Part shown: in pieces, positions 1 to 39,239 of the stretch | How positions within the stretch are numbered: the first letter of the stretch is position 1 | Layout: every line of letters starts with the position of its first letter | Origin: a virus | Taxonomy: Duplodnaviria; Heunggongvirae; Uroviricota; Caudoviricetes | Length of the DNA: 39,239 bases | Strand: one strand, 5' to 3' | IMG/VR virus record: IMGVR_UViG_2737471849_000004 | Span: 1-39,239 of that record | Program-made: the position numbers and the translations under genes | The notes under the pieces: generated by a model | The model's input: only the letters and a program-made list of their open reading frames with translations | Databases searched by the model: none | Told to the model about the DNA's origin: nothing

Positions 1-1248
1 ATGGCACTGAATATTCCATTCAGAAATGCGTACTATCGTTTTGCATCCAGTTACTCATTTCTCTTTTTTATTTCCTGGTCGCTGTGGTGGTCGTTATACG
101 CTATTTGGCTGAAAGGACATCTAGGGTTGACAGGGACGGAATTAGGTACACTTTATTCGGTCAACCAGTTTACCAGCATTCTATTTATGATGTTCTACGG
201 CATCGTTCAGGATAAACTCGGTCTGAAGAAACCGCTCATCTGGTGTATGAGTTTCATCCTGGTCTTGACCGGACCGTTTATGATTTACGTTTATGAACCG
301 TTACTGCAAAGCAATTTTTCTGTAGGTCTAATTCTGGGGGCGCTATTTTTTGGCTTGGGGTATCTGGCGGGATGCGGTTTGCTTGATAGCTTCACCGAAA
401 AAATGGCGCGAAATTTTCATTTCGAATATGGAACAGCGCGCGCCTGGGGATCTTTTGGCTATGCTATTGGCGCGTTCTTTGCCGGCATATTTTTTAGTAT
501 CAGTCCCCATATCAACTTCTGGTTGGTCTCGCTATTTGGCGCTGTATTTATGATGATCAACATGCGTTTTAAAGATAAGGATCACCAGTGCGTAGCGGCA
601 GATGCGGGAGGGGTAAAAAAAGAGGATTTTATCGCAGTTTTCAAGGATCGAAACTTCTGGGTTTTCGTCATATTTATTGTGGGGACGTGGTCTTTCTATA
701 ACATTTTTGATCAACAACTTTTTCCTGTCTTTTATTCAGGTTTATTCGAATCACACGATGTAGGAACGCGCCTGTATGGTTATCTCAACTCATTCCAGGT
801 GGTACTCGAAGCGCTGTGCATGGCGATTATTCCTTTCTTTGTGAATCGGGTAGGGCCAAAAAATGCATTACTTATCGGAGTTGTGATTATGGCGTTGCGT
901 ATCCTTTCCTGCGCGCTGTTCGTTAACCCCTGGATTATTTCATTAGTGAAGTTGTTACATGCCATTGAGGTTCCACTTTGTGTCATATCCGTCTTCAAAT
1001 ACAGCGTGGCAAACTTTGATAAGCGCCTGTCGTCGACGATCTTTCTGATTGGTTTTCAAATTGCCAGTTCGCTTGGGATTGTGCTGCTTTCAACGCCGAC
1101 TGGGATACTCTTTGACCACGCAGGCTACCAAACAGTTTTCTTCGCAATTTCGGGTATTGTCTGCCTGATGTTGCTATTTGGCATTTTCTTCTTGAGTAAA
1201 AAACGCGAGCAAATAGTTATGGAAACGCCTGTACCTTCAGCAATATAG
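1..1248 (+). CDS. cscB: MFS oligosaccharide:H+ symporter, sucrose permease CscB-like (host gene)
   Basis: 415-aa ORF with many hydrophobic segments and a LacY-family loop motif (GIVQDKLGLKKP); N-terminus MALNIPFRNAYYRF matches my recollection of E. coli CscB. Confidence 0.7.
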   Translation: MALNIPFRNAYYRFASSYSFLFFISWSLWWSLYAIWLKGHLGLTGTELGTLYSVNQFTSILFMMFYGIVQDKLGLKKPLIWCMSFILVLTGPFMIYVYEPLLQSNFSVGLILGALFFGLGYLAGCGLLDSFTEKMARNFHFEYGTARAWGSFGYAIGAFFAGIFFSISPHINFWLVSLFGAVFMMINMRFKDKDHQCVAADAGGVKKEDFIAVFKDRNFWVFVIFIVGTWSFYNIFDQQLFPVFYSGLFESHDVGTRLYGYLNSFQVVLEALCMAIIPFFVNRVGPKNALLIGVVIMALRILSCALFVNPWIISLVKLLHAIEVPLCVISVFKYSVANFDKRLSSTIFLIGFQIASSLGIVLLSTPTGILFDHAGYQTVFFAISGIVCLMLLFGIFFLSKKREQIVMETPVPSAI

Positions 1249-1689
1249 ACGTAAACTTTTTCCGGTTGTTGTCGATAGCTCTATATCCCTCAACCGGAAA
1301 ATAATAATAGTAAAATGCTTAGCCCTGCTAATAATCGCCTAATCCAAACGCCTCATTCATGTTCTGGTACAGTCGCTCAAATGTACTTCAGATGCGCGGT
1401 TCGCTGATTTCCAGGACATTGTCGTCATTCAGTGACCTGTCCCGTGTATCACGGTCCTGCGAATTCATCAAGGAATGCATTGCGGAGTGAAGTATCGAGT
1501 CACGCCATATTTCGCTATCAGGATTCTGTGTGATGGTTACATCGCCCGGCTCAGGGCTGTTTAGTCATCAGCGCTTTCTGACAGTGCTGAGATTTCAACC
1601 TGTTGCAGTAAAAATGAGTAGATATAAGGCAAGTGTGCTGCCAAACCCATCTTTTACGGGGTGAAGGTAGATTTCGTTTGAAGGGTATC

Positions 1690-1704
1690 TGGTGTCCCCT
1701 GCAG
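1690..1704 (-). other. Prophage attachment-site core: 15-nt copy of the 3' end of tRNA-Arg (argW), partial, minus strand
   Basis: Reverse complement of tggtgtcccctgcag is ctgcaggggacacca, matching the 3' end of argW as I recall it; no tRNA body follows, so this is a partial att copy. Confidence 0.55.
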
Positions 1705-1777
1705 ACATCTACTTGACGCGGCAGGGGATTGATTGTAATGGTGTTTTTTAGATGTGAAAAATATTTTACCCGCTATT

Positions 1778-1978
1778 TTACCCATTGGCGCGGCTTAAGA
1801 GCTTATTTTTGAATTCACAATGGTCACGATATAACCATCTTGCTCGCCCGTGGATAACTTTGGCTTTTGGCAGGTCGCCGGACTTAATCCGGTCATAAAT
1901 GAAGGTTTTACCGAAGCCAGTATCAGCCATGATGAATTTCAAATCAACTAGTGAATCAGGTTGTAGTTCGTGTTGCAT
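1778..1978 (-). CDS. xis: AlpA-family excisionase / DNA-binding regulator
   Basis: About 66 aa from the ATG preceded by GGAG (track ORF 1778..1993 starts at TTG); sequence DLKFIMADTGFGKTFIYDRIKSGDLPKAKV is typical of AlpA-type HTH proteins. Confidence 0.7.
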   Translation of the reverse strand: MQHELQPDSLVDLKFIMADTGFGKTFIYDRIKSGDLPKAKVIHGRARWLYRDHCEFKNKLLSRANG

Positions 1979-2016
1979 GAGTGCTATCTCCAAATAGGGA
2001 ATCGAACCTGCAAATC

Positions 2017-2045
2017 AGGTAATAAAAAACCGCCATCAGGCGGAT
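2017..2045 (-). terminator. Intrinsic terminator upstream of xis (minus strand)
   Basis: Minus-strand hairpin ccgcctgatggcgg followed by ttttttatt; overlaps the stop of the 55-aa ORF. Confidence 0.5.
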
Positions 2046-2203
2046 TGGTGTTCTTTCAGTTCTTCAATTCGAATATTGGTTACGTCTGCATGTGCTATCT
2101 GCGCCCATATCATCCAGTGGTTATAGCAGTCGTTGATGTCCTCTGCTTCGATAACCCTGTCGAATGGCTCTCCATTCCATTCACCTGTGACTCGGAAGTG
2201 CAT
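2036..2203 (-). CDS. Hypothetical small protein (55 aa)
   Basis: Hand-translated ORF MHFRVTGEWNGEPFDRVIEAEDINDCYNHWMIWAQ... with GGAG upstream; below the track cutoff. Confidence 0.3.
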   Translation of the reverse strand: MHFRVTGEWNGEPFDRVIEAEDINDCYNHWMIWAQIAHADVTNIRIEELKEHQSA

Positions 2204-2361
2204 TTATCATCTCCATAAAACAAAACCCGCCGTAGCGAGCTCAGATAAAAGAAATCCCCGCGAATGCGAGGATTGTTATTGTCTTTGCTTCGTGCATTTG
2301 TCGCACTTTCGGCACCATCCAGATAGGCACATCCGTCCGCAATTAACACATATAGGCCACA

Positions 2362-2640
2362 TCATTTTTCCTCTTTTGGTTTATGAATCTGAATGGTCAT
2401 GCCGCTTTGAGTGGTGACTACAATGACAGAACCAGGCTGAAGGCTGTTAAGATTGAATGCTTCGTAAAACGAATCCAATGCCAGTGCTTTTTTATTCTTT
2501 CGGTTCCACCAACGCCATCCCTTGCTACAGGCTACACTGACAATCCACTGTCCACTCCTGTAAGCCATATAAAACCAGATGAGCAAAACCTGAAGGAATG
2601 CTATCCAGTCAATAATCGTATATTTCGCGAAGGAGTCCAT
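2362..2640 (-). CDS. Hypothetical small membrane protein (about 92 aa)
   Basis: ATG overlaps the stop of the upstream gene (TGATG); one hydrophobic helix IIDWIAFLQVLLIWFYMAY. Confidence 0.4.
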   Translation of the reverse strand: MDSFAKYTIIDWIAFLQVLLIWFYMAYRSGQWIVSVACSKGWRWWNRKNKKALALDSFYEAFNLNSLQPGSVIVVTTQSGMTIQIHKPKEEK

Positions 2641-3161
2641 CACTTCACCTCCTGCGGCGGTTCTGGTAGAGGCATCCAGTGAGTTACGTCATCCAAGATA
2701 TTTCCTGATAAATACGTGAAAGCTCTATATTTTTTGTAATCAATTGGATTTACAACCCAGTTCCAATATGCGGCCACGATTTCACCTTGACTAAATGCCA
2801 GTAACATTTTGGTGTCTTCCGGAATTCGATCACTACAGCTTATCCAACCATCCGGAGTTACCGCCACTGGCTTGGCGGTATAAAGCGGTGTTATATCTGC
2901 CCGAAAATTACATGCTTTATGCAGCCGCACCCACCGTTCGACTTCTGCTTTGTCAGAATACATACCAGTGAACGTGTTATATTCACGGTCAATTTGCGTG
3001 AATGTTACCTTCCACGCCACCGGCTCTGCTCCCAGTGATGCCAGAGCAATTCGTGCCAGTTCTTCCGCTTCTTCTGCTGGCAGTACAACGTTGCTACCAG
3101 GTCCGTATGTTTCGCGCCACTGCTTGATTGTCAGCAGTCGCTCTTTGGTAATAGTGATCAT
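2640..3161 (-). CDS. Phage early protein, DUF551-like
   Basis: 173 aa; C-terminal WMPLPEPP resembles DUF551 phage proteins; ATGA overlap with upstream gene. Confidence 0.5.
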   Translation of the reverse strand: MITITKERLLTIKQWRETYGPGSNVVLPAEEAEELARIALASLGAEPVAWKVTFTQIDREYNTFTGMYSDKAEVERWVRLHKACNFRADITPLYTAKPVAVTPDGWISCSDRIPEDTKMLLAFSQGEIVAAYWNWVVNPIDYKKYRAFTYLSGNILDDVTHWMPLPEPPQEVK

Positions 3162-3673
3162 GCCGCGTTTCCTTCTTTCTTATTAACAATTACACCGTCA
3201 TATATTTCATTAAGGTGCCCTCTCAACTCCATGCGCCTTAATGCAGATAACATGTAATCGCATTCAACCTGCTTATTTCCAGTAAATGGCTTATCGTCAG
3301 GATTACCCCAACAGCAATTACCCTTGGGCCACCCATGTACTTTCCGTACTCTTCCGTTAACAACGTGAAGTAATCCCCAGCCAGGTGGTAAATCCTCAAT
3401 TGAAATAATTCCCGGCTCACTAATAAAGAATCGCCAGTCGCCCATTCCAAGAGACGGATTTTTACGAAAACGCTTTTTTCTATCTGCTAACAAGTCAGCA
3501 CGAGAACACTTCGCTTCTATCAGGCATGATGCTGAATTTCTGAATCCCATAGCATCTGGCTGTTCTCCGGTACTGGTTACAGCTATAAAGCGGTCATGAA
3601 AACAAACCTTGAACCCGTTGCGCTTAAGGAACTTATACGCAATCTGACAGAGTTCACGGTGTGTTAACGCCAT
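3158..3673 (-). CDS. Hypothetical protein with PD-(D/E)xK nuclease-like motif
   Basis: Internal start MALTHREL in track ORF 3158..3745; motif GEQPDAMGF...CLIEAKCS fits the D...ExK signature (MmcB-like). Confidence 0.45.
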   Translation of the reverse strand: MALTHRELCQIAYKFLKRNGFKVCFHDRFIAVTSTGEQPDAMGFRNSASCLIEAKCSRADLLADRKKRFRKNPSLGMGDWRFFISEPGIISIEDLPPGWGLLHVVNGRVRKVHGWPKGNCCWGNPDDKPFTGNKQVECDYMLSALRRMELRGHLNEIYDGVIVNKKEGNAA

Positions 3674-3674
3674 A

Positions 3675-3863
3675 TCACTCTCCTTTAGTGCGCAAGTGGT
3701 TTTTCCAGCGGTTTTGCGCCGCGCTGGGCTTTTTGCAAAAACCACAATCCATCATCCCGTAATATTTCATCAACCCCATCCGTCGGTTGCTGAGTCTCAC
3801 CCACTGCCAGACGCCAGGAGCGTTTCTACGAACTAACAGAATCTTTGCTTTACGGTTTTTCAT
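3675..3863 (-). CDS. Hypothetical small basic protein (62 aa)
   Basis: Track ORF; start and stop overlap the neighbouring ORFs in ATGA fashion; no recognisable domain. Confidence 0.3.
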   Translation of the reverse strand: MKNRKAKILLVRRNAPGVWQWVRLSNRRMGLMKYYGMMDCGFCKKPSAAQNRWKNHLRTKGE

Positions 3864-4036
3864 CGTTTTGCTCTCCTGCGTTTCTTTGCTTCGCGTCGTG
3901 CAGCCGCAATACCGGTATGGCGGCGCTTTGGTGCCGGGATGATGTTGTCAGCCATCAGGACATGCGGCTTCGCAATTAGCGCAGAAGCCCAAAAACGATT
4001 CGGGTACGGTAACAAGCCGATACATGCCACACGCAT
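3860..4036 (-). CDS. Hypothetical small protein (57 aa)
   Basis: Hand-translated; start overlaps the stop of the Ea22-like gene (TAATG) and its stop overlaps the next ATG. Confidence 0.25.
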   Translation of the reverse strand: MRVACIGLLPYPNRFWASALIAKPHVLMADNIIPAPKRRHTGIAAARREAKKRRRAKR

Positions 4037-4603
4037 TACTCACCTCCTTTGATGCGAATGCCAGCGTCAGACATCATATGCAGATACTCAACTGCATCCT
4101 GAACCCATTGACCGCCAATCCCGTAATAGCGATGCGTAATGATGTCGATAGTTACTAACGGGTCTTGTTCGATTAACTTCCGCAGAAACTCTTCCAGGTC
4201 ACCAATGCAGTGCTTGATGACAGGAGTTTTCCCAGGATGGCGAACAACAAGAAACTGATTTCCGACTTCACGGACTTCGTTGCTTTCCAGTTCTGCAATG
4301 CGCTTCTCTGCGGCTTCCAGCTCAACTCTCAGCTTCCCTACCGTTAGCGCAATATCCTCGTTCTCCTGATCGCGGCTTTTGATGTACTGCTGGTTTCTTT
4401 CCCGTTCATCCAGCAGTTCCAGCACGGTTTCTGGTCCGGTCAGAAATTTGAAGGCGTTGAGCGCATCAATATCCACACCGTAATCTTTAAGTTCCTGTTC
4501 ACTTAACAAATCATCATCAACTGGCAACATTAACAGGCGTTCCATTGCTGGAATTGCACGTTCTGCTGCCTCACGCAGTGCCTGGTAATTAATTTTACTC
4601 ACT
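4036..4603 (-). CDS. Ead/Ea22-like early protein
   Basis: Track ORF 4036..4623; likely GTG start 6 nt after AAAGGAGG giving [16 protein letters not shown]...; coiled-coil middle region. Confidence 0.5.
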
Positions 4604-4767
4604 GGTTGCCTCCTTTGCGCCACATCGCATTCAGATATTTGTTTTGATTCACTGATGGAAAAGAATTTCTCTTAAGCAATTCCTCTCTCGATGGCATTGG
4701 CTTTACGCGTTGGCGAATAATCATTTCTGCTGGAAGAATGCCGGGATTGTATACAAGTCCTCTCATG
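4600..4767 (-). CDS. Hypothetical small protein (55 aa)
   Basis: Hand-translated [41 protein letters not shown]...; stop overlaps the start of the Ea22-like gene. Confidence 0.25.
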
Positions 4768-4782
4768 GTGAATTCCTCTTTG

Positions 4783-5097
4783 TTAATTTATTCGTATGCC
4801 TGCTCTTTCTTCATCGAGTTTTTTTAGCTTGTATCGCATAGCTCTTACTGAATAAATTGAGCGGCAGGTTGCAATTGCTATTTCTTCTGCGGAGAACTTA
4901 CCGAAAAGTGATACTTCGGCTCTTGTCCAGCGTCTTCCACGAAGTCGGCTAACAATGTCAGCGCCAATCCTTGTTGCTTTCGCCATTACTGCTTTTTCAG
5001 TCCTTTCCAGTTTTTCAGCGATAACTTCAACTGGCATTGTCGCCGCCACTTCGCGCAAGAAATCGACTTCCCATTTCTCCCATGGAGTCTTTTTCAT
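4783..5097 (-). CDS. Hypothetical protein with two tandem W-x3-E repeats (possible DNA-binding)
   Basis: 104 aa; two internal repeats ([14 protein letters not shown]... and [14 protein letters not shown]...). Confidence 0.45.
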
Positions 5098-5108
5098 AGG
5101 CGATACCG

Positions 5109-5597
5109 TTATTTGATAAGAAGTGAAGGTTTCCCAACTTTGAGTTGAGCGCCGGGGATATTTATTCCTGCTTTTAGTTGGTGTTTGATTGCCAGTTTGT
5201 CGGCTTTAATTGTCGTTTCAAACTCAACGTATTCAGGAGGAAGGGCGCTTGAGTCGATGATTTCTACAGTTTCTGACGGTTTGCGGATTGTTACCTGGTG
5301 AATACCTGCTCTAATCTTTTTCTTGCCAACCATTTCAAGCGATGACGCTATATACGCCATAATGCTGCCAATCTTATTTTGAATTACTGCGGCTCGCTCA
5401 TTCAGTGACTTTGCCTCTTCCTTGAGGCGTTCAGCATAACCAGATTCATTTTTAATAATGGCAAGAAGTTGCTCTATTTTATCGGTAAATTCTCCTTCCA
5501 TGCCTTCTATTGTGTCAGCAATCATCTCTGGTTCTAAATCTGAATCCATCAATTTTGCGTATTCATTGGCAATTTCATACAGTTTGCTCACTGGCAA
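5109..5597 (-). CDS. Siphovirus Gp157-like protein (RecT-associated)
   Basis: 162 aa immediately downstream of RecT and overlapping it; composition and position typical of Gp157-family partners. Confidence 0.5.
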   Translation of the reverse strand: MPVSKLYEIANEYAKLMDSDLEPEMIADTIEGMEGEFTDKIEQLLAIIKNESGYAERLKEEAKSLNERAAVIQNKIGSIMAYIASSLEMVGKKKIRAGIHQVTIRKPSETVEIIDSSALPPEYVEFETTIKADKLAIKHQLKAGINIPGAQLKVGKPSLLIK

Positions 5598-6486
5598 CCT
5601 CCAGTTTCGCTTTGCATTCTATGTAAATGGCTTGTACGTTCTGCTGCAATTTCATTCCAGATGTCAGGCGATATGCTTCTGCAAAATATCGCTTCAAATC
5701 ATCCATGTTTTCTGCCTGAGCCATTTCATCGCAAAGAAGTTGTGCTTTATCCATTATTTCCTGCTGGCGTTTCCGTTCATCTTCGCGGATATCTTCCTCT
5801 GATTTGTGCGGCATAACTGGTTCGGTCCACACGCCTTCTTCTTCGTTTAGTACGTGAATAGCACTATCAAGGCGTGATGCCTTAGGCCAATACTTGCTTG
5901 CACGCTTTACGACCGTCTTTCGCGCCATCTCATTCCAGTGATTTACCCATGGTCCTTTATCGCTGAATGCTGCCTTGCTTGTTTTCCTTACAGCCTCAAT
6001 TTCAGCCAGACTCATCTCTTCCGTTAGATAATCACCTGCTGGCGTCTTAACTGTGCAGTAAACGCCAACGATATCACCACGGTCACCGAAGGCGTTGTAT
6101 TTATGGGTTGGTGCTTTATCAAGCCCGTTTGACTCATAGGTATCGTTAGCATGAACAAGTTTTGCCTGACCCCATGAGATAACACCAGACTCCATTGCAA
6201 TATGGAGCAATCCCATATAGCTGATATCAAGGCACACCATGCCGTCGCGAGGAACCAGATAAGCCAGTTTGCTGGCCGGGTTTAAGGTGATGCCGATCGC
6301 CGCAACATTGATGATGGCGTTCTGTGCGCTGGTTGGATTTGCCAGTGCTGTTTTAGCCAGGTAATCGTTTTTCTGGAAATACTGAATTGCAAACTGGCTT
6401 TCCTTAGCCCATGTCACCGTCTGTTCAGTCAATGCTCCGCAGAATAACTGCTCCTGCTGTTTAACGAATTCAACGATATTGCTCAT
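5575..6486 (-). CDS. recT: RecT-family single-strand annealing recombinase
   Basis: 303 aa; RecT-like core (LAYLVPRDGMVCLDISYMGL...GDIVGVYCTVKT...WPKASRL). Confidence 0.85.
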   Translation of the reverse strand: MSNIVEFVKQQEQLFCGALTEQTVTWAKESQFAIQYFQKNDYLAKTALANPTSAQNAIINVAAIGITLNPASKLAYLVPRDGMVCLDISYMGLLHIAMESGVISWGQAKLVHANDTYESNGLDKAPTHKYNAFGDRGDIVGVYCTVKTPAGDYLTEEMSLAEIEAVRKTSKAAFSDKGPWVNHWNEMARKTVVKRASKYWPKASRLDSAIHVLNEEEGVWTEPVMPHKSEEDIREDERKRQQEIMDKAQLLCDEMAQAENMDDLKRYFAEAYRLTSGMKLQQNVQAIYIECKAKLEVASEQTV

Positions 6487-6794
6487 GCAGCTTCTCCAAA
6501 AATGTGTCTGCGTTTGAATATTGCGAAGGCATATTCAGCCTTAACTCTTTCGGTTATTGCATCCCAGAACCATTCAGCGGCTTTTTCCTGATAGTTACAG
6601 TCATCATCTTCCAGCCAGTCGATAGCGTCCTTAGTGTGTTCATCTGGTTTATATGAGCGAAGCATTTCGCTTATTGGGTCGCAACGTTTGCAGAGGCGAT
6701 CAACTTCACTGTTGATTCGTTCGTAATCTTCATCAGTAAAACTTGCGATTATTTGCGATATTTCACGCTTATCATTCAGAGTCAGAATCATCAT
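6483..6794 (-). CDS. Hypothetical early protein (103 aa)
   Basis: ATGA-coupled to recT; acidic; no recognisable motif. Confidence 0.45.
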   Translation of the reverse strand: MMILTLNDKREISQIIASFTDEDYERINSEVDRLCKRCDPISEMLRSYKPDEHTKDAIDWLEDDDCNYQEKAAEWFWDAITERVKAEYAFAIFKRRHIFGEAA

Positions 6795-6875
6795 CTTTCT
6801 CCTGTTCTTTGTGCTGATTGAGCATTTCTTTCATCTGACGAATGAATTCTTCGTCTGACCAGTTATCTGTAAAAC

Positions 6876-7028
6876 TCATTTCCTGCGATACCACGGAAGG
6901 TTGATAGCTGATTTCATCGCTTTATTTGCTTCAAGCCACATTTTTGAATCACCAATAAATCGGGCTATTACTGCTTTGTTCTGTGCAGCACGAAGCATCT
7001 GGTGATTAATGGCTATTTCATTGCGCAT
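6876..7028 (-). CDS. kil: Kil-like host-division inhibitor (50 aa)
   Basis: Hand-translated MRNEIAINHQMLRAAQNKAVIARFIGDSKMWLEA...; the IARFIGDSKMWLEA segment resembles lambda Kil as I recall it; GGAGG upstream. Confidence 0.45.
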   Translation of the reverse strand: MRNEIAINHQMLRAAQNKAVIARFIGDSKMWLEANKAMKSAINLPWYRRK

Positions 7029-7147
7029 AACGCCTCCAGTTGTTTCTTTGCTGCTCTGATTAATTGTTTAACTCGGCGTGATAATTCAGATTCGTGCGGG
7101 TAGAAAGCGGACATGACGCCGCTACCCGCGAGCTGAAAGTGCATCAT
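7013..7147 (-). CDS. cIII: cIII-like protease inhibitor (about 44 aa)
   Basis: Internal start MMHFQLAGSGVMSAFYPHESELSRRVKQL... with AAGGAG 7 nt upstream; resembles the lambda CIII core. Confidence 0.45.
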   Translation of the reverse strand: MMHFQLAGSGVMSAFYPHESELSRRVKQLIRAAKKQLEALCAMK

Positions 7148-7210
7148 GGGTAACTCCTTATATTTGATTGCATAACGAAAACGCCTCGAGTGAAGCGTTA
7201 TTGGTATGCA

Positions 7211-7237
7211 TATAAAAAGGCCCTCACACTGGAGGGC
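7211..7237 (-). terminator. Intrinsic terminator in the leftward early operon
   Basis: Hairpin gccctc/gagggc followed by a T-run on the minus strand. Confidence 0.5.
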
Positions 7238-7351
7238 AAAGAAGATTTCCAATAATCAGAACAAGTCGGCTCCTGTTTAGTTACGAGCGACATTGCTCCG
7301 TGTATTCACTCGTTGGAATGAATACACAGTGCAGTGTTTATTCTGTTGTTT

Positions 7352-7384
7352 ATGCCAAAAATAAAGGCCACCATCAGGCAGCCT
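7352..7384 (-). terminator. Intrinsic terminator after the post-N ORF
   Basis: Minus-strand hairpin aggctgcc-tgat-ggtggcct followed by ttatttttgg; overlaps the stop codon. Confidence 0.45.
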
Positions 7385-7625
7385 TGTTGTAAATGTTGCA
7401 GGTATCAAGTAAGTAATTAGATGGAGCGCCATAAATTATGAATTCATCGTTTGTCGGGTCCATCTCCATCTCTTGGCCTATTGCCATTCTTGCGTCAGTG
7501 TCGTCAGCGGCGAAGCATAAAACAGCCCACGCACCCATTGTTTTAAAAAGAACTGCAATTGGCTGTGGTTTTACTGAATTTGCGTTAGCGCGAAAATCAC
7601 AAATCGCACTTTCATGAAACTCCAT
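7374..7625 (-). CDS. Hypothetical protein downstream of N (83 aa)
   Basis: Track ORF in the first position after N; no recognisable motif. Confidence 0.45.
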   Translation of the reverse strand: MEFHESAICDFRANANSVKPQPIAVLFKTMGAWAVLCFAADDTDARMAIGQEMEMDPTNDEFIIYGAPSNYLLDTCNIYNKAA

Positions 7626-7633
7626 ATCTCACC

Positions 7634-7960
7634 TCAAATAAGTGGTTTGCTGCCTAATTTCATTTTCTGGCGACCAACACAAGTCACACCCATTTCACTG
7701 CGTGGCTTGCTGTACCATGTGCGCTGATTCTTGCGTTCAATACGTTGCAGGCTGCTTTCAATCTGTTCGTGGTATTCAGCCAGCACTGTAAGGTCTATCG
7801 GATTCAGTGCGCTTTCTACTCGTGATTTCGGTTTGCGATTCAGCGAGAGAATAGGGCGGTTAACTGGTTTTGCGCTTACCCCAACCAACAGGGGATTTGC
7901 TGCTTTCCATTGAGCCTGTTTCTCTGCGCGACGTTCGCGGCGGCGTGTTTGTGCATCCAT
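7634..7960 (-). CDS. N: Antitermination protein N (lambda-type)
   Basis: From MDAQTRRRERRAEKQAQWKAANPLLVGVSAKPVNRPILSLNRKPKSRVESALNPIDLTVLAEYH...; matches lambda N including the arginine-rich motif. Confidence 0.9.
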   Translation of the reverse strand: MDAQTRRRERRAEKQAQWKAANPLLVGVSAKPVNRPILSLNRKPKSRVESALNPIDLTVLAEYHEQIESSLQRIERKNQRTWYSKPRSEMGVTCVGRQKMKLGSKPLI

Positions 7961-8132
7961 CTGGATTCTCCTGTCAGTTAGCTTTGGTGGTGTGGTAGGT
8001 GGGAGACCCATTTCGACCTGCTTCGGCCGACTTCAATTCGGCAATAGTTCCGCAGGCCTCGCCGCTTTACGTGCGACATATTCCCATCCATGAACCCTTC
8101 ACCACACCCCAAAGCCTTCTGCTTTGAATGCT

Positions 8133-8162
8133 GCCCTTCTTCAGGGCTTAATTTTTAAGAGC
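8133..8162 (-). promoter_or_regulatory. nutL (boxB hairpin and boxA-like element)
   Basis: gcccttcttcagggc is the reverse complement of lambda boxB; ttaagagca next to it is a near match to boxA. Confidence 0.75.
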
Positions 8163-8199
8163 ACCACCTTCATGGTGGTCAGTGCGTCCTGCTGATGGC

Positions 8200-8260
8200 T
8201 TAAAATATACCTACAGGTAAAACATCTGTCTATACCTGTAGGTAAATAAAATTGATGTGA
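8200..8260 (-). promoter_or_regulatory. PL promoter with OL operators
   Basis: Palindromic 12-mers tacctacaggta (8208..8219) and tacctgtaggta (8233..8244) overlap a leftward -35 TAGACA / -10 TATATT pair. Confidence 0.55.
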
Positions 8261-8304
8261 GAGTTTACCTGCTTGAATTTTCAGGTAATTAATTTTTTGG
8301 ATTG

Positions 8305-8331
8305 ATATAAAAAAGCCCGCTTTGCGGGCTG
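8305..8331 (-). terminator. Intrinsic terminator ending the cI operon
   Basis: Minus-strand hairpin agcccgcaaagcgggct followed by a T-run. Confidence 0.7.
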
Positions 8332-8341
8332 AAAGGAGATG

Positions 8342-8656
8342 TCAGAAGCTATTTGGATTGCTTGGCCATTGCGGCAATTTTGATTCTACTGGGGTGTGTT
8401 TGGGTTTGAGTCCGTTTAAGTAGTCAAGGCGCTCAATGGCGCATTTATACATAGCAATCTGCTCTGATGACATGTCGTCGTATGACATGCCTTTGAACTT
8501 TTTAATTATTGATTCTGCCTCATGTATAAGATGCTTCTTCCTCATGAGTTCAGCTGTATGCTTAGAGCTTACAGGAGATAACTTTGCCCATATGAAGCAG
8601 ATGATTACAACAGCGACTACTATGCCGGGTATAAACATTTGCTGCTTTATCCTCAA
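8342..8656 (-). CDS. Small membrane-anchored protein co-transcribed with cI (candidate exclusion/abortive-infection factor)
   Basis: 104 aa; start overlaps the cI stop; N-terminal TM helix FIPGIVVAVVIICFIWA then a charged soluble domain; followed by a terminator. Confidence 0.6.
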   Translation of the reverse strand: MRIKQQMFIPGIVVAVVIICFIWAKLSPVSSKHTAELMRKKHLIHEAESIIKKFKGMSYDDMSSEQIAMYKCAIERLDYLNGLKPKHTPVESKLPQWPSNPNSF

Positions 8657-9339
8657 ACTTTTGGCAGATCGTCCTGGTCTACGTACCTGGTGTGTTTCAC
8701 AATAGCTGAAACAAAATGCATTTTATCAACTTCTTCAACAGGAAGAGTGATTGGGCGGTGATCACTGTTTATGCTACTAAACTGATAATCACCGTCTCTT
8801 GTTTTGTTCATGATCTTTATCATGTTGTGACCGTCTTTGGTCCTTACAAAGACTTCATCACCTGGATGTACTGGCGTATTTGGTTCAATAACAACATATT
8901 CTCCTGACTGAATCCTTGGCCACATGCTGTCACCCTTAACCTTCAGACCGTAAGCATCTTTATCGCCGCTGTAGATGCTTAACCAACCGGATCTGAATTC
9001 AATCATATCCACTGAGCCATCAACTCCCAAAACGGCTTCACCAATTACCGGAACAAAACCCGCACGAACGTTACCCGCAAACTCAAGATGGTCCGTAGCT
9101 CCAGCTTTACCATCTGCAAGCATGTCCATCCATCCGCGTGGGAGATTAAAAGATTTTTCAATTAGTTCCATCATATCGTCAGCAATGCGTTTTTTTCCGC
9201 TTTTTCCTTCCGGATACAGCATTCTGGAAACGTATGATGGTTCCCTTTCTATTCGACGAGCCAACTCTGAGGCCTTTCCATTACAGAATCGGTCTCTTAT
9301 CTCTATCAGCCTTAGTCGTCTTTGTTCGTATTTATCCAT
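8653..9339 (-). CDS. cI: CI-type prophage repressor (HTH + S24 LexA-like peptidase domain)
   Basis: 228 aa; C-terminal GDSMWPRI...VVIEP and a conserved Lys typical of S24 autocleavage domains; flanked by operators. Confidence 0.85.
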   Translation of the reverse strand: MDKYEQRRLRLIEIRDRFCNGKASELARRIEREPSYVSRMLYPEGKSGKKRIADDMMELIEKSFNLPRGWMDMLADGKAGATDHLEFAGNVRAGFVPVIGEAVLGVDGSVDMIEFRSGWLSIYSGDKDAYGLKVKGDSMWPRIQSGEYVVIEPNTPVHPGDEVFVRTKDGHNMIKIMNKTRDGDYQFSSINSDHRPITLPVEEVDKMHFVSAIVKHTRYVDQDDLPKV

Positions 9340-9354
9340 GATTTAATTCTATCT

Positions 9355-9415
9355 TTGATTACCTGCCGGTAAATAACCTATGGGTATTGATTTGCTTTTT
9401 ACCTACAGGTAAACT
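9355..9415 (+). promoter_or_regulatory. OR operators with PR (and divergent PRM)
   Basis: tacctgccggta (9360..9371) and tacctacaggta (9400..9411) share the half-site of the OL operators; -35 TTGATT / -10 TAAACT upstream of cro. Confidence 0.55.
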
Positions 9416-9447
9416 CATCTTATTCAACAACGGGAAGGAGATAGCAA

Positions 9448-9678
9448 ATGGAAGAACTCCGCTTGTATCTGAACTCCCTTTCACTGGAAGAGCAGAGAGA
9501 ATTTGCCACCAAGTGCGGAACTTCTATCGGCTATTTGAGGAAAGCACTTAGCCGTAATCATGAATTGGGCGCAGCACTTTGTGTTCTGATTGAGAAGTTC
9601 AGCAATGGTGAAGTGACTCGCAAAGACCTTCATCCGGTTGATTGGGAAAGCATCTGGCCTGAATTAATGGCCGCTTAA
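9448..9678 (+). CDS. cro: Cro-like early repressor
   Basis: 76 aa, first gene rightward from PR; HTH-like segment ATKCGTSIGYLRKALS. Confidence 0.6.
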   Translation: MEELRLYLNSLSLEEQREFATKCGTSIGYLRKALSRNHELGAALCVLIEKFSNGEVTRKDLHPVDWESIWPELMAA

Positions 9679-9686
9679 GTTATTAA

Positions 9687-9718
9687 CGCTCTTACACATC
9701 CCAGCCCTGAAAAAGGGC
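9687..9718 (+). promoter_or_regulatory. nutR (boxA cgctcttac, boxB gccctgaaaaagggc)
   Basis: Matches lambda nutR boxA and boxB as I recall them; lambda-like tR1 region follows. Confidence 0.8.
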
Positions 9719-9797
9719 ATCAAATTAAACCACACCTATGGTGTATGCATTTATTTGCATACATTCAATCAATTGTTATCTAAGGAAATACTTACAT

Positions 9798-10091
9798 ATG
9801 GTTCGTGCAAACAAACGCAACGAGGCTCTACGAATCGAGAGTGCGTTGCTTAACAAAATCGCAATGCTTGGAACTGAGAAGACAGCGGAAGCTGTGGGAG
9901 TTGATAAGTCGCAGATCAGCAGGTGGAAGAGGGACTGGATTCCAAAGTTCTCAATGCTGCTTGCTGTTCTTGAATGGGGCGTCGTTGACGACGACATGGC
10001 TCGATTGGCACGACAAGTTGCTTCGATTCTCACCAATAAAAAACGCCCGGCGGCAACCGAGCGTTCTGATCAAATACAAATGGAATTCTGA
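9798..10091 (+). CDS. cII: Transcriptional activator CII (lambda-type)
   Basis: [47 protein letters not shown]... matches lambda CII; TTGCN6TTGC site on the opposite strand at the 5' end. Confidence 0.9.
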
Positions 10092-10123
10092 GGTCATTAC
10101 TGGATCAATCCACAGGAGTCATT

Positions 10124-10270
10124 ATGACAAAACAACTCAGTCCTTACCAGGACAAAATTCACAAACACATACTACGTGATCGCTTCCTGTCCAGCTTCAA
10201 GCAGCCTGGTCGATTCCGGGCTGAGTTGGAAAAAGTGAAGCTGATGCAGAAGGAGAAAGGTCATGAGTAA
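10124..10270 (+). CDS. Hypothetical small protein between cII and O (48 aa)
   Basis: Hand-translated [42 protein letters not shown]...; AGGAG upstream; stop overlaps the O start. Confidence 0.3.
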
Positions 10271-11162
10271 CATATCTAATCTAGCCGAAGCCAGAGAGGC
10301 CAGAAGGCTACAACAACCGCATCAAAGCAGCGGTAAGGGGTATGCCTTGCTGCACCGTAAAATTATGGATGTGCCGTTTTACAAGGACGCAGAAGCTGCG
10401 CATCTGTGGGTTCACTTAATCCTCAAAGCAAAGCATACGCCTGAGTATGTAATGACTGACGCAGGAGAAATTCTGGTAGGCAGAGGGAAGCTACTTGGCG
10501 GTAGAAACTCTCTGGCGTTTGAAACAGGACTCAAACCAGATCGCGTTCAGTACCTGCTTAGAAAGTTCAAAAAACTCGGCATGATTGACTGGGTTTCACA
10601 CGGTAAATTCTCAGTTTTCTCGGTAGAGAAATATGACGATTATCAGTCAAATTTTGTACCAGCAGATTACCAGCAAATTACCACCTCAAAGCCAGCAATA
10701 CCAATGCCTGCAAGCAATACTGTACCAGCAGATTACCAGCAAATTACCACAGATAAAGAATATAATAATATTATCTCTAATACTGACGTATTAGAGAGTG
10801 CCACAGCAGACAAAAAGTCTGACAAGAAAAAACCTTCCGTTAGCTGTCAGGATGTTGTCGATGCTTACCACGAAATCCTTCCTGAAGCGCCAAGAATCCG
10901 CGCACTGAATGACAAGCGTAAAAACCAGATCCGAACGTTCTGGCGCAAAGCCGGAGTGATAACCCGCCAGCTTGACGGGCATGGGTTCACGATGCAGGAC
11001 TGGAGAAATTATTTGAGCTACGTAGGCGAAAATTGCCGATGGATGTTCGAAGAACGCCCAAACCATCAACGCGGAACTGTCTGGCACAAAAAGGGATTTG
11101 ATTTCCTGCTTAACGATAATACCTACCTGAAAGTTCGTGAGGGTGAACACGATGACCGATAA
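10263..11162 (+). CDS. Replication initiator (O-like / P22 gp18-like) containing the origin
   Basis: 299 aa at the O position; internal repeat [10 protein letters not shown] reflects DNA iterons; overlaps the helicase gene. Confidence 0.7.
10656..10780. repeat. Origin of replication: two 29-bp direct repeats with ATTACC sub-iterons plus AT-rich segment
   Basis: gtaccagcagattaccagcaaattaccac at 10656..10684 and 10722..10750, followed by agataaagaatataataatattatctctaa. Confidence 0.65.
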
Positions 11163-12588
11163 TTTTTATGCGCCGCCCCATAGCATCGAGGCAGAGCAGG
11201 CGGTGATTGGTGGATTGCTTCTGGATGATGACAGCAGTGAGCGCGTCCAGAAAGTTCTGGCGATGCTGAAGCCTGATTCATTTTACAGCCGACCACACAA
11301 AATCATTTTCGAAGAAATAACCAGAATGCACCGTGAGCAAAAGCCAGTAGATGGCCTGACGCTTTTCGAAGAACTGGAGCGTAAATCGTTAACGGCGTCT
11401 GTTGGCGGTTTTGCTTATATCGCTGAGATCGCAAAGAACACGCCAAGCGCAGCAAACATCGTTGCTTATGCAATGCAGGTTCGCGAAACCGCAATGGAAC
11501 GCTACGCTATCAACCGCATGACTGAAGCGACGGAATTGCTCTATTCCCGCAATGGAATGACTGCAACGCAGAAGTACGAAGCTATTCAGGCGATTTTCAC
11601 GCAACTGACAGACCATGCAAAAACCGGATCGCGTCGCGGCCTTCGCTCATTTGGTGAGGTCATGGAAGACTGGGTTAGCGACCTTGAGAAGCGATTTGAT
11701 CCATCAGGCGAACAACGGGGAATGAGCACAGGGATCCCATCGCTGGACAGGATGCTGTCACCGAAAGGTCTGGTGAAAGGCTCTCTGTTTGTCATTGGCG
11801 CTCGCCCTAAGATGGGGAAAACGACGCTATACAGCCAGATGGCAATCAACTGCGCAGTGCATGAGAAAAAGCCTGCTCTGATGTTCAGCCTTGAAATGCC
11901 AGGTGATCAGATACTGGAAAAACTGGTAGGACAGAAGTCAGGTGTTAACCCGAATATTTTTTACCTTCCGGCGACAAATGACGCTGATGACGGCTATCAG
12001 GGTGATTACGATGGTGACTTCAACAGGGCGATCGAAACAGCAAATCGCTTGAGTGAAATCGACCTGCTTTACATCGACGACACGCCGGGATTATCTCTGG
12101 CTCAAATCGTCAGCGAAAGCCGTCGAATCAAGCGAGAAAAAGGATGTGTTGGCATGATTCTGGTCGATTACCTGACACTAATGACCGCTGAGAAGGCCGA
12201 TCGCAACGACCTTGCTTACGGCATGATCACCAAAGGACTGAAGAACCTTGCCAAAGAGCTTGATTGCGTTGTTGTGCTTCTGACGCAGCTTAACCGCGCA
12301 CTGGAAAGCCGAACCAATAAACGCCCATTACCAAGTGACTCACGAGATACAGGGCAGATTGAACAGGATTGCGATTATTGGGTTGGGATCCATCGTGAAG
12401 GCGCTTTTGATGACAGTGTTCCACCTGGTGAAACCGAACTAATCCTTCGTCTCAATCGTCATGGCAATACCGGCACGGTGTATTGCATTCAGGCAAATGG
12501 CGCTATTTATGACACAGACCAACAGTCTGCTGAAATGCGCCGACGTGAACGCGAGGAACCGCAGTCCAAGAAGAAAGGAGGATTCTGA
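11152..12588 (+). CDS. DnaB-family replicative helicase (P22 gene 12-like)
   Basis: N-terminal SIEAEQAVIGGLLLD motif; Walker A GARPKMGKTT; about 479 aa from the internal ATG. Confidence 0.85.
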   Translation: MTDNFYAPPHSIEAEQAVIGGLLLDDDSSERVQKVLAMLKPDSFYSRPHKIIFEEITRMHREQKPVDGLTLFEELERKSLTASVGGFAYIAEIAKNTPSAANIVAYAMQVRETAMERYAINRMTEATELLYSRNGMTATQKYEAIQAIFTQLTDHAKTGSRRGLRSFGEVMEDWVSDLEKRFDPSGEQRGMSTGIPSLDRMLSPKGLVKGSLFVIGARPKMGKTTLYSQMAINCAVHEKKPALMFSLEMPGDQILEKLVGQKSGVNPNIFYLPATNDADDGYQGDYDGDFNRAIETANRLSEIDLLYIDDTPGLSLAQIVSESRRIKREKGCVGMILVDYLTLMTAEKADRNDLAYGMITKGLKNLAKELDCVVVLLTQLNRALESRTNKRPLPSDSRDTGQIEQDCDYWVGIHREGAFDDSVPPGETELILRLNRHGNTGTVYCIQANGAIYDTDQQSAEMRRREREEPQSKKKGGF

Positions 12589-12616
12589 TGACCATCTACA
12601 TCACTGAGCTTGTAAC

Positions 12617-12648
12617 AGGCCTGCTGGTAATCGCAGGCCTTTTTATTT
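12617..12648 (+). terminator. Intrinsic terminator after the replication genes (tR2-like)
   Basis: Hairpin aggcctgc...gcaggcct followed by ttttattt. Confidence 0.65.
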
Positions 12649-12664
12649 GGGGGAGAGGGAATTC

Positions 12665-13105
12665 ATGAAAAAACTAACCTTTGAAATTCGATCTCCGGCA
12701 CATCAGCAAAACGCTATTCACGCAGTACAGCAAATCCTTCCAGACCAAACCAAACCAATCGTAGTAACCATTCAGGAACGCAACCGCAGCTTAGACCAGA
12801 ATCGAAAGCTTTGGGCTTGCCTTGGTGACGTCTCTCGTCAGGTTGAATGGCATGGTCGCTGGCTGGATGCAGAAAGCTGGAAGTGTGTGTTTACCGCAGC
12901 ATTAAAGCAGCAGGACGTTGTTCCTAACCTTGCCGGGAATGGCTTTGTGGTAATAGGCCAGTCAACCAGCAAGATGCGTGTAAGCGAATTTGCGGAGCTA
13001 TTAGAGCTTATACAGGCATTCGGTACAGAGCGTGGCGTTAAGTGGTCAGACGAAGCGCGACTGGCTCTCGAATGGAAAGCGCGATGGGGAGATCGGGCTG
13101 CATGA
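12665..13105 (+). CDS. ninB: NinB (Orf) recombination protein
   Basis: MKKLTFEIRSPAHQQNAIHAVQQILPD... matches lambda NinB. Confidence 0.9.
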   Translation: MKKLTFEIRSPAHQQNAIHAVQQILPDQTKPIVVTIQERNRSLDQNRKLWACLGDVSRQVEWHGRWLDAESWKCVFTAALKQQDVVPNLAGNGFVVIGQSTSKMRVSEFAELLELIQAFGTERGVKWSDEARLALEWKARWGDRAA

Positions 13106-13629
13106 CTATCAAATCAAATACGCCAGCACACGACAAGGACTGCTGGCAAACGCCGCTTTGGCTTTTTGATGCGCTGGATATTGAGTTTGGATTCTGGCTG
13201 GATTCGGCAGCGAGCGACAAAAATGCTCTGTGCGCTCACTGGTTAACTGAGGCCGACGACGCGCTCAATTCTGAGTGGGTAAGCCACGGTGCAATCTGGA
13301 ATAACCCACCGTACAGCAATATCAGGCCGTGGGTGGAAAAAGCCGCTGAGCAGTGCATACAACAGCGACAGACGGTAGTTATGCTTGTGCCACAGGATAT
13401 GTCAGTCGGATGGTTCAGCAAGGCTCTGGAGAGTGTCGACGAAGTTCGTATTATCACTGATGGACGGATTAATTTTATCGAACCATCGACAGGGCTAGAG
13501 AAGAAGGGAAACAGCAAAGGTTCCATGCTGCTGATTTGGCGACCGTTCATCAGTCCTCGACGGATGTTTACTACCGTATCCAAAGCGGCATTGATGGCGA
13601 TCGGGCAGGGCGTCAGGAGGGCGGCATGA
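13102..13629 (+). CDS. Phage DNA N6-adenine methyltransferase (Dam-like)
   Basis: 175 aa with NPPYS catalytic motif; ATGA-coupled to ninB. Confidence 0.75.
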
Positions 13630-13802
13630 GGCGACAGCGACGAAGTTTCACCGACATCATCTGCGAAAACTGCAAATACCTTCCAACGAAACGCACCAGA
13701 AATAAACGCAAGCCAATCCCGAAAGAATCTGACGTAAAAACCTTCAACTACACGGCTCACCTGTGGGATATCCGGTGGCTAAGACATCGTGCGAGGAAAT
13801 GA
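13626..13802 (+). CDS. ninE: NinE
   Basis: [51 protein letters not shown] matches lambda NinE. Confidence 0.85.
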
Positions 13803-14164
13803 CAATGGATTATTCACAGTTAAGTGATTTTGAAATTAACAAGCGAGTGGCAATTTGCTGTGGATTTGCTCCCGAAGATTGCGAAATCGCAAAGTTGGGA
13901 ACATCAATCGTTGGTGTTGAGTGGGATGACGAAACTGGTTATGCAATAAAAACGGTTGATTACTGTAAAAGCCCATCAGACGCAGAGCCGATTATCGTAG
14001 AGAACAGAATTGGCATTATTCCAGCGCCAGAAAATGGATTATGGAAGGCAGCGCATAGAAAAGTTGGCAGTGATAGTACCCCATATCATATGACTCAAGA
14101 TGAAAACCCACTCCGCGCTGCCATGATTGTCTTTCTCATGATGCAGGATGCCAATAATGCTTAG
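13799..14164 (+). CDS. Nin-region protein (NinX/DUF2591-like)
   Basis: Internal start [23 protein letters not shown]...; ATGA-coupled to ninE. Confidence 0.45.
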
Positions 14165-14333
14165 CCCATCCCAATCCCTTCAATACCAGAAAGAAAGCGT
14201 CGAGCGGGCTTTAACGTGCGCTAACTGCGGTCAGAAGCTGCATGTGCTGGAAGTTCACGTGTGTGAGCACTGCTGTGCAGAACTGATGAGCGATCCGAAT
14301 AGCTCAATGTACGAGGAAGAAGACGATGAGTGA
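14157..14333 (+). CDS. ninF: NinF
   Basis: [44 protein letters not shown] matches lambda NinF. Confidence 0.85.
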   Translation: MLSPSQSLQYQKESVERALTCANCGQKLHVLEVHVCEHCCAELMSDPNSSMYEEEDDE

Positions 14334-14595
14334 TTTCTCTGAGCTTATTTCCTTCAAAAAAGACAGAGAAGAAATGCGGACTGAATCTGTCTATTACGTT
14401 CAACACCGGAATAAACGCTCGGTGCTTGATCAGGAGTTGGTTATTACCGGAGACCTGGCATTCAGAACATATAAGGCCAGCATGGAAATGAAGGATTTCC
14501 CTAAATGTGGTTCTGAAAGAGAAGCCGCGTTAAAGCTGGCAGAGTGGATGCAGAGAATGGCTGCTGCAATTGAGAATTACTGGAGCGAACCATAA
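14326..14595 (+). CDS. Hypothetical nin-region protein (89 aa)
   Basis: Track ORF packed between ninF and the YbcO-like gene; no recognisable motif. Confidence 0.45.
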   Translation: MSDFSELISFKKDREEMRTESVYYVQHRNKRSVLDQELVITGDLAFRTYKASMEMKDFPKCGSEREAALKLAEWMQRMAAAIENYWSEP

Positions 14596-14885
14596 TGGCT
14601 AACCTACGCAAAGAAGCACGCGGAAGAGAATGTCAGGTACGTATTTACGGCGTATGCAATGGCAATCCTGAAACTACAGTTCTGGCACATTACCGGATGG
14701 CTGGAATTTGCGGAACGGGAATGAAGCCTGACGACCTGATCGGTGCATGGGCTTGTAGTGCGTGTCACGATGAAATCGACCGACGCACCCATAATCTCGA
14801 CAACAAAGACGCCAGACTTTACCACCTCGAAGGCGTTATCAGAACGCAGGCGATACTGCTGAGGGAGGGGAAGATTAAGTCATGA
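14595..14885 (+). CDS. YbcO-like protein (DUF1364, putative nuclease)
   Basis: 96 aa; RGRECQVRI...CNGNPETTVLAH...CSACHDEIDRRTH resembles E. coli DLP12 YbcO. Confidence 0.65.
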   Translation: MANLRKEARGRECQVRIYGVCNGNPETTVLAHYRMAGICGTGMKPDDLIGAWACSACHDEIDRRTHNLDNKDARLYHLEGVIRTQAILLREGKIKS

Positions 14886-15244
14886 ACGAATATCAGTTTG
14901 TGCTTCCATACCCGCCGTCGGTGAATACCTACTGGCGAAGACGGGGGAGCCAATATTACATAAGCGATAAAGGCCAGAAATACCGAAAAGACGTTCAGCA
15001 AATCATCCGCCAACTTAAGTTAGACATTTTCACCAAATCACGACTCCGCATCAAAGTCATCGCAGACGTTCCAGACTCCCGCCGCCGCGACCTCGACAAC
15101 ATCCTGAAAGGTTTACTCGACTCCCTTATCCACGCCGGATTTGCGGAAGACGACGAGCAATTCGATGACATTCGCGTAATTCGTGGTGTGAAAGTACCAG
15201 GCGGAATGCTTGGAATAAAAATCACTGAACTGGAGAACGTATGA
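14882..15244 (+). CDS. rusA: RusA Holliday-junction resolvase
   Basis: 120 aa; LPYPPSVNTYWRRRG...DVPDSRRRDLDNILKGLLDSL matches RusA-family motifs. Confidence 0.85.
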   Translation: MNEYQFVLPYPPSVNTYWRRRGSQYYISDKGQKYRKDVQQIIRQLKLDIFTKSRLRIKVIADVPDSRRRDLDNILKGLLDSLIHAGFAEDDEQFDDIRVIRGVKVPGGMLGIKITELENV

Positions 15245-15429
15245 ACGCCACAATTCAAACGATACCAGAGCTTCTTATCCAGACACGAGGCAATCAGACC
15301 GAAGTGGCGAGGATGCTTTCCTGCGCAAGAGGAACAGTGCTCAAGTACAACCGAGACAGCAAAGGCGAGCGTCACGTAATAGTTAACGGCGTCCTGATGG
15401 TCAAACAGGGCAAGAGGGGAAGACGATGA
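15241..15429 (+). CDS. ninH: NinH
   Basis: 62 aa; GNQTEVARMLSCARGTVLKY... resembles lambda NinH. Confidence 0.7.
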   Translation: MNATIQTIPELLIQTRGNQTEVARMLSCARGTVLKYNRDSKGERHVIVNGVLMVKQGKRGRR

Positions 15430-15944
15430 GCATAAGAGAACTAAACCTCACCAAAGAACAGCACGAGTGGCTGAATGGCTGGCTTGAACTGTGGGGCGCA
15501 TGGGTTTATTCAGGTCGTCTGGAAAAGCGCATGAGCAGCGTAATAGCGAAGTTCATGGAGAGCGTAGAGCCGGGAAGAGTTATGACAAGGCCAATGTGTA
15601 ATGATGATGATGGAATGTTGATTTCTCAGGTCGTCGATTCCGTCATGTACATTGACAAGAAAGCCTTTGGCATCCTCCTCAGCTACTACGCTCATGGTTC
15701 ATCTAAGCGAGCAATTGCATCCTACTATCACGCGACTGCAAAGCCACGCAAGATGTGTGGACGTGGTGGCGAGGGATGGAGAAAACCTTCACTGGCAACC
15801 TGTAGAAATGAAATTGACGACATCCTGAAAGCGTCATTATTTGTTTTGTACCAACCAATGCAAAATGCTTTCAAAATGCGTAAACGTGTTGAGAAAGTTA
15901 AGCATGTTGCTGTTAAAAGCCTTGACATGCAATTAGCCATTTAG
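15426..15944 (+). CDS. Q: Late-gene antiterminator Q (P22 gene 23-type)
   Basis: 172 aa; ELWGAWVYSG and RPMCNDDDGMLISQ resemble P22 gp23; sits before the late promoter. Confidence 0.65.
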   Translation: MSIRELNLTKEQHEWLNGWLELWGAWVYSGRLEKRMSSVIAKFMESVEPGRVMTRPMCNDDDGMLISQVVDSVMYIDKKAFGILLSYYAHGSSKRAIASYYHATAKPRKMCGRGGEGWRKPSLATCRNEIDDILKASLFVLYQPMQNAFKMRKRVEKVKHVAVKSLDMQLAI

Positions 15945-15951
15945 CCATAAT
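15922..15951 (+). promoter_or_regulatory. Putative late promoter PR' (-35 TTGACA, -10 CATAAT)
   Basis: TTGACA at 15922..15927, 18-bp spacer, CATAAT at 15946..15951; a hairpin plus T-run follows about 50 nt downstream. Confidence 0.45.
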
Positions 15952-16007
15952 TAGAGGGTAAGCTGCCGTTAGTGACTCTTAAGTTGCAACGGTGGCTTTT
16001 TTTATTT

Positions 16008-16082
16008 GGGTCAGTCGTATAAAGGTCATTACGGAAGGCTGTTAACCTTCTTATCGTGGTTCGAGTCCACGCTGTCCCGCCA
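16008..16082 (+). tRNA. tRNA-like gene, anticodon GUU (Asn), CCA encoded
   Basis: Manual cloverleaf: acceptor gggtcag/ctgtccc with one mismatch, anticodon stem gaagg/ccttc, loop ctGTTaa, T-arm cgtgg-ttcgagt-ccacg, 3' GCCA. Confidence 0.55.
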
Positions 16083-16087
16083 AACAT

Positions 16088-16163
16088 GCTGGTTTAGCTC
16101 CAATGGTAGAGCAGTCGCCTTGTAAGCGAATGGGTAGCGGTTCAAGTCCGTTAACCAGCACCA
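16088..16163 (+). tRNA. tRNA-like gene, anticodon UGU (Thr), CCA encoded
   Basis: Manual cloverleaf: acceptor gctggtt/aaccagc perfect, D-arm gctc...gagc, loop ctTGTaa, T-loop ttcaagt, 3' ACCA. Confidence 0.6.
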
Positions 16164-16405
16164 TAACTGAGCCGTAGCCACTGGCTATCCTGAATTCATC
16201 AGTGATAGTTACGCTGCGGCATTCTACGCATGACCTTCGTGAAAGCGGGTGGCAAGAGGCTGTGCTAACAACCTCCTGCCGTTTTGCCCGTGCATATCGG
16301 TCACGAACAAATCTGATTACTAAACACAGTAGCCTGGATTTGTTCTATCAGTAATCGACCTTATTCCTAATTAAATAGAGCAAATCCCCTTATTGGGGGT
16401 AAGAC

Positions 16406-16729
16406 ATGAAGATGCCAGAAAAACATGACCTGTTAGCCGCCATTCTCGCGGCAAAGGAACAAGGCATCGGGGCCATCCTTGCGTTTGCAATGGCGTACCT
16501 TCGCGGCAGATATAATGGCGGTGCGTTTACAAAAACAGTAATCGACGCAACGATGTGCGCCATTATCGCCTGGTTCATTCGTGACCTTCTCGACTTCGCC
16601 GGACTAAGTAGCAATCTCGCTTATATAACGAGCGTGTTCATCGGCTACATCGGTACTGACTCGATTGGTTCGCTTATCAAACGCTTCGCTGCTAAAAAAG
16701 CCGGAGTAGAAGATGGTGGAAATCAATAA
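16406..16729 (+). CDS. S: Holin S (lambda-type class I, dual-start)
   Basis: [43 protein letters not shown]... matches lambda S; upstream cccc/gggg stem-loop before the start codon. Confidence 0.95.
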
Positions 16730-17189
16730 TCAACGTAAGGCGTTCCTCGATATGCTGGCGTGGTCAGAGGGAACTGATAACGGACGGCAGAAAACCAGAA
16801 ATCATGGTTATGACGTCATTGTTGGCGGAGAGCTATTCACTGATTACTCCGATCACCCTCGCAAACTTGTCACGCTAAACCCCAAACTCAAATCAACAGC
16901 CGCAGGACGTTACCAGCTTCTTTCCCGTTGGTGGGATGCCTACCGCAAGCAGCTTGGCCTGAAAGACTTCTCTCCCAAAAGCCAGGATGCTGTGGCATTG
17001 CAGCAGATTAAAGAACGTGGTGCTTTACCCATGATTGATCGCGGTGATATCCGTCAGGCAATCGACCGTTGCAGCAATATCTGGGCTTCACTGCCCGGGG
17101 CTGGCTATGGTCAGTTCGAGCATAAGGCTGACAGTCTGATTGCAAAATTCAAAGAAGCGGGCGGGACGGTCAGAGAGATTGAGGTATGA
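16713..17189 (+). CDS. R: Endolysin R (lambda-type lytic transglycosylase)
   Basis: [45 protein letters not shown]... matches lambda R. Confidence 0.95.
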
Positions 17190-17623
17190 GCAGAGTCACC
17201 GCGATTATCTCCGCTCTGGTTATCTGCATCATCGTCTGCCTGTTATGGGCTGTTAATCATTACCGTGATAATGCCATGACCTACAAAGAACAGCGCGATA
17301 AAGCCACATCCATCATCGCTGATATGCAGAAGCGTCAACGTGATGTAGCAGAACTCGACGCAAGATATACAAAGGAACTTGCTGATGCTAACGCGACTAT
17401 CGAAAGTCTCCGTGCTGATGTTTCTGCTGGGCGTAAGCGCCTGCAAGTCGCCGCCACCTGTGCAAAGTCAACGACCGGAGCCAGCAGCATGGGCGATGGA
17501 GAAAGCCCAAGACTTACAGCAGATGCTGAACTCAATTATTACCGTCTCCGAAGCGGAATCGACAGGATAACCGCGCAGGTTAACTACCTGCAGGAATACA
17601 TCAGGACGCAATGCCTTCGATGA
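17186..17623 (+). CDS. Rz: Spanin inner-membrane subunit Rz
   Basis: [30 protein letters not shown]... matches lambda Rz at the N-terminus, diverged at the C-terminus. Confidence 0.85.
17379..17570 (+). CDS. Rz1: Spanin outer-membrane lipoprotein Rz1 (embedded in Rz, +1 frame)
   Basis: ORF within Rz with lipoprotein signal LLGVSAC and proline-rich mature part. Confidence 0.75.
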
Positions 17624-18062
17624 TAGCGATAATTCTACTCATCATCCTTCACATCTGGCTCTGTAGACAGGGTGGTGATCACTTCTGGAGTGAATCCAGA
17701 TTAAACATCTCATTGCTGATGCTTGAAGTTAAGCATATGGCGCGCGGCAAGGGGCTGCGTTGAGATAAGAGCCAGTTCATTACAAAGCCTATCTACGGGT
17801 GGGCTTGATAATGAAACCGGAATTTATTCTGGGTAACCAGTTACGGCAGTACAGCGAAACAACCCAAGCCAGAAAGTGGGGAAATAACACTGGCAGCCAC
17901 TGAAAGATGAACCTCCAGCCTTATGGCAAAAAAGATTCTTTGTGGTGGCGGACTGATGGAAAGACATCGGATAGAATAAAACAGTGGCTAGGGTAGCTGC
18001 CGAAAAGCGGAATCGTCACCGCCTGCCACTGAATCTATGACGAACAACTAGACGAGGTTGTG

Positions 18063-18224
18063 ATGAAAAAGTTTATGCAGGCATTGGCTATTATCTTAGG
18101 AGTTGATACTGCTAGAAATAGTGTCGCTGAGGATGTGATTCTTTCTGAATTGGAAAGAGAATACCGCCTTAACACCTTACAAATTAAAATTCTTAAAGAT
18201 ATTTCAACTTTTGGTCGCTACTAG
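18063..18224 (+). CDS. Hypothetical small protein (53 aa)
   Basis: Hand-translated MKKFMQALAIILGVDTARNSVAEDVILSELEREYRLNTLQIKILKDISTFGRY; GAGG upstream. Confidence 0.3.
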   Translation: MKKFMQALAIILGVDTARNSVAEDVILSELEREYRLNTLQIKILKDISTFGRY

Positions 18225-18234
18225 AGTTTGGATT

Positions 18235-18399
18235 ATGAGTAAAGATCCGAAGGAAGGTGTTGAATACATCACTGGTGCTGATGGTGTGAAAAGGCCAATG
18301 GCTTATTACAAAGCGGCTGAAGAGAGGGCAAGAATGGAAAATACCCCCAAATGCGGATCATTTTTCGACATGCTGAACCTTCAACAATGCAAGTTGTGA
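18235..18399 (+). CDS. Hypothetical small protein (54 aa)
   Basis: Internal ATG of track ORF 18211..18399 (MSKDPKEGVEYITGADGVKRPMAYYKAAEERARMENTPKCGSFF...); followed by a terminator. Confidence 0.35.
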   Translation: MSKDPKEGVEYITGADGVKRPMAYYKAAEERARMENTPKCGSFFDMLNLQQCKL

Positions 18400-18409
18400 A
18401 CAACTAACA

Positions 18410-18433
18410 GGTCGCTCAGGCGGCCTTTTTTAT
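18410..18433 (+). terminator. Intrinsic terminator
   Basis: Hairpin ggtcgc-tcag-gcggcc followed by ttttttatt. Confidence 0.5.
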
Positions 18434-18526
18434 TGCCATCACAAAAGCCATTCCCTACAGAGTGGCTTTGATAATGGCTTATACCCTACACGGGATAACT
18501 TAACTGATATCCCTTTTAACGGATAA

Positions 18527-18781
18527 ATGGAGCCAACAATGGCAGAGATTATTCCCATGACTGAAGAACAGAAATTCCAGTTAGAGATTTACAAACTGGT
18601 CATGAACCAGAACGCAGCCGCAGAGGAAGCATTTCAGTTCATTGGCACTGACGAGCTGAAGCTTGAGCTATTCAAAATTCACTTCCAGTCAGGCGGCGCT
18701 AATTCAGATATCACGACCCGCACTATCGAAGCGGTGCGTAAATCGAAGGAAGCGTTAGACCTGTTCACTACCGGAGTGTAA
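18527..18781 (+). CDS. Hypothetical protein upstream of the terminase genes (84 aa)
   Basis: Track ORF; likely start at the second ATG after GGAG; no recognisable motif. Confidence 0.45.
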   Translation: MEPTMAEIIPMTEEQKFQLEIYKLVMNQNAAAEEAFQFIGTDELKLELFKIHFQSGGANSDITTRTIEAVRKSKEALDLFTTGV

Positions 18782-18784
18782 GAG

Positions 18785-19072
18785 ATGACTGAACAAGAAA
18801 TGCCGAGATACCAGTGCCACAAAAAAGTTCGCGCCCTGAAGATTGGCTCTATAGAACATAAGCCAAACCCAGATCAGTCTGGTAAGACTGGCTCTTCTAG
18901 TTATGGGGCAATTATTCATCCGGATGATAAGAAATACGCAGCATTTGATGTTAGCGCGGAATATATCTGTAAGCACCGACCAATGCCTGGAGGCTATTAC
19001 GTTGTCTATGAGGATGGATATGAATCATATTCTCCTGCTGAGGTATTTGAGTCTGGATATTCAAAATTATAG
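18785..19072 (+). CDS. Hypothetical protein (95 aa)
   Basis: Track ORF packed after the previous gene; C-terminal YYVVYEDGYESYSPAEVFE. Confidence 0.45.
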   Translation: MTEQEMPRYQCHKKVRALKIGSIEHKPNPDQSGKTGSSSYGAIIHPDDKKYAAFDVSAEYICKHRPMPGGYYVVYEDGYESYSPAEVFESGYSKL

Positions 19073-19081
19073 GAATCCTCT

Positions 19082-19261
19082 ATGACAATCGTCGTTGATC
19101 TTGGTAAGGAGAAGAAATTCCCAATTACTCAAGAGCTATACGAGCGACTTGAAAGCGTCATCCATGATTACGATGGTGAAATCAGTTTATGCGAGGCGAT
19201 TGGCACACTCGAATTGCTGAAGCAGTCACTGATTGAAGGCGCGAAAGAGTCCTCAGCCTGA
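19082..19261 (+). CDS. Hypothetical small protein (59 aa)
   Basis: Hand-translated MTIVVDLGKEKKFPITQELYERLESVIHDYDGEISLCEAIGTLELLKQSLIEGAKESSA. Confidence 0.3.
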   Translation: MTIVVDLGKEKKFPITQELYERLESVIHDYDGEISLCEAIGTLELLKQSLIEGAKESSA

Positions 19262-19284
19262 AATAACAACTAAGTGAGATGAAT

Positions 19285-19707
19285 ATGGCGACTGAATCAA
19301 AAGCTGGTCGCCCCTCTGATTATATGCCGGAGGTGGCTGACGATATCTGCTCGTTGCTTTCTTCTGGCGAGAGTTTGCTGAAAGTATGTAAGCGTCCTGG
19401 TATGCCGGATAAGTCCACTGTTTTCCGCTGGTTGGCAAAGCATGAGGATTTTCGCGACAAGTACGCGAAGGCAACTGAGGCACGAGCTGATTCTATTTTC
19501 GAAGAGATATTCGAAATTGCTGACAATGCGATTCCAGATGCTGCTGAGGTGGCAAAGGCAAGACTTCGCGTTGATACCCGCAAATGGGCGCTGGCCCGAA
19601 TGAATCCCCGTAAGTATGGCGACAAGGTAACTAACGAGCTTGTCGGCAAAGACGGCGGCGCAATTCAGATTGAAACATCACCGATGAGCACTCTATTCGG
19701 AAAATGA
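19285..19707 (+). CDS. Terminase small subunit (Sf6 gp1-like)
   Basis: About 140 aa directly upstream of and overlapping the large terminase gene; MATESKAGRPSDYMPEVADDICSLLSSGESLLKVC... fits Sf6-type TerS. Confidence 0.7.
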   Translation: MATESKAGRPSDYMPEVADDICSLLSSGESLLKVCKRPGMPDKSTVFRWLAKHEDFRDKYAKATEARADSIFEEIFEIADNAIPDAAEVAKARLRVDTRKWALARMNPRKYGDKVTNELVGKDGGAIQIETSPMSTLFGK

Positions 19708-21119
19708 CCTCGATTAATCCTATCTTTGAACCGTTCATTGAGGCGCATCGCTACAAAGTTGCCAAAGGCGGTCGAGGTAGCGGTAAGTCATGGGCAATTG
19801 CGAGGCTGCTTGTTGAAGCGGCGCGTCGGCAGCCTGTGCGTATTCTCTGCGCTCGTGAACTGCAAAACAGTATCAGCGATTCGGTAATCCGGTTGCTTGA
19901 AGATACCATCGAGCGTGAAGGGTATTCGGCTGAGTTTGAAATTCAGCGTTCAATGATTCGTCATCTCGGAACGAATGCTGAATTCATGTTCTACGGCATC
20001 AAAAACAACCCGACGAAGATTAAATCGCTCGAAGGCATTGATATCTGCTGGGTGGAAGAAGCGGAAGCGGTAACGAAGGAATCATGGGATATCCTGATTC
20101 CAACCATCCGTAAGCCGTTCTCTGAAATATGGGTGAGCTTTAACCCGAAGAACATACTCGACGATACCTATCAGAGATTCGTTGTAAATCCTCCCGATGA
20201 TATTTGCCTGCTGACGGTGAACTACACCGACAACCCGCACTTTCCTGAAGTTCTCCGTCTGGAGATGGAAGAGTGTAAACGCAGAAACCCGACACTGTAT
20301 CGTCACATCTGGCTTGGTGAGCCGGTAAGCGCAAGTGATATGGCAATCATCAAACGAGAATGGCTTGAAGCTGCAACCGATGCGCACAAGAAACTCGGAT
20401 GGAAAGCGAAAGGCGCGGTTGTTTCTGCGCATGACCCGTCAGATACAGGGCCAGATGCTAAAGGTTACGCATCGCGTCACGGTTCGGTAGTTAAGCGCAT
20501 TGCCGAAGGTCTGCTGATGGACATCAACGAGGGTGCTGACTGGGCTACTTCGCTGGCGATTGAAGACGGCGCTGACCATTACCTGTGGGATGGCGATGGT
20601 GTTGGTGCCGGGCTACGCAGACAGACAACGGAAGCATTCTCCGGTAAGAAAATCACCGCTACGATGTTCAAGGGCAGCGAATCGCCATTCGATGAAGATG
20701 CACCGTATCAGGCCGGAGCATGGGCTGATGAAGTCGTACAGGGCGACAACGTTCGCACTATTGGCGATGTATTCCGCAATAAGAGAGCGCAATTCTATTA
20801 CGCGCTGGCTGACAGGCTGTATCTGACATATCGGGCGGTTGTCCATGGGGAGTATGCAGATCCTGACGACATGCTGAGTTTCGACAAAGAAGCGATAGGC
20901 GAGAAGATGCTGGAGAAGCTGTTTGCAGAACTGACGCAGATTCAGCGCAAATTCAATAACAACGGGAAGCTGGAGCTAATGACTAAGGTAGAAATGAAGC
21001 AGAAGCTCGGTATTCCATCTCCTAACCTGGCTGATGCGCTGATGATGTGTATGCATTGCCCGGAGTCGGCTGCGCAACCCGACTATTCCTGTTACTCAAT
21101 TCCTTGTGGTGTAGGTTGA
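19704..21119 (+). CDS. Terminase large subunit (P22 gp2 / Sf6 gp2-like)
   Basis: 471 aa; Walker A KGGRGSGKS near the N-terminus; C-terminal nuclease region; precedes the portal gene. Confidence 0.85.
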   Translation: MTSINPIFEPFIEAHRYKVAKGGRGSGKSWAIARLLVEAARRQPVRILCARELQNSISDSVIRLLEDTIEREGYSAEFEIQRSMIRHLGTNAEFMFYGIKNNPTKIKSLEGIDICWVEEAEAVTKESWDILIPTIRKPFSEIWVSFNPKNILDDTYQRFVVNPPDDICLLTVNYTDNPHFPEVLRLEMEECKRRNPTLYRHIWLGEPVSASDMAIIKREWLEAATDAHKKLGWKAKGAVVSAHDPSDTGPDAKGYASRHGSVVKRIAEGLLMDINEGADWATSLAIEDGADHYLWDGDGVGAGLRRQTTEAFSGKKITATMFKGSESPFDEDAPYQAGAWADEVVQGDNVRTIGDVFRNKRAQFYYALADRLYLTYRAVVHGEYADPDDMLSFDKEAIGEKMLEKLFAELTQIQRKFNNNGKLELMTKVEMKQKLGIPSPNLADALMMCMHCPESAAQPDYSCYSIPCGVG

Positions 21120-21120
21120 T

Positions 21121-23319
21121 ATGGCAGAAAAAAAGATGACTGACTGGCATCGCAAGGTGCTGTGCAACTTTGATAATGCCTGGTCAGCAACGCAGGATAT
21201 GCGTGAGCAGATTATTGAGGCTCAACGTTTCGTCCGGGTATCCGGCGCACAGTGGGAAGGCAGCACAAACGCTGGTTACTCATTTGATGAAGGCAGGTTT
21301 GAGCATTACCCGCGCTTTGAACTGAATAAGATTGCCCGTGAATGTGATCGCATCATTGGCGAGTATCGACAGAATCGCATCAGCGTTAAATTCAGGCCGA
21401 AGGACGATAAGGCATCGGAAGCGTTAGCCGAAAAGATGAATGGTAAATTCCGCGCTGACTATCAGGAGACATCCGGTGGCGAGGCGTGTGATAACGCATT
21501 TGATGATGCTGTAACGGGTGGATTCGGTTGTTTCCGCATGTGTGCCGATTACGAAGATGAAATGGATCCGAGTAACGAGCAGCGACGCATCAGCCTTCTT
21601 CCTGTTTACGACCCAGCGACATGCGTCTTCTTCGATCAGGACAGCAAGCAATATGACCGCTCTGATGCTATGTGGGCTATGGAAATGTTCTCCATGACGC
21701 CTAAAGCGTTCGAGGCTGAATACCCTGACTCCATCGCGGCAAGTCTTTCTCGTGATGACACTGGTACTCAGTATGACTGGTCAACGCCCGATGCCATCTA
21801 TGTTGGACGCTACTACGAAGTTCGCATAGAGAAGGTGAAGCTCACGGCGTGGCGCAACCCTGTTAGCGGAGAAACGGCAATCTATGATGAAGAGCAAATC
21901 AAAGATATTGTCGACGAGCTGACCGATGGTGCATTCGAACTGATTGGCGAGCGAACGGTGAAGAAGCGCCGCGTTTATTGCGGTCTTCTGTCTGGCGCTG
22001 AATGGCTGGAAGAACCGAAGCGTATTCCGGGCGAACATATTCCTCTCATCCCGGTATATGGGCGTCGATCATTTGTTGATAATCAGGAGCGAATCGAAGG
22101 TCACGCAGCAAAAGCGATGGATGCACAGCGTCTTGAGAACCTGATGGTTTCCATGATTGCAGATAACGCTACTCAGGCTGGCGGTGATGGCATTCCTGTA
22201 GTTGATGTTGACATGATTCCTGGTCCTCTCGCCACTCATTGGGCGGAGCGCAACAAAAAGCGCCCGGCGTTCCTGCCGATGGTCAGTCTGAAAAACAAAA
22301 ACGGAGATATTACTGCGCAGGCTCAGGTCAGCAGTTATACGCCTCCGACACAAATGCCTCCAGCTCTTGCCGGGCTATTGCAGTACACCGGAACGGCTAT
22401 TCAGCAAATTACAGGTGCGTCGCAGCTTGAGAACATGCCGAGCAACGTCGCCACCGATACCGTTGATAGCATTTTTAACCGGATGGACACGCAGTCCTAT
22501 ATCTACATGGACAACATGGCTAAATCCATGCGTCGCGCTGGCGTTGTGTGGCTTTCTATGGCTCGTGAAGTCTATGGCAGCGATACGCCGATGCGTATCG
22601 TTAATGAGGACGGCAGCGATGACGTGGCGCTGATGACTGGTGAAGTGGTTGACCGTCAGACAGGCCAGGTTATCGCGCTTAATGACCTTTCGCAGGGCAA
22701 CTATGAAGTGACTGTCGATGTCGGTCAGTCGTTCGCTACTCGCCGTGATGCAACGGTTAAGTCGTTACTTTCCATGCTGGCACTTATCCCACCAGGAACG
22801 CCGAAGCACGACCTTGTATCGTCGATGATTCTCGACAATATGGACGGCGAAGGGATGGACGACCTTAAAGAATACAACCGCAATCAGTTGCTTCTGTCTG
22901 GCGTTATCAAGCCGAGAACGCCTGAAGAACAGCAGATGGTTGAACAGGCGAAACAACAACAGGCCAGTCAGCCAGATCCGGCTATGGTTGCAGCGCAAGG
23001 TCAGCTTCTTGCTGGTCAGGCTGAATTGCAGAAAGCGCAGAACGAACAGGCAGCCATTCAGGTTAAAGCATTCCAGGCACAGACTGATGCTCAGGTTGCA
23101 GCGGCAAATGTTGTGAAAATACTCGCATCTGCCGATAGTCAGCAGAAATCTGATATCCGCGAGGCTCTGAAACTGCTCGGACAGTTCCAGCAACAGCAAG
23201 GAGATAATGCCCGTGCTGATGCAGAGCTTGTCCTGAAAAGTCAGGCACAGGGCCATGCGCAGCGCATGGACATCAGCAGCATCCTGCAAAAATCAACTCA
23301 GCAACAACCACAGCAGTAA
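21121..23319 (+). CDS. Portal protein (P22 gp1-like)
   Basis: 732 aa with Q-rich coiled C-terminal barrel region; canonical position. Confidence 0.85.
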   Translation: MAEKKMTDWHRKVLCNFDNAWSATQDMREQIIEAQRFVRVSGAQWEGSTNAGYSFDEGRFEHYPRFELNKIARECDRIIGEYRQNRISVKFRPKDDKASEALAEKMNGKFRADYQETSGGEACDNAFDDAVTGGFGCFRMCADYEDEMDPSNEQRRISLLPVYDPATCVFFDQDSKQYDRSDAMWAMEMFSMTPKAFEAEYPDSIAASLSRDDTGTQYDWSTPDAIYVGRYYEVRIEKVKLTAWRNPVSGETAIYDEEQIKDIVDELTDGAFELIGERTVKKRRVYCGLLSGAEWLEEPKRIPGEHIPLIPVYGRRSFVDNQERIEGHAAKAMDAQRLENLMVSMIADNATQAGGDGIPVVDVDMIPGPLATHWAERNKKRPAFLPMVSLKNKNGDITAQAQVSSYTPPTQMPPALAGLLQYTGTAIQQITGASQLENMPSNVATDTVDSIFNRMDTQSYIYMDNMAKSMRRAGVVWLSMAREVYGSDTPMRIVNEDGSDDVALMTGEVVDRQTGQVIALNDLSQGNYEVTVDVGQSFATRRDATVKSLLSMLALIPPGTPKHDLVSSMILDNMDGEGMDDLKEYNRNQLLLSGVIKPRTPEEQQMVEQAKQQQASQPDPAMVAAQGQLLAGQAELQKAQNEQAAIQVKAFQAQTDAQVAAANVVKILASADSQQKSDIREALKLLGQFQQQQGDNARADAELVLKSQAQGHAQRMDISSILQKSTQQQPQQ

Positions 23320-23409
23320 TTAACCCATAACGTGCAATGGCTGTCTTTATGAGGCCTGGCACCCTATTGCCTTCCGATGGGCTGAACATCGAGTAAACAG
23401 GGGTAACAA

Positions 23410-24303
23410 ATGGACCAGATGGCAGAAAACACACCAGAAGTTGAAATCGAAACCGACGCGTCAGAGCAGATTCCTGATGATGTCGAACTGGCTGAAGAAG
23501 TCGAAACAGAAGATGGCAGTGAGTCCTCCGGCAATGATGCAGAGGAAGCTACTGAAACTGATGACGACGAATCAGAGCAGGAATTCTACTTTGGTGACGA
23601 AAAGCTGGATTCGCCAACCAGCGAAGATGGCGCAGAGCATGGACTGGTAAAACACCTGCGCAAGACGATTAAAGAGAAAGACCGCGAACTGAAAGAGCTG
23701 ATGCGTCAGTCTCAGAAACCCGTCGAGCAGCAGCCGGTAATCACTCAACCACCGCGAATGCCAAAACTGGATGATGAGGACATCGGTTTCGATGAAGAAA
23801 TCTACCAGCAACGCATGGCTAAGTGGGCGGAGGACAACGGCAAATACCAGCAACAGGAGATGGCTCGCAAGCAGAAGGAGCAGGAGCTTCAGGCTGCCTA
23901 TCAAGAGCGATTATCCAAATATCAGCAACGTGTTAAGGCTCTCAAGGTTCCTGGCTATCAGGAAGCTGAACAGGCCGTACTCGAGGAAATCCCCATCGAG
24001 ACACAAAACGCGATCCTGTTTGAGTCAGAGAAGCCGGAAATCGTTGTTCTGGCACTCGGTCGCAACGCTGAACTGCGCAAGCAACTGGCAGAAGCTACCA
24101 ACCCCGTAGCAATTGGTCGTCTGCTGGAACGTATCGAATCGAAGGCCAGAATCATGCCAAAAGCAAAAACCACGGCAGCCACAACCCCGACAGTTAAGGG
24201 GAGCAACGGCGCAGTAATCAATAACCTCGACAAACTGAAAGCCAGGGCGCTGGAAACTGGTGACTGGACGCCGTATTTCGCCGCTAAAAAGGCAAAAAAA
24301 TAA
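23410..24303 (+). CDS. Scaffolding protein (P22 gp8-like)
   Basis: 297 aa, very acidic N-terminus, helical and charged, C-terminal basic helix-turn-helix-like end; between portal and coat. Confidence 0.7.
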   Translation: MDQMAENTPEVEIETDASEQIPDDVELAEEVETEDGSESSGNDAEEATETDDDESEQEFYFGDEKLDSPTSEDGAEHGLVKHLRKTIKEKDRELKELMRQSQKPVEQQPVITQPPRMPKLDDEDIGFDEEIYQQRMAKWAEDNGKYQQQEMARKQKEQELQAAYQERLSKYQQRVKALKVPGYQEAEQAVLEEIPIETQNAILFESEKPEIVVLALGRNAELRKQLAEATNPVAIGRLLERIESKARIMPKAKTTAATTPTVKGSNGAVINNLDKLKARALETGDWTPYFAAKKAKK

Positions 24304-24321
24304 CCTATCGGAGCATTAAGC

Positions 24322-25575
24322 ATGGCTAACCAATTAGCAAAAGACCTTGAAATCATGTTCGAAAACTACGTTGAAGGCTTTGAGGCCGCCTGCGTAGTTT
24401 CCCGTAACGCTAAAAAATTCCGTCCCGGTGATACAGCAATGCAGCGAGCAGGTGATGTTCTGTATCGTCCGCAGCATTACCACATGAACATTGAGGAAGG
24501 CCTCGACCTCAGCGGAAAAACGCCTACAGCACTGGTTCAGCGCCTTGTTCCTTCTGTGTTCAAGGAGCCGAAAAACATTCTGTACACTCTGGATGCGCGT
24601 GAAATGCGTGACCCGGAACATAAAACTGAAGCTGGTCGCGCCGCAGGTATGCGCCTTGCTGCACAGATTGACTCTGACCTGATTTCCATGGTCACGCAGC
24701 GTGCTACTAACGTGATCACAATGGCTGACTCAACCACAGGCACACAGGGCCGTGATTTGTGGAACTGTGCGGCAGGTATTGATGCCACCATGACGGCGAT
24801 TGGTGTACCTCAGGGTATCAACCGTCGCTCTTTCTGGAACCCCTTCAACTATAAAGACCTTGCTGGCGAGCTTGGTCACCGTGCCTATGCTCAGGGCGCA
24901 ACCCTGACAGCATACGAAAAAGCGCAAATCCCTCCGGTTGCGTCCTTCGATAGCTACAAGACCGATATTTCTGGTCGTGTTCCGAAGGGTACAGCAACTT
25001 CCCTGACGCTGGCGGCTGAACCTGCGCACAAGGTTGAAGCGAAAGATGCCAACGATATGCCAGTGGATAACCGACAGGGGACCATTACGGTATCTGCATC
25101 TGGTTTGCAGGTTGGCGATGCGTTCACCATTGCTGGCGTGAATTCCGTACACCAGATCACCAAAGATACCACCGGGCAGCCGCAGGTATTCCGCGTTCTG
25201 GCAGTAAGCGGAACGACAGTAACTATCTCCCCGAAAATTCTGCCGCCTGACAACGCGGATGTCGCCAGCCGACCATATGCAAACGTTGATGCTAACGCGG
25301 CAAATGGTGCAGCAATTACCATTCTCAACAAAAATGCCGCACCGGCTAACCTGTTCTGGGCTGATGGTTCTGTTGAGCTGATGTACGGCAAACTGGCGTT
25401 CCCGACTGGTCAGGGTCCACAGGTAATGACAGCAACCACCGAGCAGGGCGCTACGCTGATCATGTCTTACGCCTTCGACCACATCAAAGGCGTAACCACT
25501 GCTCGTTTCACCACTCTGTACGGTTGCTCTGTACTTGTTCCTGAATATACGGGCATCGTTATTGCCGGGCAGTAA
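24322..25575 (+). CDS. Major coat protein (P22 gp5-like)
   Basis: 417 aa directly after the scaffold gene; size and position match P22-like coat proteins. Confidence 0.8.
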   Translation: MANQLAKDLEIMFENYVEGFEAACVVSRNAKKFRPGDTAMQRAGDVLYRPQHYHMNIEEGLDLSGKTPTALVQRLVPSVFKEPKNILYTLDAREMRDPEHKTEAGRAAGMRLAAQIDSDLISMVTQRATNVITMADSTTGTQGRDLWNCAAGIDATMTAIGVPQGINRRSFWNPFNYKDLAGELGHRAYAQGATLTAYEKAQIPPVASFDSYKTDISGRVPKGTATSLTLAAEPAHKVEAKDANDMPVDNRQGTITVSASGLQVGDAFTIAGVNSVHQITKDTTGQPQVFRVLAVSGTTVTISPKILPPDNADVASRPYANVDANAANGAAITILNKNAAPANLFWADGSVELMYGKLAFPTGQGPQVMTATTEQGATLIMSYAFDHIKGVTTARFTTLYGCSVLVPEYTGIVIAGQ

Positions 25576-25616
25576 TTTTGGTGGGGCTTCGGCCCCATTT
25601 TTATTGGGAGAAGACA

Positions 25617-25805
25617 ATGGCACGAACAATGCTCTATAAGCCGGGCAACATGATCACCTGTGGTCAGGTTGCTGTCGATTACATCATTGTTGATGACGAA
25701 GAAGTTAAATCTCACCTGAAAAAAGGCTGGGTAAAAACTCCTGAAGAAACCGCAACGAAGCATAAAGTGGCTAAGGCGGAAGAAGATGGCGAAAACGAAG
25801 GGTGA
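25617..25805 (+). CDS. Hypothetical small protein between coat and gp4 genes (about 62 aa)
   Basis: Internal ATG of track ORF 25578..25805 preceded by GGAG. Confidence 0.35.
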   Translation: MARTMLYKPGNMITCGQVAVDYIIVDDEEVKSHLKKGWVKTPEETATKHKVAKAEEDGENEG

Positions 25806-26247
25806 TCTCGTTCTAAAGGCTTTACGAAAAGCCGGACTGTATTCCAATGCCACGTTGACAGATGCTGACCCTCAGGCAATTGAAGATGCCATTAATGACC
25901 TCGAAGACATGATGGCAGCATGGCAGGCTAAAGGTATCGAGCTTGGGTATCAGTTTGCTGATACAGAAAACGGCATCATGCCGTTACCTGACGATGATTC
26001 AGGTATCCCTGCATGGGCAAATGATGGCGTCGCTTTGAAACTCGCTGTGCAAGTGTGCATGGATAACGTCATTCAGCCGTCGGATGCTCTCCTGACCGCT
26101 GCTGACAGCGCATATCAGACAATCTGTATCGCTTTAACCAAAATACCACCACTTGAGCGACGAAATGACATGCCTCGCGGTAGTGGTAACAAAAGCGCGT
26201 TTACGTGGAATCGGTTTTACATCGAGAAAGATGATCCGAGTACGTGA
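25786..26247 (+). CDS. Head-completion / portal-binding protein (P22 gp4-like)
   Basis: 153 aa; KTKGDLVLKALRKAGLYSNATLTDADPQAIEDAINDLEDMMAAW resembles P22 gp4; canonical position. Confidence 0.7.
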   Translation: MAKTKGDLVLKALRKAGLYSNATLTDADPQAIEDAINDLEDMMAAWQAKGIELGYQFADTENGIMPLPDDDSGIPAWANDGVALKLAVQVCMDNVIQPSDALLTAADSAYQTICIALTKIPPLERRNDMPRGSGNKSAFTWNRFYIEKDDPST

Positions 26248-26256
26248 GGTGAATAA

Positions 26257-26361
26257 ATGCCGATTCAGCAACTTCCGCTTATGAAAGGTGTCGGCAAAGA
26301 TTTCCGAAACGCCGACTACATCGACTATCTGCCAGTGAATATGCTGGCAATTTTGATATAA
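26257..26361 (+). pseudogene. Orphaned 5' fragment of gene 10 (34 codons) displaced by the HNH insertion
   Basis: Encodes [31 protein letters not shown] then stops where AT-rich inserted DNA begins; the same motif restarts at 26930 with different codons. Confidence 0.65.
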
Positions 26362-26397
26362 TAAGTACATGAAAAATCGAAACTTTAAGGAGTAGAT

Positions 26398-26982
26398 ATG
26401 CTTTCTGAGAATGCTAAAGATATACCTGGATTTGAAGGTGTTTATGCCGTAACAGAAGATGGCAGGGTGTATTCTCACTCACGTGTTGTTAAGGCTGCGC
26501 ATGGCAGCACGCAACTCAGAAAGGGGCGCTGGTTAAAGCCTAAAATAAATCAGGGAAGGGTGCTTTATAATATCGGAGCAAAATGGACTTTTGCCCATCG
26601 AATCGTTGCAATGACATTCCTGCCAAATCCTGAAAACAAGCCTCAGGTAAATCATATTGATGGCAATCCACTCAATAATAACGTCAATAATCTTGAGTGG
26701 TGCACTCAAAGCGAAAACATCAAACATGCATACGCCACAGGATTAAAGAAACCAATCAAGTTTTTCGGAACCAAGCACCCAAAACACAAGTTGAGTGATG
26801 ACGATGTTCTTGCAATCAAGTCATCAAAAGAGAGCTTGTCAGTAATTGCGGCTAAGTACGGGATATCTAAGACTTGGGCAAGTAGGCTAAAGCGTGATGC
26901 TAACTGGGTTCATATAAAGGTTGATTCCAATGGCAATACAACAACTACCACTAATGAAGGGATTAGGGAAAAGTGCGGTTAA
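26398..26982 (+). CDS. HNH homing endonuclease (NUMOD4 + HNH_3-like), free-standing
   Basis: 194 aa; GFEGVYAVTEDGRVYS (NUMOD4-like) and HIDGNPLNNNVNNLEWCTQSEN (HNH); own AAGGAG RBS; AT-rich. Confidence 0.8.
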   Translation: MLSENAKDIPGFEGVYAVTEDGRVYSHSRVVKAAHGSTQLRKGRWLKPKINQGRVLYNIGAKWTFAHRIVAMTFLPNPENKPQVNHIDGNPLNNNVNNLEWCTQSENIKHAYATGLKKPIKFFGTKHPKHKLSDDDVLAIKSSKESLSVIAAKYGISKTWASRLKRDANWVHIKVDSNGNTTTTTNEGIREKCG

Positions 26983-28348
26983 TGCTGATTATATAGACCA
27001 ACTTCCAGTCAATCTTTTAGCTACGCCCAAGGAGGTGTTGAATTCATCGGGATATCTTCGCTCATTCCCTGGCATTGCCAAACGCTCTGATGTGAACGGT
27101 GTATCGCGCGGAGTCGAGTACAACATGGCGCAGAATGCTGTTTATCGCGTGTGTGGTGGCAAACTGTATAAGGGCGAAAGTGAGGTCGGTGATGTTGCCG
27201 GAAGTGGTCGCGTATCAATGGCGCATGGTCGAACATCACAGGCGGTTGGCGTTAACGGGCAACTGGTCGAGTATCGTTATGATGGCACGGTTAAAACCGT
27301 CTCAAACTGGCCTACAGACAGCGGATTCACGCAGTATGAGTTAGGCTCAGTCCGCGACATTACGCGCTTACGTGGGCGTTATGCGTGGTCAAAAGACGGA
27401 ACTGATTCATGGTTCATCACTGACCTTGAAGACGAATCACATCCTGACCGTTACAGCGCACAATATCGCGCCGAGTCTCAGCCTGACGGCATCATCGGCA
27501 TAGGAACATGGCGAGACTTCATCGTCTGCTTTGGTTCATCGACGATTGAATATTTCTCCCTGACTGGCGCAACCACCGTTGGTGCTGCTTTGTATGTCGC
27601 ACAGCCATCACTGATGGTGCAGAAAGGCATTGCCGGAACCTACTGCAAAACGCCGTTTGCTGATTCGTATGCGTTCATCAGCAATCCGGCAACAGGTGCG
27701 CCGTCTGTGTATATCATCGGCTCTGGTCAGGTATCACCAATCGCCAGCGCGAGCATTGAGAAAATACTACGCTCCTACACTGCTGATGAACTGGCTGATG
27801 GCGTGATGGAGTCTCTGCGATTTGATGCGCATGAGTTGCTGATTATCCATCTTGCGCGCCATGTTCTCGTGTACGACGCATCTTCAAGCGCCAATGGTCC
27901 GCAATGGTGTGTGTTGAAAACTGGCTTGTATGACGATGTGTACCGCGCTATCGACTTCATTTACGAAGGCAATCAGATAACGTGCGGCGATAAGCTGGAA
28001 TCCGTGACCGGGAAATTGCAGTTCGATATCAGCAGCCAGTACGACAAGCAGCAGGAACACCTGCTGTTTACTCCGTTGTTCAAAGCGGATAACGCCCGGG
28101 TGTTCGACCTTGAGGTTGAATCTTCAACTGGCGTTGCGCAGTACGCTGACCGCCTGTTCCTCTCTGCAACCACTGACGGCATCAATTACGGGCGTGAGCA
28201 GATGATTGAGCAGAATGAACCGTTCGTTTACGACAAACGCGTTTTGTGGAAACGAGTAGGGCGCATCAGGAAAAACATTGGTTTCAAATTGCGCGTTATC
28301 ACGAAGTCACCTGTCACTCTGTCTGGCTGCCAGATAAGGATTGAGTAA
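26930..28348 (+). CDS. Head-completion / tail-hub protein (P22 gp10-like)
   Basis: About 472 aa from [14 protein letters not shown]... (track ORF starts at 26921); the 5' end overlaps the 3' end of the HNH gene. Confidence 0.8.
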
Positions 28349-29196
28349 TGGCGGATTCGAATCTCAATGTGCCGGTAATCATTCAGGCTACACGGCTAGA
28401 CACATCAGTCCTTCCACGCAATATCTTCTCGCAGTCGTATCTGCTTTACGTTATCGCACAGGGCACTGATGTTGGTAACGTGGCTAACAAAGCCAACGAG
28501 GCCGGACAGGGCGCTTATGATGCACAGGTCAGGAACGATGAGCAGGATGTGATTCTCGCTGACCATGAGCAGCGAATTTCTGCTGCGGAAGCAACGCTTG
28601 TTAATCATGAGGAGCGAATCAGCCAGGCAGAATCAACTCTTCAGGACCATGAAACACGAATAGCTCAGAATGAAAGCGATATTTCGTCGCTTGACACAAG
28701 AGTTCAGTCGCTGGAATCGCAGGTTTCAGACCATGAAACGCGCATCGATGCTCTGGAGTATGCCACTACTCGCAAGAAGTCAGAGGTTGTTTACTCTGGC
28801 GTATCTGTAACCATACCGACAGCGCCGACCAACCTTGTTAGCCTGCTGAAAACGCTCACGCCGTCATCCGGCTCGTTGGCACCATTCTTCGACACAGTTA
28901 ACAACAAGATGGTTGTGTTCAACGAGAACAAAACCTTGTTCTTCAAGCTGTCGATCGTCGGGACGTGGCCCAGCGGAACCGCCAACAGGTCAATGCAGCT
29001 AACCTTTTCCGGCTCTGTTCCTGACACACTGGTAAGCAGTCGCAACTCGGCGACAACAACCGATAACATCTTGTTAGCTACGTTCTTCAGCGTGGATAAA
29101 GACGGCTTTCTTGCCACAAATGGCAGCACGTTAACCATTCAGTCAAATGGTGCGGCGTTTACTGCCACAACCATCAAGATAATCGCGGAGCAGTAA
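28348..29196 (+). CDS. Tail needle (P22 gp26-like) with extended C-terminal knob
   Basis: N-terminus [43 protein letters not shown] and heptad-repeat coiled coil resemble gp26; 282 aa with a beta-rich C-terminal domain. Confidence 0.75.
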
Positions 29197-29651
29197 TGAT
29201 TCAGTTCAAACCAACGCGAAACATCGACCTGATCGAAGCAGTCGGAAATCACCCTGACATTATTGCCGGGAGCAACAACGGTGATGGATACGACTATAAA
29301 CATGATTGCCGTTACTTTGAGGTGAACGTGCACGGGCAGTTCGGCGGCATTGTTTACTATCAGGAGATTCAGCCGCTGACATTCGATTGCCACGCCATGT
29401 ACCTGCCAGAGATTCGCGGCTTCAGCAAGGAAATTGGGCTGGCGTTCTGGCGATACATTCTGACTAACACCACCGTTCAGTGCGTCACATCGTTCGCCGC
29501 ACTCAAATTCCGCCACGGTCAGATGTACTGCGCAATGATTGGCCTTAAGCGTGTAGGAACTATCAAGAAATACTTCAAAGGCGTGGATGACGTGACTTTT
29601 TACAGCGCCACACGCGAAGAACTAATCGACTTCCTGAATCACGGGAGATAG
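29196..29651 (+). CDS. Virion protein (P22 gp14-like)
   Basis: 151 aa at the gp14 position between needle and ejection-protein genes. Confidence 0.55.
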   Translation: MIQFKPTRNIDLIEAVGNHPDIIAGSNNGDGYDYKHDCRYFEVNVHGQFGGIVYYQEIQPLTFDCHAMYLPEIRGFSKEIGLAFWRYILTNTTVQCVTSFAALKFRHGQMYCAMIGLKRVGTIKKYFKGVDDVTFYSATREELIDFLNHGR

Positions 29652-29653
29652 CC

Positions 29654-30346
29654 ATGTTATATGCATTTAAGCTGGGCAGAAAACTGCGCGGCGAGGAACC
29701 TTATTACCCTGAAAAAGGCGGGAAAGGTGGCAGTTCTGATAAAAGCGCAAAGTATGCAGCAGAAGCTCAGAAGTATGCCGCAGACCTGCAAAATCAGCAG
29801 TGGCAGACGATCATGAAAAACCTTGCTCCGTTCACGCCGCTTGCGGAGCAGTATGTTAACCAGCTTCAGAATCTTTCCAGTTTAGAAGGACAGGGGCAGG
29901 CACTTAATCAGTATTACAACTCTCAGCAGTATAAAGACCTTGCAGGTCAGGCGCGTTACCAGAGTCTTGCTGCTGCGGAGGCGACGGGTGGACTTGGTTC
30001 GACAGCCACAAGCAATCAACTGGCTACGATCGCGCCGACACTCGGTCAGTCTTGGTTATCAAACCAGATGAGCAATTACAACAATCTGGCAAACGTTGGG
30101 CTTGGTGCGCTGCAAGGTCAGGCAAACGCCGGGCAGACGTACGCCAACAACATGAGCAGCATTGCACAGCAAAGCGCAGCACTTGCCGCTGCTAATGCCA
30201 ATAAACCATCAAGTCTTCAGACTGCAATTAGCGGTGGCACGTCTGGTGCGATTGCCGGTGCAGGTCTTGCCAGCCTTTTGGGAACATCAACGCCTTGGGG
30301 CGCTGGCATTGGTGCTGGTATCGGATTGCTTGGCTCGTTGTTTTAA
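29654..30346 (+). CDS. Ejection protein (P22 gp7-like)
   Basis: 230 aa; Q/A/G-rich with C-terminal glycine-rich hydrophobic tail; canonical position. Confidence 0.65.
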   Translation: MLYAFKLGRKLRGEEPYYPEKGGKGGSSDKSAKYAAEAQKYAADLQNQQWQTIMKNLAPFTPLAEQYVNQLQNLSSLEGQGQALNQYYNSQQYKDLAGQARYQSLAAAEATGGLGSTATSNQLATIAPTLGQSWLSNQMSNYNNLANVGLGALQGQANAGQTYANNMSSIAQQSAALAAANANKPSSLQTAISGGTSGAIAGAGLASLLGTSTPWGAGIGAGIGLLGSLF

Positions 30347-30355
30347 GGGGTAATC

Positions 30356-31813
30356 ATGGCTACTTGGCAAGGAACAAACGGCGGATTGTTGGCTGGTATC
30401 GGCGGCGTCAACTCAAACGCTCCGAGCGTAAATGACATCGGCAATACGCTTCAGATTATCAGGCAGAACAATGATATTGAGCGTTCAGGCGCTAACAATG
30501 TTGGGCTGACTGCTTTGCAAGGCCTTTCAGGTATTGCTGGGGTGTTTCAGCAGGAAAAGCAGGCTCAGCGGCAGAAAGAATTTCAGCAGGCATACGCTAA
30601 TGCTTATGCGTCTGGTGATCGCGGTGCTTTGCGTCAGTTGGCTACTCAATATCCAGACCAGATTGAATCCGTTCGTAAAGGCATGGGATTCATTGATGAA
30701 GAGCAGCGTAATTCTATCGGCACCTTAGCGGCTGGCGCACGCCTTGCGTCATCGTCTCCAGAAGCAATGCAATCATGGCTGCAAAACAACGCCAAGGAAC
30801 TGACTCGCGTCGGTGTTGACCCTAACAGCGTTGCTCAGATGTATCAGCAGAATCCTTCAGGATTTGGTGAGTTTGTTGATCACCTTGGAATGGCCGCGCT
30901 TGGTCCGATTGATTACTTCAATGTTCAGGACAAGATGGCTGGTCGTGAAATTGACCGAGGCGGGCTGGCAGAGACAATCCGCAGCAATCAGGCCAGCGAA
31001 GCACTTCAGGCGAGAGGGCAGGATATTAGCCGAGCAAATGCGTTAACGTCAGCATATGCACCAACAGCAGCAATGCAGAATTACAATCAGTACGCGCAAA
31101 TGTTAAAGGTGGATCCAGAGGGGGCGGCGGCATTTGCGGCAGCGGCTGGAATTAATACAAACGCCAAAAAATTAATGAGTGTTAGAGAAAACGATGATGG
31201 CACTGTCACAAAATACTACACAGACGGAAGTGAAGAGCAGGGAAAACTAAACCAGCCAATATCTGGAGATGGGTTTCGTCCAATAGCTTTGCCAACAGCC
31301 CAAAAGATCATGGAAAAGTCGCCAGAAGGGGCTAAAAAAGCTGCTGGATTTGCATACAGGGTTAGGGATGCTCTTGATTCAATGGATACACTGAAAGACC
31401 AGCTTAGCCCACAGCGAGTGGCGGTCATTAATAATGCTTTGGGTAATGGGACGCTGGCTAACTTAACGCTCAGCCCAACAGAGCAGCAATACGTTGTTAA
31501 TGCTAATGACGCAATAATGGCAATACTCCGTCAGGAAACAGGGGCAGCTATCGTACCTGCTGAAATGTCAAAATATTATCAAATGTATTTCCCTCAGCCT
31601 GGCGACTCCACAAAAACCATTGATACCAAGCGCCGGAAGATGGAAAACCAGTTCAATTCGCTGAAAGCTGCTTCTGGTCGAGCTTATGATGCTTTGCGGG
31701 TTATTTCAGCAGTTGACAGAGGAACTTCTTCTTCGTCGCAGACATTGCCGCAATCTGAGCAGGTATCACAGCCAGCAGCCAGCAGTAACTTTTCTTCACT
31801 ATGGGGTGATTAA
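30356..31813 (+). CDS. Ejection protein (P22 gp20-like)
   Basis: 485 aa at the gp20 position. Confidence 0.65.
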
Positions 31814-33996
31814 TGGCTAAAGCATGGAAAGATGTTATCGCCTCTCCACAGTATCAGGCGTTAGCACCAGAACAAAAAGCGCAGGCTCAGGAGCAATACT
31901 TCAATGAAGTCGTTGCCCCGCAAGCCGGAGAAAATGCAGAGCAGGCAAAACAAGCGTTTTACTCTGCTTACCCTAGAGGTCTGCTAGAGAAGGGTAATAT
32001 TGACATTCACAATCGGCCTGTTGTTAAAAACTCTGATGGCAGCATTAGCACTGTGCGGAGCATGTCTACCAATATAGATGGTAGAGAGGTGCTGATTCCT
32101 ACCGTTAGTGATGATGGTCGCATTATGTCTGATGATGAAGCTATTGATAACTTCATGAGGACGGGAAAGCATCTTGGTATGTTCGACAATCCTGACGATG
32201 CCACTGCATATGCGGAGAGTCTGCACAACCAGCAAGCTGATGAATACCTCCCTAGGAAGAATCAAGCTACACAACAGCCTGTACAGCAAAGTACACAGGC
32301 AGCGCCACAGCAGCAAGGAGGTTTCATTTCCGACCTTGGCAATGCCGCGGCTGAAACTGGTCGCGGACTGGTGCAGGCTGGTCGTGGTCTGGTAAACATA
32401 CCATTTGACGTATTGCAGGGTGGTGCAAGTCTGATTAATGCAATCAGTCAGGGGCTTGGTGGGCCAAAAGTATTGGATGATGTCTATCGTCCTGTCGATC
32501 GACCGACAGACCCTTACGCGCAAGCCGGTGAAACAATTGGTGGGTATTTAGTTCCAGGAGTTGGAACGGCAGGAAGCATGGCTATTGGATCGCTGGCAGA
32601 GGCCGCAAATCAGAAAGGCGATTTCGCACAAAATGCAGCTAAAAATGCCGGAGTTAACCTTGCCGCTCAGGGTGTTCTTTCCGCAGCTGCAAAGGGAATA
32701 GGGCGTGGAATAACGGCTATAAAAGGTGATATTGCGCCAGAAGTGGCGAAGAAAATTGCCACATCAGAATCGATGGGCGTGACACCAATGACATCTGATG
32801 TTATCCCGCCGAAAAATGCTTTCACTCGCGGCCTTACTCAGGATGCCGAGGGGGCTTTGCTCGGGACGGGTTCAAAGCGAGCAGAGCAATATGCAACGCG
32901 GAGTAAGCTGGTAAGCAATTATTTTGACCGTTTTGGTGAGTACAACCCTGATGATGTGGTGAAATCTCTGACCACCACGTTAAGGGGGCGGAAGGATGCC
33001 GCTGGCGCTGTTATCAATGACGTCACCAATAAAATGGGTAATGCCGCAGTTGATACCACAAATACCATGAATGCTCTGAATACAGCGATCGCAAGACAGG
33101 AACGGCTTGGGACGTCTGCCAATCAAAGCCTGCTTACATCCTTGCGTAACCTACGTGAAGAATTAGCAAACCCTGCAACTGATTTGGATGTTACGTTTGA
33201 TCTCTTGCGTCAGCACAGAACAGCATTTAGATCTAATGTTCAGGGAGATGCTATGGTCTTCCCCAACCAGGCAAAAGCAGCTACCAATATGGTAGAGAAT
33301 GCAATGTCAAAAGACCTTCGTAACGCAGTTGCTAAAAACCTCGGTGCATCAGACGCAGCAAAATACCTTAAAGCAAATTCCGATTATGCAAACGTTTATA
33401 ATAAGGTGCTTAATAAAAACATTGCCAACAAGCTCAACAAGGCAAGCAGTGAAGCCAGTCCTGAACTTATAAATACCGTTGTATTAAGCAGAAAACCATC
33501 TGACGTGAAACGAATCTGGAGCGCACTGGATGATAAGGGGAAAGATGCTATGCGTGCAGCTTACGTCAGCAAAATAGCGGAAAAGGCCGGGGACTCTCCA
33601 GCCAAGTTCATCACTGAAGTTAATAAGCTGAAATCTCAGTCAGGCGGTGAAATTTACAACACTATTTTTTCTGGAAAGCACATGAAAGAGCTTGATGCTC
33701 TTCATGAAGTTCTACAGCAAACAGCAAGGTCAGACACCGCAAATGTAGTAACTCAGACGGGGCAATCGCAAGCCAACAGGATAAGGACGATTGGCGCAAC
33801 TGCGACCCTTGGCGTATCAATGGGGCTTGAGGCTGGTTTTGGTGCAATGATGCGCTTGTATGAGTCCAAAGCAGCAAGGAATATGCTTCTTCGTTTGGCA
33901 AACACCAAAGCAGGAACACCAGCCTATGAAAGAGCGATAAATAACGCTGCGAATGCCATCAGACCGCTGTTTGCTACTGAGGCAACACAGCAGTAA
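31813..33996 (+). CDS. Ejection protein (P22 gp16-like), extended
   Basis: 727 aa at the gp16 position; long Ala/Gly-rich central region. Confidence 0.65.
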
Positions 33997-34020
33997 CGTA
34001 TGGGAAATTGGATTCAATCG

Positions 34021-34410
34021 CTAACATTTTCTTTTTACTTTTCCAACAAAAGCTTTGGTTGAATCCATATTTCCATAACCGGAAATGGTTTTTGACATTA
34101 AAACTGTTCCAGTAGGATGTATTACCCATGAGTCGATAACGCGTTGAGTTTCGCCATTCGCGCCGATTCCTATGATGGAGTTTTTAGACAATGCTTTGTA
34201 AGCCATGCCGCCCGCATCTGTCCCAGAATATGTGATGCTGGCATCTTCACCGTTTGTCTTAATGATGAATGTTCCACTAAAACCATCTTCTTCCGGATGG
34301 AAATTATTTCGTTCTGAATAGCTTATTCCGCGCATATCTCCAACGACCCAGCACTCTGCTGTAGCCCCAAAAGATATGAATAAGAACATAGCAGTAAGAA
34401 ATTGCTTCAC
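34021..34410 (-). CDS. Secreted (periplasmic) protein of unknown function, accessory
   Basis: GTG start 6 nt after AAGGAGG; signal peptide MKQFLTAMFLFISFGATA then about 110-aa beta-rich domain with Cys near both ends. Confidence 0.6.
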   Translation of the reverse strand: MKQFLTAMFLFISFGATAECWVVGDMRGISYSERNNFHPEEDGFSGTFIIKTNGEDASITYSGTDAGGMAYKALSKNSIIGIGANGETQRVIDSWVIHPTGTVLMSKTISGYGNMDSTKAFVGKVKRKC

Positions 34411-34440
34411 ACCAACCTCCTTAGTTTTTCGCAGGATACC

Positions 34441-34806
34441 ATGAAAAAAGTTAACATTGGAAACGTACCAAAGATGCTCGTTCCGCTCTTTGAGAGCGGT
34501 ACAATTGTGTTTTGTAGAGACTTTCCAGAATGGCAACGCCTGCATCAAAAACTTGGCGTTGACGTGCATGACTCGGACGCCAACGGAGCGTCTCATACAA
34601 TGAGTAGCGAGAATGGTGTTTTGCATGTGATAGGCGTGTTCAATGGCAAACTATCTACTATTGCCCATGAGTGCGCTCACATGGCATTCGATATCTGCTC
34701 AAGGGTAGGTGTTGATGTTGAACCAGGAAGAGCCAACGAGACTTACTGCTACTTAATGAGCAGGCTTGTTGAGTTCTGCGAGCGACATATCAAAAAGCCG
34801 GAGTGA
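34441..34806 (+). CDS. HExxH-motif small protein (putative zinc-dependent metallopeptidase-like), accessory
   Basis: About 121 aa from MKKVNIGNVPK...; contains TIAHECAHMAFD plus several Cys; divergent from the secreted-protein gene 30 bp away. Confidence 0.5.
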   Translation: MKKVNIGNVPKMLVPLFESGTIVFCRDFPEWQRLHQKLGVDVHDSDANGASHTMSSENGVLHVIGVFNGKLSTIAHECAHMAFDICSRVGVDVEPGRANETYCYLMSRLVEFCERHIKKPE

Positions 34807-34812
34807 CCCGGC
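34790..34812. terminator. Bidirectional intrinsic terminator
   Basis: Hairpin gccgg-agtgac-ccggc flanked by an A-run upstream and T-rich sequence downstream. Confidence 0.55.
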
Positions 34813-34819
34813 TTGATTA

Positions 34820-34999
34820 TTACTTTTTGCTGTCTGGAGTTCGCTTATCCAATACCCAGCCATGACCTGGCTTTGTTGTTGGCGGAAGCCTTTCGTTGTC
34901 CTTGACGGTGGCAAAATTATCTTTCTTACCTCCGCGCGGGCCAACTTCTTGGTATATTCCGCCGTTTTTTCCTGTGTTTTCACCTGGTTTTTTCGCCAT
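34820..34999 (-). CDS. Small hydrophilic Gly/Lys-rich protein (YjzC-like by recollection), moron
   Basis: 59 aa MAKKPGENTGKNGGIYQEVGPRGGKKDNFATVKDNERLPPTTKPGHGWVL...; GAGG upstream; bracketed by its own putative promoter and terminator. Confidence 0.5.
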   Translation of the reverse strand: MAKKPGENTGKNGGIYQEVGPRGGKKDNFATVKDNERLPPTTKPGHGWVLDKRTPDSKK

Positions 35000-35080
35000 G
35001 ATATACCTCAACATACACCCGTTATTGGGCGATTAAATATTGATCTCATTTTATAAGTAGTCAATATGGCCCAGGTAAAT

Positions 35081-35108
35081 GCAAAAATTAACCAGCCATC
35101 AGGCTGGT
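35081..35108 (-). terminator. Intrinsic terminator after the small membrane-protein gene
   Basis: Minus-strand hairpin ccagcc-tgat-ggctgg followed by ttaatttttgc. Confidence 0.5.
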
Positions 35109-35109
35109 A

Positions 35110-35292
35110 TTAGTCACATTCTATTTCTTTTGTCGAGGTCCATACATAAGGATCTGAGCAAACAACCTCTCCATTTATCATGACGTCATAGCCCATTAGA
35201 TATGAGTTACCACCAACAATCTGAGCGGCTATGACGCTAATGCTGGCGGCGCAGGCTGCACCAAAAACGAAACCAATTAATATATTTTTCAT
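35110..35292 (-). CDS. Small membrane/secreted protein with C-terminal Cys pair (toxin-like architecture), moron
   Basis: 60 aa; hydrophobic segment [25 protein letters not shown] then [27 protein letters not shown]; own terminator. Confidence 0.45.
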
Positions 35293-35483
35293 TTTAATTC
35301 CAAATAGTTATAGGATGAAAGTTATGACCATAGAAGAACGTCTGAACAACATTGAGTTGAACCAAACCCTGCTTGACCAGCGACTTTCAGATCTTGAGCT
35401 TAAAGATCTAGATGCGCAAATATCAGAAGCAGAAGCCAAGCTCTCCAGCCTAAACCACCGCAAGAAGCAAATCCGCAACAGAA

Positions 35484-35693
35484 TTACTCAGGGACGCGGA
35501 AGCTGTTGAGGTGGGATGCTAGGTCTCTATCGTTAAAATCAAGGCTGCTAATCATTTCATTGTAAATAGCGTTTTTATCTTCCATTGGCAGTCTTGAGTA
35601 AACCAGACACAGAGCATATTTCAGGGAGTTTAGCTCTTTCTCTAGCTCTTCCTTGCTTGATGTTTTTGACTTAATAAACTGTTTTTTATTCAT
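35484..35693 (-). CDS. Hypothetical protein translationally coupled to mnt (69 aa)
   Basis: ATG overlaps the mnt stop (ATGA); charged, helical composition. Confidence 0.45.
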   Translation of the reverse strand: MNKKQFIKSKTSSKEELEKELNSLKYALCLVYSRLPMEDKNAIYNEMISSLDFNDRDLASHLNSFRVPE

Positions 35694-35926
35694 TTTGCAT
35701 CCTTACCATACATGGTTTTCAGTGTTTCAATCAGCGCATCCCTGAATTTGTCAGCCTCTTTCTGAGCAAATTCATTGCTATTAAGCGATCTACCACAAAT
35801 AGCATCTTCGATAATCTGTATTATTTCAGCATTCATGGAACGCTTGTTATGTTGTGCCCTGGCTTTAACCTTTGCCTTTAACTCTTTGGAAATCCTGATA
35901 TTTATTTGCGGCTCTTCGCGTGACAT
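35690..35926 (-). CDS. mnt: Mnt-like ribbon-helix-helix repressor
   Basis: 78 aa; PQINIRISKELKAKVKARAQHNKRSMNAEIIQIIEDAI fits the Arc/Mnt RHH fold; divergent from arc-ant. Confidence 0.7.
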   Translation of the reverse strand: MSREEPQINIRISKELKAKVKARAQHNKRSMNAEIIQIIEDAICGRSLNSNEFAQKEADKFRDALIETLKTMYGKDAK

Positions 35927-36014
35927 ACCACCTCCATAGCATTTTGGTGATATTACTATTGCATCACTGCGACCACAATGGCATAACGGTTATACCAAAT
36001 TGATTGGAGGTAAT

Positions 36015-36188
36015 ATGATAGTCAAGTCAGACGCACCAAAGTACCCTTTGCGCATCCCATTAGAGGTTAAGTTAGCAATCGAGAAGTCAGCGAAAGAAAA
36101 TGGTCGCTCAATAAATACCGAGATGGTAATGCGGTTAGTGGATAGTTTAAGGCGGGATAGTTCTAAAGGTAATCTAGCAAAAAGTTGA
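36015..36188 (+). CDS. arc: Arc-like ribbon-helix-helix repressor
   Basis: 57 aa from the ATG after GGAGG; [35 protein letters not shown] resembles P22 Arc. Confidence 0.7.
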
Positions 36189-36250
36189 AGCCCCAACTGC
36201 GGGAACAGTCAGGGCTTCGGTATCAACAAATCGGATTAGGAAATATTGAC

Positions 36251-37129
36251 ATGAAAAGTATAGCAAAGGCACAAAACGATTTCACCATCTTCAAATTCGG
36301 CGACAGTGAAATCCGCGTCATCAACAAATGCGGTGAGCCGTGGTTTGTAGCAAAAGATGTTTGTGATGCTTTAACCCTGACTAACTCACGCAAGGCGCTT
36401 ACTGCACTTGATGACGATGAAAAGGGCGTAACTTTAAGTTACACCCTTGGTGGTGAGCAGAATCTAAGCATTGTTAGCGAATCAGGTATGTATACATTGG
36501 TTCTGCGCTGCCGCGATGCTGTCAATAAAGGTTCGGTCCCGCACAAATTCCGCAAGTGGGTAACAGCAGAAGTTCTACCTTCAATTCGCAAACATGGCGA
36601 GTATGTGAAAGGCAAGAAAACCACTGTTGAGGAAAGAACACCGCTACGCGATGCAGTAAACATGCTGGTAGGAAAGAAAGGACTTCGCTATGACGATGCA
36701 TACAATATGGTTCATCAGCGTTTTGGTATTGACAGCATTGATGAACTTTCAATTGAACAAATCCCGCAAGCAGTAGAGTACATCCACAGGGTAGTGCTTG
36801 AAGGCGAGTTAATCGGCAAACAAGAGAAGAAAGCAAACGAGCTTTCTGCAAAAGAAGCAAACAGCCTTGTATGGTTATGGGATTATGCCAACCGCTCACA
36901 GGCATTATTCCGCGAACTGTATCCGGCATTAAAACAAATTCAATCGAACTATTCCGGCAGATGCTACGACTACGGTCATGAATTCTCGTATGTTATCGGA
37001 ATGGCGAGAGACGTTTTAATCAATCACACACGAGATGTTGATATCAATGAGCCAGACGGACCAACGAATCTTTCCGCATGGATGAGACTTAAGAATAAAG
37101 AATTACCTCCTTCAGTACATAACTACTGA
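36251..37129 (+). CDS. ant: Antirepressor Ant (Bro-N domain)
   Basis: About 292 aa; N-terminal [28 protein letters not shown] is a Bro-N signature; downstream of arc. Confidence 0.8.
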
Positions 37130-37148
37130 CAGATAACCAACGCAACGA

Positions 37149-37171
37149 CCCAGCTTCGGCTGGGTTTTTTT
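37149..37171 (+). terminator. Intrinsic terminator after ant
   Basis: Hairpin cccagc-ttcg-gctggg followed by ttttttt. Confidence 0.8.
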
Positions 37172-37229
37172 ATGCCCAAAATTCACCGTAGCCATGCTGC
37201 GGCGATTCCTTGTATCTGGAGCAAATTAA

Positions 37230-39239
37230 ATGACAGACATTACAGCCAATGTGATCATATCAATGCCTTCGCAACTCTTCACTATGGCGCGTTCTTTTAA
37301 AGCCGTAGCCAATGGCGAAATTTATATCGGTAAAATTGACACTGACCCGGTAAACCCTGAAAACCAGATTCAGGTTTATGTGGAGAACGAAGACGGCTCT
37401 CACGTTCCTGTTTCGCAACCAATCATCATTAACGCTGCTGGTTACCCTGTATATAACGGACAGATTGCCAAGTTCGTAACTGTGCAAGGCCATTCTATGG
37501 CTGTTTATGATGCGTATGGTTCTCAGCAATTCTATTTTCCTAATGTGCTGAAGTATGACCCTGATCAGTTAAGACAGGAGCTTGCTGCACCTGGTGGTGT
37601 GGATTTAGTAAATGGGGCCGCAAAGCAGACTGATATAGACACCCTTAATAAGCGTACTGATGTCTATGCTTACATCGAAGATTATGAAAATCTTGTTGTT
37701 GATGATGACTGGTCAGACGCCATTCAGGCAGCATTTGATACTGGCAAAGAAATCATAGGGATCAAGGGTAAGAAGTATAAAGTTACTAAAATCATAAATA
37801 CTAAAGGGCAAAGATATGTTGGAGAACTAACTTTAGATCTGCAAAGAATAAGCATACCAAATGCTGTTGTTACCTCAAATTATGCTAAGCCTGATAATGC
37901 TTTTTTCCGAGGCATATACGTAGGGACAGCATACGATTTTTGCGAAATGTTGAGAATAAAGTCCTTGGGGTTTAATACCGTTATTCATTACTGCTATTTT
38001 GATAATAATGGTACTGTCGACATGGACGGAACCATGACCAAGCTTCTCAATAATTGCCTATCTGCTGGATTGAACGTGGTTATTAATACAAATATTGAAT
38101 CTAGTCATGGTCAAGGAACTGTTGCAGAGATTGTTGGTCGGTGTGACAGTTTTTCAAACTGCATTGGATATAGCGTAGTTGACGAACCAGCCAGTAGAGG
38201 AATCAGCGTTGCCGATCAGGACCAAATGATTGCAACACTGAGAGAACTTACGAATAAAAAGCTTTTTTCAGTAGATTACATGTGGGTCAACTCTCCTTGG
38301 GAATATAAATTCTCAAGGAATTATGACGTTTTTCTTGTCAATAGCTACAGCATGTACTATTCATCAGGCTCTCTTCAAGAGAGGGTTGATAAAGATCTTG
38401 GAAAAATGAGGACTGATATTGGTGGATGCATGATGGTAACTGGTTCTGCGCGAATCATTCCTGTCGTGCAAACTTTTTCTCAATTCGAAACAAATCCAGT
38501 GGAGGGTATAAATGGGTCATATTGTTTTGATGTTGATCAGATTGTATCTGCCGCCCGAGTTTTCGGAAAAACAGGCAATGGAGATTTCGCAGCATTCTGC
38601 TGGGACAATGGCTTCACCACTACGCTCGCAAAAGAAGTAAAGTACCAAACCTTAGTAAAAGAACTTGTAAATCATGCTGATAAAGGTGAAATCTATAGAA
38701 CCGAGCCTATTCTATTTGGAGGGGTTGGAGGATATCCAGGACGGGTTCAATACCCTTTGGGGTGCTTAAATGTTATACAAACATATAAAGATCCCCTTAA
38801 TACAATTGATAATTGGCTTGGTGGAGGCGCAGCTCCTGTAAGATTAATGACCGGGTCGTCAGAAACCCCACTGAGAACAACACTACCTGGAGTCGACACA
38901 TCTGGAATAGGTTTTAATAAGACATTTAGCAGACTTGTTACAACTAAAAGTTTATTAAAATATTTCACTGGATTCGCAGTATTTGAGAATTATGGGAATC
39001 CCTTACTAAAACCAGCATCATTTGAAGTGTACTCAACTACAGATGGTGGTTATACAGAAGCCCTTAGATATACTACAGGAGTAACTGCCGGGTCTTCATT
39101 TAGGTTTTCAGGCCTCATGACCAATAGCTATGATGGTATAGGTGATTGCGCCGTATTCGCACTATCAGTAGATCCAAGTGATGCACTGGATAATTATAGA
39201 CGGATTATATATGGATTATTTATAAGTACAAACTGGTAA
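37230..39239 (+). CDS. Tailspike: P22 gp9-like head-binding domain fused to a non-P22 receptor-binding/enzymatic domain
   Basis: 669 aa; first ~110 aa ([17 protein letters not shown]...[25 protein letters not shown]...VLKYDPDQ) match the P22-family head-binding domain; the rest is AT-richer and unlike P22 gp9. Confidence 0.85.

What the first reader, a model, noticed from the sequence alone, without database searches (positions are those of the whole stretch)
1249..1993. Prophage left junction has an argW-type att core and excisionase but no integrase
A 15-nt match to the 3' end of tRNA-Arg sits about 70 bp from an AlpA-type excisionase gene. The sucrose permease gene ends only about 440 bp further left, and that stretch has no ORF of 60 aa or more and no recognisable integrase fragment in any frame I translated. 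Integrase is normally adjacent to att, so it has been deleted or lies elsewhere. The prophage may be unable to excise on its own, or may depend on a recombinase supplied in trans. A second, T-arm-like 15-mer just upstream of xis may be a relic of an older att.
Basis: partly seen in the sequence, partly recalled or inferred. Interest (0 to 1): 0.5.

Follow-up and report, generated by a model that had tools for sequence, protein, structure and literature searches.

The report
Normal argW prophage end; integrase opposite
This is the ordinary right-hand junction of a P22-like prophage sitting in the argW tRNA gene: in this well-studied phage group the attachment site lies between the excisionase and integrase genes, so the integrase sits at the other end of the prophage, just past the edge of the window.

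Summary
Bases 1690-1704 are the last 15 nt of tRNA-Arg(CCU) argW. The gene 73 bp away (1778-1978, minus strand) encodes a protein 100% identical to TorI, the KplE1 excisionase (PDB 1Z4H). No integrase lies between it and cscB.

The inference that the integrase is missing is wrong. Window 1249-1704 is 456/456 identical to the unoccupied cscB-argW interval of two E. coli genomes, so the 441-bp stretch is host spacer.

A public contig 100% identical to the last 12,010 bases of the window continues past the tailspike gene. It carries an intact 385-aa IntS integrase, a complete argW, then yfdC. That gives a clean 40.5-kb insertion between 15-bp repeats.

KplE1, HK620, Sf6 and Kapi1 all place attP between int and xis. 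Published work describes the resulting split of the two genes to opposite prophage ends.

The second tRNA-like motif is a 16-mer at 1998-2013 (argW nt 46-61), 20 nt upstream of the torI start codon. A 12-13-nt core of it recurs in torI-family leaders across Enterobacterales with unrelated flanks. I found no description of this, and its function is unknown.

The parts
1..1248 (+). cscB sucrose permease (host gene flanking the integration site)
   Evidence: 415-aa ORF. Annotated as cscB / oligosaccharide MFS transporter in matching genomes.
1249..1689 (.). Native host spacer between cscB and argW (the attB flank). It is not prophage DNA and not a deletion scar.
   Evidence: 100% identical to the cscB-argW interval of genomes with an unoccupied site (KFu024, FORC_069). 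Present as a single copy in 2645 of 5426 E. coli genomes. Some RefSeq records annotate a short DUF4942 pseudogene fragment here.
1690..1704 (-). att core of attR: a 15-nt duplicate of argW nt 61-75 (CTGCAGGGGACACCA), equivalent to K-12 'pawZ'
   Evidence: Homology to free phage genomes (Kapi1, N7, HK620, Sf6) starts exactly at 1690. Identity to the empty site ends exactly at 1704. K-12 annotates the same 15 nt as pawZ.
1705..1777 (-). P arm of attR. It includes a GGGTAAAAT box (1763-1771) of the TAAA-containing IntS arm-site type.
   Evidence: The stretch from the torI stop codon to the end of the core (1690-1780) is 87/91 identical to K-12 KplE1 attR and to the left side of HK620 attP. The arm-site motif is described in PMC2951348. 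The in-vitro attR substrate starts in the torI 3' end (PMC3509656).
1778..1978 (-). torI (= hkaC of HK620, gene 18 of Sf6): recombination directionality factor (excisionase)
   Evidence: 66 aa, 66/66 identical to PDB 1Z4H 'Tor inhibition protein'. 100% identical copies occur in HK620, Sf6, Kapi1 and others. Annotated torI in RefSeq relatives.
1998..2013 (-). T-arm-like box in the torI leader: TTGCAGGTTCGATTCC = argW nt 46-61. It sits 20 nt upstream of the ATG, just 5' of the GGAG ribosome-binding site.
   Evidence: It is conserved in 10 of 13 aligned lineages with unrelated flanks. It overlaps the predicted 'phage integration' promoter and cII site of the HK620 record and pI of the Sf6 record.
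2030..2043 (-). Terminator-like hairpin plus T-run of the upstream early-left gene. It marks the inner mosaic boundary of the recombination module.
   Evidence: Lambdoid phages with other integration modules (HK022, mEp213, HK106) share homology only from about 2021 rightward. Three different terminators abut the same conserved leader in IMG/VR relatives.
2036..39239 (.). Body of a P22-like (Lederbergvirus-type) prophage: early-left genes, RecT, S24 repressor, DnaB-type helicase, Dam, Q, tRNA-Asn/Thr, lysis, terminase, portal, coat, ejection proteins, Ant/Arc, and tailspike at 37230-39239. The prophage continues about 2.95 kb beyond the window.
   Evidence: Gene order matches the annotated CAVP773 prophage. 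The continuation in L003 holds two ORFs, then intS at window-equivalent 40857-42014, then argW at 42176-42250.

Best explanation
Bases 1690-2020 are the attR side of the IntS/TorI (KplE1-HK620-Sf6-type) site-specific recombination module of a complete P22-like prophage integrated into the 3' end of argW. In the circular phage the order is torI - P arm - 15/16-bp core - P' arm - intS. Integration at the core therefore splits the module. torI stays at the junction with the partial tRNA copy (attR, next to cscB here). intS, with its promoter inside attL, ends up about 40 kb away next to the reconstituted argW. Excision would use IntS made at a low constitutive level from attL, plus TorI made from the early-left transcript, plus IHF, as shown experimentally for KplE1. 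Shown here: the sequence identities, the boundaries, and the layout in relatives and in an identical contig. Inferred: that this particular prophage is excision-competent.
For: 1. The RDF is 66/66 identical to TorI of PDB 1Z4H.
2. The core equals argW nt 61-75. Identity between attL and attR is exactly 15 nt.
3. Window 1249-1704 is 456/456 identical to the unoccupied cscB-argW site of two genomes and diverges at 1705. The argW side of L003 is 700/700 identical to the same empty site. Together these give a clean 40,486-bp insertion.
4. L003 is 100% identical to window 27230-39239 (12,010 nt). It then carries a 385-aa integrase with Arm-DNA-bind_3, Phage_int_M and Phage_integrase domains. That integrase is 97-98% identical to K-12 IntS and to the HK620 and Sf6 Int. 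An intact tRNA-Arg(CCU) and yfdC follow.
5. attL is 173/179 identical and attR 87/91 identical to the characterised K-12 sites. The PintS -35 box and the TAAA arm boxes are included.
6. The same end-to-end layout is annotated in CAVP773 (cscB-torI ... tailspike-intS-argW-yfdC) and in K-12 CPS-53. Free phages HK620, Sf6, Midgardsormr38, Chronis, EhrS_49, Emek and phiEt88 have xis, a gap of about 250 bp holding the core, then int.
7. The literature says attP lies between int and xis, so the two genes sit at either end of the prophage (PMC8787464). [quoted passage not shown]
Against: The integrase and the intact argW are not inside the window. Their presence in the source genome is inferred from an identical overlapping contig of another sequencing run, not read directly. 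A second run (SRR25825039) carries a deletion derivative of the same prophage. Its contig stops 142 nt after the tailspike, so variants of this prophage exist. No experiment shows excision of this prophage.
Confidence: 0.93

Rival explanations
1. This is a defective prophage that lost its integrase. It cannot excise unless a recombinase is supplied in trans.
For: No integrase gene or fragment lies next to the att core, or anywhere else in the window.
Against: The stretch where an integrase was expected is the native host spacer, 456/456 identical to empty sites. The module places int at the other end by design. An identical contig shows an intact 385-aa IntS next to argW.
Confidence: 0.04
2. 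The T-arm-like box upstream of torI is a neutral relic of an older att site or tRNA fragment, with no present function.
For: It is a 16/16 match to argW nt 46-61, on the same strand as the core. It ends exactly where the core (nt 61-75) begins, so the two pieces tile the last 30 nt of argW. It lies at the inner mosaic edge of the module. It is cleanly absent in Dryocola, Tatumella, Rouxiella, Chronis, EhrS_49 and Emek, so it is dispensable.
Against: An att relic should hold the duplicated 3' end of the tRNA, not the 5' T-stem and loop. The 12-13-nt core AGGTTCGATTCC(C) is kept in Escherichia, Serratia, Pantoea, Edwardsiella and Erwinia lineages. Citrobacter and Enterobacter carry one-base or two-base variants of it. 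Flanking bases are unrelated, and the distance to the ribosome-binding site stays similar. It is tandemly duplicated in Midgardsormr38. Uniform decay is not seen.
Confidence: 0.3
3. The T-arm-like box is part of a promoter or operator. One option is the CII-dependent 'integration' promoter pI predicted in the HK620 and Sf6 records. Another is a TorI operator, since TorI sites are of the GTTCG type.
For: The HK620 record places a promoter at 1664-1702 and a cII site TTGCCTGATTTGC over it, and the Sf6 record places pI there. The box contains GGTTCG, like the phased GTTCG-type repeats next to the PintS -35 box, where PMC2951348 places the TorI sites.
Against: The TTGC repeats are not conserved in the Erwinia, Serratia and Edwardsiella leaders that keep the box. 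No sigma-70-like site is found there by pattern scan. Conservation extends through ATTCC(C), beyond the TorI-site consensus. phiEt88 keeps the box although its P'-arm repeats are GATGTAACC-type, not GTTCG. That is a single lineage, and its closer relatives lack the box.
Confidence: 0.25

Closest known systems
KplE1 (CPS-53) cryptic prophage of E. coli K-12: IntS / TorI / argW recombination module
   Same: TorI protein is identical. IntS is 98% identical (from the identical contig). The same core lies at the argW 3' end. attR is 87/91 and attL 173/179 identical. intS sits at the argW end and torI at the far end (PMC2951348, PMC3509656).
   Different: KplE1 is a 10.2-kb remnant flanked by dsdC, with a 16-nt repeat. 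Here the module serves a full-length, roughly 40.5-kb P22-like prophage flanked by cscB, and the repeat is 15 nt because the host flank differs.
Temperate P22-like phages HK620, Sf6, CUS-3 and Kapi1 (argW integrators)
   Same: The phage order is xis (hkaC / gene 18) - attP core - int. The RDF is identical and the core is identical. The overall architecture is P22-like, with the tailspike next to the int end.
   Different: The tailspike receptor-binding part, and the genes between tailspike and int, differ. Here there is a 375-aa ORF of unknown family, where Sf6 has oac. Early-left accessory genes are mosaic.
Phage lambda int-xis-attP module
   Same: It uses a tyrosine integrase with arm-type and core-type sites, a small winged-helix RDF and IHF, and it excises by attL x attR recombination.
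   Different: In lambda attP lies downstream of int, so int and xis stay adjacent at attL and share pL/pI control. Here attP lies between them, the int promoter sits inside attL and is autoregulated, and excision control rests on RDF expression (PMC2951348).

Membership tests
IntS/TorI (KplE1-HK620-Sf6-type) argW recombination module | RDF is TorI/HkaC, a 66-aa winged-helix protein | tested here: met
   66/66 identity to PDB 1Z4H. 100% identical in HK620, Sf6 and Kapi1.
IntS/TorI (KplE1-HK620-Sf6-type) argW recombination module | A 15-16-nt core identical to the 3' end of argW, present at both prophage ends | tested here: met
   The attR copy lies at window 1690-1704. The attL copy lies inside an intact argW in contig L003, which is 100% identical to window 27230-39239. 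The second copy itself lies outside the window.
IntS/TorI (KplE1-HK620-Sf6-type) argW recombination module | attP lies between xis and int, so the prophage has int at the tRNA end and xis at the far end | tested here: met
   Layouts in L003, CAVP773, K-12, HK620, Sf6 and Kapi1. Stated in PMC8787464.
IntS/TorI (KplE1-HK620-Sf6-type) argW recombination module | P4-family tyrosine integrase IntS, intact | tested here: met
   385 aa, with Arm-DNA-bind_3, Phage_int_M and Phage_integrase domains above Pfam cut-offs. 97-98% identical to IntS and to the HK620 and Sf6 Int. It is read from L003, not from the window.
IntS/TorI (KplE1-HK620-Sf6-type) argW recombination module | IntS arm sites (TAAA boxes) and TorI sites overlap PintS in attL, and an arm site lies in attR | tested here: met
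   Shown by sequence identity only. attL is 173/179 and attR 87/91 identical to K-12, with TTGACA and the GGGTAAAA boxes intact (PMC2951348). Binding was not tested.
IntS/TorI (KplE1-HK620-Sf6-type) argW recombination module | Excision that depends on IntS, TorI and IHF | not testable with these tools
   Needs PCR for attP/attB junctions or an in-vitro recombination assay.
P22-like (Lederbergvirus-type) temperate phage | P22-type virion module: Head_binding tailspike, gp4/gp10/gp26, ejection proteins gp7/gp20/gp16, Ant/Arc region | tested here: met
   Pfam Head_binding and P22_AR_C hits. Precomputed Pfam hits on the identical contig: Phage_stabilise, Phage_tail_NK, P22_gp7, Inj_translocase, Phage_P22_gp16. 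Annotated relative.
AlpA family (Pfam PF05930, Phage_AlpA) | Match to the Pfam AlpA model at its gathering score | tested here: not met
   Only a sub-threshold HTH_17 hit (16.9 bits against a cut-off of 27) and no AlpA hit at E <= 0.01. No NCBIfam hit. Some phage records label homologues COG3311/AlpA, so 'AlpA-type' is a loose label.
Integrase-less defective prophage remnant | No cognate integrase at either prophage end | tested here: not met
   An intact intS lies next to argW in the identical contig and in relatives.

The most novel reading that the evidence does not exclude
The T-arm-like box in the torI leader (AGGTTCGATTCC, a copy of the argW segment immediately 5' of the crossover region, that is, the B half-site of attB) may be a selected cis-element of this recombination module. 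One example mechanism: IntS bound through its core-binding domain, perhaps bridged to the arm site just after torI, would hold back torI expression in the lysogen. That would add RDF control by the integrase to the known control of intS by IntS and TorI.
Probability: 0.25. Interest if true: 0.45.

Novelty: already known. Interest (0 to 1): 0.15.

Why it matters
The result removes a false alarm. An excisionase next to att without an integrase is the expected look of the attR end for argW-integrating P22-like phages and KplE1. It should not be scored as prophage decay. Prophage-boundary and 'intactness' callers that expect int and xis side by side will mis-score this large group. The one loose end of some interest is the conserved tRNA-T-arm-like box in front of torI. 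The published model says excision of these prophages is controlled mainly through RDF expression, and the torI promoter was described as uncharacterised in 2010.

Tried and rejected
- I looked for any other argW-derived segment in window 1-2400, using 14-mers with up to 2 mismatches on both strands. Only the core and the T-arm box were found.
- tblastn of IntS against the window gave nothing. Pfam scans of ten large window ORFs gave no recombinase.
- Rfam gave no family on 1200-2400. The only hit was a weak STnc130 match (24 bits against a threshold of 55) carried by the terminator hairpin.
- RNAalifold on ten box-bearing leaders gave -2.5 kcal/mol with no useful covariation. I therefore dropped a conserved RNA hairpin or T-arm mimic.
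- I tried a covariation test on modules that target other tRNAs. All 21 genome loci and the phage relatives target an argW-type core. The Pseudomonas phi297/F116 AlpA-int modules are organised differently, with convergent genes, and are not comparable. More distant IntS relatives (30-37% identity) were not pursued.
- The first IMG/VR scan with a TorI alignment returned only 100%-identical copies.
- One look-up failed because I trimmed a minus-strand ORF at the wrong end; the repeat worked.
- The 2007 JBC paper that defines the att sites and the argW-dsdCXA island paper are not held in the library.
- I considered that the torI leader after the box (GGAGATAGCA) is a decayed copy of the acceptor end (GGGGACACCA, 7/10). 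I rejected this as unprovable, because a ribosome-binding site is expected there anyway.

Full report
**What is in the sequence**

The window opens with cscB (1-1248, plus strand). The 15-mer TGGTGTCCCCTGCAG occurs once, at 1690-1704. Its reverse complement, CTGCAGGGGACACCA, is nt 61-75 of the 75-nt tRNA-Arg(CCU) gene argW. I read argW from three related loci, and all three copies are identical to each other. About 7e-5 exact copies are expected by chance in the window.

An ORF lies 73 bp to the right on the minus strand. Its real start is the ATG at 1978, giving 1778-1978 and 66 aa. The protein is 66/66 identical to the 'Tor inhibition protein' TorI of PDB entry 1Z4H.

Between cscB and the core there is no ORF longer than 44 aa. 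Nothing in the window resembles IntS. The window holds only two tRNA genes, Asn and Thr at 16008-16163.

**What the 441-bp stretch is**

Window 1249-1689 occurs as a single chromosomal copy in 2645 of 5426 complete E. coli genomes. In strains KFu024 and FORC_069 it lies between cscB and an intact argW, followed by yfdC and mlaA. These are unoccupied attachment sites.

Window 1249-1704 is 456/456 identical to those empty sites. Identity stops exactly at 1704/1705. The stretch is native host spacer downstream of argW. An integrase could not have been lost from it.

**Where the integrase is**

The window ends at the stop codon of a P22-type tailspike gene (37230-39239, Pfam Head_binding). A look-up of that exact protein returned a 101-kb contig from run SRR2239639 (locus L003). 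L003 is 100% identical to window 27230-39239 over 12,010 nt.

Beyond the tailspike, L003 carries the following, in order:
- two minus-strand ORFs;
- a 385-aa tyrosine integrase with Arm-DNA-bind_3, Phage_int_M and Phage_integrase domains;
- an intact tRNA-Arg(CCU);
- yfdC and mlaA.

The integrase is 97-98% identical over its full length to K-12 IntS and to the integrases of HK620, Sf6 and the CAVP773 prophage. From argW onward, L003 is 700/700 identical to the empty site, and it shares no identity with the empty site to the left of the tRNA 3' end.

Left and right junctions therefore reconstruct a clean insertion of 40,486 bp bounded by the 15-bp repeat. intS would lie at window-equivalent 40857-42014 and argW at 42176-42250. 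Identity between attL and attR is exactly 15 nt.

**Why int and xis are apart**

The same layout is annotated end to end in E. coli CAVP773: cscB, torI, a P22-like prophage, tailspike, intS, tRNA-Arg, yfdC. It is also annotated in K-12 CPS-53/KplE1: argW, intS..., torI, the 15-nt pseudogene pawZ, dsdC.

In free phage genomes the order is xis, a gap of about 250 bp holding the core, then int. This holds for HK620, Sf6, Midgardsormr38, Chronis, EhrS_49, Emek and phiEt88. The Kapi1 record starts at the att site with xis beside it, and its paper reports the same order. Homology of these phages to the window begins exactly at base 1690.

The literature describes this directly:
- KplE1 is bordered by the duplicated core CTGCAGGGGACACCAT. 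[quoted passage not shown]
- The RDF of HK620 and Sf6 is 100% identical to TorI (PMC3509656).

The window's attR is 87/91 identical to the characterised K-12 site, and L003's attL is 173/179 identical. The PintS -35 box and the TAAA-type IntS arm boxes are retained.

The best explanation is that this is the normal attR end of an IntS/TorI module serving an apparently complete P22-like prophage. Excision competence is inferred, not shown. The integrase itself lies outside the window and is read from an identical contig.

**The second motif**

On the same strand as the core, 1998-2013 reads TTGCAGGTTCGATTCC, a 16/16 match to argW nt 46-61. It ends where the core (nt 61-75) begins, so the two pieces tile the last 30 nt of argW with torI and the P arm between them. 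About 6e-6 such matches are expected by chance within 400 nt of the core.

The motif sits 20 nt upstream of the torI ATG, just 5' of the GGAG ribosome-binding site. It lies just 3' of a terminator-like hairpin at 2030-2043. It is identical in K-12 KplE1, Sf6, HK620, Kapi1 and CAVP773.

Lambdoid phages with other integration modules share homology only from about 2021 rightward. Three different terminators abut the same leader in IMG/VR relatives. The box therefore lies at the inner edge of the module.

Conservation in more distant relatives is as follows:
- A 12-13-nt core, AGGTTCGATTCC(C), recurs at a similar distance from the ribosome-binding site in Serratia, Pantoea and Edwardsiella prophages and in Erwinia phage phiEt88.
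- Citrobacter and Enterobacter prophages carry one-base or two-base variants of it.
- It occurs twice in tandem in Erwinia phage Midgardsormr38.
- The flanks are otherwise unrelated between these lineages.
- It is absent in Dryocola (a clean 25-nt gap), Tatumella, Rouxiella, some Pantoea, Chronis, EhrS_49 and Emek.
- Closer relatives of phiEt88 lack it.

I scanned IMG/VR for the box followed by GGAG. Among the first 120 contigs there were 124 matches. Of these, 38 were TorI-family leaders, 64 were true tRNA genes, and 22 were unclassified, mostly with a T-arm-plus-acceptor look.

There is no conserved RNA fold and no Rfam family. The HK620 and Sf6 records place a predicted CII-dependent 'integration' promoter over this spot. 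However, the TTGC repeats are not conserved where the box is.

In many relatives the bases just left of the core read TTCGATGT|ATGCAGGGG. This resembles argW TTCGATTCC|TGCAGGGG. That suggests the T-loop bases belong to the integrase's core-type half-site.

My reading is that the box is a copy of the attB half-site immediately 5' of the crossover. It is probably under selection but dispensable, and its function is unknown. I did not find it described in the papers I could read. I could not read the 2007 JBC paper that maps the sites.

**Comparison and verdict**

This is a member of the IntS/TorI argW module. Every sequence-level defining feature was tested and met, and only excision itself could not be tested. 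The virion genes are P22-like.

'AlpA-type' is a loose label. The protein misses Pfam's AlpA model, although some records tag homologues COG3311.

The arrangement is already known and experimentally characterised, so interest is low. The T-arm box is the only element that might repay an experiment.

Noticed in passing
window 1998-2013 (minus strand); also L014:2440-2480, L018:2465-2480, L105, L108, L111-L113: The T-arm-like box AGGTTCGATTCC(C) in the torI leader is conserved across Enterobacterales modules with unrelated flanks, tandemly duplicated in Erwinia phage Midgardsormr38, and cleanly absent in others. With the att core it tiles argW nt 46-75.
   Followed up: partly
window 9535-29356; L004 and L009 (contig SRR25825039_27): A second public assembly carries the same prophage, 100% identical on both sides, with a 19.8-kb internal deletion. 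The deletion joins the repressor region to the DUF2824 gene across a 4-bp overlap and removes replication, lysis and head genes.
   Followed up: partly
window 1388-1480 (minus strand), inside the host spacer: RefSeq annotates a short DUF4942-domain pseudogene fragment here in many genomes. The cscB-argW spacer may therefore itself be a remnant of an older integrated island. In O157:H7 strain MB41-1 the spacer is followed by a 'recombinase family protein' gene and a different element instead of argW.
   Followed up: no
L003:12023-13275 (about 13 bp to 1.3 kb beyond the window's right end): A 375-aa and a 42-aa ORF lie between tailspike and intS and have no Pfam or NCBIfam match. They occupy the slot where Sf6 has the O-antigen acetylase oac and Kapi1 has hyp24, so they are candidate serotype-conversion genes.
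   Followed up: no
window 16008-16163: A tRNA-Asn(GUU) and tRNA-Thr(UGU) pair lies between the Q antiterminator region and the lysis genes. The same pair is annotated in the CAVP773 prophage.
   Followed up: no
window 1732-1760 (minus strand): The only sigma-70-like hit in 1600-2400 (TTTTCA-17-TACAAT) lies in the attR P arm and points across the core. In the circular phage it would read toward int. The count is no higher than in shuffles, so it may be chance.
   Followed up: no
L104 (MAG 'Actinomycetes bacterium') and L118 (MAG 'Parachlamydiaceae bacterium'): Enterobacterial-type torI modules (85-92% identity, argW-type core) appear on short contigs of MAGs assigned to unrelated phyla. This is most likely binning contamination.
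   Followed up: no
attP/attR of relatives: L014, L015, L018, L105, L106, L108: The bases immediately left of the core are (A/G)TTCGATGT, which resemble the argW T-loop TTCGATTCC. GATGTC and GACACC form an inverted repeat around TGCAGGG, which suggests a 7-bp overlap region at argW nt 62-68.
   Followed up: partly

Follow-up and report, generated by a model that had tools for sequence, protein, structure and literature searches.

A small membrane protein gene behind the cI repressor of a P22-like prophage, from a family that also occupies the sieA position: a candidate for superinfection exclusion

The window analysed here (the whole stretch of DNA, 39,239 nucleotides) is a P22-like prophage whose late region matches Kapi1, CUS-3 and HK620. 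Behind its cI-type repressor gene it carries a gene for a small protein, which is very probably a real membrane protein expressed in lysogens. The family to which this protein belongs occupies two lysogen-expressed slots known for exclusion and abortive infection (Abi) genes, one in the repressor operon and one behind PsieA. As the best reading of its function we tentatively offer superinfection exclusion at the inner membrane. The chances that the protein has some anti-phage role appear evenly balanced; a SieA-like block of DNA entry specifically is possible, and we hold it with less confidence than an anti-phage role in general. Everything that points to a function comes from gene position and protein architecture; the assignment is plausible, and the homologs in the sieA slot strengthen it.

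On the minus strand of the window, the genes and sites of the immunity region follow in the order OR, cI, small-protein ORF, terminator, OL/PL and N. The features are:

8342..8638, minus strand: small membrane protein gene, 98 aa plus stop, with the inferred true start at ATG 8638-8636
8639..8656, minus strand: six-codon in-frame stretch beginning at a TTG, from reading of the sequence; it holds GAGGA (8654-8650) and is absent from all homologs and from the diverged relative L023
8653..9339, minus strand: cI-type repressor, 228 aa; Peptidase_S24 C-terminal domain (Pfam PF00717, E=1.4e-17); phrog_4
8304..8330, minus strand: intrinsic terminator (AGCCCGC-AAA-GCGGGCU plus U-run), from terminator scan and RNA fold
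8232..8204, minus strand: PL-like promoter, TAGACA-17-TATATT, overlapped by two OL operators
8208-8219 and 8233-8244, within 8204..8244: OL operators TACCTACAGGTA and TACCTGTAGGTA, respectively, of pattern TACC-N4-GGTA
9346..9411: OR region with three operators (9360-9371, 9375-9386 and 9400-9411)
9373..9346, minus strand: PRM-like promoter, with the -10 element ending 7 nt ahead of the cI ATG
9448..9678, plus strand: Cro-like repressor, divergent from cI (phrog_35, E=7.5e-16; Cro in the PV340537 annotation)
7634..7960, minus strand: antiterminator N, first gene of the PL operon (Pfam N36, E=2.1e-26; mEp043 annotation)

A scan of the interval between cI and the ORF found neither a promoter-like nor a terminator-like site. 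Since the ORF lies between cI and the terminator with no such site intervening, it should be transcribed with the repressor in lysogens. Co-transcription of cI and the small-protein gene is well supported by this arrangement, and we infer that the small protein is expressed in lysogens. Transcription would start at PRM in lysogens and at PRE during establishment, and would end at the terminator before OL/PL. The stem of this terminator (8330..8314) contains six G-C pairs and is followed by a T-run; the hairpin (8330..8304) has a folding energy of -12.6 kcal/mol with a z-score of -3.4. A preliminary description of this DNA, made from the sequence, had noted a strong terminator just before OL/PL and had placed the ORF in the rex position, to be made together with the repressor; both points are supported. 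The same description regarded the cI-adjacent slot as a known site of exclusion and Abi genes. This agrees with the literature, in which the interval between cI and N is a conserved hotspot of prophage Abi and exclusion genes transcribed from the promoter of the repressor, rexAB and bstA among them (PMC8585504).

The spacing between the PRM -10 element and the cI ATG implies that the cI mRNA may be leaderless, as in lambda. The operator pattern has 15 matches against 5.8 expected, five of which are clustered at OL and OR. To the left of OL/PL there is a nutL-like sequence, which is common to many lambdoid phages. An Rfam scan of positions 8100-8700 found no RNA family. Between the terminator and OL, at 8266-8287, the window also contains a long-spaced inverted repeat, TACCTG-N10-CAGGTA; a similar repeat, TTACCTG-N11-CGGGTAA, is found at the equivalent place in L023 (IMG/VR UViG_2627853705_000002, 5279-6294). 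The repeat in the window may belong to the termination signal, or it may be a third operator whose spacing is atypical.

The gene is shorter than originally described. The mechanically called ORF (8342..8656, minus strand) encodes 104 aa and begins with a TTG (8656-8654) that overlaps the cI TGA (8655-8653) by two bases. The true start is almost certainly the ATG at 8638-8636, which lies 14 nt past the cI stop and gives a protein of 98 aa. Several lines of sequence evidence lead to this start. Firstly, positions 1-98 of the 98 positions in the PHROG 10450 profile correspond to residues 7-104 of the 104-aa ORF (E=9.8e-55). Secondly, every homolog recovered begins with M-[Y/F/W]-I, leading straight into the hydrophobic segment. 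Thirdly, the gene in L023, a diverged cI-linked relative, starts with a GTG 5 nt past the cI TAA, with GAGGA located within the end of cI; this junction has no in-frame N-terminal extension of the small-protein gene. Finally, codon 7 of the mechanical ORF reads ATG in the window, while mEp043 and PA45B have GTG there, which indicates that a start codon is kept at that site. The annotation of mEp043 has the corresponding 98-aa CDS.

A TTG start with coupling by overlap was considered and is rejected in view of the homolog N-termini, the coverage of PHROG 10450 and the L023 junction; the start/stop overlap is an artefact of mechanical ORF calling, and the six-codon stretch is probably untranslated. 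Thus, the TTG/TGA overlap given in the preliminary description does exist, but it does not involve the real start codon, and translational coupling through an overlapping start, which had been proposed from it, is not sustained. Translation would instead begin from the gene's own Shine-Dalgarno (GAGGA, 8654-8650) and ATG; re-initiation after translation of cI is possible. The spacing between Shine-Dalgarno and ATG is 11 nt and most alleles have a GTG start, which suggests low translation.

The immunity region (8100-9700) shows 98.9% DNA identity to phage mEp043, the only one among 50,697 phage records to share it. The homolog in mEp043, gene mEp043_049 (AFM76460.1; XSB40753.1), is deposited as a hypothetical protein and is 96.9% identical to the window protein; in both, the immunity region is the same and the neighbours are cI and N. 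The gene is consequently not new as a sequence, being known in databases as a hypothetical protein and forming PHROG 10450, and the word novel, as it was first applied to it, does not hold in the sense of unseen.

Among 5,426 complete E. coli genomes, the ORF is present at 96% identity or more in 52, and exactly 52 carry the matching cI; ORF and cI type co-occur in 52 of 52 genomes, and do so in mEp043 as well. Six haplotypes were compared, and none of them has a disrupted ORF; relative to the two that diverge most, its dN/dS is 0.09 and 0.14, compared with 0.10 for cI. Absence or disruption of the ORF in close relatives, which the preliminary description would have counted against its proposal, was looked for: the ORF is present in all 52 genomes with this cI and intact in every haplotype examined, so that this check does not refute the proposal. 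The intact haplotypes, the cI-like dN/dS and the conserved homologs all show that the ORF is a genuine gene on which purifying selection acts.

It is hardly credible that the ORF is non-functional, whether as a chance reading frame or as a decaying remnant that merely accompanies cI. PGAP gives it no annotation in nearly all of the 52 RefSeq genomes (an exception is K56-43-un, where it is WP_000470488.1) and its Shine-Dalgarno spacing is weak, as this explanation would have it. However, a dN/dS of about 0.1, like that of cI, the intact haplotypes, the match to PHROG 10450 and homologs at 30-43% identity with 12 invariant residues speak against it, and these conservation data effectively refute it.

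The gene is carried mostly by human and animal E. coli isolates. Seven carriers of the cI-linked form were examined, and five are P22-like (the window, PA45B, K56-43-un, JNE131328 and STEC711). The other two are mEp043, which is a lambda/HK022-like siphovirus, and MB19, which has a contractile-tail gene set. Since the carriers differ in virion type, the cI-linked gene travels with the immunity module rather than with the virion. In E. coli MB19 (NZ_CP073981.1, 563000-571000), cI is 100% identical and occurs together with an HK97-type capsid and a tail-sheath gene; the cI-plus-ORF module thus occurs in a contractile-tail lambdoid mosaic as well.

L023 differs from these carriers in the degree of divergence. 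Its gene order is kept, but its cI is 84% identical to that of the window while its small protein is only 36% identical, and the divergence shifts sharply at the cI stop codon. Two explanations may be considered: either the small-protein gene is evolving much faster than cI, or alleles have been exchanged with a boundary at the cI stop. L023 has no G+C-rich terminator after the ORF; operator-like inverted repeats are found there instead.

All 14 family members that were aligned have one N-terminal hydrophobic segment (residues 1-18), with a mean Kyte-Doolittle value of 2.1-2.9; the next best hydrophobic window does not exceed 0.6 in any of them. None has a charge ahead of this segment, and each has one to four K/R just behind it. 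According to the positive-inside rule, the K/R behind the segment indicate that the rest of the protein should be cytoplasmic, and the predicted topology is N-out/C-in. In the window protein the remainder is about 80 aa long and charged (13 K/R, 9 D/E). An N-terminal transmembrane helix followed by a charged soluble domain had been recognised in the preliminary description, and the family alignment bears this out.

An AF2 model built with the family alignment is moderately confident (pLDDT 76.5) and contains a long helix (5-48), a second helix (58-76) and an extended tail with an invariant W-P. On the basis of this model, we propose that the domain of about 80 aa is a helical hairpin. The gene product would thus be a 98-aa single-pass inner-membrane protein with a transmembrane helix at residues 1-18 and a helical domain that probably faces the cytoplasm. 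Twelve residues are invariant in the family alignment (S24, K34, I38, E40, A41, M56, Q60, C66, A67, L71, W91 and P92), and H27 and R70 are nearly so. A cleavable Sec signal peptide, with MRIKQQ as n-region and a cleavage site between IWA and K, was also considered and rejected; it needs the TTG extension, which the homologs do not have. Because the homologs lack a charged n-region, an uncleaved N-terminal anchor is preferred.

The small protein gave no meaningful match in Pfam, NCBIfam and PADLOC scans, consistent with the earlier remark that it has no recognisable motif. In PADLOC-DB v2, zero families were found at E <= 1 for the window protein and for its homolog from phage N7 alike. A profile search of PDB sequences returned designed helical filaments only (E >= 0.2), and a Foldseek search of the AF2 model against BFVD and PDB returned nothing at E <= 0.001 (best E about 0.65). 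A PHROG scan likewise gave no similarity to any family that carries an exclusion annotation.

When 1.84 billion representative proteins were searched exhaustively with HMMER, no more than a handful of relatives came up, with 30-43% identity and conserved motifs. A profile search for the family yielded 26 clusters, all of 97-114 aa after mis-called N-termini are discounted, and the family was met solely in prophage or phage contexts. Two proteins of about 1,300 aa (P0008 and P0010), each matched by HMMER in five to nine short stretches, were set aside as non-relatives, the matches being ascribed to the composition of K/E-rich helices. A single-protein scan of genome contigs gave only a spurious 17-residue match, within a 743-aa protein (L022).

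The distant homologs share a second location. In phage N7 and in seven further P22-like loci (L004 and L006 to L011), the homolog adjoins gene 16 in convergent orientation. These slot homologs (30-37% identity, HMMER E <= 1e-8) lie between gene 16 and either the mnt/arc/ant region or the tailspike gene, and sieA of P22 has the identical position, convergent with gene 16. In L007, an E. coli prophage, pairwise blastn and alignment together with the P22 promoter annotation show that the homolog is preceded by about 470 bp with about 98% identity to what precedes sieA in P22, the annotated PsieA promoter and the AAGGAGGT ribosome-binding site among them. Both genes start with the same GTG, where the identity breaks off, and from exactly this point the homolog replaces the sieA ORF. 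In P22, sieA and 85 bp of upstream DNA are sufficient for exclusion (Leavitt et al., PMC10883804). The N7-type slot form is present in 57 of the 5,426 complete E. coli genomes. Carriers of the cI-linked form and of the slot form show zero overlap, which is uninformative at a frequency of about 1% each. In L005, a homolog of 114 aa (P0009, 5975-6319) lies beside a truncated gp20 and gp7, followed by T6SS Hcp and Tlde1 genes; what is left here seems to be a decayed prophage of the P22-like kind, bordering on a T6SS effector locus.

The window has a sieA slot of its own, with different contents:

29654-30346: gp7, upstream of gp16
30356-31813: gp20, upstream of gp16
31813..33996, plus strand: ejection protein gp16, from the ORF list and the late-region match to P22-like phages; it marks the sieA slot
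34024..34410, minus strand: sieA-slot ORF of the window, 129 aa; phrog_2651; N-terminus like a signal peptide; unrelated to sieA and to the small-protein family
34411..34879, minus strand: leader with PsieA and the AAGGAGGT Shine-Dalgarno; identity to the sieA upstream region of P22 about 98%
35690-37129: mnt/arc/sar/ant

Here too, a PsieA-like leader precedes the ORF, and the 129-aa reading frame takes over at the shared GTG. E. coli PA45B has the 129-aa protein too, with 97.5% identity. Behind one conserved promoter and leader, no fewer than three ORFs unrelated to one another (sieA, the small-protein family and the 129-aa ORF) have been swapped exactly at the start codon. These differing ORFs show that cassettes for envelope-directed proteins are exchanged at the sieA slot, which is therefore a place ready to be mined for further exclusion genes. 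The window prophage has its family member in the repressor operon and not in the sieA slot. In K56-43-un, the interval from mnt to gene 16 (L021, 3843-4882) contains two predicted lipoproteins (LLAGC and LLSGC lipoboxes) and no sieA.

The slot homologs also bear on whether the small protein serves the phage itself, for instance by acting through membrane-bound host factors to keep lysogeny stable or to set the time of induction. Such phage-autonomous regulation is improbable. The invariable link to one cI family, seen in the 52 genomes and in L023, is what it would predict, as is co-expression with the repressor from PRM and PRE. The slot homologs, however, are located far from repressors, with many different immunity regions, and are served by an independent promoter; moreover, most lambdoid immunity regions do without the gene: among the phage records, only mEp043 shares the immunity region of the window.

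P22 SieA is one of the closest known systems. Like the predicted location of the small protein, that of SieA is the inner membrane; it is likewise prophage-encoded, and homologs of the small protein hold its position. The two differ in size and topology: SieA is a multi-pass protein of 164 aa with several transmembrane segments, while the small protein has 98 aa and one transmembrane helix. They also differ in part in gene location, as sieA lies between genes 16 and 9 with its own PsieA, while the window copy adjoins cI and only the distant homologs are in the slot. Homology to SieA (types A-C) was rejected: BLASTP of the small protein against SieA gave no alignment at E <= 100, and the SieA motif FxRYPxEAxxFNK (PMC10883804) is absent from the family alignment. 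There is no resemblance in fold to SieA either.

Sie2009-type proteins of Tuc2009 and related lactococcal phages offer a parallel in architecture. By definition they are small, their N-terminus is hydrophobic and their genes lie in lysogeny modules; protection by Sie2009 has been reported against certain skunaviruses of lactococci (PMC7693887). The small protein shares the size, the hydrophobic N-terminus and the location; in contrast, the Sie2009-type hosts are Gram-positive and homology is not detectable (no PHROG match). The small protein would most plausibly work like these exclusion proteins. Since its family sits in two slots whose best-known occupants are anti-phage genes and its architecture is Sie2009-like, exclusion at the inner membrane is the best-supported reading of its function. 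The literature search found no study and no experimental or transcriptomic datum on the small-protein gene or any homolog.

Lambda rexAB is comparable in position, being downstream of cI in the immunity region with a terminator before OL/PL, and the two are presumably alike in transcription from PRM and PRE. RexAB is encoded by two genes, for the sensor RexA and the membrane protein RexB, while the window has a single gene. RexB is a multi-pass protein. Pfam and PHROG scans of the small protein at E <= 1 gave no match to a RexA or RexB family. In the Salmonella prophage BTP1, which is P22-like, the gene that directly follows cI encodes BstA, and its expression in lysogeny is high (PMC8585504). 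The small-protein gene shares this position; however, BstA has the aba self-immunity element, and the 98-aa small protein has no PADLOC or Pfam match to it.

These comparisons raise the question of whether the small protein is an Abi effector of the Rex type. Its cytoplasmic domain would sense infection and oligomerise, the membrane potential would collapse, and the lysogen would die or arrest before phage release. We consider this rather unlikely. Lambda rexAB and BTP1 bstA, which share the slot, are both Abi systems (PMC8585504); the protein is small and single-pass with a helical domain predicted to be cytoplasmic, and invariant K34, E40 and Q60 together with the nearly invariant R70 could form a sensing surface. 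It has, however, no similarity to RexA, RexB, BstA or PADLOC models, and the gene is single, with no partner sensor. Its homologs replace sieA, which is an entry blocker and not an Abi gene, and intact copies in 52 and 57 genomes give no sign of toxicity.

Somewhat less unlikely than a Rex-type effector is a lysogenic-conversion factor unrelated to defence, which would modulate a protein in the inner membrane of the host (sensor kinase, transporter, or a protease such as FtsH/HflKC) and so alter host physiology, stress tolerance or virulence. Lysogen-expressed slots also hold morons that have no part in defence: lysogen transcriptomes of E. coli LF82 detected 30 moron genes, more than one third of them of unknown function (10.1101/2022.10.28.514194). 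The predominance of human and animal isolates among the carriers is compatible with a conversion factor, and a domain facing the cytoplasm is suited to binding a host membrane protein. Both occupied slots, however, have anti-phage genes as their best-known occupants, and the family was found in phage and prophage contexts only. In addition, the low conservation of the small protein relative to cI in L023 fits an arms race or cassette exchange better than the tuning of a host function.

Superinfection exclusion at the inner membrane remains the preferred reading. The small protein would be a prophage accessory (moron) protein that guards the lysogen against superinfecting phages, most likely by interfering with the DNA delivery of P22-like phages, as P22 SieA does, while being unrelated to SieA in sequence and topology. 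Against a SieA-like role, the slot also holds a secreted protein (window and PA45B) and lipoproteins (K56-43-un); because its cassettes differ in this way, occupancy of the slot does not prove a SieA-like function. Likewise, the cI-linked copies in the siphovirus mEp043 and in the tail-sheath prophage MB19 mean that the link to P22-like biology is not exclusive.

A more speculative proposal, and on balance a doubtful one, is that the family is a new, non-homologous group of single-pass inner-membrane exclusion proteins that substitute for SieA. They could act from the cytoplasmic side on the gp16/gp20 ejection-protein conduit of P22-like phages, or sense the conduit and trigger abortive infection, and would be deployed from the repressor operon or from the sieA slot. 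The protein is a candidate non-homologous replacement for SieA, and P22 assays already in use would suit it. Should it prove to exclude phages, it would represent a second, structurally unrelated answer to the problem that SieA solves; being much smaller, with 98 aa and one transmembrane helix, it could also be a tractable tool for studying the passage of P22-like ejection proteins through the inner membrane. The two forms together place the family in about 2% of complete E. coli genomes (52 cI-linked and 57 slot, of 5,426). RefSeq hardly ever carries an annotation for the cI-linked form, and it therefore escapes present surveys of prophage defence genes.

A number of RNA features were matched by Rfam elsewhere in the window. 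The sar antisense RNA of immI is found at 36183-36249 on the minus strand with 71.6 bits. There are also two tRNA genes and an int-alpA sRNA, the latter barely above its threshold (41.1 against 35.8 bits). The coordinates listed with the sar, tRNA and int-alpA matches are 36183-36249 (minus strand), 16008-16160 (plus strand) and 17981-18043 (plus strand).

Follow-up and report, generated by a model that had tools for sequence, protein, structure and literature searches.

A probable mobile HNH endonuclease cassette with a substitute gene 5′ end inside the gene 10 coding sequence of a P22-like phage

In the P22-like phage DNA analysed here (a stretch of 39,239 nucleotides, referred to below as the window), the block from about 26348 to 27049 is probably a mobile homing-endonuclease cassette, which interrupts the gene 10 coding sequence after codon 31. 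Its parts would be stop codons, a leader containing a strong ribosome site, a gene for an HNH endonuclease of the I-HmuI type, and a foreign start codon with 40 codons of gene 10. Since the foreign copy joins the resident gene body in frame, gene 10 could be functional without an intron, an intein or splitting.

To our knowledge, the standard view is that homing endonuclease genes persist inside genes only via the removal of an intron or intein, and the free-standing homing endonucleases of phages are regarded as intergenic, with rare cases in which a gene is divided into two functional halves. The element described here would be a DNA-level alternative, bringing a replacement gene end with its own start codon, and mobile elements could colonise coding DNA in this way without an intron or intein. 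The P22/Sf6 group, in which it was found, is genetically tractable.

Organization of the gene 4/gene 10 locus and the HNH gene

The sequence-only reading had described an N-terminal fragment of gene 10 that ends where AT-rich DNA begins, a free-standing HNH gene with its own ribosome-binding site, and a full-length gene 10 that restarts downstream, and every element of this arrangement was confirmed (Table 1).

Table 1 Features of the gene 4/gene 10 region (window coordinates)
Feature	Position	Strand	Remarks
Gene 4 (tail accessory factor gp4)	25786..26247	+	Pfam P22_Tail-4, E = 7e-41; native left flank, outside the cassette
Displaced native 5′ fragment of gene 10, codons 1–31	26257..26349	+	Native start codon and ribosome site kept
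Seven-pair hairpin UGCCAGU/GCUGGCA, then AUUUUGAUAU	26330..26359	+	Terminator-like; exactly at the left junction
Cassette left end	26350..26397	+	Three read-through codons (ILI); tandem TAA (26359–26361 and 26362–26364); leader with AAGGAG (26387–26392)
HNH endonuclease gene, free-standing, I-HmuI-type, 194 aa	26398..26982	+	NUMOD4 and HNH_3
Substitute 5′ end of gene 10, start codon and codons 1–40	26930..27049	+	41% GC
Native gene 10 body	27050..28348	+	In-frame fusion to the substitute end
Gene 26 (tail needle, Sf6-type knob)	28348..29196	+	Pfam Phage_tail_NK, E = 1.5e-117; context

The ORF of the displaced fragment (26257–26361) is composed of 31 native gene 10 codons and the ILI read-through, closed by the tandem stops. 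It is not a chance ORF: from gene 4 through the first 93 nt of this ORF, the window has 97% identity to phage Kapi1, where the gene 4/gene 10 junction is uninterrupted (alignment over 25786–26348), and the product of the ORF matches positions 1–28 of the Pfam family Phage_stabilise (E = 7e-11); RefSeq labels it as a pseudogene “missing C-terminus”. The left junction could be located between 26347 and 26350. The hairpin formed there has a folding energy of −10.9 kcal/mol (z = −2.7), compared with −4.8 kcal/mol when the uninterrupted sequence of Kapi1 is folded, and it was the sole terminator-like site in the terminator scan; a promoter scan of the cassette found none. The left end of the cassette was 100% identical in 13 directly compared copies, with a few single-base variants in the wider set, and from 26374 onward its leader is common to related HNH genes located between genes 10 and 26.

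The GC content drops from about 0.50 to 0.37–0.41 across the insert, so that the cassette has 40.7% GC against 46.9% for the whole window. The Rfam search of positions 25700–27400 matched no intron and no other RNA family. Gene 10 starts with the ATG at 26930, which is also the start given in RefSeq for identical prophage copies; as a result, gene 10 overlaps the HNH ORF by 53 nt, and its weak ribosome site (AAGG, 26917–26920) lies within that ORF. The full gene 10 protein matches Phage_stabilise over all 469 profile positions (E = 1.6e-298). The right boundary of the cassette falls in an identical block, 27050–27066; further downstream, the stop codon of gene 10 overlaps with the start of gene 26, and a second HNH gene between genes 10 and 26 is absent in this window. 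Compared in register, the displaced fragment and the substitute copy are identical at 59 of 93 positions (63%).

The ribosome site of the HNH gene lies 5 nt before its ATG. Both NUMOD4 (E = 1.3e-8, residues 7–53) and HNH_3 (E = 1.9e-10) matched the product above the Pfam cut-offs, and NUMOD4 was found in all 18 homologues; helix-turn-helix Pfam families gave weak matches in some homologues and none in the protein itself. A profile-versus-PDB search recovered I-HmuI (1U3E) with E = 1e-8 for the protein alone and 1.4e-29 with the family profile, the alignment ending at about residue 137 of this profile. Judging from the alignment, the protein retains the catalytic His and metal-binding Asn of I-HmuI: H86 and N107, which are invariant in the 18 homologues, align with I-HmuI H75 and N96, and the position of I-HmuI D74 is Asn throughout the subfamily. 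The last ~20 amino acids are read-through into the gene 10 start and form a C-terminal extension relative to the homologues. The HNH ORF has its own start, is in a frame other than that of gene 10 and is not fused to it in frame; lying outside any intron or intein and having its own translation signals, it can be classed as free-standing.

Distribution and probable mode of spread of the cassette

The insertion was defined by aligning the junction with intact relatives, as the sequence-only reading had suggested: in the HNH-free phages Kapi1 and HZ41, the gene 4/gene 10 junction is uninterrupted. Forty copies of the cassette were collected from E. coli prophages, IMG/VR contigs and the plaque-forming Salmonella phage UPF_BP1, and the displaced fragment, the HNH gene and the divergent gene 10 start followed one another with identical junctions in all 40; nine further copies from later scans had the same arrangement. 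The uninterrupted relatives and this uniformity support the structural reading as a homing-endonuclease insertion. A survey of 5,426 complete E. coli genomes recovered the HNH gene in 18 of them and the divergent stretch in the same 18, and the upstream micro-ORF without an endonuclease, the finding that would have spoken against such an insertion, was not found in this set. The cassette occupied 22 of the 958 P22-like gene 10 places in E. coli genomes (about 2%). The insertion had been called unusual; it is not a one-off but a recurrent element. Such sporadic presence and absence at a single site among close relatives looks like the distribution of a homing gene. RefSeq already names the pieces of the cassette (“HNH endonuclease” and a gene 10 pseudogene), and no description of such an insertion in P22-like phages was found in the literature searched, where UPF_BP1 is mentioned only in passing. 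Gene 10, a head-completion gene, is essential in P22, and the arrangement is compatible with viability, as UPF_BP1 has been isolated and deposited as a phage whose host is named.

In a mixed infection or in an infected lysogen, the predicted HNH enzyme would nick or cut the uninterrupted gene 10, the candidate target being located at or just to the right of the insertion point (the junction and codons 32–40, ...CTGGCYACACCCAAAGAAATCCTGAACAGCAGC). The break would be repaired from the cassette-bearing genome, with the 93-nt displaced fragment as the left arm and gene 10 from about 27050 as the right arm, and this repair would copy in the HNH gene and the substitute end, leaving the recipient’s own 5′ fragment stranded upstream. 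Two features would then favour retention of the cassette: at only 63% identity, the two copies are poorly suited to the repeat recombination that could delete it, and the sole usable gene 10 start codon, being within the HNH ORF, penalises simple deletion. The architecture itself probably arose once, by an illegitimate join on the left and a homologous one on the right that brought in the HNH gene of an AT-rich donor together with its neighbouring gene 10 start.

Among 33 distinct haplotypes, diversity rose abruptly at 27067, from ~0.006 within the cassette to ~0.061 in the gene 10 body, roughly a tenfold difference. The cassette was found with many needle types and on five gene 4 upstream types with a mutual protein identity of only ~40%; between these types, nearby homology on the left is confined to the 93-nt fragment. 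The displaced fragments comprised 20 haplotypes in the 40 copies and carried the polymorphisms of local intact native alleles; that of UPF_BP1 matched a distinct native allele type, represented by locus L051. The element thus appears to be much younger than its flanks and uncoupled from them, which passive recombination would fit too. Polymorphisms in the gene 10 body form a fine-scale mosaic, a clear sign of frequent recombination, and since such recombination in P22-like phages could by itself spread any young 700-bp block over many backgrounds, the diversity contrast shows recent spread but does not amount to a demonstration of active homing.

These observations give some weight to an alternative that we nevertheless consider unlikely, namely that the cassette is a passive passenger, created by a single illegitimate event with an AT-rich phage and then moved by ordinary homologous recombination, with an HNH protein that is inactive or acts on something other than gene 10. 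Both junctions and the right boundary are the same in all copies, and the absence of variable co-conversion tracts, or of any gradient of them, fits one origin with ordinary recombination as well as homing. There was no signal of upstream hitch-hiking, the upstream DNA being undifferentiated between HNH-bearing and HNH-free loci, and the rarity of the element is unlike efficient drive at equilibrium. At the same time, a mere passenger would not be expected to keep its ORF intact in 39 of 40 copies with the catalytic residues conserved and an excess of synonymous variants (12 synonymous against 8 non-synonymous, with only 6 non-synonymous ones lying beyond the part shared with gene 10), a pattern that seems consistent with purifying selection. 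Two-copy genomes were also over-represented: two independent E. coli lineages carried two cassette copies per genome, far more than a per-locus frequency of 2.3% would lead one to expect, although this statistic consists of two lineages only (STEC308 and ET729) and, in STEC308, one copy belongs to a prophage remnant adjacent to csc. Gene conversion was considered as well for the pair of STEC308 cassettes; their left flanks are identical, but this identity does not bear on the question, since gene 4 ends of this type show no variation at any of the loci.

Decayed and chimeric forms of the probable homing cassette were also present. One copy has a frameshifted HNH gene (L010), in another this gene is split by an IS21 element (L210), and AVS0578 is an HNH-free chimeric gene 10 allele with native codons 1–19 and substitute codons 20–40. 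Going by their sequences, these forms correspond to the stages expected of a homing-element life cycle. Together they offer a natural series for life-cycle tests, which includes uninvaded alleles, intact cassettes, frameshifted or IS-disrupted nucleases, and an HNH-free, presumably resistant allele.

Origin of the substitute gene 10 start and related HNH genes

The substitute and native gene 10 starts differ at 46 of 123 nt. Thirty-one of the 40 codons are changed, 23 synonymously and 8 with an amino-acid change, so 32 residues are conserved and the protein identity to the native end is 80%. Both serine codons change family (AGC AGC to TCA TCG), and the GC content is similar to the HNH gene's. 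A divergent gene 10 lineage, L211, naturally has five of the eight amino-acid changes (L12, S15, Q24, L29 and V36), which argues that the substitute end was imported and not mutated in place. Taken together, the AT-richness, the switch of serine codon family and the L211 amino-acid signature mark this end as foreign. The earlier description of a recoded gene 10 start was thus right as to the different codons and the similar peptide, whereas in-place recoding gives way to import.

A local duplication of the first 31–40 codons at HNH insertion, followed by in-place recoding to escape cleavage, is accordingly very improbable. Selection for nucleotide divergence would be expected to change nearly all of the synonymously changeable codons, and this is what is seen, with 23 such changes among the 32 conserved residues. 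However, recoding would need 46 substitutions in 123 nt while the diversity of the adjoining 580 nt of the cassette is only ~0.006, and no intermediate haplotype was found in any analysed copy. Furthermore, it would have to arrive at five amino-acid changes of a natural lineage and at the GC content of the HNH gene, and to extend the divergence to codon 40 (27049), nine codons beyond the end of the duplication at codon 31.

With import as the preferred origin, a donor phage carrying the substitute 5′ end in its own gene 10 was sought, and none was found in the databases searched. Searches of 50,697 phage records by tblastn and sensitive blastn gave nothing above 73% nucleotide or 85% amino-acid identity outside the cassette, and the HNH protein had no match above 49% amino-acid identity in GTDB (one genome per species). 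A codon-independent peptide pattern matched 26 IMG/VR sequences, all of them cassette copies and none a donor; in JGI metagenomes, its nine matches were eight cassettes and L211. The latter was rejected as the donor: in spite of the common amino-acid signature, it has 56% GC and only 72% nucleotide identity.

The substitute end was found only alongside the HNH gene, save for the one chimeric allele, and the native junction with codons 32–40 is the only native sequence that cassette-bearing genomes lack. The candidate target is therefore altered in the genome that bears the element, and the substitute copy is putatively resistant. The recoded stretch may be the cleavage site, now made immune, as the sequence-only reading had it; at the same time, some I-HmuI-family enzymes also cut DNA bearing their own gene, so immunity of the substitute stretch is not guaranteed.

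HNH proteins near morphogenesis genes can be packaging factors, which is established for cos phages, whereas P22-like phages package by headful and not at cos sites. A housekeeping role of the nuclease, e.g., as a terminase-associated HNH protein of the kind found in HK97-like cos phages, is hardly credible here. The precedent of such factors, whose class is named HrdP in the lactococcal paper, speaks for it; against it, the HNH gene is absent from ~98% of P22-like gene 10 loci, does not adjoin the terminase gene, and is of the I-HmuI type, which the same paper classes apart from the packaging-type (GVE2-like) HNH proteins. An assembly or annotation artefact or chance ORFs, for which nothing spoke beyond the short length of the fragment, is refuted by the occurrence of the same structure in dozens of independent assemblies of isolates, viromes and metagenomes.

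In relatives, two other related HNH genes were found at the opposite end of gene 10, between genes 10 and 26, and both are likewise linked to foreign AT-rich gene 10 sequence, a pattern expected of active nucleases and not of passengers. A joint reading of these genes with the probable homing cassette can be put forward tentatively, at somewhat less than even confidence for the whole of it, and has three parts. The first would be a third route by which free-standing homing endonucleases enter essential genes of tailed phages, namely a diverged replacement gene end, besides introns or inteins and gene splitting. According to the second, a small HNH family would rewrite both ends of gene 10 in enterobacterial P22-like phages, over 120 nt at the 5′ end here and over 340 nt at the 3′ end, next to gene 26, in relatives. 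The third would be enforced retention, with the displaced fragment kept as a homing arm and the start codon buried in the nuclease ORF.

The cassette also explains a local source of mosaicism in gene 10 and its mis-annotation, as seen in the pseudogene labels of RefSeq and in UPF_BP1, where the annotated start of gene 10 is truncated. Foreign ends should be masked in gene 10 phylogenies.

Comparison with known systems

The nuclease belongs to the same NUMOD4 and HNH_3 family as I-HmuI and I-HmuII of the Bacillus phages SPO1 and SP82 (PDB 1U3E), and in both cases the enzyme is phage-borne. I-HmuI, which is a strand-specific nicking enzyme, is encoded in a self-splicing group I intron, whereas the gene here is free-standing, without an intron, and the interrupted gene is repaired at the DNA level by the substitute 5′ end. 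Repair of an interrupted gene by a replacement end is also familiar from phage 21 and the e14 element, which integrate in icd and carry a replacement gene end; as here, a diverged copy restores the gene and a stranded fragment is left. However, these elements use an integrase and the 3′ end of a bacterial gene, instead of an endonuclease within a phage gene.

The free-standing homing endonucleases of the T4 type, such as SegG and MobE, perform intronless homing with co-conversion of flanking markers (PMC2988022). The present cassette resembles them in being a promoter-less unit in an existing operon, in its sporadic occurrence among relatives and in its co-inherited diverged flank, and the expression signals of the essential downstream gene likewise lie within the endonuclease ORF, which favours retention (PMC2988022). 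Unlike SegG and MobE, which sit between genes without a duplicated fragment, it is inserted within a coding sequence and the displaced 5′ fragment persists. A free-standing endonuclease inside a phage coding region is known from mobE in nrdA of Aeromonas phage Aeh1 and from mobA in T4 gene 60/39 (PMC2988022). In these cases, translation of the two halves still gives a functional, reassembled protein, whereas here the upstream piece is redundant and the replacement start yields the full-length protein.

The closest architectural precedent is provided by the gene hybrids of Allomyces macrogynus (atp6) and Glomus (atp6, atp9, cox2 and nad3), in which an endonuclease ORF has come with a foreign gene end that continues the resident core in frame, while the native end persists as a stranded duplicate (PMC3630166). 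The inserted copies of the fungal hybrids have 64–81% DNA identity and a near-identical protein, and the native duplicates match close relatives (PMC3630166); the copies compared here have 63% DNA and 80% protein identity. In the phage as in the fungi, the endonuclease ORF lies between a foreign in-frame gene end and a stranded native copy. The polarity is mirrored, the 5′ end being replaced here and the 3′/C-terminal end there, and the host is a tailed phage instead of an organelle. The Allomyces element carries a GIY-YIG nuclease. The nuclease here is an HNH protein with its own start, while the fungal paper speaks only of endonucleases, and two of the four Glomus hybrids (atp6 and nad3) have their endonuclease ORF in phase with the host gene (PMC3630166). 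Given the HNH gene with its own start and the 5′ polarity, the substitute piece must supply the start codon and the ribosome site of gene 10. The duplicated part is the 5′ end and the HNH ORF is in another frame, so neither the C-terminal duplication nor the in-phase endonuclease of the fungal type is found; the cassette is therefore not filed as an Allomyces-type member, being of the same design but mirrored.

Limits of the insert between gene 4 and gene 10

The elements recognised in the sequence-only reading, i.e., a 34-codon gene 10 fragment, an HNH gene with its own ribosome-binding site and a restarted, divergent gene 10, were all found by ORF, Pfam and GC analyses. The true gene 10 start, however, had to be placed at ATG 26930, within the HNH ORF and in a different frame, so that the two genes overlap by 53 nt.

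Features of the gene 4–HNH–gene 10 region and related HNH genes
Feature	Position	Evidence or remark
Gene 4	25786-26247	Pfam P22_Tail-4
Displaced gene 10 start, first 31 of 34 codons	26257-26349	Pfam Phage_stabilise positions 1-28, E = 7e-11
Leader with AAGGAG	26387-26392	upstream of HNH ORF
HNH ORF, 194 codons	26398-26982	NUMOD4 and HNH_3, both above curated cut-offs
Full gene 10	26930-28348	Phage_stabilise 1-469, E = 1.6e-298
HNH genes at the gene 10/26 junction of relatives	L042:2641-3546, L061:2641-3534, L002:2586-3491	also in loci L008, L012, L035, L037 and L038

The 34-codon ORF opens with ATG 26257, nine bases past gene 4. AT-rich DNA begins after ...AATATGCTGGCA, where ATT TTG ATA is followed by two successive TAA codons (26359-26364); the needle gene (gene 26) starts at the end of gene 10 (28348). 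The GC content of the insert is 0.37-0.41, and the block 26350-27052 has 40.7% GC versus 46.9% for the window. Several 500-nt windows within 35001-39000 are as low as the cassette (0.38-0.41). A 7-bp hairpin lies at the end of the displaced fragment (26330-26359; -10.9 kcal/mol, z = -2.7) and, followed by AUUUUGAUAU, resembles a terminator; codon 31, mostly GCT in intact alleles, is GCA in all fragments, which lengthens the hairpin stem. The hairpin might act as a transcriptional attenuator or be a mark of the original illegitimate junction. No match to any Rfam family, introns included, was obtained in the cassette region.

In the HNH-free phage Kapi1, an intact gene 10 directly follows gene 4. 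Positions 25786-26348 of the window match this phage at 97%, and the start of its gene 10 is matched again, at 89%, by positions 26929-27600; therefore, 93 nt of Kapi1 occur twice in the window, the upstream copy being native and the downstream copy divergent. The junction on the left maps to 26347-26350, and on the right side foreign DNA continues to 27049, followed by a block the same as in native alleles. Thus, the foreign block spans about 26348-27049; it took the place of native codons 32-40 and stranded codons 1-31. The divergence of the N-terminal codons, already noted from the sequence, reaches codon 40 (27049).

Origin of the two gene 10 starts

The two starts differ in origin, the fragment being native and the substitute end foreign. 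Among the 40 cassette copies analysed (33 distinct haplotypes), the displaced fragments comprise 20 haplotypes, and their variable sites (codon 2 CCG/CCT, TTC/TTT, CGA/AGA, AAC/AAT, CTG/TTG) are those that vary in intact HNH-free alleles; the fragment of Salmonella phage UPF_BP1 is a distinct native allele type, as in locus L051. The substitute end, in contrast, hardly varies and is seen only alongside the HNH gene, both being present in the same 18 E. coli genomes. The use of different codons was borne out (46 of 123 nt and 31 of 40 codons changed, including AGC AGC to TCA TCG), with the amendment that eight amino-acid changes accompany it.

The donor of the substitute end was found neither in phage records, where no sequenced phage came closer than 73% nt, nor by codon-independent search for the peptide, which returned cassette copies with one exception. 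This exception, metagenome contig L211 (L211:952-2370), is a divergent P22-like gene 10 without an HNH gene (81% aa, about 71% nt, 56% GC), whose N-terminus has five of the eight amino-acid states of the substitute end (L12, S15, Q24, L29, V36); no other natural allele with this signature was found. The recoded stretch is thus a real allele type of another gene 10 lineage that arrived with the HNH gene, and its origin by mutation in place was rejected. The donor was presumably AT-rich.

E. coli AVS0578 (NZ_CP124374; L176:2450-2570) has neither the HNH gene nor the fragment, and its gene 10 combines native codons 1-19 with substitute-type codons 20-40. This allele probably records one of two events: recombination of the fragment with the substitute copy may have removed the cassette, or a break may have been mended directly from the substitute copy with no gain of the HNH gene. 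By either route, it is an HNH-free allele retaining altered sequence.

Relatives carry two other HNH genes between gene 10 and gene 26, with amino-acid identities of 55% and 43% to that of the cassette; in some of these relatives, the present cassette occurs as well. The leader AAATCGAAACTnAAGGAGTAGATATG and the N-terminus MLSENAKDI are common to these genes. The junction genes have no stranded fragment, and wherever they occur the final ~340 nt of gene 10 are of a foreign type (34.5% GC; 59% nt and 67% aa versus native), which suggests that one family of nuclease cassettes rewrites gene 10 from both ends. Towards its 3' end, the HNH ORF contains GGTTGATTCCAAT (26919-26936), which agrees at 11 of 13 bases with GGCTGATTCGAAT, a sequence across the gene 26 start downstream of the related HNH genes (L042:3537-3560). 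Taken with the shared leader, this short match, noticed post hoc, hints at descent of the cassette from an earlier one at the gene 10/26 junction.

Conservation of the nuclease and spread of the cassette

The HNH protein matched I-HmuI (PDB 1U3E) with E = 1e-8 alone and E = 1.4e-29 as a profile of 18 homologues; H86 and N107, which align to I-HmuI H75 and N96, do not vary within the family. Weak matches to a C-terminal helix-turn-helix were obtained only for the homologues. The final ~20 residues, which have no equivalent in homologues, result from read-through into the gene 10 start. The nuclease is conserved, with its ORF intact in 39 of the 40 copies; 12 synonymous variants and 8 non-synonymous ones (including two within the tail overlapping gene 10), at approximately three non-synonymous sites per synonymous site, indicate purifying selection. 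Only two of the 40 copies are broken: a 1-nt deletion splits the HNH ORF of the E. coli ES5 prophage (L010) at the equivalent of 26633, and a one-base insertion frameshifts the fragment of locus L007 at the equivalent of 26311. Additionally, a metagenome copy (L210:906-2812) carries within its HNH ORF an IS21-family element encoding a 340-aa rve-domain transposase and a 260-aa IstB_IS21 protein. A homing element would be expected to pass through such states in its life cycle, as well as through an HNH-free allele like that of AVS0578.

The cassette structure was found in the deposited isolate UPF_BP1 (L001), 27 IMG/VR viral contigs, 8 JGI metagenome contigs and 18 of the 5,426 complete E. coli genomes, against 901 with a P22-like gene 4/10 junction. 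Existing RefSeq labels read "HNH endonuclease" and, for a gene 10 pseudogene, "missing C-terminus". In the RefSeq record of UPF_BP1 (NC_047875), gene 10 (L001:2283-3593) is annotated from an internal ATG, so that the first 108 nt, counted from the start at L001:2175, are left out, and the displaced fragment is absent from the annotation.

The cassette is discrete and has spread over unrelated backgrounds. Both junctions are identical in 40/40 copies, and nucleotide diversity is ~0.006 over 26347-27066 versus ~0.061 in the gene 10 body, with the step exactly at 27067. Five upstream gene 4 types, whose proteins are only ~40% identical, carry the cassette, which also occurs with many needle types. 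The divergence of these gene 4 types precludes recombination between them, which leaves the 93-nt fragment as the sole homology close by on the left through which the cassette can switch background. No reduction of upstream diversity was seen in cassette-bearing versus HNH-free loci, and the groups were not differentiated.

Four genomes belonging to two independent lineages carry two copies of the cassette each, where ~0.03 such genomes would be expected by chance (22/958 loci positive; ~55 genomes with two loci); this excess is suggestive only. In E. coli STEC308 and Eco_23-3571 (L177, L015), a defective prophage remnant adjoining cscK/cscB is made up of a tailspike gene and truncated copies of gene 4 and the needle gene, the latter two flanking an intact cassette and gene 10. 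A full prophage with the cassette is also present in STEC308, and ET729 likewise has two copies, one of which was retrieved.

Proposed route of spread and known systems

We propose that the HNH enzyme nicks or cuts uninterrupted gene 10 and that a cassette-bearing genome then templates the repair, with the fragment as left arm and the gene 10 body as right arm. The cleavage target would have to take in the junction or codons 32-40, because only that native sequence is missing from cassette-bearing genomes; a site wholly in codons 1-31 would persist in the fragment. The two copies of the gene 10 start, at 63% identity, give no mutual match even by short-word blastn, and this divergence should suppress deletion; loss should be further penalised because the HNH ORF contains the gene 10 start codon with its weak AAGG site. 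As the main rival explanation, ordinary recombination may carry the cassette along as a passive passenger, with which the uniform right boundary and the cassette frequency of 2% are consistent.

The HNH protein is a member of the I-HmuI family, although its gene is not intron-encoded here. Known free-standing endonuclease genes of phages lie between genes or split genes into two working halves, and the gene 10 start inside the HNH ORF parallels the embedded promoters of T4 endonuclease genes (PMC2988022). No phage precedent for a displaced fragment with a replacement end was found in the literature searched. The closest precedent is in fungal mitochondria, where the C-terminal end of a gene comes in from outside with an endonuclease ORF and leaves its native counterpart stranded (Allomyces atp6; Glomus atp6, atp9, cox2 and nad3), with DNA identities of 64-81% and near-identical proteins (PMC3630166). 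Compared with these, the phage cassette is mirrored, acting at the 5' end of the gene, which means that the element must also bring its own start codon and ribosome site.

What the first reader, a model, noticed from the sequence alone, without database searches (positions are those of the whole stretch)
34021..34806. Divergent accessory pair between ejection genes and immI: secreted protein plus HExxH-motif protein
In the slot where P22 carries sieA, this phage has two back-to-back genes unrelated to virion assembly. One (minus strand) has a strong RBS, a signal peptide and a ~110-aa beta-rich domain with Cys near each end. The other (plus strand) is a ~121-aa Cys-rich protein with an HECAH zinc-metallopeptidase-type motif. 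Their starts are only about 30 bp apart, so each promoter must lie inside the other's coding sequence, which suggests tight co-regulation. A periplasmic protein paired with a cytoplasmic metalloprotein in a prophage variable region is a plausible exclusion, anti-defense or conversion module. I do not recognise either protein as a described family.
Basis: partly seen in the sequence, partly recalled or inferred. Interest (0 to 1): 0.75.

Follow-up and report, generated by a model that had tools for sequence, protein, structure and literature searches.

The report
Hex-like exported protein in sieA slot
The two back-to-back genes are real but are not a unit: one is a secreted relative of the phage 434 exclusion protein Hex, placed where P22 carries sieA, and the other is hkcC, a conserved gene of unknown function that P22 itself also has.

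Summary
The sequence features are confirmed, but the pair is not a module.

**Minus-strand gene (34410→34021, 129 aa).**
- It has a GTG start, an AAGGAGG ribosome-binding site and a Sec signal peptide.
- The mature 111-aa domain is a nine-strand β-barrel with invariant first and last Cys.
- It is a full-length homolog of phage 434 Hex and Sf6 gp38 (hhalign 99.85%).
- Hex is made in lysogens and is reported to be needed to exclude P22.
- The gene sits behind the same 85-bp promoter/RBS/GTG cassette that drives sieA in P22 (83/85 identical) and hkcB in HK620 (85/85). Homology breaks exactly at the start codon.
- In other P22-like prophages the same mature domain carries a different signal peptide. 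There it follows mnt and a Rap1a-family periplasmic immunity gene.

**Plus-strand gene (34441–34806, 121 aa).**
- It is hkcC, 99% identical to an ORF in P22 and HK620.
- It has a small zincin-like fold with invariant HExxH and N-E.
- It lies sense to the late operon.
- Its recurrent partner across diverse prophages is the convergent orf59a, not the minus-strand gene.

**Best reading.** The minus-strand gene is a prophage-expressed periplasmic exclusion or immunity factor (inferred). hkcC is a late-transcribed putative metalloprotein of unknown role. Interest is moderate.

The parts
34021..34410 (-). Gene A: Hex-family exported protein, 129 aa, with a GTG start. The stop codon is at 34021-34023.
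   Evidence: ORF and translation. phrog_2651 match, E 2.9e-61. hhalign of the family profile against 434 Hex gives 99.85%, E 1e-30. AlphaFold model pLDDT 93.5 with nine β-strands.
34357..34410 (-). Signal-peptide codons (residues 1-18, MKQFLTAMFLFISFGATA). Predicted cleavage is before E19-C20.
   Evidence: Family N-termini. The same mature domain carries a different signal peptide in L018, and the DNA joint lies exactly at the A-E-C codons. The published sHex fragment starts at the equivalent residue.
34411..34495 (-). Conserved expression cassette: putative PsieA, RBS AAGGAGG (34416-34422) and the shared GTG.
   Evidence: 83/85 identical to the 85 bp upstream of P22 sieA and 85/85 to HK620 hkcB. 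Emek shares the last ~40 nt. Homology ends at the start codon. That 85 bp plus sieA gave exclusion in single copy.
34441..34806 (+). Gene B = hkcC, 121 aa. A small zincin-like putative metalloprotein.
   Evidence: 99.2% identical ORF in P22, HK620 and many others. phrog_1365 match, E 1.7e-39. AlphaFold model pLDDT 91 with β-β-α-β-β-α-α order. BFVD fold hits include proteins named SprT-like or Metalloprotease.
34666..34680 (+). HECAH motif (H76, E77, H80) on helix 71-89.
   Evidence: Invariant in 52 relatives. Helix assignment from the model.
34735..34740 (+). Invariant N99-E100 at the start of helix 100-116. E100 is a candidate third metal ligand, 20 residues after H80.
   Evidence: Alignment and model. 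The geometry was not verified.
34795..34814 (.). Bidirectional hairpin terminator shared by hkcC and orf59a. It overlaps the hkcC stop codon.
   Evidence: Terminator scan on both strands. Annotated as tORF59A / t mnt in HK620 and P22.
34820..34999 (-). orf59a homolog (59 aa), convergent with hkcC. It is the recurrent partner of hkcC.
   Evidence: 98% identical to P22 Orf59a. Homologs 63-78% identical lie convergent after hkcC relatives in Klebsiella, Pasteurellaceae, Rodentibacter and Salmonella prophages. Weak YjzC-like Pfam hit.
31813..33996 (+). Context: gene 16-type ejection (DNA transfer) protein, the last late gene before the 'ant moron'.
   Evidence: ORF. Annotation of matching records.

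Best explanation
The finding covers two independent genes of the variable 'ant moron' of a P22-like prophage.

**Gene A, shown.**
- It is a member of the Hex family (phage 434 hex, Sf6 gene 38).
- It is made as a precursor with a Sec signal peptide.
- The predicted mature 111-aa product is a small up-and-down β-barrel. Its first strand (Cys20) and last residue (Cys129) carry the family's two conserved cysteines.
- It is the cargo of a conserved cassette of putative promoter, RBS and GTG. That cassette carries sieA in P22 and hkcB in HK620.

**Gene A, inferred.**
- It is expressed at a low level from the prophage, exported to the periplasm and disulfide-stapled.
- There it protects the lysogen at the envelope.
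- Most likely it blocks genome delivery by superinfecting P22-like phages. This matches the exclusion phenotype reported for hex and the role of SieA at this locus.
- It may act alongside, or like, the Rap1a-type periplasmic immunity protein with which it is paired in other elements.

**Gene B, shown.**
- It is hkcC, a conserved flank gene that P22 itself also has.
- It has a compact fold shared with many small phage proteins, a few of them named SprT-like or Metalloprotease.
- It has an invariant HExxH helix and an invariant N-E 20 residues later.
- It lies sense to the late operon.
- Across unrelated prophages it travels with the convergent orf59a.

**Gene B, inferred.** It binds a metal and is transcribed by late read-through. 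Its substrate and role are unknown.
For: **Identity of A.**
- phrog_2651 match.
- tblastn hits to 434 'repressor protection protein', Sf6 gene 38 and related phages.
- hhalign 99.85% over the full length, including the signal peptide and both Cys.

**Export of A.**
- The family N-termini are Sec-type.
- Two unrelated signal peptides are joined to the same ~95% identical mature-coding DNA, exactly at the cleavage-site codons.
- sHex begins at E43, the residue after ANS|.
- Full-length Hex was toxic when overexpressed.

**Fold of A.** pLDDT 93.5 with nine strands. There are weak calycin hits only.

**Prophage expression of A.**
- The upstream 85 nt are 83/85 identical to those of P22 sieA.
- That stretch sufficed for sieA function, and sieA is transcribed weakly in lysogens.
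- Hex lies on the PRM transcript in lysogens.
- In L018-L020, A follows mnt on the same strand.
- In a Pantoea prophage a homolog is an antisense moron.

**Exclusion.**
- hex is reported as required for excluding P22.
- The three alternative cargos of the cassette are all envelope proteins. [quoted passage not shown] HkcB has an N-terminal hydrophobic anchor (read directly from the sequence). A is secreted.

**Rap1a pairing.** Pfam Rap1a hits with E 1e-14 and 1e-13, immediately upstream of A-family genes in two unrelated contexts.

**Gene B.**
Against: - No experiment bears on gene A itself.
- The exclusion phenotype of hex is known to me only through the citing paper. Its step and mechanism were never defined.
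- The only biochemical study assigns Hex a cytoplasmic role, blocking RecA-stimulated repressor cleavage.
- Rap1a adjacency points as much to protection from type VI amidase effectors as to phage exclusion.
- The sigma-70 scan found no consensus promoter in the cassette, so PsieA remains 'putative'.
- Disulfide formation and barrel closure were not checked in coordinates.
- For B, no solved zincin was recovered by Foldseek (best E 0.13).
- Pfam SprT-like matches to B cover only the HExxH stretch and fall below the cut-off.
- Whether E100 or the invariant C86/C103 complete a metal site in B is unknown.
Confidence: 0.5

Rival explanations
1. A and B form one divergently transcribed, tightly co-regulated two-gene module, a periplasmic protein plus a cytoplasmic metalloprotein that act together.
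For: The starts are 30 nt apart. The putative promoter for A lies within B's first codons. Both genes are non-structural.
Against: - The homology break sits exactly at A's start codon, and hkcC flanks sieA, hkcB or A interchangeably.
- A occurs without hkcC.
- hkcC relatives occur without A in at least 9 other contexts.
- Only 21 of the 355 complete E. coli genomes that match the 1001-bp query (window 33900-34900, which spans A and hkcC) match at least 80% of it.
- Late read-through can transcribe hkcC.
Confidence: 0.05
2. A acts as published for Hex. It is a cytoplasmic factor that binds the prophage's LexA-like repressor and protects it from RecA-stimulated autocleavage, which stabilises lysogeny.
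For: hex deletion raised spontaneous induction 30-fold in recA+ cells but not in recA- cells. A Hex fragment inhibited cleavage of the 434 and P22 repressors in vitro. The window encodes a repressor-like gene (8653-9339).
Against: - The whole family has Sec signal peptides and a conserved Cys pair suited to the oxidising periplasm.
- Two different signal peptides are kept on the same mature domain.
- The active 'sHex' was a guanidine-purified half-barrel lacking the signal, used at micromolar excess.
- The paper never considered export.
- Family members also occur in non-phage islands with no repressor nearby.
Confidence: 0.1
3. A is an orphan periplasmic immunity or fitness factor unrelated to phage exclusion. 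For example, it could neutralise a type VI-delivered or bacteriocin-type cell-wall or membrane toxin, or bind a small ligand, as calycin barrels do.
For: - A Rap1a-family immunity gene lies immediately upstream in P22-like prophages and in a Silvania island.
- Family members sit in integrase, IS and toxin-antitoxin islands.
- The weak fold resemblance is to ligand-binding calycins.
Against: The hex exclusion phenotype. The placement behind the sieA cassette. No type VI effector gene was seen in the neighbourhoods listed (by their Pfam labels only). No relation to the MliC lysozyme-inhibitor barrel.
Confidence: 0.25
4. B is an ImmA/IrrE-type anti-repressor protease that belongs functionally to the neighbouring immI (mnt-arc-ant) switch.
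For: It has an HExxH motif with a downstream 'ANE' that is reminiscent of M78 peptidases (from my own knowledge). It lies next to immI in this window.
Against: - No Pfam or NCBIfam hit to Peptidase_M78.
- Proteins named IrrE appear in BFVD only at E 0.03-0.1 with TM ~0.3.
- Relatives sit in lysis-terminase, head, tail or replication regions with no Mnt, Arc or XRE partner.
Confidence: 0.04

Closest known systems
Phage 434 Hex ('heterologous exclusion'; annotated 'repressor protection protein') and Sf6 gene 38 protein
   Same: - Full-length homology: 27% identity, BLASTP E 3e-12, profile 99.85%.
- The same signal peptide, x-Cys start and C-terminal Cys.
[quoted passage not shown]
   Different: - Hex lies downstream of cI on the PRM transcript. 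A lies in the ant moron behind the sieA cassette.
- A is only 27% identical to Hex.
- No phenotype has been tested for A.
- The published Hex mechanism is cytoplasmic, which conflicts with the export signals.
P22 SieA superinfection exclusion protein
   Same: The same genomic slot, the same orientation, and the same 85-nt upstream region, RBS and GTG. Both are envelope-directed proteins of a P22-like prophage.
   Different: - There is no sequence similarity.
- SieA is a three-helix inner-membrane protein with the motif FxRYPxEAxxFNK.
- A is a soluble secreted β-barrel with no membrane span after the signal peptide.
HK620 HkcC / the unannotated P22 hkcC ORF (phrog_1365)
   Same: Gene B is this gene: 99.2% amino-acid identity, the same position and the same terminator.
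   Different: Nothing material. The function is unknown in all of them.
SprT-like / minimal zincin metalloproteases
   Same: - HExxH on a helix that follows a small β-sheet and a backing helix.
- An invariant N-E 20 residues after the second His. This is the same spacing as thermolysin H146-E166 (from my own knowledge).
- Fold matches to phage proteins named SprT-like or Metalloprotease: E 9e-5 to 1e-3, TMq 0.54-0.70.
   Different: - Pfam SprT-like scores are 12-15 bits against a cut-off of 25.6, and cover only the motif.
- There is no conserved third His.
- No solved zincin was recovered.
- Metal binding and catalysis are untested.
Rap1a/Tai4 type VI immunity proteins, and periplasmic exclusion proteins such as P1 Sim (from my own knowledge)
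   Same: They are small signal-peptide-bearing periplasmic proteins that protect the producer from incoming agents. Rap1a-family genes directly precede A-family genes in two contexts.
   Different: A is not homologous to Rap1a, which is all-α (from my own knowledge), or to Sim. The association is by neighbourhood only, and it is absent from this window.

Membership tests
Hex family (434 hex / Sf6 gp38; phrog_2651) | Full-length sequence homology | tested here: met
   phrog_2651 E 2.9e-61. hhalign 99.85%, E 1e-30, 124 columns. BLASTP 27% identity, E 3e-12.
Hex family (434 hex / Sf6 gp38; phrog_2651) | N-terminal Sec-type signal, Cys at position +2 of the mature protein, and Cys at or near the C-terminus | tested here: met
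Hex family (434 hex / Sf6 gp38; phrog_2651) | Location downstream of cI on the PRM transcript | tested here: not met
   Gene A lies between gene 16 and immI. The slot after the window's repressor holds an unrelated 104-aa ORF. No second family member was found in the window.
Hex family (434 hex / Sf6 gp38; phrog_2651) | Exclusion of heterologous phage (P22), or inhibition of RecA-stimulated repressor cleavage | not testable with these tools
   These phenotypes are known only for 434 Hex.
SieA | Position between genes 16 and 9, behind PsieA/RBS/GTG | tested here: met
SieA | Polytopic inner-membrane protein with the FxRYPxEAxxFNK motif, and sequence homology | tested here: not met
   Homology stops at the start codon. 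The motif is absent on reading A's sequence. A's model is a β-barrel.
HkcC (phrog_1365) | Sequence identity and synteny with HK620 hkcC / the P22 ORF | tested here: met
Zincin metallopeptidases (gluzincin / SprT-like PF10263) | HExxH on an α-helix, conserved across the family | tested here: met
Zincin metallopeptidases (gluzincin / SprT-like PF10263) | A third metal ligand in the correct geometry | tested here: inconclusive
   N99-E100, C86 and C103 are invariant.
Zincin metallopeptidases (gluzincin / SprT-like PF10263) | Reaches the Pfam gathering score, or matches solved zincin structures | tested here: not met
   12-15 bits against a cut-off of 25.6, over the motif only. PDB Foldseek best E 0.13, with no zincin recovered. 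PDB profile searches were empty. Only predicted phage proteins named SprT-like matched.
ImmA/IrrE (Peptidase_M78) | Profile match and an adjacent cognate repressor | tested here: not met
   No Pfam or NCBIfam hit. IrrE-named folds at E 0.03-0.1. Contexts lack a repressor partner.
MliC/PliC lysozyme-inhibitor barrels | Profile similarity to E. coli MliC | tested here: not met
   hhalign probability 2.6%, over the signal peptide only. No Pfam MliC hit in 69 members.

The most novel reading that the evidence does not exclude
Hex-family proteins, including this one, are Sec-exported, disulfide-stapled periplasmic β-barrels. Alone or with Rap1a-type partners, they neutralise incoming envelope-breaching machinery, such as podovirus ejection-protein conduits or muralytic enzymes. 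That would be a soluble periplasmic superinfection-exclusion or immunity mechanism distinct from the membrane protein SieA. The published cytoplasmic anti-RecA role of Hex would then be secondary or artefactual.
Probability: 0.3. Interest if true: 0.65.

Novelty: new member of a known kind. Interest (0 to 1): 0.42.

Why it matters
- It would give the classical but mechanistically obscure hex exclusion gene a cellular address, the periplasm, and a testable mode of action.
- It shows that the sieA position of P22-like prophages is a cassette with a fixed promoter, RBS and start codon, and with interchangeable envelope-protein cargos.
- It links that cassette to Rap1a-type immunity genes, which suggests that prophage 'ant morons' collect periplasmic protective factors.
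- It corrects annotation. RefSeq starts gene A at Met8, which removes the charged start of the signal peptide, and hkcC is unannotated in several P22 records.
- It identifies hkcC-orf59a as a small mobile convergent gene pair of unknown role.

Tried and rejected
**Database searches that gave nothing useful.**
- Pfam, NCBIfam and PADLOC gave no real hit for either protein.
- The lantibiotic hits to B (E 0.03-0.14) are a chance HEC...C pattern.
- PDB sequence-profile searches were empty or noise.
- Foldseek against the PDB gave nothing for B and only weak calycin matches for A.

**Relationships tested and rejected.**
- HkcB is not related to A.
- MliC is not related to A.
- An outer-membrane barrel for A is unlikely. 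One phage record labels its homolog PagP. However, the strands are short, the C-terminal residue is Cys rather than aromatic, there is no PagP Pfam hit, and the fold hits are soluble barrels.
- ImmA/IrrE for B was rejected.

**Other checks.**
- The longer 201-aa reading of A from ATG 34626 is rejected. All homologs, and the sieA and hkcB cargos, start at the shared GTG.
- The sigma-70 scan found no promoter for either gene near the start codons.
- The genome-collection scan for A relatives returned only 3 loci.
- GC content of A (0.41-0.43) is only slightly below that of its neighbours.
- Literature searches found nothing on hkcC function or on export of Hex.
Full report
**1. Observation**

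The window region 34021-34806 holds two ORFs with diverging starts.

Gene A runs on the minus strand from a GTG at 34410 to a stop at 34021-34023 and encodes 129 aa. AAGGAGG lies five bases upstream of the GTG. A longer in-frame ORF from ATG 34626 is not the gene. All relatives, and the unrelated genes that share the upstream DNA, start at this GTG.

The product begins MKQFLTAMFLFISFGATA|EC and ends KRKC. Gene B runs on the plus strand from 34441 to 34806 and encodes 121 aa, with five Cys and HECAH at residues 76-80. Thirty bases separate the start codons.

**2. What gene B is**

- DNA from 34408 to about 35108 is 97-98% identical to P22, HK620 and some fifty relatives.
- In HK620 the ORF is annotated hkcC. 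In P22 the same ORF is 99.2% identical at 13861-14223. It is often left unannotated, and the 'P sieA' promoter and 't mnt' terminator features lie on top of it.
- The ε34 genome paper lists the P22 'ant moron' genes as sieA, hkcC, 59a, mnt, arc and ant, with hkcC and 59a of unknown function. It also describes this region as the most fluid part of the late operon.

Gene B is therefore not in 'the slot where P22 carries sieA'. It is the conserved flank of that slot.

**3. What gene A is**

- PHROGs places A in phrog_2651.
- tblastn finds 96-97% identical copies at the same position in Salmonella phages Emek and ST-35. It also finds 27% identical full-length matches to Sf6 gene 38, HK446, HK633, Sf101 and the phage 434 'repressor protection protein', which is Hex.
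- A profile of 69 relatives aligns to 434 Hex over 124 columns at 99.85% probability, E 1e-30. The alignment includes the signal peptide and both cysteines.
- In 434 and Sf6 the gene lies just downstream of the repressor, in the rex position.
- The Hex paper shows that the PRM transcript of lysogens extends through hex. It recounts that Salmonella carrying λimm434 excludes P22 whereas hex- lysogens do not, hence 'heterologous exclusion'.

**4. Export of gene A**

- The 40 family N-termini printed are classical Sec signals followed by x-Cys.
- Cys20 is invariant and the C-terminal Cys is at least 90% conserved.
- The strongest evidence is mosaic. In P22-like prophages L018-L020 the mature-coding DNA is about 95% identical to the window from the A-E-C codons to the stop and beyond. 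The signal-peptide codons and everything upstream are unrelated (MKLIIAMAFFVFSFSVSA instead of MKQFLTAMFLFISFGATA). Two different export signals have been kept on one mature domain.
- The stable 'sHex' fragment of the 2013 study begins at E43 of their 158-aa reading. That is exactly the residue after the predicted ANS|EC cleavage site.
- Full-length Hex arrested growth when overproduced. The paper never considered export.
- The AlphaFold model of A has pLDDT 93.5. It shows a signal helix followed by nine antiparallel strands.
- Foldseek finds only weak resemblance to calycin barrels (CRABP2, an FABP-like protein, avidin, lipocalin), with E about 0.01 and TM about 0.4.
- A is not related to the MliC lysozyme-inhibitor barrel.

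**5. The cassette**

I aligned the upstream regions of gene A, P22 sieA, HK620 hkcB and Emek orf129. All four share ...TGGTATCCTG..AAAACTAAGGAGGTTGGT-GTG, and similarity stops at the start codon.

| Compared with gene A's 85 upstream nt | Identity |
|---|---|
| P22 sieA | 83/85 |
| HK620 hkcB | 85/85 |
| Emek orf129 | only the last ~40 nt shared |

Leavitt et al. showed that sieA with just 85 bp of upstream DNA, in single copy, excludes P22 by seven orders of magnitude. They also found that sieA is weakly transcribed in lysogens and rises on induction.

The slot is therefore a fixed expression cassette with swappable cargo:
- SieA, a polytopic inner-membrane protein.
- HkcB, which has an N-terminal hydrophobic anchor (read directly from the sequence).
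- Gene A, which is secreted.

All three cargos are envelope proteins.

**6. A is not tied to hkcC**

- Emek has A next to a DUF4065 gene and orf161, and has no hkcC.
- L018-L020 have mnt, then a Rap1a-family gene, then A on one strand, with a 15-nt gap before A and no hkcC.
- The Rap1a assignment is solid: Pfam PF18602, E 1e-14, 55 bits against a cut-off of 27.7, over the whole profile. The protein has its own signal peptide.
- A second Rap1a-family ORF (E 1e-13) lies immediately upstream of the A homolog in a Silvania integrase island.
- Other family members sit in varied settings:
  - beside a cI-like repressor in Lelliottia;
  - after a small lipoprotein in Trabulsiella;
  - as an antisense moron between the terminase and lysis genes in a Pantoea prophage;
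  - in integrase or IS islands in Serratia and Affinibrenneria.
- Of 5426 complete E. coli genomes, 355 match the 1001-bp query (window 33900-34900) at all. Only 21 match at least 80% of it, which is the A+hkcC arrangement.

**7. hkcC in more detail**

- The family has 278 members, in Enterobacterales and Pasteurellaceae, with more distant phage relatives.
- H76, E77, H80, F83, C86, G90, N99, E100 and C103 are among the invariant residues.
- The model (pLDDT 91) has the order β-β-α-β-β-α(HExxH)-α(N-E). From my own knowledge, this is the order of a minimal zincin, and the H80-E100 spacing equals thermolysin H146-E166.
- Sequence evidence is sub-threshold. SprT-like hits in 15 of 52 members score 12-15 bits over the motif only.
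- No solved structure matches.
- In the viral predicted-structure library, 27 proteins match at E < 1e-3 (TMq 0.55-0.83 among them). Most are uncharacterised, and three hits at E up to about 1e-3 are named SprT-like or Metalloprotease. Proteins named IrrE appear only at E 0.03-0.1.

Relatives lie sense to the surrounding operon:

| Host or phage | Position |
|---|---|
| ST64T, L, ε34 | between Rz and dec/terminase |
| mEp044 | after the lysozyme gene |
| Yersinia and Salmonella prophages | between spanin and terminase |
| Rodentibacter | among head genes |
| Klebsiella | before the tape-measure gene |
| Pasteurellaceae | after replication gene P |

In the last three hosts and in one Salmonella locus, a convergent 59-61-aa ORF follows. 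It is 63-78% identical to the window's orf59a. The recurrent partner of hkcC is therefore orf59a, and the two share the bidirectional hairpin at 34795-34814.

PLate transcripts read through the ant moron into gene 9. hkcC is therefore most simply a late read-through gene and needs no promoter inside A. None was found.

**8. Mechanism**

Shown:
- the family memberships;
- the export signals;
- the cassette structure;
- the contexts.

Inferred:
- A is expressed from the prophage, exported and oxidised.
- A acts in the periplasm to protect the lysogen.
- I favour a block of genome delivery by P22-like phages, for two reasons. hex has that genetic phenotype, and the cassette's known cargo, SieA, acts on the gp20/gp16 conduit.
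- The Rap1a pairing keeps open a role as immunity against cell-wall-targeting effectors, or against virion muralytic enzymes.
- The published cytoplasmic role of Hex is hard to reconcile with the export signals.
- For hkcC I can commit only to a metal-binding protein, probably a hydrolase, that is made late. Its link to orf59a suggests an enzyme-partner or toxin-antidote-like pair. This is untested.

**9. Verdict**

A is an accessory, probably protective, periplasmic protein at the sieA slot. The pair is not a module, and both families were already catalogued.
- Novelty: A is a new member of a known but poorly understood kind (Hex) in a new locus. hkcC is already known.
- Interest is moderate. 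It rests mainly on the re-reading of Hex as a periplasmic protein and on the cassette and Rap1a association.

Noticed in passing
window 34441-34999; loci L014, L016, L021, L023: hkcC and the convergent orf59a (59 aa, Gly/Lys-rich, weak YjzC-like hit) recur together. They sit in head, tail, lysis-terminase and replication regions of unrelated prophages. They look like a small mobile two-gene unit that shares a bidirectional terminator.
   Followed up: partly
L018 4650-4985 (also L019, L020); L011 5646-5987: Rap1a-family (type VI amidase-immunity) genes with signal peptides lie directly upstream of Hex-family genes. One context is downstream of mnt in P22-like prophages. The other is a Silvania integrase island that also carries an SNF2-type helicase.
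   Followed up: partly
L004 2420-2905 (phage 434 hex): The published 'sHex' fragment starts at E43 of the 158-aa reading. That is the first residue after the predicted signal-peptidase site ANS|EC. The paper's 158-aa ORF includes 24 residues that overlap cI upstream of the likely true start.
   Followed up: yes
L009 3122-3490 (RefSeq NZ_CP051706.1): RefSeq annotation starts gene A at Met8 (122 aa). This skips the shared GTG and the charged start of the signal peptide.
   Followed up: yes
window 8342-8656 (-): A 104-aa ORF with an N-terminal hydrophobic helix overlaps the stop of the C2-like repressor gene (8653-9339). It occupies the rex/hex position. It has no Pfam hit.
   Followed up: partly
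window 35110-35292 (-), 35231-35509 (+) and 35484-35693 (-): Three small ORFs lie between orf59a and the mnt-like gene. The first has a hydrophobic N-terminus and three Cys. A second aligned piece of the window query to Emek ends in this region. Two of the three were scanned against Pfam and gave no hit.
   Followed up: partly
L003 2742-3615 (phage Emek): Where this window has hkcC, Emek has a DUF4065 gene overlapping a 161-aa ORF. DUF4065 is the SocA/Panacea-type antitoxin domain (from my own knowledge), so this may be a toxin-antitoxin pair in the ant moron.
   Followed up: no
phage Huey PQ850609.1 25928-26323; protein P0165: Two odd names are attached to Hex-family members: 'PagP' in phage Huey and 'Organic solvent tolerance-like N-terminal domain' in UniRef for an Affinibrenneria protein. 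Neither is supported by Pfam scans of the family.
   Followed up: partly
phage records SE1, ST160, UAB_Phi20, Phi75, ST-32: In the hkcC protein search, some P22-like phage records show two separate matching places. Other P22-like phages (ST64T, L, ε34) carry a ~38-40% identical relative between the lysis genes and terminase, so these records may hold both. The second places were not examined.
   Followed up: no

Follow-up and report, generated by a model that had tools for sequence, protein, structure and literature searches.

A polymorphic cargo slot at the mnt 3′ end of P22-like phages, with the mnt-fused gene ORF69 as a candidate prophage accessory gene

The 3′ end of mnt was found to be a polymorphic cargo slot, and ORF69, a 69-aa open reading frame fused to the mnt cistron, was its commonest occupant in the sample. 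We consider it probable (roughly 55%) that ORF69 is a prophage accessory gene, i.e., cargo or a moron that is carried on the mnt transcript and stands outside the immI circuit. The gene had already been catalogued as a hypothetical protein and as a PHROG family; new here are the slot polymorphism, the conservation of the junction across genera, and the pair formed by ORF69 and the convergent gene orf61. All coordinates refer to the window, which is the whole stretch of DNA that was analyzed (39,239 nt) and is a P22-like (Lederbergvirus) genome.

ORF69 (35693..35484, minus strand; supported by the ORF list, a match to phrog_16466, dN/dS and an AF2 model) is flanked by the ejection-protein genes (gene 7-20-16) on one side and the tailspike gene on the other, and lies on the strand opposite to the late operon. 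The ejection-protein genes together span 29654-33996 and comprise P22_gp7 (29654-30346), Inj_translocase (30356-31813) and, at the position of gene 16, a 727-aa ORF; the tailspike gene, with its Head_binding domain, runs from 37230 onward. In P22-like phages, the interval from gene 16 to gene 9 is a variable “ant moron” (Villafane et al. 2008, PMC2629481). Here, it holds arc (36015..36188, plus strand), ant (36251..37129, plus strand; Bro-N plus P22_AR_C) and, divergent from these two and therefore in the mnt position, a 78-aa ORF (35926..35690, minus strand) that encodes an Arc-like RHH repressor (PF03869, E 4.4e-13). This protein is 35% identical to P22 Mnt, and a C-terminal TLK..Y.K motif is common to both. 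The closest deposited relative over this region is Escherichia phage Kapi1 (98.2% identity). Kapi1 (locus L001, 5091-5591) also has an HNH endonuclease gene between ant and tailspike, and the window (37130-37229) is without one.

A 69-aa ORF that starts on the mnt stop codon by an ATGA overlap had been proposed from the letters alone, and direct reading of the junction bears this out. Plus-strand bases 35690-35693 are TCAT; read on the minus strand, the start codon of ORF69 (ATG, 35693-35691) shares bases with the stop codon of mnt (TGA, 35692-35690). An AAGGA Shine-Dalgarno sequence (35700..35704, minus strand) lies in the mnt codons for G-K-D, 6 nt before the ATG. The stop/start overlap (35690..35693, minus strand) is kept in homologous loci, and a 4-nt overlap with the upstream cistron was found in every mnt-linked ORF69 homologue examined. 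Among diverged E. coli and metagenomic loci, ORF69 always starts 4 nt inside the mnt end, with mnt alleles of 78, 83 or 84 aa, and the distant homologues of Proteus, Rahnella and one Providencia-type locus likewise begin 4 nt within it.

When diverged loci were aligned, the shared DNA block started approximately 18 nt before the ORF69 ATG, whatever gene lay upstream, and ended at the start codon of orf61. The upstream edge of this conserved block, including the Shine-Dalgarno sequence, is TATGGnAAGGATGnnAAATGA, which encodes …YGKDxK and the stop. Other genes intervene between mnt and ORF69 in some phages: Emek and some E. coli prophages carry a 77-aa membrane-protein gene there, which is unrelated to mnt and yet has the same end (…KDAK, stop and ATGA), and in Providencia a 92-aa gene intervenes. 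Given these block edges and intervening genes, ORF69 carries its own initiation region in the tail of any preceding cistron. The junction RNA was no more structured than shuffled sequence (z +0.73), so the ORF69 start site should be accessible. Initiation could therefore occur directly as well as by re-initiation, i.e., without strict dependence on mnt translation.

ORF69 matched phrog_16466, a phage protein family of unknown function, over its full length (E 4.6e-51, residues 1-69 of a 69-position profile), and it is annotated as hypothetical in Kapi1 (Kapi1_062) and Emek (orf69). PHROG alone matched; scans of ORF69 against Pfam, NCBIfam and PADLOC returned nothing. Pairwise dN/dS was calculated over codons 1-61, which do not overlap orf61, against four homologues with 76-84% protein identity (P0035, P0037, P0039 and P0043). 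Values of 0.04-0.14 were obtained at dS of 0.5 to > 1.5, with synonymous sites near saturation, and ORF69 is thus not a chance reading frame; it is a real gene.

The family is narrow, consisting of 46 clusters that are all from Escherichia or Salmonella. Copies at least 95% identical to ORF69 were present in 74 of 5426 complete E. coli genomes. In a set of 50,697 phage records, ORF69 was confined to Kapi1 and Emek. Relatives with 33-50% identity were found in P22-like prophages of Providencia, Proteus and Rahnella and also in Enterobacter by a profile search of 1.8 billion representatives together with a second profile search, the first of which recovered three true distant relatives. Two further hits (P0047 and P0051) were rejected as repetitive false positives. 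ORF69 is not in P22 and is patchy among close relatives, as are ant-moron genes.

The region after mnt was surveyed by an IMG/VR junction pattern scan and three scans with different Mnt proteins, which gave 160 unique loci with a full-length mnt. Half of these loci (80/160) have a coupled ORF starting −11 to +5 of the mnt stop, 60/160 have no coupled ORF, and 20/160 have a spaced downstream ORF; as the loci came from three Mnt query types, with the top 80 retained for two of them and 47 for the third, the sample is biased and these proportions are indicative only. The coupled ORFs at the 80 loci make up 17 families, and no similarity was detected from one family to another. ORF69 accounts for 22 loci and occurs with five Mnt N-terminal types, followed by a 104/105-aa secreted protein (n = 17), an 89-92-aa family (n = 9), a 178-aa family (n = 6) and others. 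Several of the cargo families carry signal peptides. Six alternative cargo proteins were scanned against Pfam (above threshold) and PADLOC, and no known family was matched, defence and exclusion families included. At the 60 cargo-free loci, P22-type included, mnt ends in …KKPT with its stop codon within the terminator hairpin.

Across loci L145-L351, mnt has two alternative 3′ ends (window 35690-35710), namely …KKPT and a stop in the hairpin, or …YGKDxK and a stop with a Shine-Dalgarno sequence and ATGA. Two tandem mnt-like genes of different types were observed in five P22-like IMG/VR loci (L254-L256, L263 and L266), where a gene starting MSDRKYKN… is followed 26 nt later by one starting MARDDPHFNF…. 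Elsewhere in the window, a secreted-protein ORF (34021-34413, minus strand) has …ECWVVGDMRGISYSERN… and resembles a 129-aa gene with …DCWIVNDMKGVSYSARN… that occupies the mnt-coupled slot in locus L320; the resemblance is a shared motif seen by eye only. If this likeness is real, cargo genes would shift position within the region.

The sequence-only reading had offered ORF69 either as a lysogen-specific factor or as a regulator of the immI switch. As a regulator, ORF69 would assist or modulate Mnt, Arc or Ant as a partner protein, and it would be made in a fixed ratio with Mnt through the stop/start overlap. The tight mnt overlap, kept over five genera and several Mnt types, would suit this role, as would a small helical protein, a kind that often acts by binding a partner. 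Set against it, P22 and the 60 mnt loci without a coupled gene do without ORF69, the slot is otherwise filled by 16 other unrelated families that include secreted proteins, and the genes between mnt and ORF69 in Emek and Providencia separate the two cistrons. Nor is the ORF conserved wherever mnt is conserved: it was present in 22/160 mnt loci and absent from P22.

Copies of ORF69 that lack immI also bear on this regulatory role. Two loci (L353 and L355) have no mnt, arc or ant, yet an intact ORF69 homologue adjoins the tailspike gene. A remnant mnt tail (…TLYEKDKK and stop) with its ATGA is kept in L355, whose ORF69 is only 69% identical to that of the immI-bearing Proteus prophages; such retention, with divergence between two Proteus-type copies, counts against a role in the switch. 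Upstream of the L353 homologue lie a TAAGGAG site of its own and a promoter-like TTGTCA. Enterobacter prophages with a different tail type (L018-L020) carry the ORF69 homologue as a lone opposite-strand gene between the tape-measure and DUF6246 genes. The Ant N-terminal domain found alongside ORF69 also differs from phage to phage (Bro-N in the window, P22_AR_N elsewhere), and no fixed association was found. ORF69 thus does not co-occur exclusively with the immI components (Mnt, Arc, Ant, sar), being absent from P22 and most mnt loci and present without mnt, arc and ant. Because of the slot polymorphism, the immI-less copies and the lack of a fixed Ant association, a role inside the Mnt/Arc/Ant circuit is disfavoured, and we regard it as improbable; in its occurrence, ORF69 is independent of immI. 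For the immI field, this is mostly a negative result, and the switch seems to gain no new component.

The arrangement of mnt and ORF69 also resembles type II toxin-antitoxin operons with an RHH antitoxin, in which a second small gene overlaps the end of a small RHH gene by 4 nt, and ORF69 would then be the toxin and the upstream RHH protein its antitoxin. We give this interpretation almost no weight. By its position, divergent from arc-ant, the RHH gene is mnt and encodes the immI repressor; ORF69 is exchanged among five Mnt types and also occurs without an upstream RHH gene, and the same slot holds unrelated genes, secreted proteins among them. It fails two defining tests of such a pair, as neither a recognised toxin fold or family (the protein is an all-helical bundle, and no toxin family or PADLOC model matched) nor inheritance as a fixed pair (five Mnt types, intervening genes and mnt-less copies) was found.

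The structure of ORF69 was modelled with AF2 from a 16-sequence alignment (pLDDT 82.6, pTM 0.58). In the model, residues 1-13 are disordered, and helices at 14-33, 37-48 and 53-65 form a small three-helix bundle. Six residues, namely L24, L35, S50, D55, D57 and N63, are invariant in all clades and are grouped in the turn and third helix, which is likely a binding surface. A fold search with the model gave no functional lead, its best match, Bacillus subtilis YfhH (PDB 1sf9), being uninformative. No transmembrane helix was predicted in ORF69. A SieA-type superinfection-exclusion membrane protein was considered as an identity for ORF69 and was rejected, as there was no match to PF26849 or any other Pfam family and no predicted transmembrane helix. 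In loci L006 and L007, a separate SieA gene lies downstream of ORF69.

It had also been proposed that ORF69 is translationally coupled to mnt, and this part of the sequence-only reading has support: the ORF is fused to the mnt cistron, it lies on the lysogen-expressed strand, and no promoter-like or terminator-like site was found between the two genes. A consensus scan detected no promoter-like site inside mnt, and no minus-strand terminator-like site was found from mnt to an intrinsic-terminator-like hairpin with a T-run (35091..35108, minus strand; terminator scan), which by its position is homologous to the mnt terminator of P22. Past the stop codon of ORF69, the RNA was not significantly structured. 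The last mnt-strand gene before this hairpin is orf60 (35110..35292, minus strand; PHROG 37095), which encodes a 60-aa signal-peptide protein (residues 1-22 are annotated as the signal peptide in the equivalent Kapi1_060) and probably closes the mnt transcription unit. Window positions 34990-35108 are collinear with the P22 stretch that runs from ORF59 to the stop codon and terminator of mnt, and it follows that, relative to P22, the whole interval from the mnt promoter to the ancestral terminator has been replaced. The order of the replacement is mnt, ORF69, 191 nt antisense to orf61, and orf60. Between mnt and arc, a consensus scan and an inverted-repeat search yielded nothing convincing as mnt or ant promoters or operators.

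Published expression data bear on this transcription unit in two ways. In a stranded RNA-seq study of a Kapi1 lysogen grown in LB or simulated intestinal fluid, mnt (Kapi1_063) was reported to be below the detection threshold, and Kapi1_062 is not among the genes listed there as undetected, with no value given (PMC12922286). As mnt was undetected, its promoter may give very low expression in stable lysogens, or transcription of ORF69 may take another route. In the P22-like prophage Gally of E. coli LF82, induction of 6- to 40-fold inside macrophages was reported for mnt and the four rightmost genes next to it (PMC9928086), which indicates that expression of the mnt region can depend on conditions. 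We infer that ORF69 and Mnt are co-expressed in lysogens, possibly weakly.

Convergent with ORF69 is orf61 (35324..35509, plus strand, i.e., the late-operon strand; PHROG 7586), a 61-aa coiled-coil gene whose last 26 nt overlap the ORF69 3′ end. Purifying selection acts on orf61 (dN/dS 0.05-0.22), and it was found in 22/22 of the surveyed ORF69 loci. Homologues with 22-37% identity and the MTIEERL start in common stand beside the distant ORF69 relatives of Proteus and Providencia and those of immI-less loci, including L353. Where mnt, arc and ant are missing, ORF69 usually keeps such a convergent coiled-coil neighbour, 55-61 residues long, which overlaps its 3′ end. Other loci have orf61 and no ORF69 (10 with the 105-aa cargo, 3 with the 178-aa cargo, and phage S.Kent 1-2-1), and the Rahnella and Enterobacter homologues of ORF69 have no orf61-like neighbour. 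In P22, late transcription crosses the ant moron and continues into the gene for the tailspike (PMC2629481); on that basis, orf61 is plausibly late-expressed and the two transcripts would be mutually antisense.

From this arrangement, ORF69 and orf61 might be thought a functional pair expressed in opposite states, ORF69 in the lysogen from the mnt strand and orf61 in lytic growth from the late strand. The 3′ overlap would then provide mutual antisense interference, and the proteins might bind or neutralise each other, as a toxin and antidote or an abortive-infection switch. The constant company of orf61 in the survey fits such a pair, as do the purifying selection on both genes, the recurrence of the arrangement with a 10-26-nt 3′ overlap in Proteus and Providencia loci and L353 at 22-50% protein identity, its retention where mnt, arc and ant are gone (L353 and L355), and the conserved DNA block bounded exactly by the ORF69 upstream Shine-Dalgarno sequence and the orf61 start codon. 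The loci with orf61 and another cargo, or with ORF69 and no orf61-like neighbour, argue against it, and both proteins lack hydrophobic character and any match to a toxin or defence family. The data allow a functional pairing without requiring one, and in our view it is rather unlikely. Type I toxin-antitoxin loci such as Fst/RNAII and TxpA/RatA have convergent, 3′-overlapping transcripts. The geometry of ORF69 and orf61 is similar (convergent, with 3′ ends overlapping by 26 nt), but both of these genes are protein-coding and under purifying selection, and neither encodes a small hydrophobic peptide.

If ORF69 is instead accessory cargo on the mnt transcript, as we prefer, a transcript from the mnt promoter would run through mnt, ORF69, the region antisense to orf61, and orf60 to the ancestral mnt terminator (35108..35091). 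Ribosomes would begin ORF69 at the ATG on the mnt stop by using the accessible AAGGA in the last mnt codons, and the protein would be made whenever Mnt is made, presumably while lysogeny is being established and maintained. Late transcription, which runs rightward across the region, would oppose the mnt-strand transcript. The product would be a small cytoplasmic accessory protein with a disordered N-terminus and a three-helix bundle of approximately 55 residues, and it may bind another protein through its conserved C-terminal S-x-D-x-x-D-x-D-L-A-S-x-L-N-x-F. The benefit would likely be to the lysogen, e.g., by interference with an incoming phage or with a late function such as orf61; this class of benefit is argued from position only.

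The sequence-only reading placed lysogen-expressed exclusion genes of P22 on this side of immI, and sieA is indeed located there. Like ORF69, the P22 ant-moron genes sieA, hkcC and orf59a (PMC2629481) belong to a variable block, lie opposite to the late operon, and are present or absent among relatives. ORF69 has no sequence relation to SieA (PF26849) or to the other ant-moron genes of P22, and it is predicted to be a soluble three-helix protein rather than a membrane protein as in SieA. Its cistron is fused to mnt by the ATGA, whereas sieA of P22 is a gene on its own that lies farther along that strand.

Placement of a non-regulatory gene directly downstream of a lysogeny repressor has parallels elsewhere. 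In phage lambda, the accessory genes rexA and rexB are located behind cI and are made in the lysogen. Genes 44/45 of epsilon34 lie behind its repressor (PMC2629481). The likeness of ORF69 to these genes is one of position, and it differs in that the repressor here is the secondary repressor Mnt and not CI or C2, and in that only one protein, of 69 aa, is carried.

If ORF69 and the other mnt-fused genes are made in lysogens, the junction would mark an exchangeable store of host-benefit or anti-phage genes in P22-like prophages of E. coli, Salmonella, Proteus and Providencia. The …YGKDxK, stop and ATGA would then be a short sequence landmark for mining cargo, which here amounts to about 17 small uncharacterised families. 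A bolder joint proposal would make the mnt 3′ end a dedicated, translationally fused slot for at least 17 unrelated lysogen-expressed genes and a compact anti-phage or fitness hot spot, with ORF69 and orf61 as an undescribed two-protein module that is reciprocal in lysogeny and lytic growth and controls superinfection or the late functions of the prophage itself; taken as a whole, we hold this to be doubtful.

Two further features of the region were observed. On the late strand, a 134-aa ORF (34402-34806, plus strand) carries an HExxH motif (AHECAHMAF) and had no family match; it may be a small metallopeptidase-like late-strand gene, and phage S.Kent 1-2-1 has a 121-aa form of it that starts from a later ATG. 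Near ant, a promoter-like site with an extended −10 (36285..36257, minus strand) lies inside the ant start, and a strong terminator-like hairpin (36218..36187, minus strand) lies between arc and ant. Judged from the sequence, the layout of this site and hairpin (36187-36285, minus strand) and the predicted size of approximately 65-70 nt are as would be expected for a sar-like antisense RNA of the P22 kind.

Follow-up and report, generated by a model that had tools for sequence, protein, structure and literature searches.

The last gene of the analysed DNA (39,239 nt, referred to as the window) encodes a tailspike that is chimeric at the DNA level. It joins a P22-family virion-attachment domain to a domain predicted to be a rare, barrel-shaped sugar-cutting module. 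The protein is probably an O-antigen endoglycosidase of a P22-like temperate phage, assembled as a three-piece mosaic, with the E. coli O4 O-antigen as its most likely substrate. Tailspike receptor-binding domains set the host range of phages, and engineered phages, enzyme therapeutics and reagents for serotyping are built from them. Serogroup O4, frequent among extraintestinal pathogenic E. coli, is absent from the published E. coli serogroup-to-tailspike map (PMC10408124). TIM barrels constitute about 1% of the recognised phage depolymerase folds, none of these TIM-barrel spikes having a structure solved so far (PMC11326577), and a TIM-barrel spike would extend the structural repertoire of P22-like phages past the beta-helix.

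The tailspike ORF begins with ATG, preceded by GGAG 10 nt upstream, and its stop is the final codon of the window. The upstream region is a P22-type immI region consisting of an mnt/arc-like gene, arc, ant and the sar RNA; two Arc-family genes are present, and ant contains Bro-N and P22_AR_C domains. The hairpin that follows ant occupies the position of the terminator that the HK620 annotation names tANT and, judging from its sequence, probably acts as a terminator. The exact carrier of the window is GCA_000819265.1. Homologues of P22 gp7, gp20 and gp16 are found on the source contig, and the phage genome matches Kapi1, CUS-3 and HK620 in blocks at 97% identity. By its position, beyond the genes for the ejection proteins and beyond immI, the gene belongs with the P22-like (Lederbergvirus) tailspikes. 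Those of P22, Sf6, HK620 and CUS-3 occupy the same place, closing the late operon after immI, and seroconversion genes lie downstream of them, as they do here.

Table 1. Features of the tailspike gene and its upstream region (window positions).
Feature	Position	Strand	Evidence or remark
sar RNA, RF00262	36183-36249	minus	71.6 bits
Terminator-like hairpin, then T-run	37147..37166	+	Between ant and the tailspike gene; pattern scan and direct reading
Tailspike gene	37230..39239	+	Single ORF, 669 codons + stop
Head-binding (virion attachment) domain, aa 1-113	37230..37568	+	PF09008 match
Recombination junction 1, codons DPDQLRQE/LAAPGG	37574..37581	+	P22-like similarity stops, TIM-barrel module similarity starts
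Linker and helix, aa 118-145	37581..37664	+	Alignment consensus; helix 133-145 in models
Small alpha/beta domain before the barrel, aa 146-217	37665..37880	+	AlphaFold2 model, pLDDT above 90
Recombination junction 2, past invariant INTKGQ, about aa 193-195	37800..37829	+	Gene nt ~575-585
(beta/alpha)8 barrel, aa 227-485, putative catalytic domain	37908..38684	+	
Codons D318-E319-P320, C-terminal end of barrel strand beta4	38181..38189	+	Invariant in 42/42 homologues
C-terminal beta-sandwich, aa 489-669, CBM-like	38694..39236	+	Model

The N-terminal domain matches the whole Pfam profile PF09008 (Head_binding, 1-113 of 113) with an E-value of 2.5e-65 and is identical to Sf6 gp14 at 105/113 and to P22 gp9 at 85/113 positions. 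The alignments to the PDB entries 7sg7 (Sf6) and 8tvr/2xc1 (P22) are confined to aa 1-118. In the full-length AlphaFold2 prediction, which like all our structure models is a monomer, this domain has pLDDT values below 50.

The similarity to P22-like phages ends abruptly at the DNA level. A megablast search of 50,697 phage records matched 31 P22-like phages, with all matches ending at gene nt 338-351. Past nt ~345-350 no characterised P22-like tailspike in these records aligns, so the C-terminal part has no full-length counterpart of known specificity among them. Upstream of nt ~345-352 the identity to the tailspike genes of CUS-3, HZ41 and HK620 is 93-95%; in 30-nt windows that to CUS-3 drops from 27-29/30 to 10/30 past nt ~345. 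Downstream of nt 352 the gene matches a tail spike of the Enterobacter cloacae complex (locus L033) with 86.3% identity over 1.6 kb by blastn. The match begins at nt 352, and the Enterobacter protein carries another anchor, PF18668. Lederbergvirus tailspikes follow the same modular logic: their head-binding domain is common (75-93% identity) and the recombination boundary lies directly past YDPDQ. These results bear out the initial annotation, which took the first ~110 residues for the P22-family head-binding domain and proposed a domain exchange behind it.

The receptor-binding part is modelled as a glycoside-hydrolase-like (beta/alpha)8 barrel followed by a CBM-like beta-sandwich. The linker and helix that precede them are conserved across the module family regardless of the N-terminal anchor, and possibly form a trimeric neck. 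Foldseek finds local matches of the beta-sandwich to CBM4 (3p6b) and CBM22 (4xup), and the terminal W669 is kept in at least 90% of family sequences. The tailspikes of P22, Sf6 and HK620 are right-handed beta-helices and the endosialidase tailspike of CUS-3 is a beta-propeller, in contrast to the barrel and sandwich predicted here. No beta-helix of the P22 gp9 type (gp9 residues ~125-666) was found in the sequence alignment, which ends at residue 118, or in the model. The suggestion that this part differs from the P22 endorhamnosidase and could be a different glycan-degrading fold thus agrees with the structure prediction. The alternating beta/alpha elements of the model are those of a TIM barrel.

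The module has no Pfam match in any of 42 homologues and no NCBIfam match. Searches of all PDB chains with the barrel alone (phmmer) and with the family profile returned nothing significant, the best hit being beta-glucuronidase (E 0.012). The family is small, with 122 cluster representatives among 1.84 billion, and occurs in phages of E. coli, Enterobacter, Pantoea, Dickeya and Acinetobacter. A scan of species-representative genomes turned up no more than two loci, one in Scandinavium and one in Acinetobacter nosocomialis, and is of little use for the distribution. At least three virion anchors are fused to the module (PF09008, PF18668 and PF03906), which by sequence comparison makes it an exchangeable receptor-binding unit. 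Tail spikes of Enterobacter, Pantoea and Dickeya (pro)phages (for example P0012/P0013 and Dickeya phage Monomax) contain the same module from the linker to the C-terminal Trp, with up to 92% amino-acid and 86.3% DNA identity in Enterobacter. Their anchors, PF18668 or PF03906, and their host genera differ from those of the window's spike; the different virion-attachment domains imply different tail architectures.

More distant homologues are the TIM-barrel tailspike depolymerases of the Acinetobacter phages vB_AbaP_46-62_Aci07, Bestia (gp53), APK26 (gp48) and AB3P2. A tblastn search with the module matches Bestia, IME284 and Aci07 with E-values of 2e-31 to 3e-35 over 87-93% of its length. In a Foldseek search of the BFVD viral structures the Aci07 depolymerase scores E 2.6e-46 and TMq 0.80 (TM-score normalised to the query). 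The layout of anchor, barrel and beta-sandwich is shared, while the sequences are 26-29% identical, the anchors are T7-like or of myovirus type, the hosts differ and the substrate is a capsule (K26). Depolymerase activity and K26 specificity have been reported for these spikes (PMC11823257, PMC11126041); for none of them has the structure been solved or the catalytic residues been mapped.

A second junction lies within the module. Compared with an E. coli allele (allele D, P0043), the window's allele (A) is identical at 28-30/30 positions per 30-nt window up to nt 570, after which the values fall to 20, 11, 12 and 8. The two alleles are near-identical before the junction and unrelated after it. 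For the 160-11H1 allele the similarity decays at nt 510-580.

Taken together, the two junctions suggest a spike of three pieces. The conserved head-binding domain (aa 1-117) would plug the spike into the tail machine. The second piece (aa 118-193) would comprise the linker and neck specific to the exchangeable module family, and the third (aa 194-669) would be allele-specific, consisting of the end of the small domain, the barrel and the CBM-like sandwich. The spike may bind the host O-antigen and cleave it as an endoglycosidase, allowing the virion to descend to the outer membrane as with the spikes of P22, Sf6 and HK620. Recombination at the conserved junction motifs would exchange the specificity part between phages with different tails, and the sharp junctions could serve as ready splice points for exchanging specificities between phage chassis.

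The proposal that the exchange retargets the phage to another O-antigen or capsule gains support from two correlations in lysogens. The first is the distribution of the window's module in complete E. coli genomes. It is present in 15 of 5426, all 15 of which fall among the 36 with a full-length O4 wzy and none in other serogroups. Assuming independent genomes, the hypergeometric probability is 7e-35. In 12 of the 15 the module is one and the same IS3-truncated remnant, and these genomes probably have a clonal relationship. Independent insertion contexts number at least 3-4, at the bio locus, at dacD (once with gtr, once with a membrane protein) and at argW. The genomes come from pig faeces, food, human urine, poultry and dog, and contain two wzy variants (98.7-100%). 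The second correlation concerns the genes directly downstream of the spike. In one arrangement gtrB and gtrA accompany a gene for a GtrC-like glucosyltransferase (phrog_19534, E 7.8e-53); in the other, a polytopic membrane protein of 374 aa is encoded. From their sequences these are O-antigen modifiers, and their placement is the classical one for P22-like phages specific for the O-antigen. The most likely substrate would accordingly be the O4 O-antigen.

It is unlikely, though conceivable, that the O4 link reflects coincidence or history and that the spike is specific for another O-antigen, or a sub-variant, sharing sugars with O4. Prophages often modify the O-antigen that serves as their own receptor, and the receptor may differ from the surface that a lysogen presently displays. 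An O177 strain, in whose O-cluster L-Rha and L-FucNAc synthesis is likewise encoded, has a fifth allele of the module family. Furthermore, O4 genomes contain four divergent alleles with 36-53% identity; given this divergence, a common epitope can be recognised by some of them at most. Against this explanation stands the co-occurrence itself, with 15/15 module genomes in O4 against a background of 36/5426 and no copy in another serogroup among them.

Alternatively, the target of the module may be capsular material, colanic acid or some other exopolysaccharide, and the O4 link would then follow from host lineage. A capsule is present in many O4 UPEC strains. The characterised relatives, which are limited to Acinetobacter APK26 gp48 and Bestia gp53, act on capsule (PMC11126041). 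The best PHROG match of the whole protein, phrog_8280, is named 'tail spike protein with colanic acid degradation activity'; this lead was dropped, the match resting on the N-terminal part, with aa 121-669 alone matching no PHROG. However, the O4 carriers are from unrelated sources, with two wzy variants and four insertion contexts, and the adjoining gtrABC genes modify the O-antigen. We regard a capsule or exopolysaccharide substrate as improbable and continue with O4 cleavage as the preferred reading.

If the spike cleaves the O4 O-antigen, the TIM barrel would provide the catalytic scaffold in place of the beta-helix. The C-terminal face of the barrel contains the conserved residues D236, H253/Y254, D318-E319, D349, Y373 and W458-D459. 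Against E. coli beta-glucuronidase, the family profile places the motif YSVyDEP opposite WSIANEP, although not significantly (E 0.012). The Glu aligned with E319 is the acid/base E413 of beta-glucuronidase (GUS), making E319, at the end of beta4, a candidate general acid/base.

The model matches the barrel fold of clan GH-A glycoside hydrolases (GH5, GH42, GH164, GH2 and GH35), but the module differs from them in several respects. It has Asp instead of Asn before the Glu of the clan's N-E-P motif, shows no significant sequence similarity to the clan (best E 0.012), and falls in no Pfam family. The nucleophile Glu that clan GH-A enzymes carry at the end of beta7 is absent, with Q414 in its place here and Q, A, S or G in homologues. 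Between aa 396 and 459 no acidic residue is conserved at 85% or more of the family. In hexosaminidases of the GH20, GH123 and GH18 types, an adjacent Asp-Glu pair closes TIM-barrel strand beta4 and the enzyme provides no nucleophile. The Asp-Glu pair and the absent nucleophile of the module resemble these substrate-assisted enzymes at the level of mechanism, and we claim no family membership.

A more detailed reading, which we offer as a speculative one with the odds against it, is that the module is an unclassified GH family known only from phage receptor-binding proteins. Its GH-A-like barrel would have lost the beta7 nucleophile and adopted substrate-assisted catalysis, with D318 polarising the 2-acetamido group and E319 acting as acid/base, and would cut the beta-D-GlcNAc linkage between O4 repeat units. 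The repeat-unit structure behind this idea is reportedly that described by Jansson in 1984 and Jann in 1993. If this is true, the four O4-confined alleles, each linked to its own O-antigen-modifying gene, would be the trace of an arms race within one serogroup that sets tailspikes against seroconverting prophages. The absent canonical nucleophile makes the putative enzyme of mechanistic interest.

The missing beta7 Glu could also mean that the barrel is catalytically dead and lectin-like, so that the spike binds without cleaving. We find this very unlikely: D318-E319-P320, Y373 and W458-D459 are invariant in 42 sequences that are otherwise 31-98% identical, and families with substrate-assisted catalysis likewise have no enzyme nucleophile. 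In addition, the related spikes of Acinetobacter phages are capsule depolymerases (PMC11823257). A highly diverged P22-type beta-helix endorhamnosidase, hinted at just by a superficial D-W-S-D-A-I-Q-A-A motif (aa 159-167) resembling the start of pectate-lyase-like spikes, is refuted at the level of structure prediction and can be dismissed almost with certainty.

The base composition changes together with the domains. The head-binding part has a GC content of 0.434 (GC3 0.434) and aa 114-669 of 0.395 (GC3 0.306), in a window of 0.469 with virion genes at 0.50-0.53. The AT-rich character reported in the initial annotation is therefore real but moderate, while its origin from a lower-GC source cannot be shown: module GC ranges from 0.38 to 0.48 with no consistent tracking of host or phage, and no donor can be named. 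The module is AT-rich against its surroundings in most hosts, as in Enterobacter (0.418 against flanks of 0.519), but not in low-GC phages, so low GC looks like a trait of the circulating module.

Sequence comparison and a predicted structure support a chimeric P22-type tailspike, in which the receptor-binding part has been swapped for an unrelated, putatively glycan-degrading fold. The start codon of the gene is an ATG preceded by GGAG 10 nt upstream. Residues 1-113 cover the whole Pfam model PF09008 (Head_binding, E 2.5e-65), confirming the P22-family head-binding domain of about 110 residues proposed in the initial annotation; the domain shares 105/113 residues with Sf6 and 85/113 with P22. 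The solved structures that align (Sf6 gp14, P22 gp9 and related chains) do so over residues 1-118 only. In a megablast search of 50,697 phage records, 31 P22-like phages, including HZ41, CUS-3, HK620 and Sf6, match the gene, and all of these matches end at gene nt 338-351. Neither these records nor the solved structures contain a characterised P22-like tailspike that aligns with the C-terminal part, over its full length or otherwise, consistent with the non-P22 origin suggested for it.

The borders of the exchanged pieces can be located. Compared with CUS-3 in 30-nt windows, the gene retains 27-29/30 identities to nt ~330, falls to 20/30 across nt 331-360 and stays near 10/30 beyond. A blastn alignment with a PF18668-anchored spike of the Enterobacter cloacae complex runs from nt 352 to nt 1985, where the contig of that spike ends, at 86.3% identity. 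The drop in identity to CUS-3 and the start of the Enterobacter match place the first junction at window 37574-37581, within the codons for DPDQLRQE|LAAPGG, and support the domain exchange postulated earlier. The second junction directly follows an invariant INTKGQ motif. P0043, an E. coli protein carrying the divergent allele D, matches the gene of the window (allele A) at 28-30/30 up to nt 570 and is unrelated past about nt 585. The gene is a three-piece mosaic.

An AlphaFold2 model of residues 110-669, based on an alignment of 42 homologues (mean pLDDT 90.5, pTM 0.87), predicts eight beta/alpha repeats followed by a beta-sandwich (Table). Foldseek matches the model to a GH5 mannanase with CBM (E 6.5e-10), GH27, GH51 and GH66, and the sandwich locally to CBM4 and CBM22. 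The barrel matches include no solved phage tailspike; the sole phage spike listed, CBA120 TSP4 (5w6h), is a weak whole-chain match at rank 28 (E 2.7e-4, TMq 0.23, the TM-score normalised to the query). The model describes the C-terminal part as a TIM-barrel glycosidase-like module, in agreement with the different glycan-degrading fold anticipated by the initial annotation. A beta-helix is ruled out by the barrel model and the Foldseek comparisons. At least 90% of the family, regardless of allele, keep the terminal residue W669 (window 39234-39236; "...STNW" or "...TDW"), suggesting a structural role for the C-terminus. No Pfam family covers the module in any of the 42 homologues, no NCBIfam family matches it, no PHROG matches residues 121-669, and the best PDB chain by sequence has an E-value of 0.012. 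A module with neither curated family nor solved structure merits follow-up.

When conservation across the 42 sequences is mapped onto the model, polar residues that are invariant, or nearly so, fall at the C-terminal ends of strands in the barrel (Table). The barrel profile weakly matches E. coli beta-glucuronidase (E 0.012), aligning "YSVyDEP" with "WSIANEP" and "vnSY" with "LNRY"; we take the beta-glucuronidase residues so aligned to be the acid/base E413 and Y468. E319 would be the general acid/base. At the end of beta7, where GH-A enzymes have their nucleophile, this protein has Q414 and its relatives Q, A, S or G; no conserved acidic residue lies between residues 396 and 459 in the 42 sequences, so the defining GH-A nucleophile is absent. 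This departure from the canonical barrel also deserves attention. In GH20 and GH123 the 2-acetamido group of the substrate acts with the assistance of an enzyme Asp. Speculatively, D318 could assist the 2-acetamido group of the substrate in the role of nucleophile or base, or an Asp of beta5 or beta8 could take that role.

Features of the tailspike, its alleles and its surroundings (window coordinates unless stated)
Feature	Position	Strand	Remark
LacY/CscB-type sugar-proton symporter	1-1248	+	First ORF, complete; Pfam LacY_symp E 1.7e-193
sar antisense RNA	36183-36249	-	Overlaps start of ant; Rfam RF00262, 71.6 bits
Terminator-like hairpin	37147-37166		Upstream of tailspike gene
Tailspike ORF	37230-39239	+	669 codons, single ORF; stop codon is final triplet of window
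374-aa membrane protein	L030 (source contig locus) 10023-11147	-	Directly 3' of tailspike, just past window end
Helix	residues 133-145		AlphaFold2 model
Small alpha/beta domain	residues 146-217		AlphaFold2 model
Eight beta/alpha repeats	residues 227-485		AlphaFold2 model
Beta-sandwich	residues 489-669		AlphaFold2 model
Conserved polar residue	D236		After beta1
Conserved polar residues	H253, Y254		beta2
Conserved motif	D318-E319-P320		beta4
Conserved polar residue	D349		beta5
Conserved polar residue	Y373		beta6
Conserved motif	W458-D459		beta8
Allele B			160-11H1
Allele C			CAU16175, ET151, ET450, ES9
Allele D			CUPF06
CUPF06 tailspike loci	3221203-3223212 and 1408989-1410286		
Fifth allele	L034 (SMN013SH2 locus) 3144-5099		Also strain 20AR1039

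Word-sharing relatives of the module number 83 in a 5.8-billion-protein database, and phmmer, run exhaustively over 1.84 billion cluster representatives, yields only 122 that bear the module at E <=1e-3. It is C-terminal in all 122, mostly in proteins of 500-970 aa, the shorter ones being fragments. The N-termini joined to it vary (PF09008 of P22 type, PF18668 of TSP1/Gp66 type, PF03906 of T7 type, and PF27114), and the module is exchangeable between virion anchors. Relatives occur in Enterobacter (92% amino-acid identity), Pantoea, Escherichia phages TH27 and PE3-1, Dickeya phage Monomax (36%) and, at 26-29%, the Acinetobacter phages Bestia, IME284 and Aci07; APK26 (32.5% over 21% of the query) and AB3P2 (23%) match locally over shorter stretches. 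Among the predicted viral structures of BFVD, the "capsular polysaccharide depolymerase" of Aci07 comes closest (E 2.6e-46, TMq 0.80). The tailspike adds to a known kind: modular spikes are textbook knowledge, and TIM-barrel spikes have been noted before in Acinetobacter phages. A TIM-barrel "transglycosidase" domain tied to depolymerase activity was independently described in Aci07, Bestia, AB3P2 and APK26 (PMC11823257), and TIM barrels make up 10/984 (1.0%) of depolymerase folds in phage proteins (PMC11326577); the type is therefore known but rare. K26 specificity is recorded for APK26 gp48 and Bestia gp53 (PMC11126041).

Within the tailspike gene, GC falls from 0.434 (GC3 0.434) in the head-binding part to 0.395 (GC3 0.306) in residues 114-669, with 0.469 for the whole window and 0.50-0.53 (GC3 0.41-0.57) for the virion genes. 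The shift is moderate but genuine, and the reported AT-richness past the linker holds. A lower-GC donor, also proposed, is not demonstrable: in E. coli and Enterobacter the module has a higher AT content than the DNA around it, whereas in low-GC phages there is no such excess.

Of 5426 complete E. coli genomes, 15 carry the allele-specific part (window 37830-39239). The O4-type wzy is full-length in 36 of the 5426, including all 15 module-bearing ones (hypergeometric P = 7e-35 assuming independent genomes, which these are not), and the module sits in no fewer than three or four distinct insertion contexts. The O4 O-antigen is the likely substrate. PGAP labels wzx and wzy "O4 family" in all three genomes inspected. 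The O4 unit is reportedly Rha-Glc-FucNAc-GlcNAc, to which a Glc branch may be added. The genes of the O4 cluster (rfbBDAC, fnlA/wbjC/wecB and three glycosyltransferases) fit this unit, as does the WbuH note (PMC3789825); Jansson 1984 and Jann 1993, the work said to describe it, are cited in PMC7685785. The published E. coli tailspike-to-serogroup map (PMC10408124) has no O4 association, which makes the exclusive association seen here worth pursuing.

Three of the 15 genomes (CUPF06, LCP17S3_I1 and MFDS1001074) contain the full gene. In the other 12, which are UPEC, APEC and canine isolates, IS3 has truncated the gene to a remnant, set in a degraded P22-like prophage that lies between sbcB and dacD (e.g. 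UPEC132 locus L001, 5724-12253). It comprises a truncated integrase, IS3 (ISSen4-family), a tailspike cut at gene nt ~550 and, adjoining it, a GtrC-like glucosyltransferase gene, gtrB and gtrA; the Glc branch of O4 may stem from this gtr cluster. The GtrC-like protein (phrog_19534 "glucosyltransferase", E 7.8e-53) lies with gtrB and gtrA downstream of the module in some loci, and the 374-aa membrane protein takes this place in others. The genes 3' of the module are O-antigen modifiers or candidates for such a role. A spike with a modifier downstream typifies O-antigen-specific P22-like phages; in HK620, for instance, gene 9 is followed by a gene for O-antigen modification.

Three other alleles, B, C and D, are 36-53% identical past residue 194 and occur only in O4-wzy genomes. 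The O4 strain CUPF06 (NZ_CP182174.1) holds two, A at the bio locus and D at another, the latter followed by an OafA-like acetyltransferase gene. An O177 strain has a fifth allele, with 45% overall identity and "DEA" instead of "DEP", in an intact-looking P22-like prophage at dacD; the O177 and O4 clusters both encode L-Rha and L-FucNAc synthesis genes. The occurrence of several alleles within a single serogroup invites further study, and we hypothesise that an arms race with seroconversion lies behind it.

Judged by its sequence, the window is a P22-like prophage, with blocks ~97% identical to Kapi1, CUS-3 and HK620. Two Arc-family genes, an antirepressor (Bro-N and P22_AR_C) and the sar antisense RNA lie 5' of the tailspike; the overlap of sar with the start of ant confirms a P22-type immI region. 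An identical tailspike protein is encoded on contig JWYX01000013.1 of GCA_000819265.1, where the 374-aa polytopic membrane protein comes next, then an integrase and after it yfdC-like, mlaA and fadL genes, presumably the argW region of the K-12 map. The membrane protein and integrase past the tailspike place the prophage end two genes beyond the window. The membrane protein has about 10 hydrophobic segments and no match in Pfam, NCBIfam or PHROG; its gene appears in the CUPF06 and LCP17S3_I1 annotations as a 314-aa "hypothetical", and it is a candidate O-antigen-modifying (seroconversion) protein. No integrase is found at the symporter (5') end of the window. The symporter gene also occurs in phage records vB_EcoP-683R2 and 611R6, annotated as sucrose permease, and probably belongs to the host flank at argW/csc rather than to the phage. 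An int-alpA sRNA match (41.1 bits) lies mid-genome, distant from any integrase, and the window also carries tandem phage-borne tRNA-Asn(GTT) and tRNA-Thr(TGT) genes, at 16008-16163 (+) and 17981-18043 (+).
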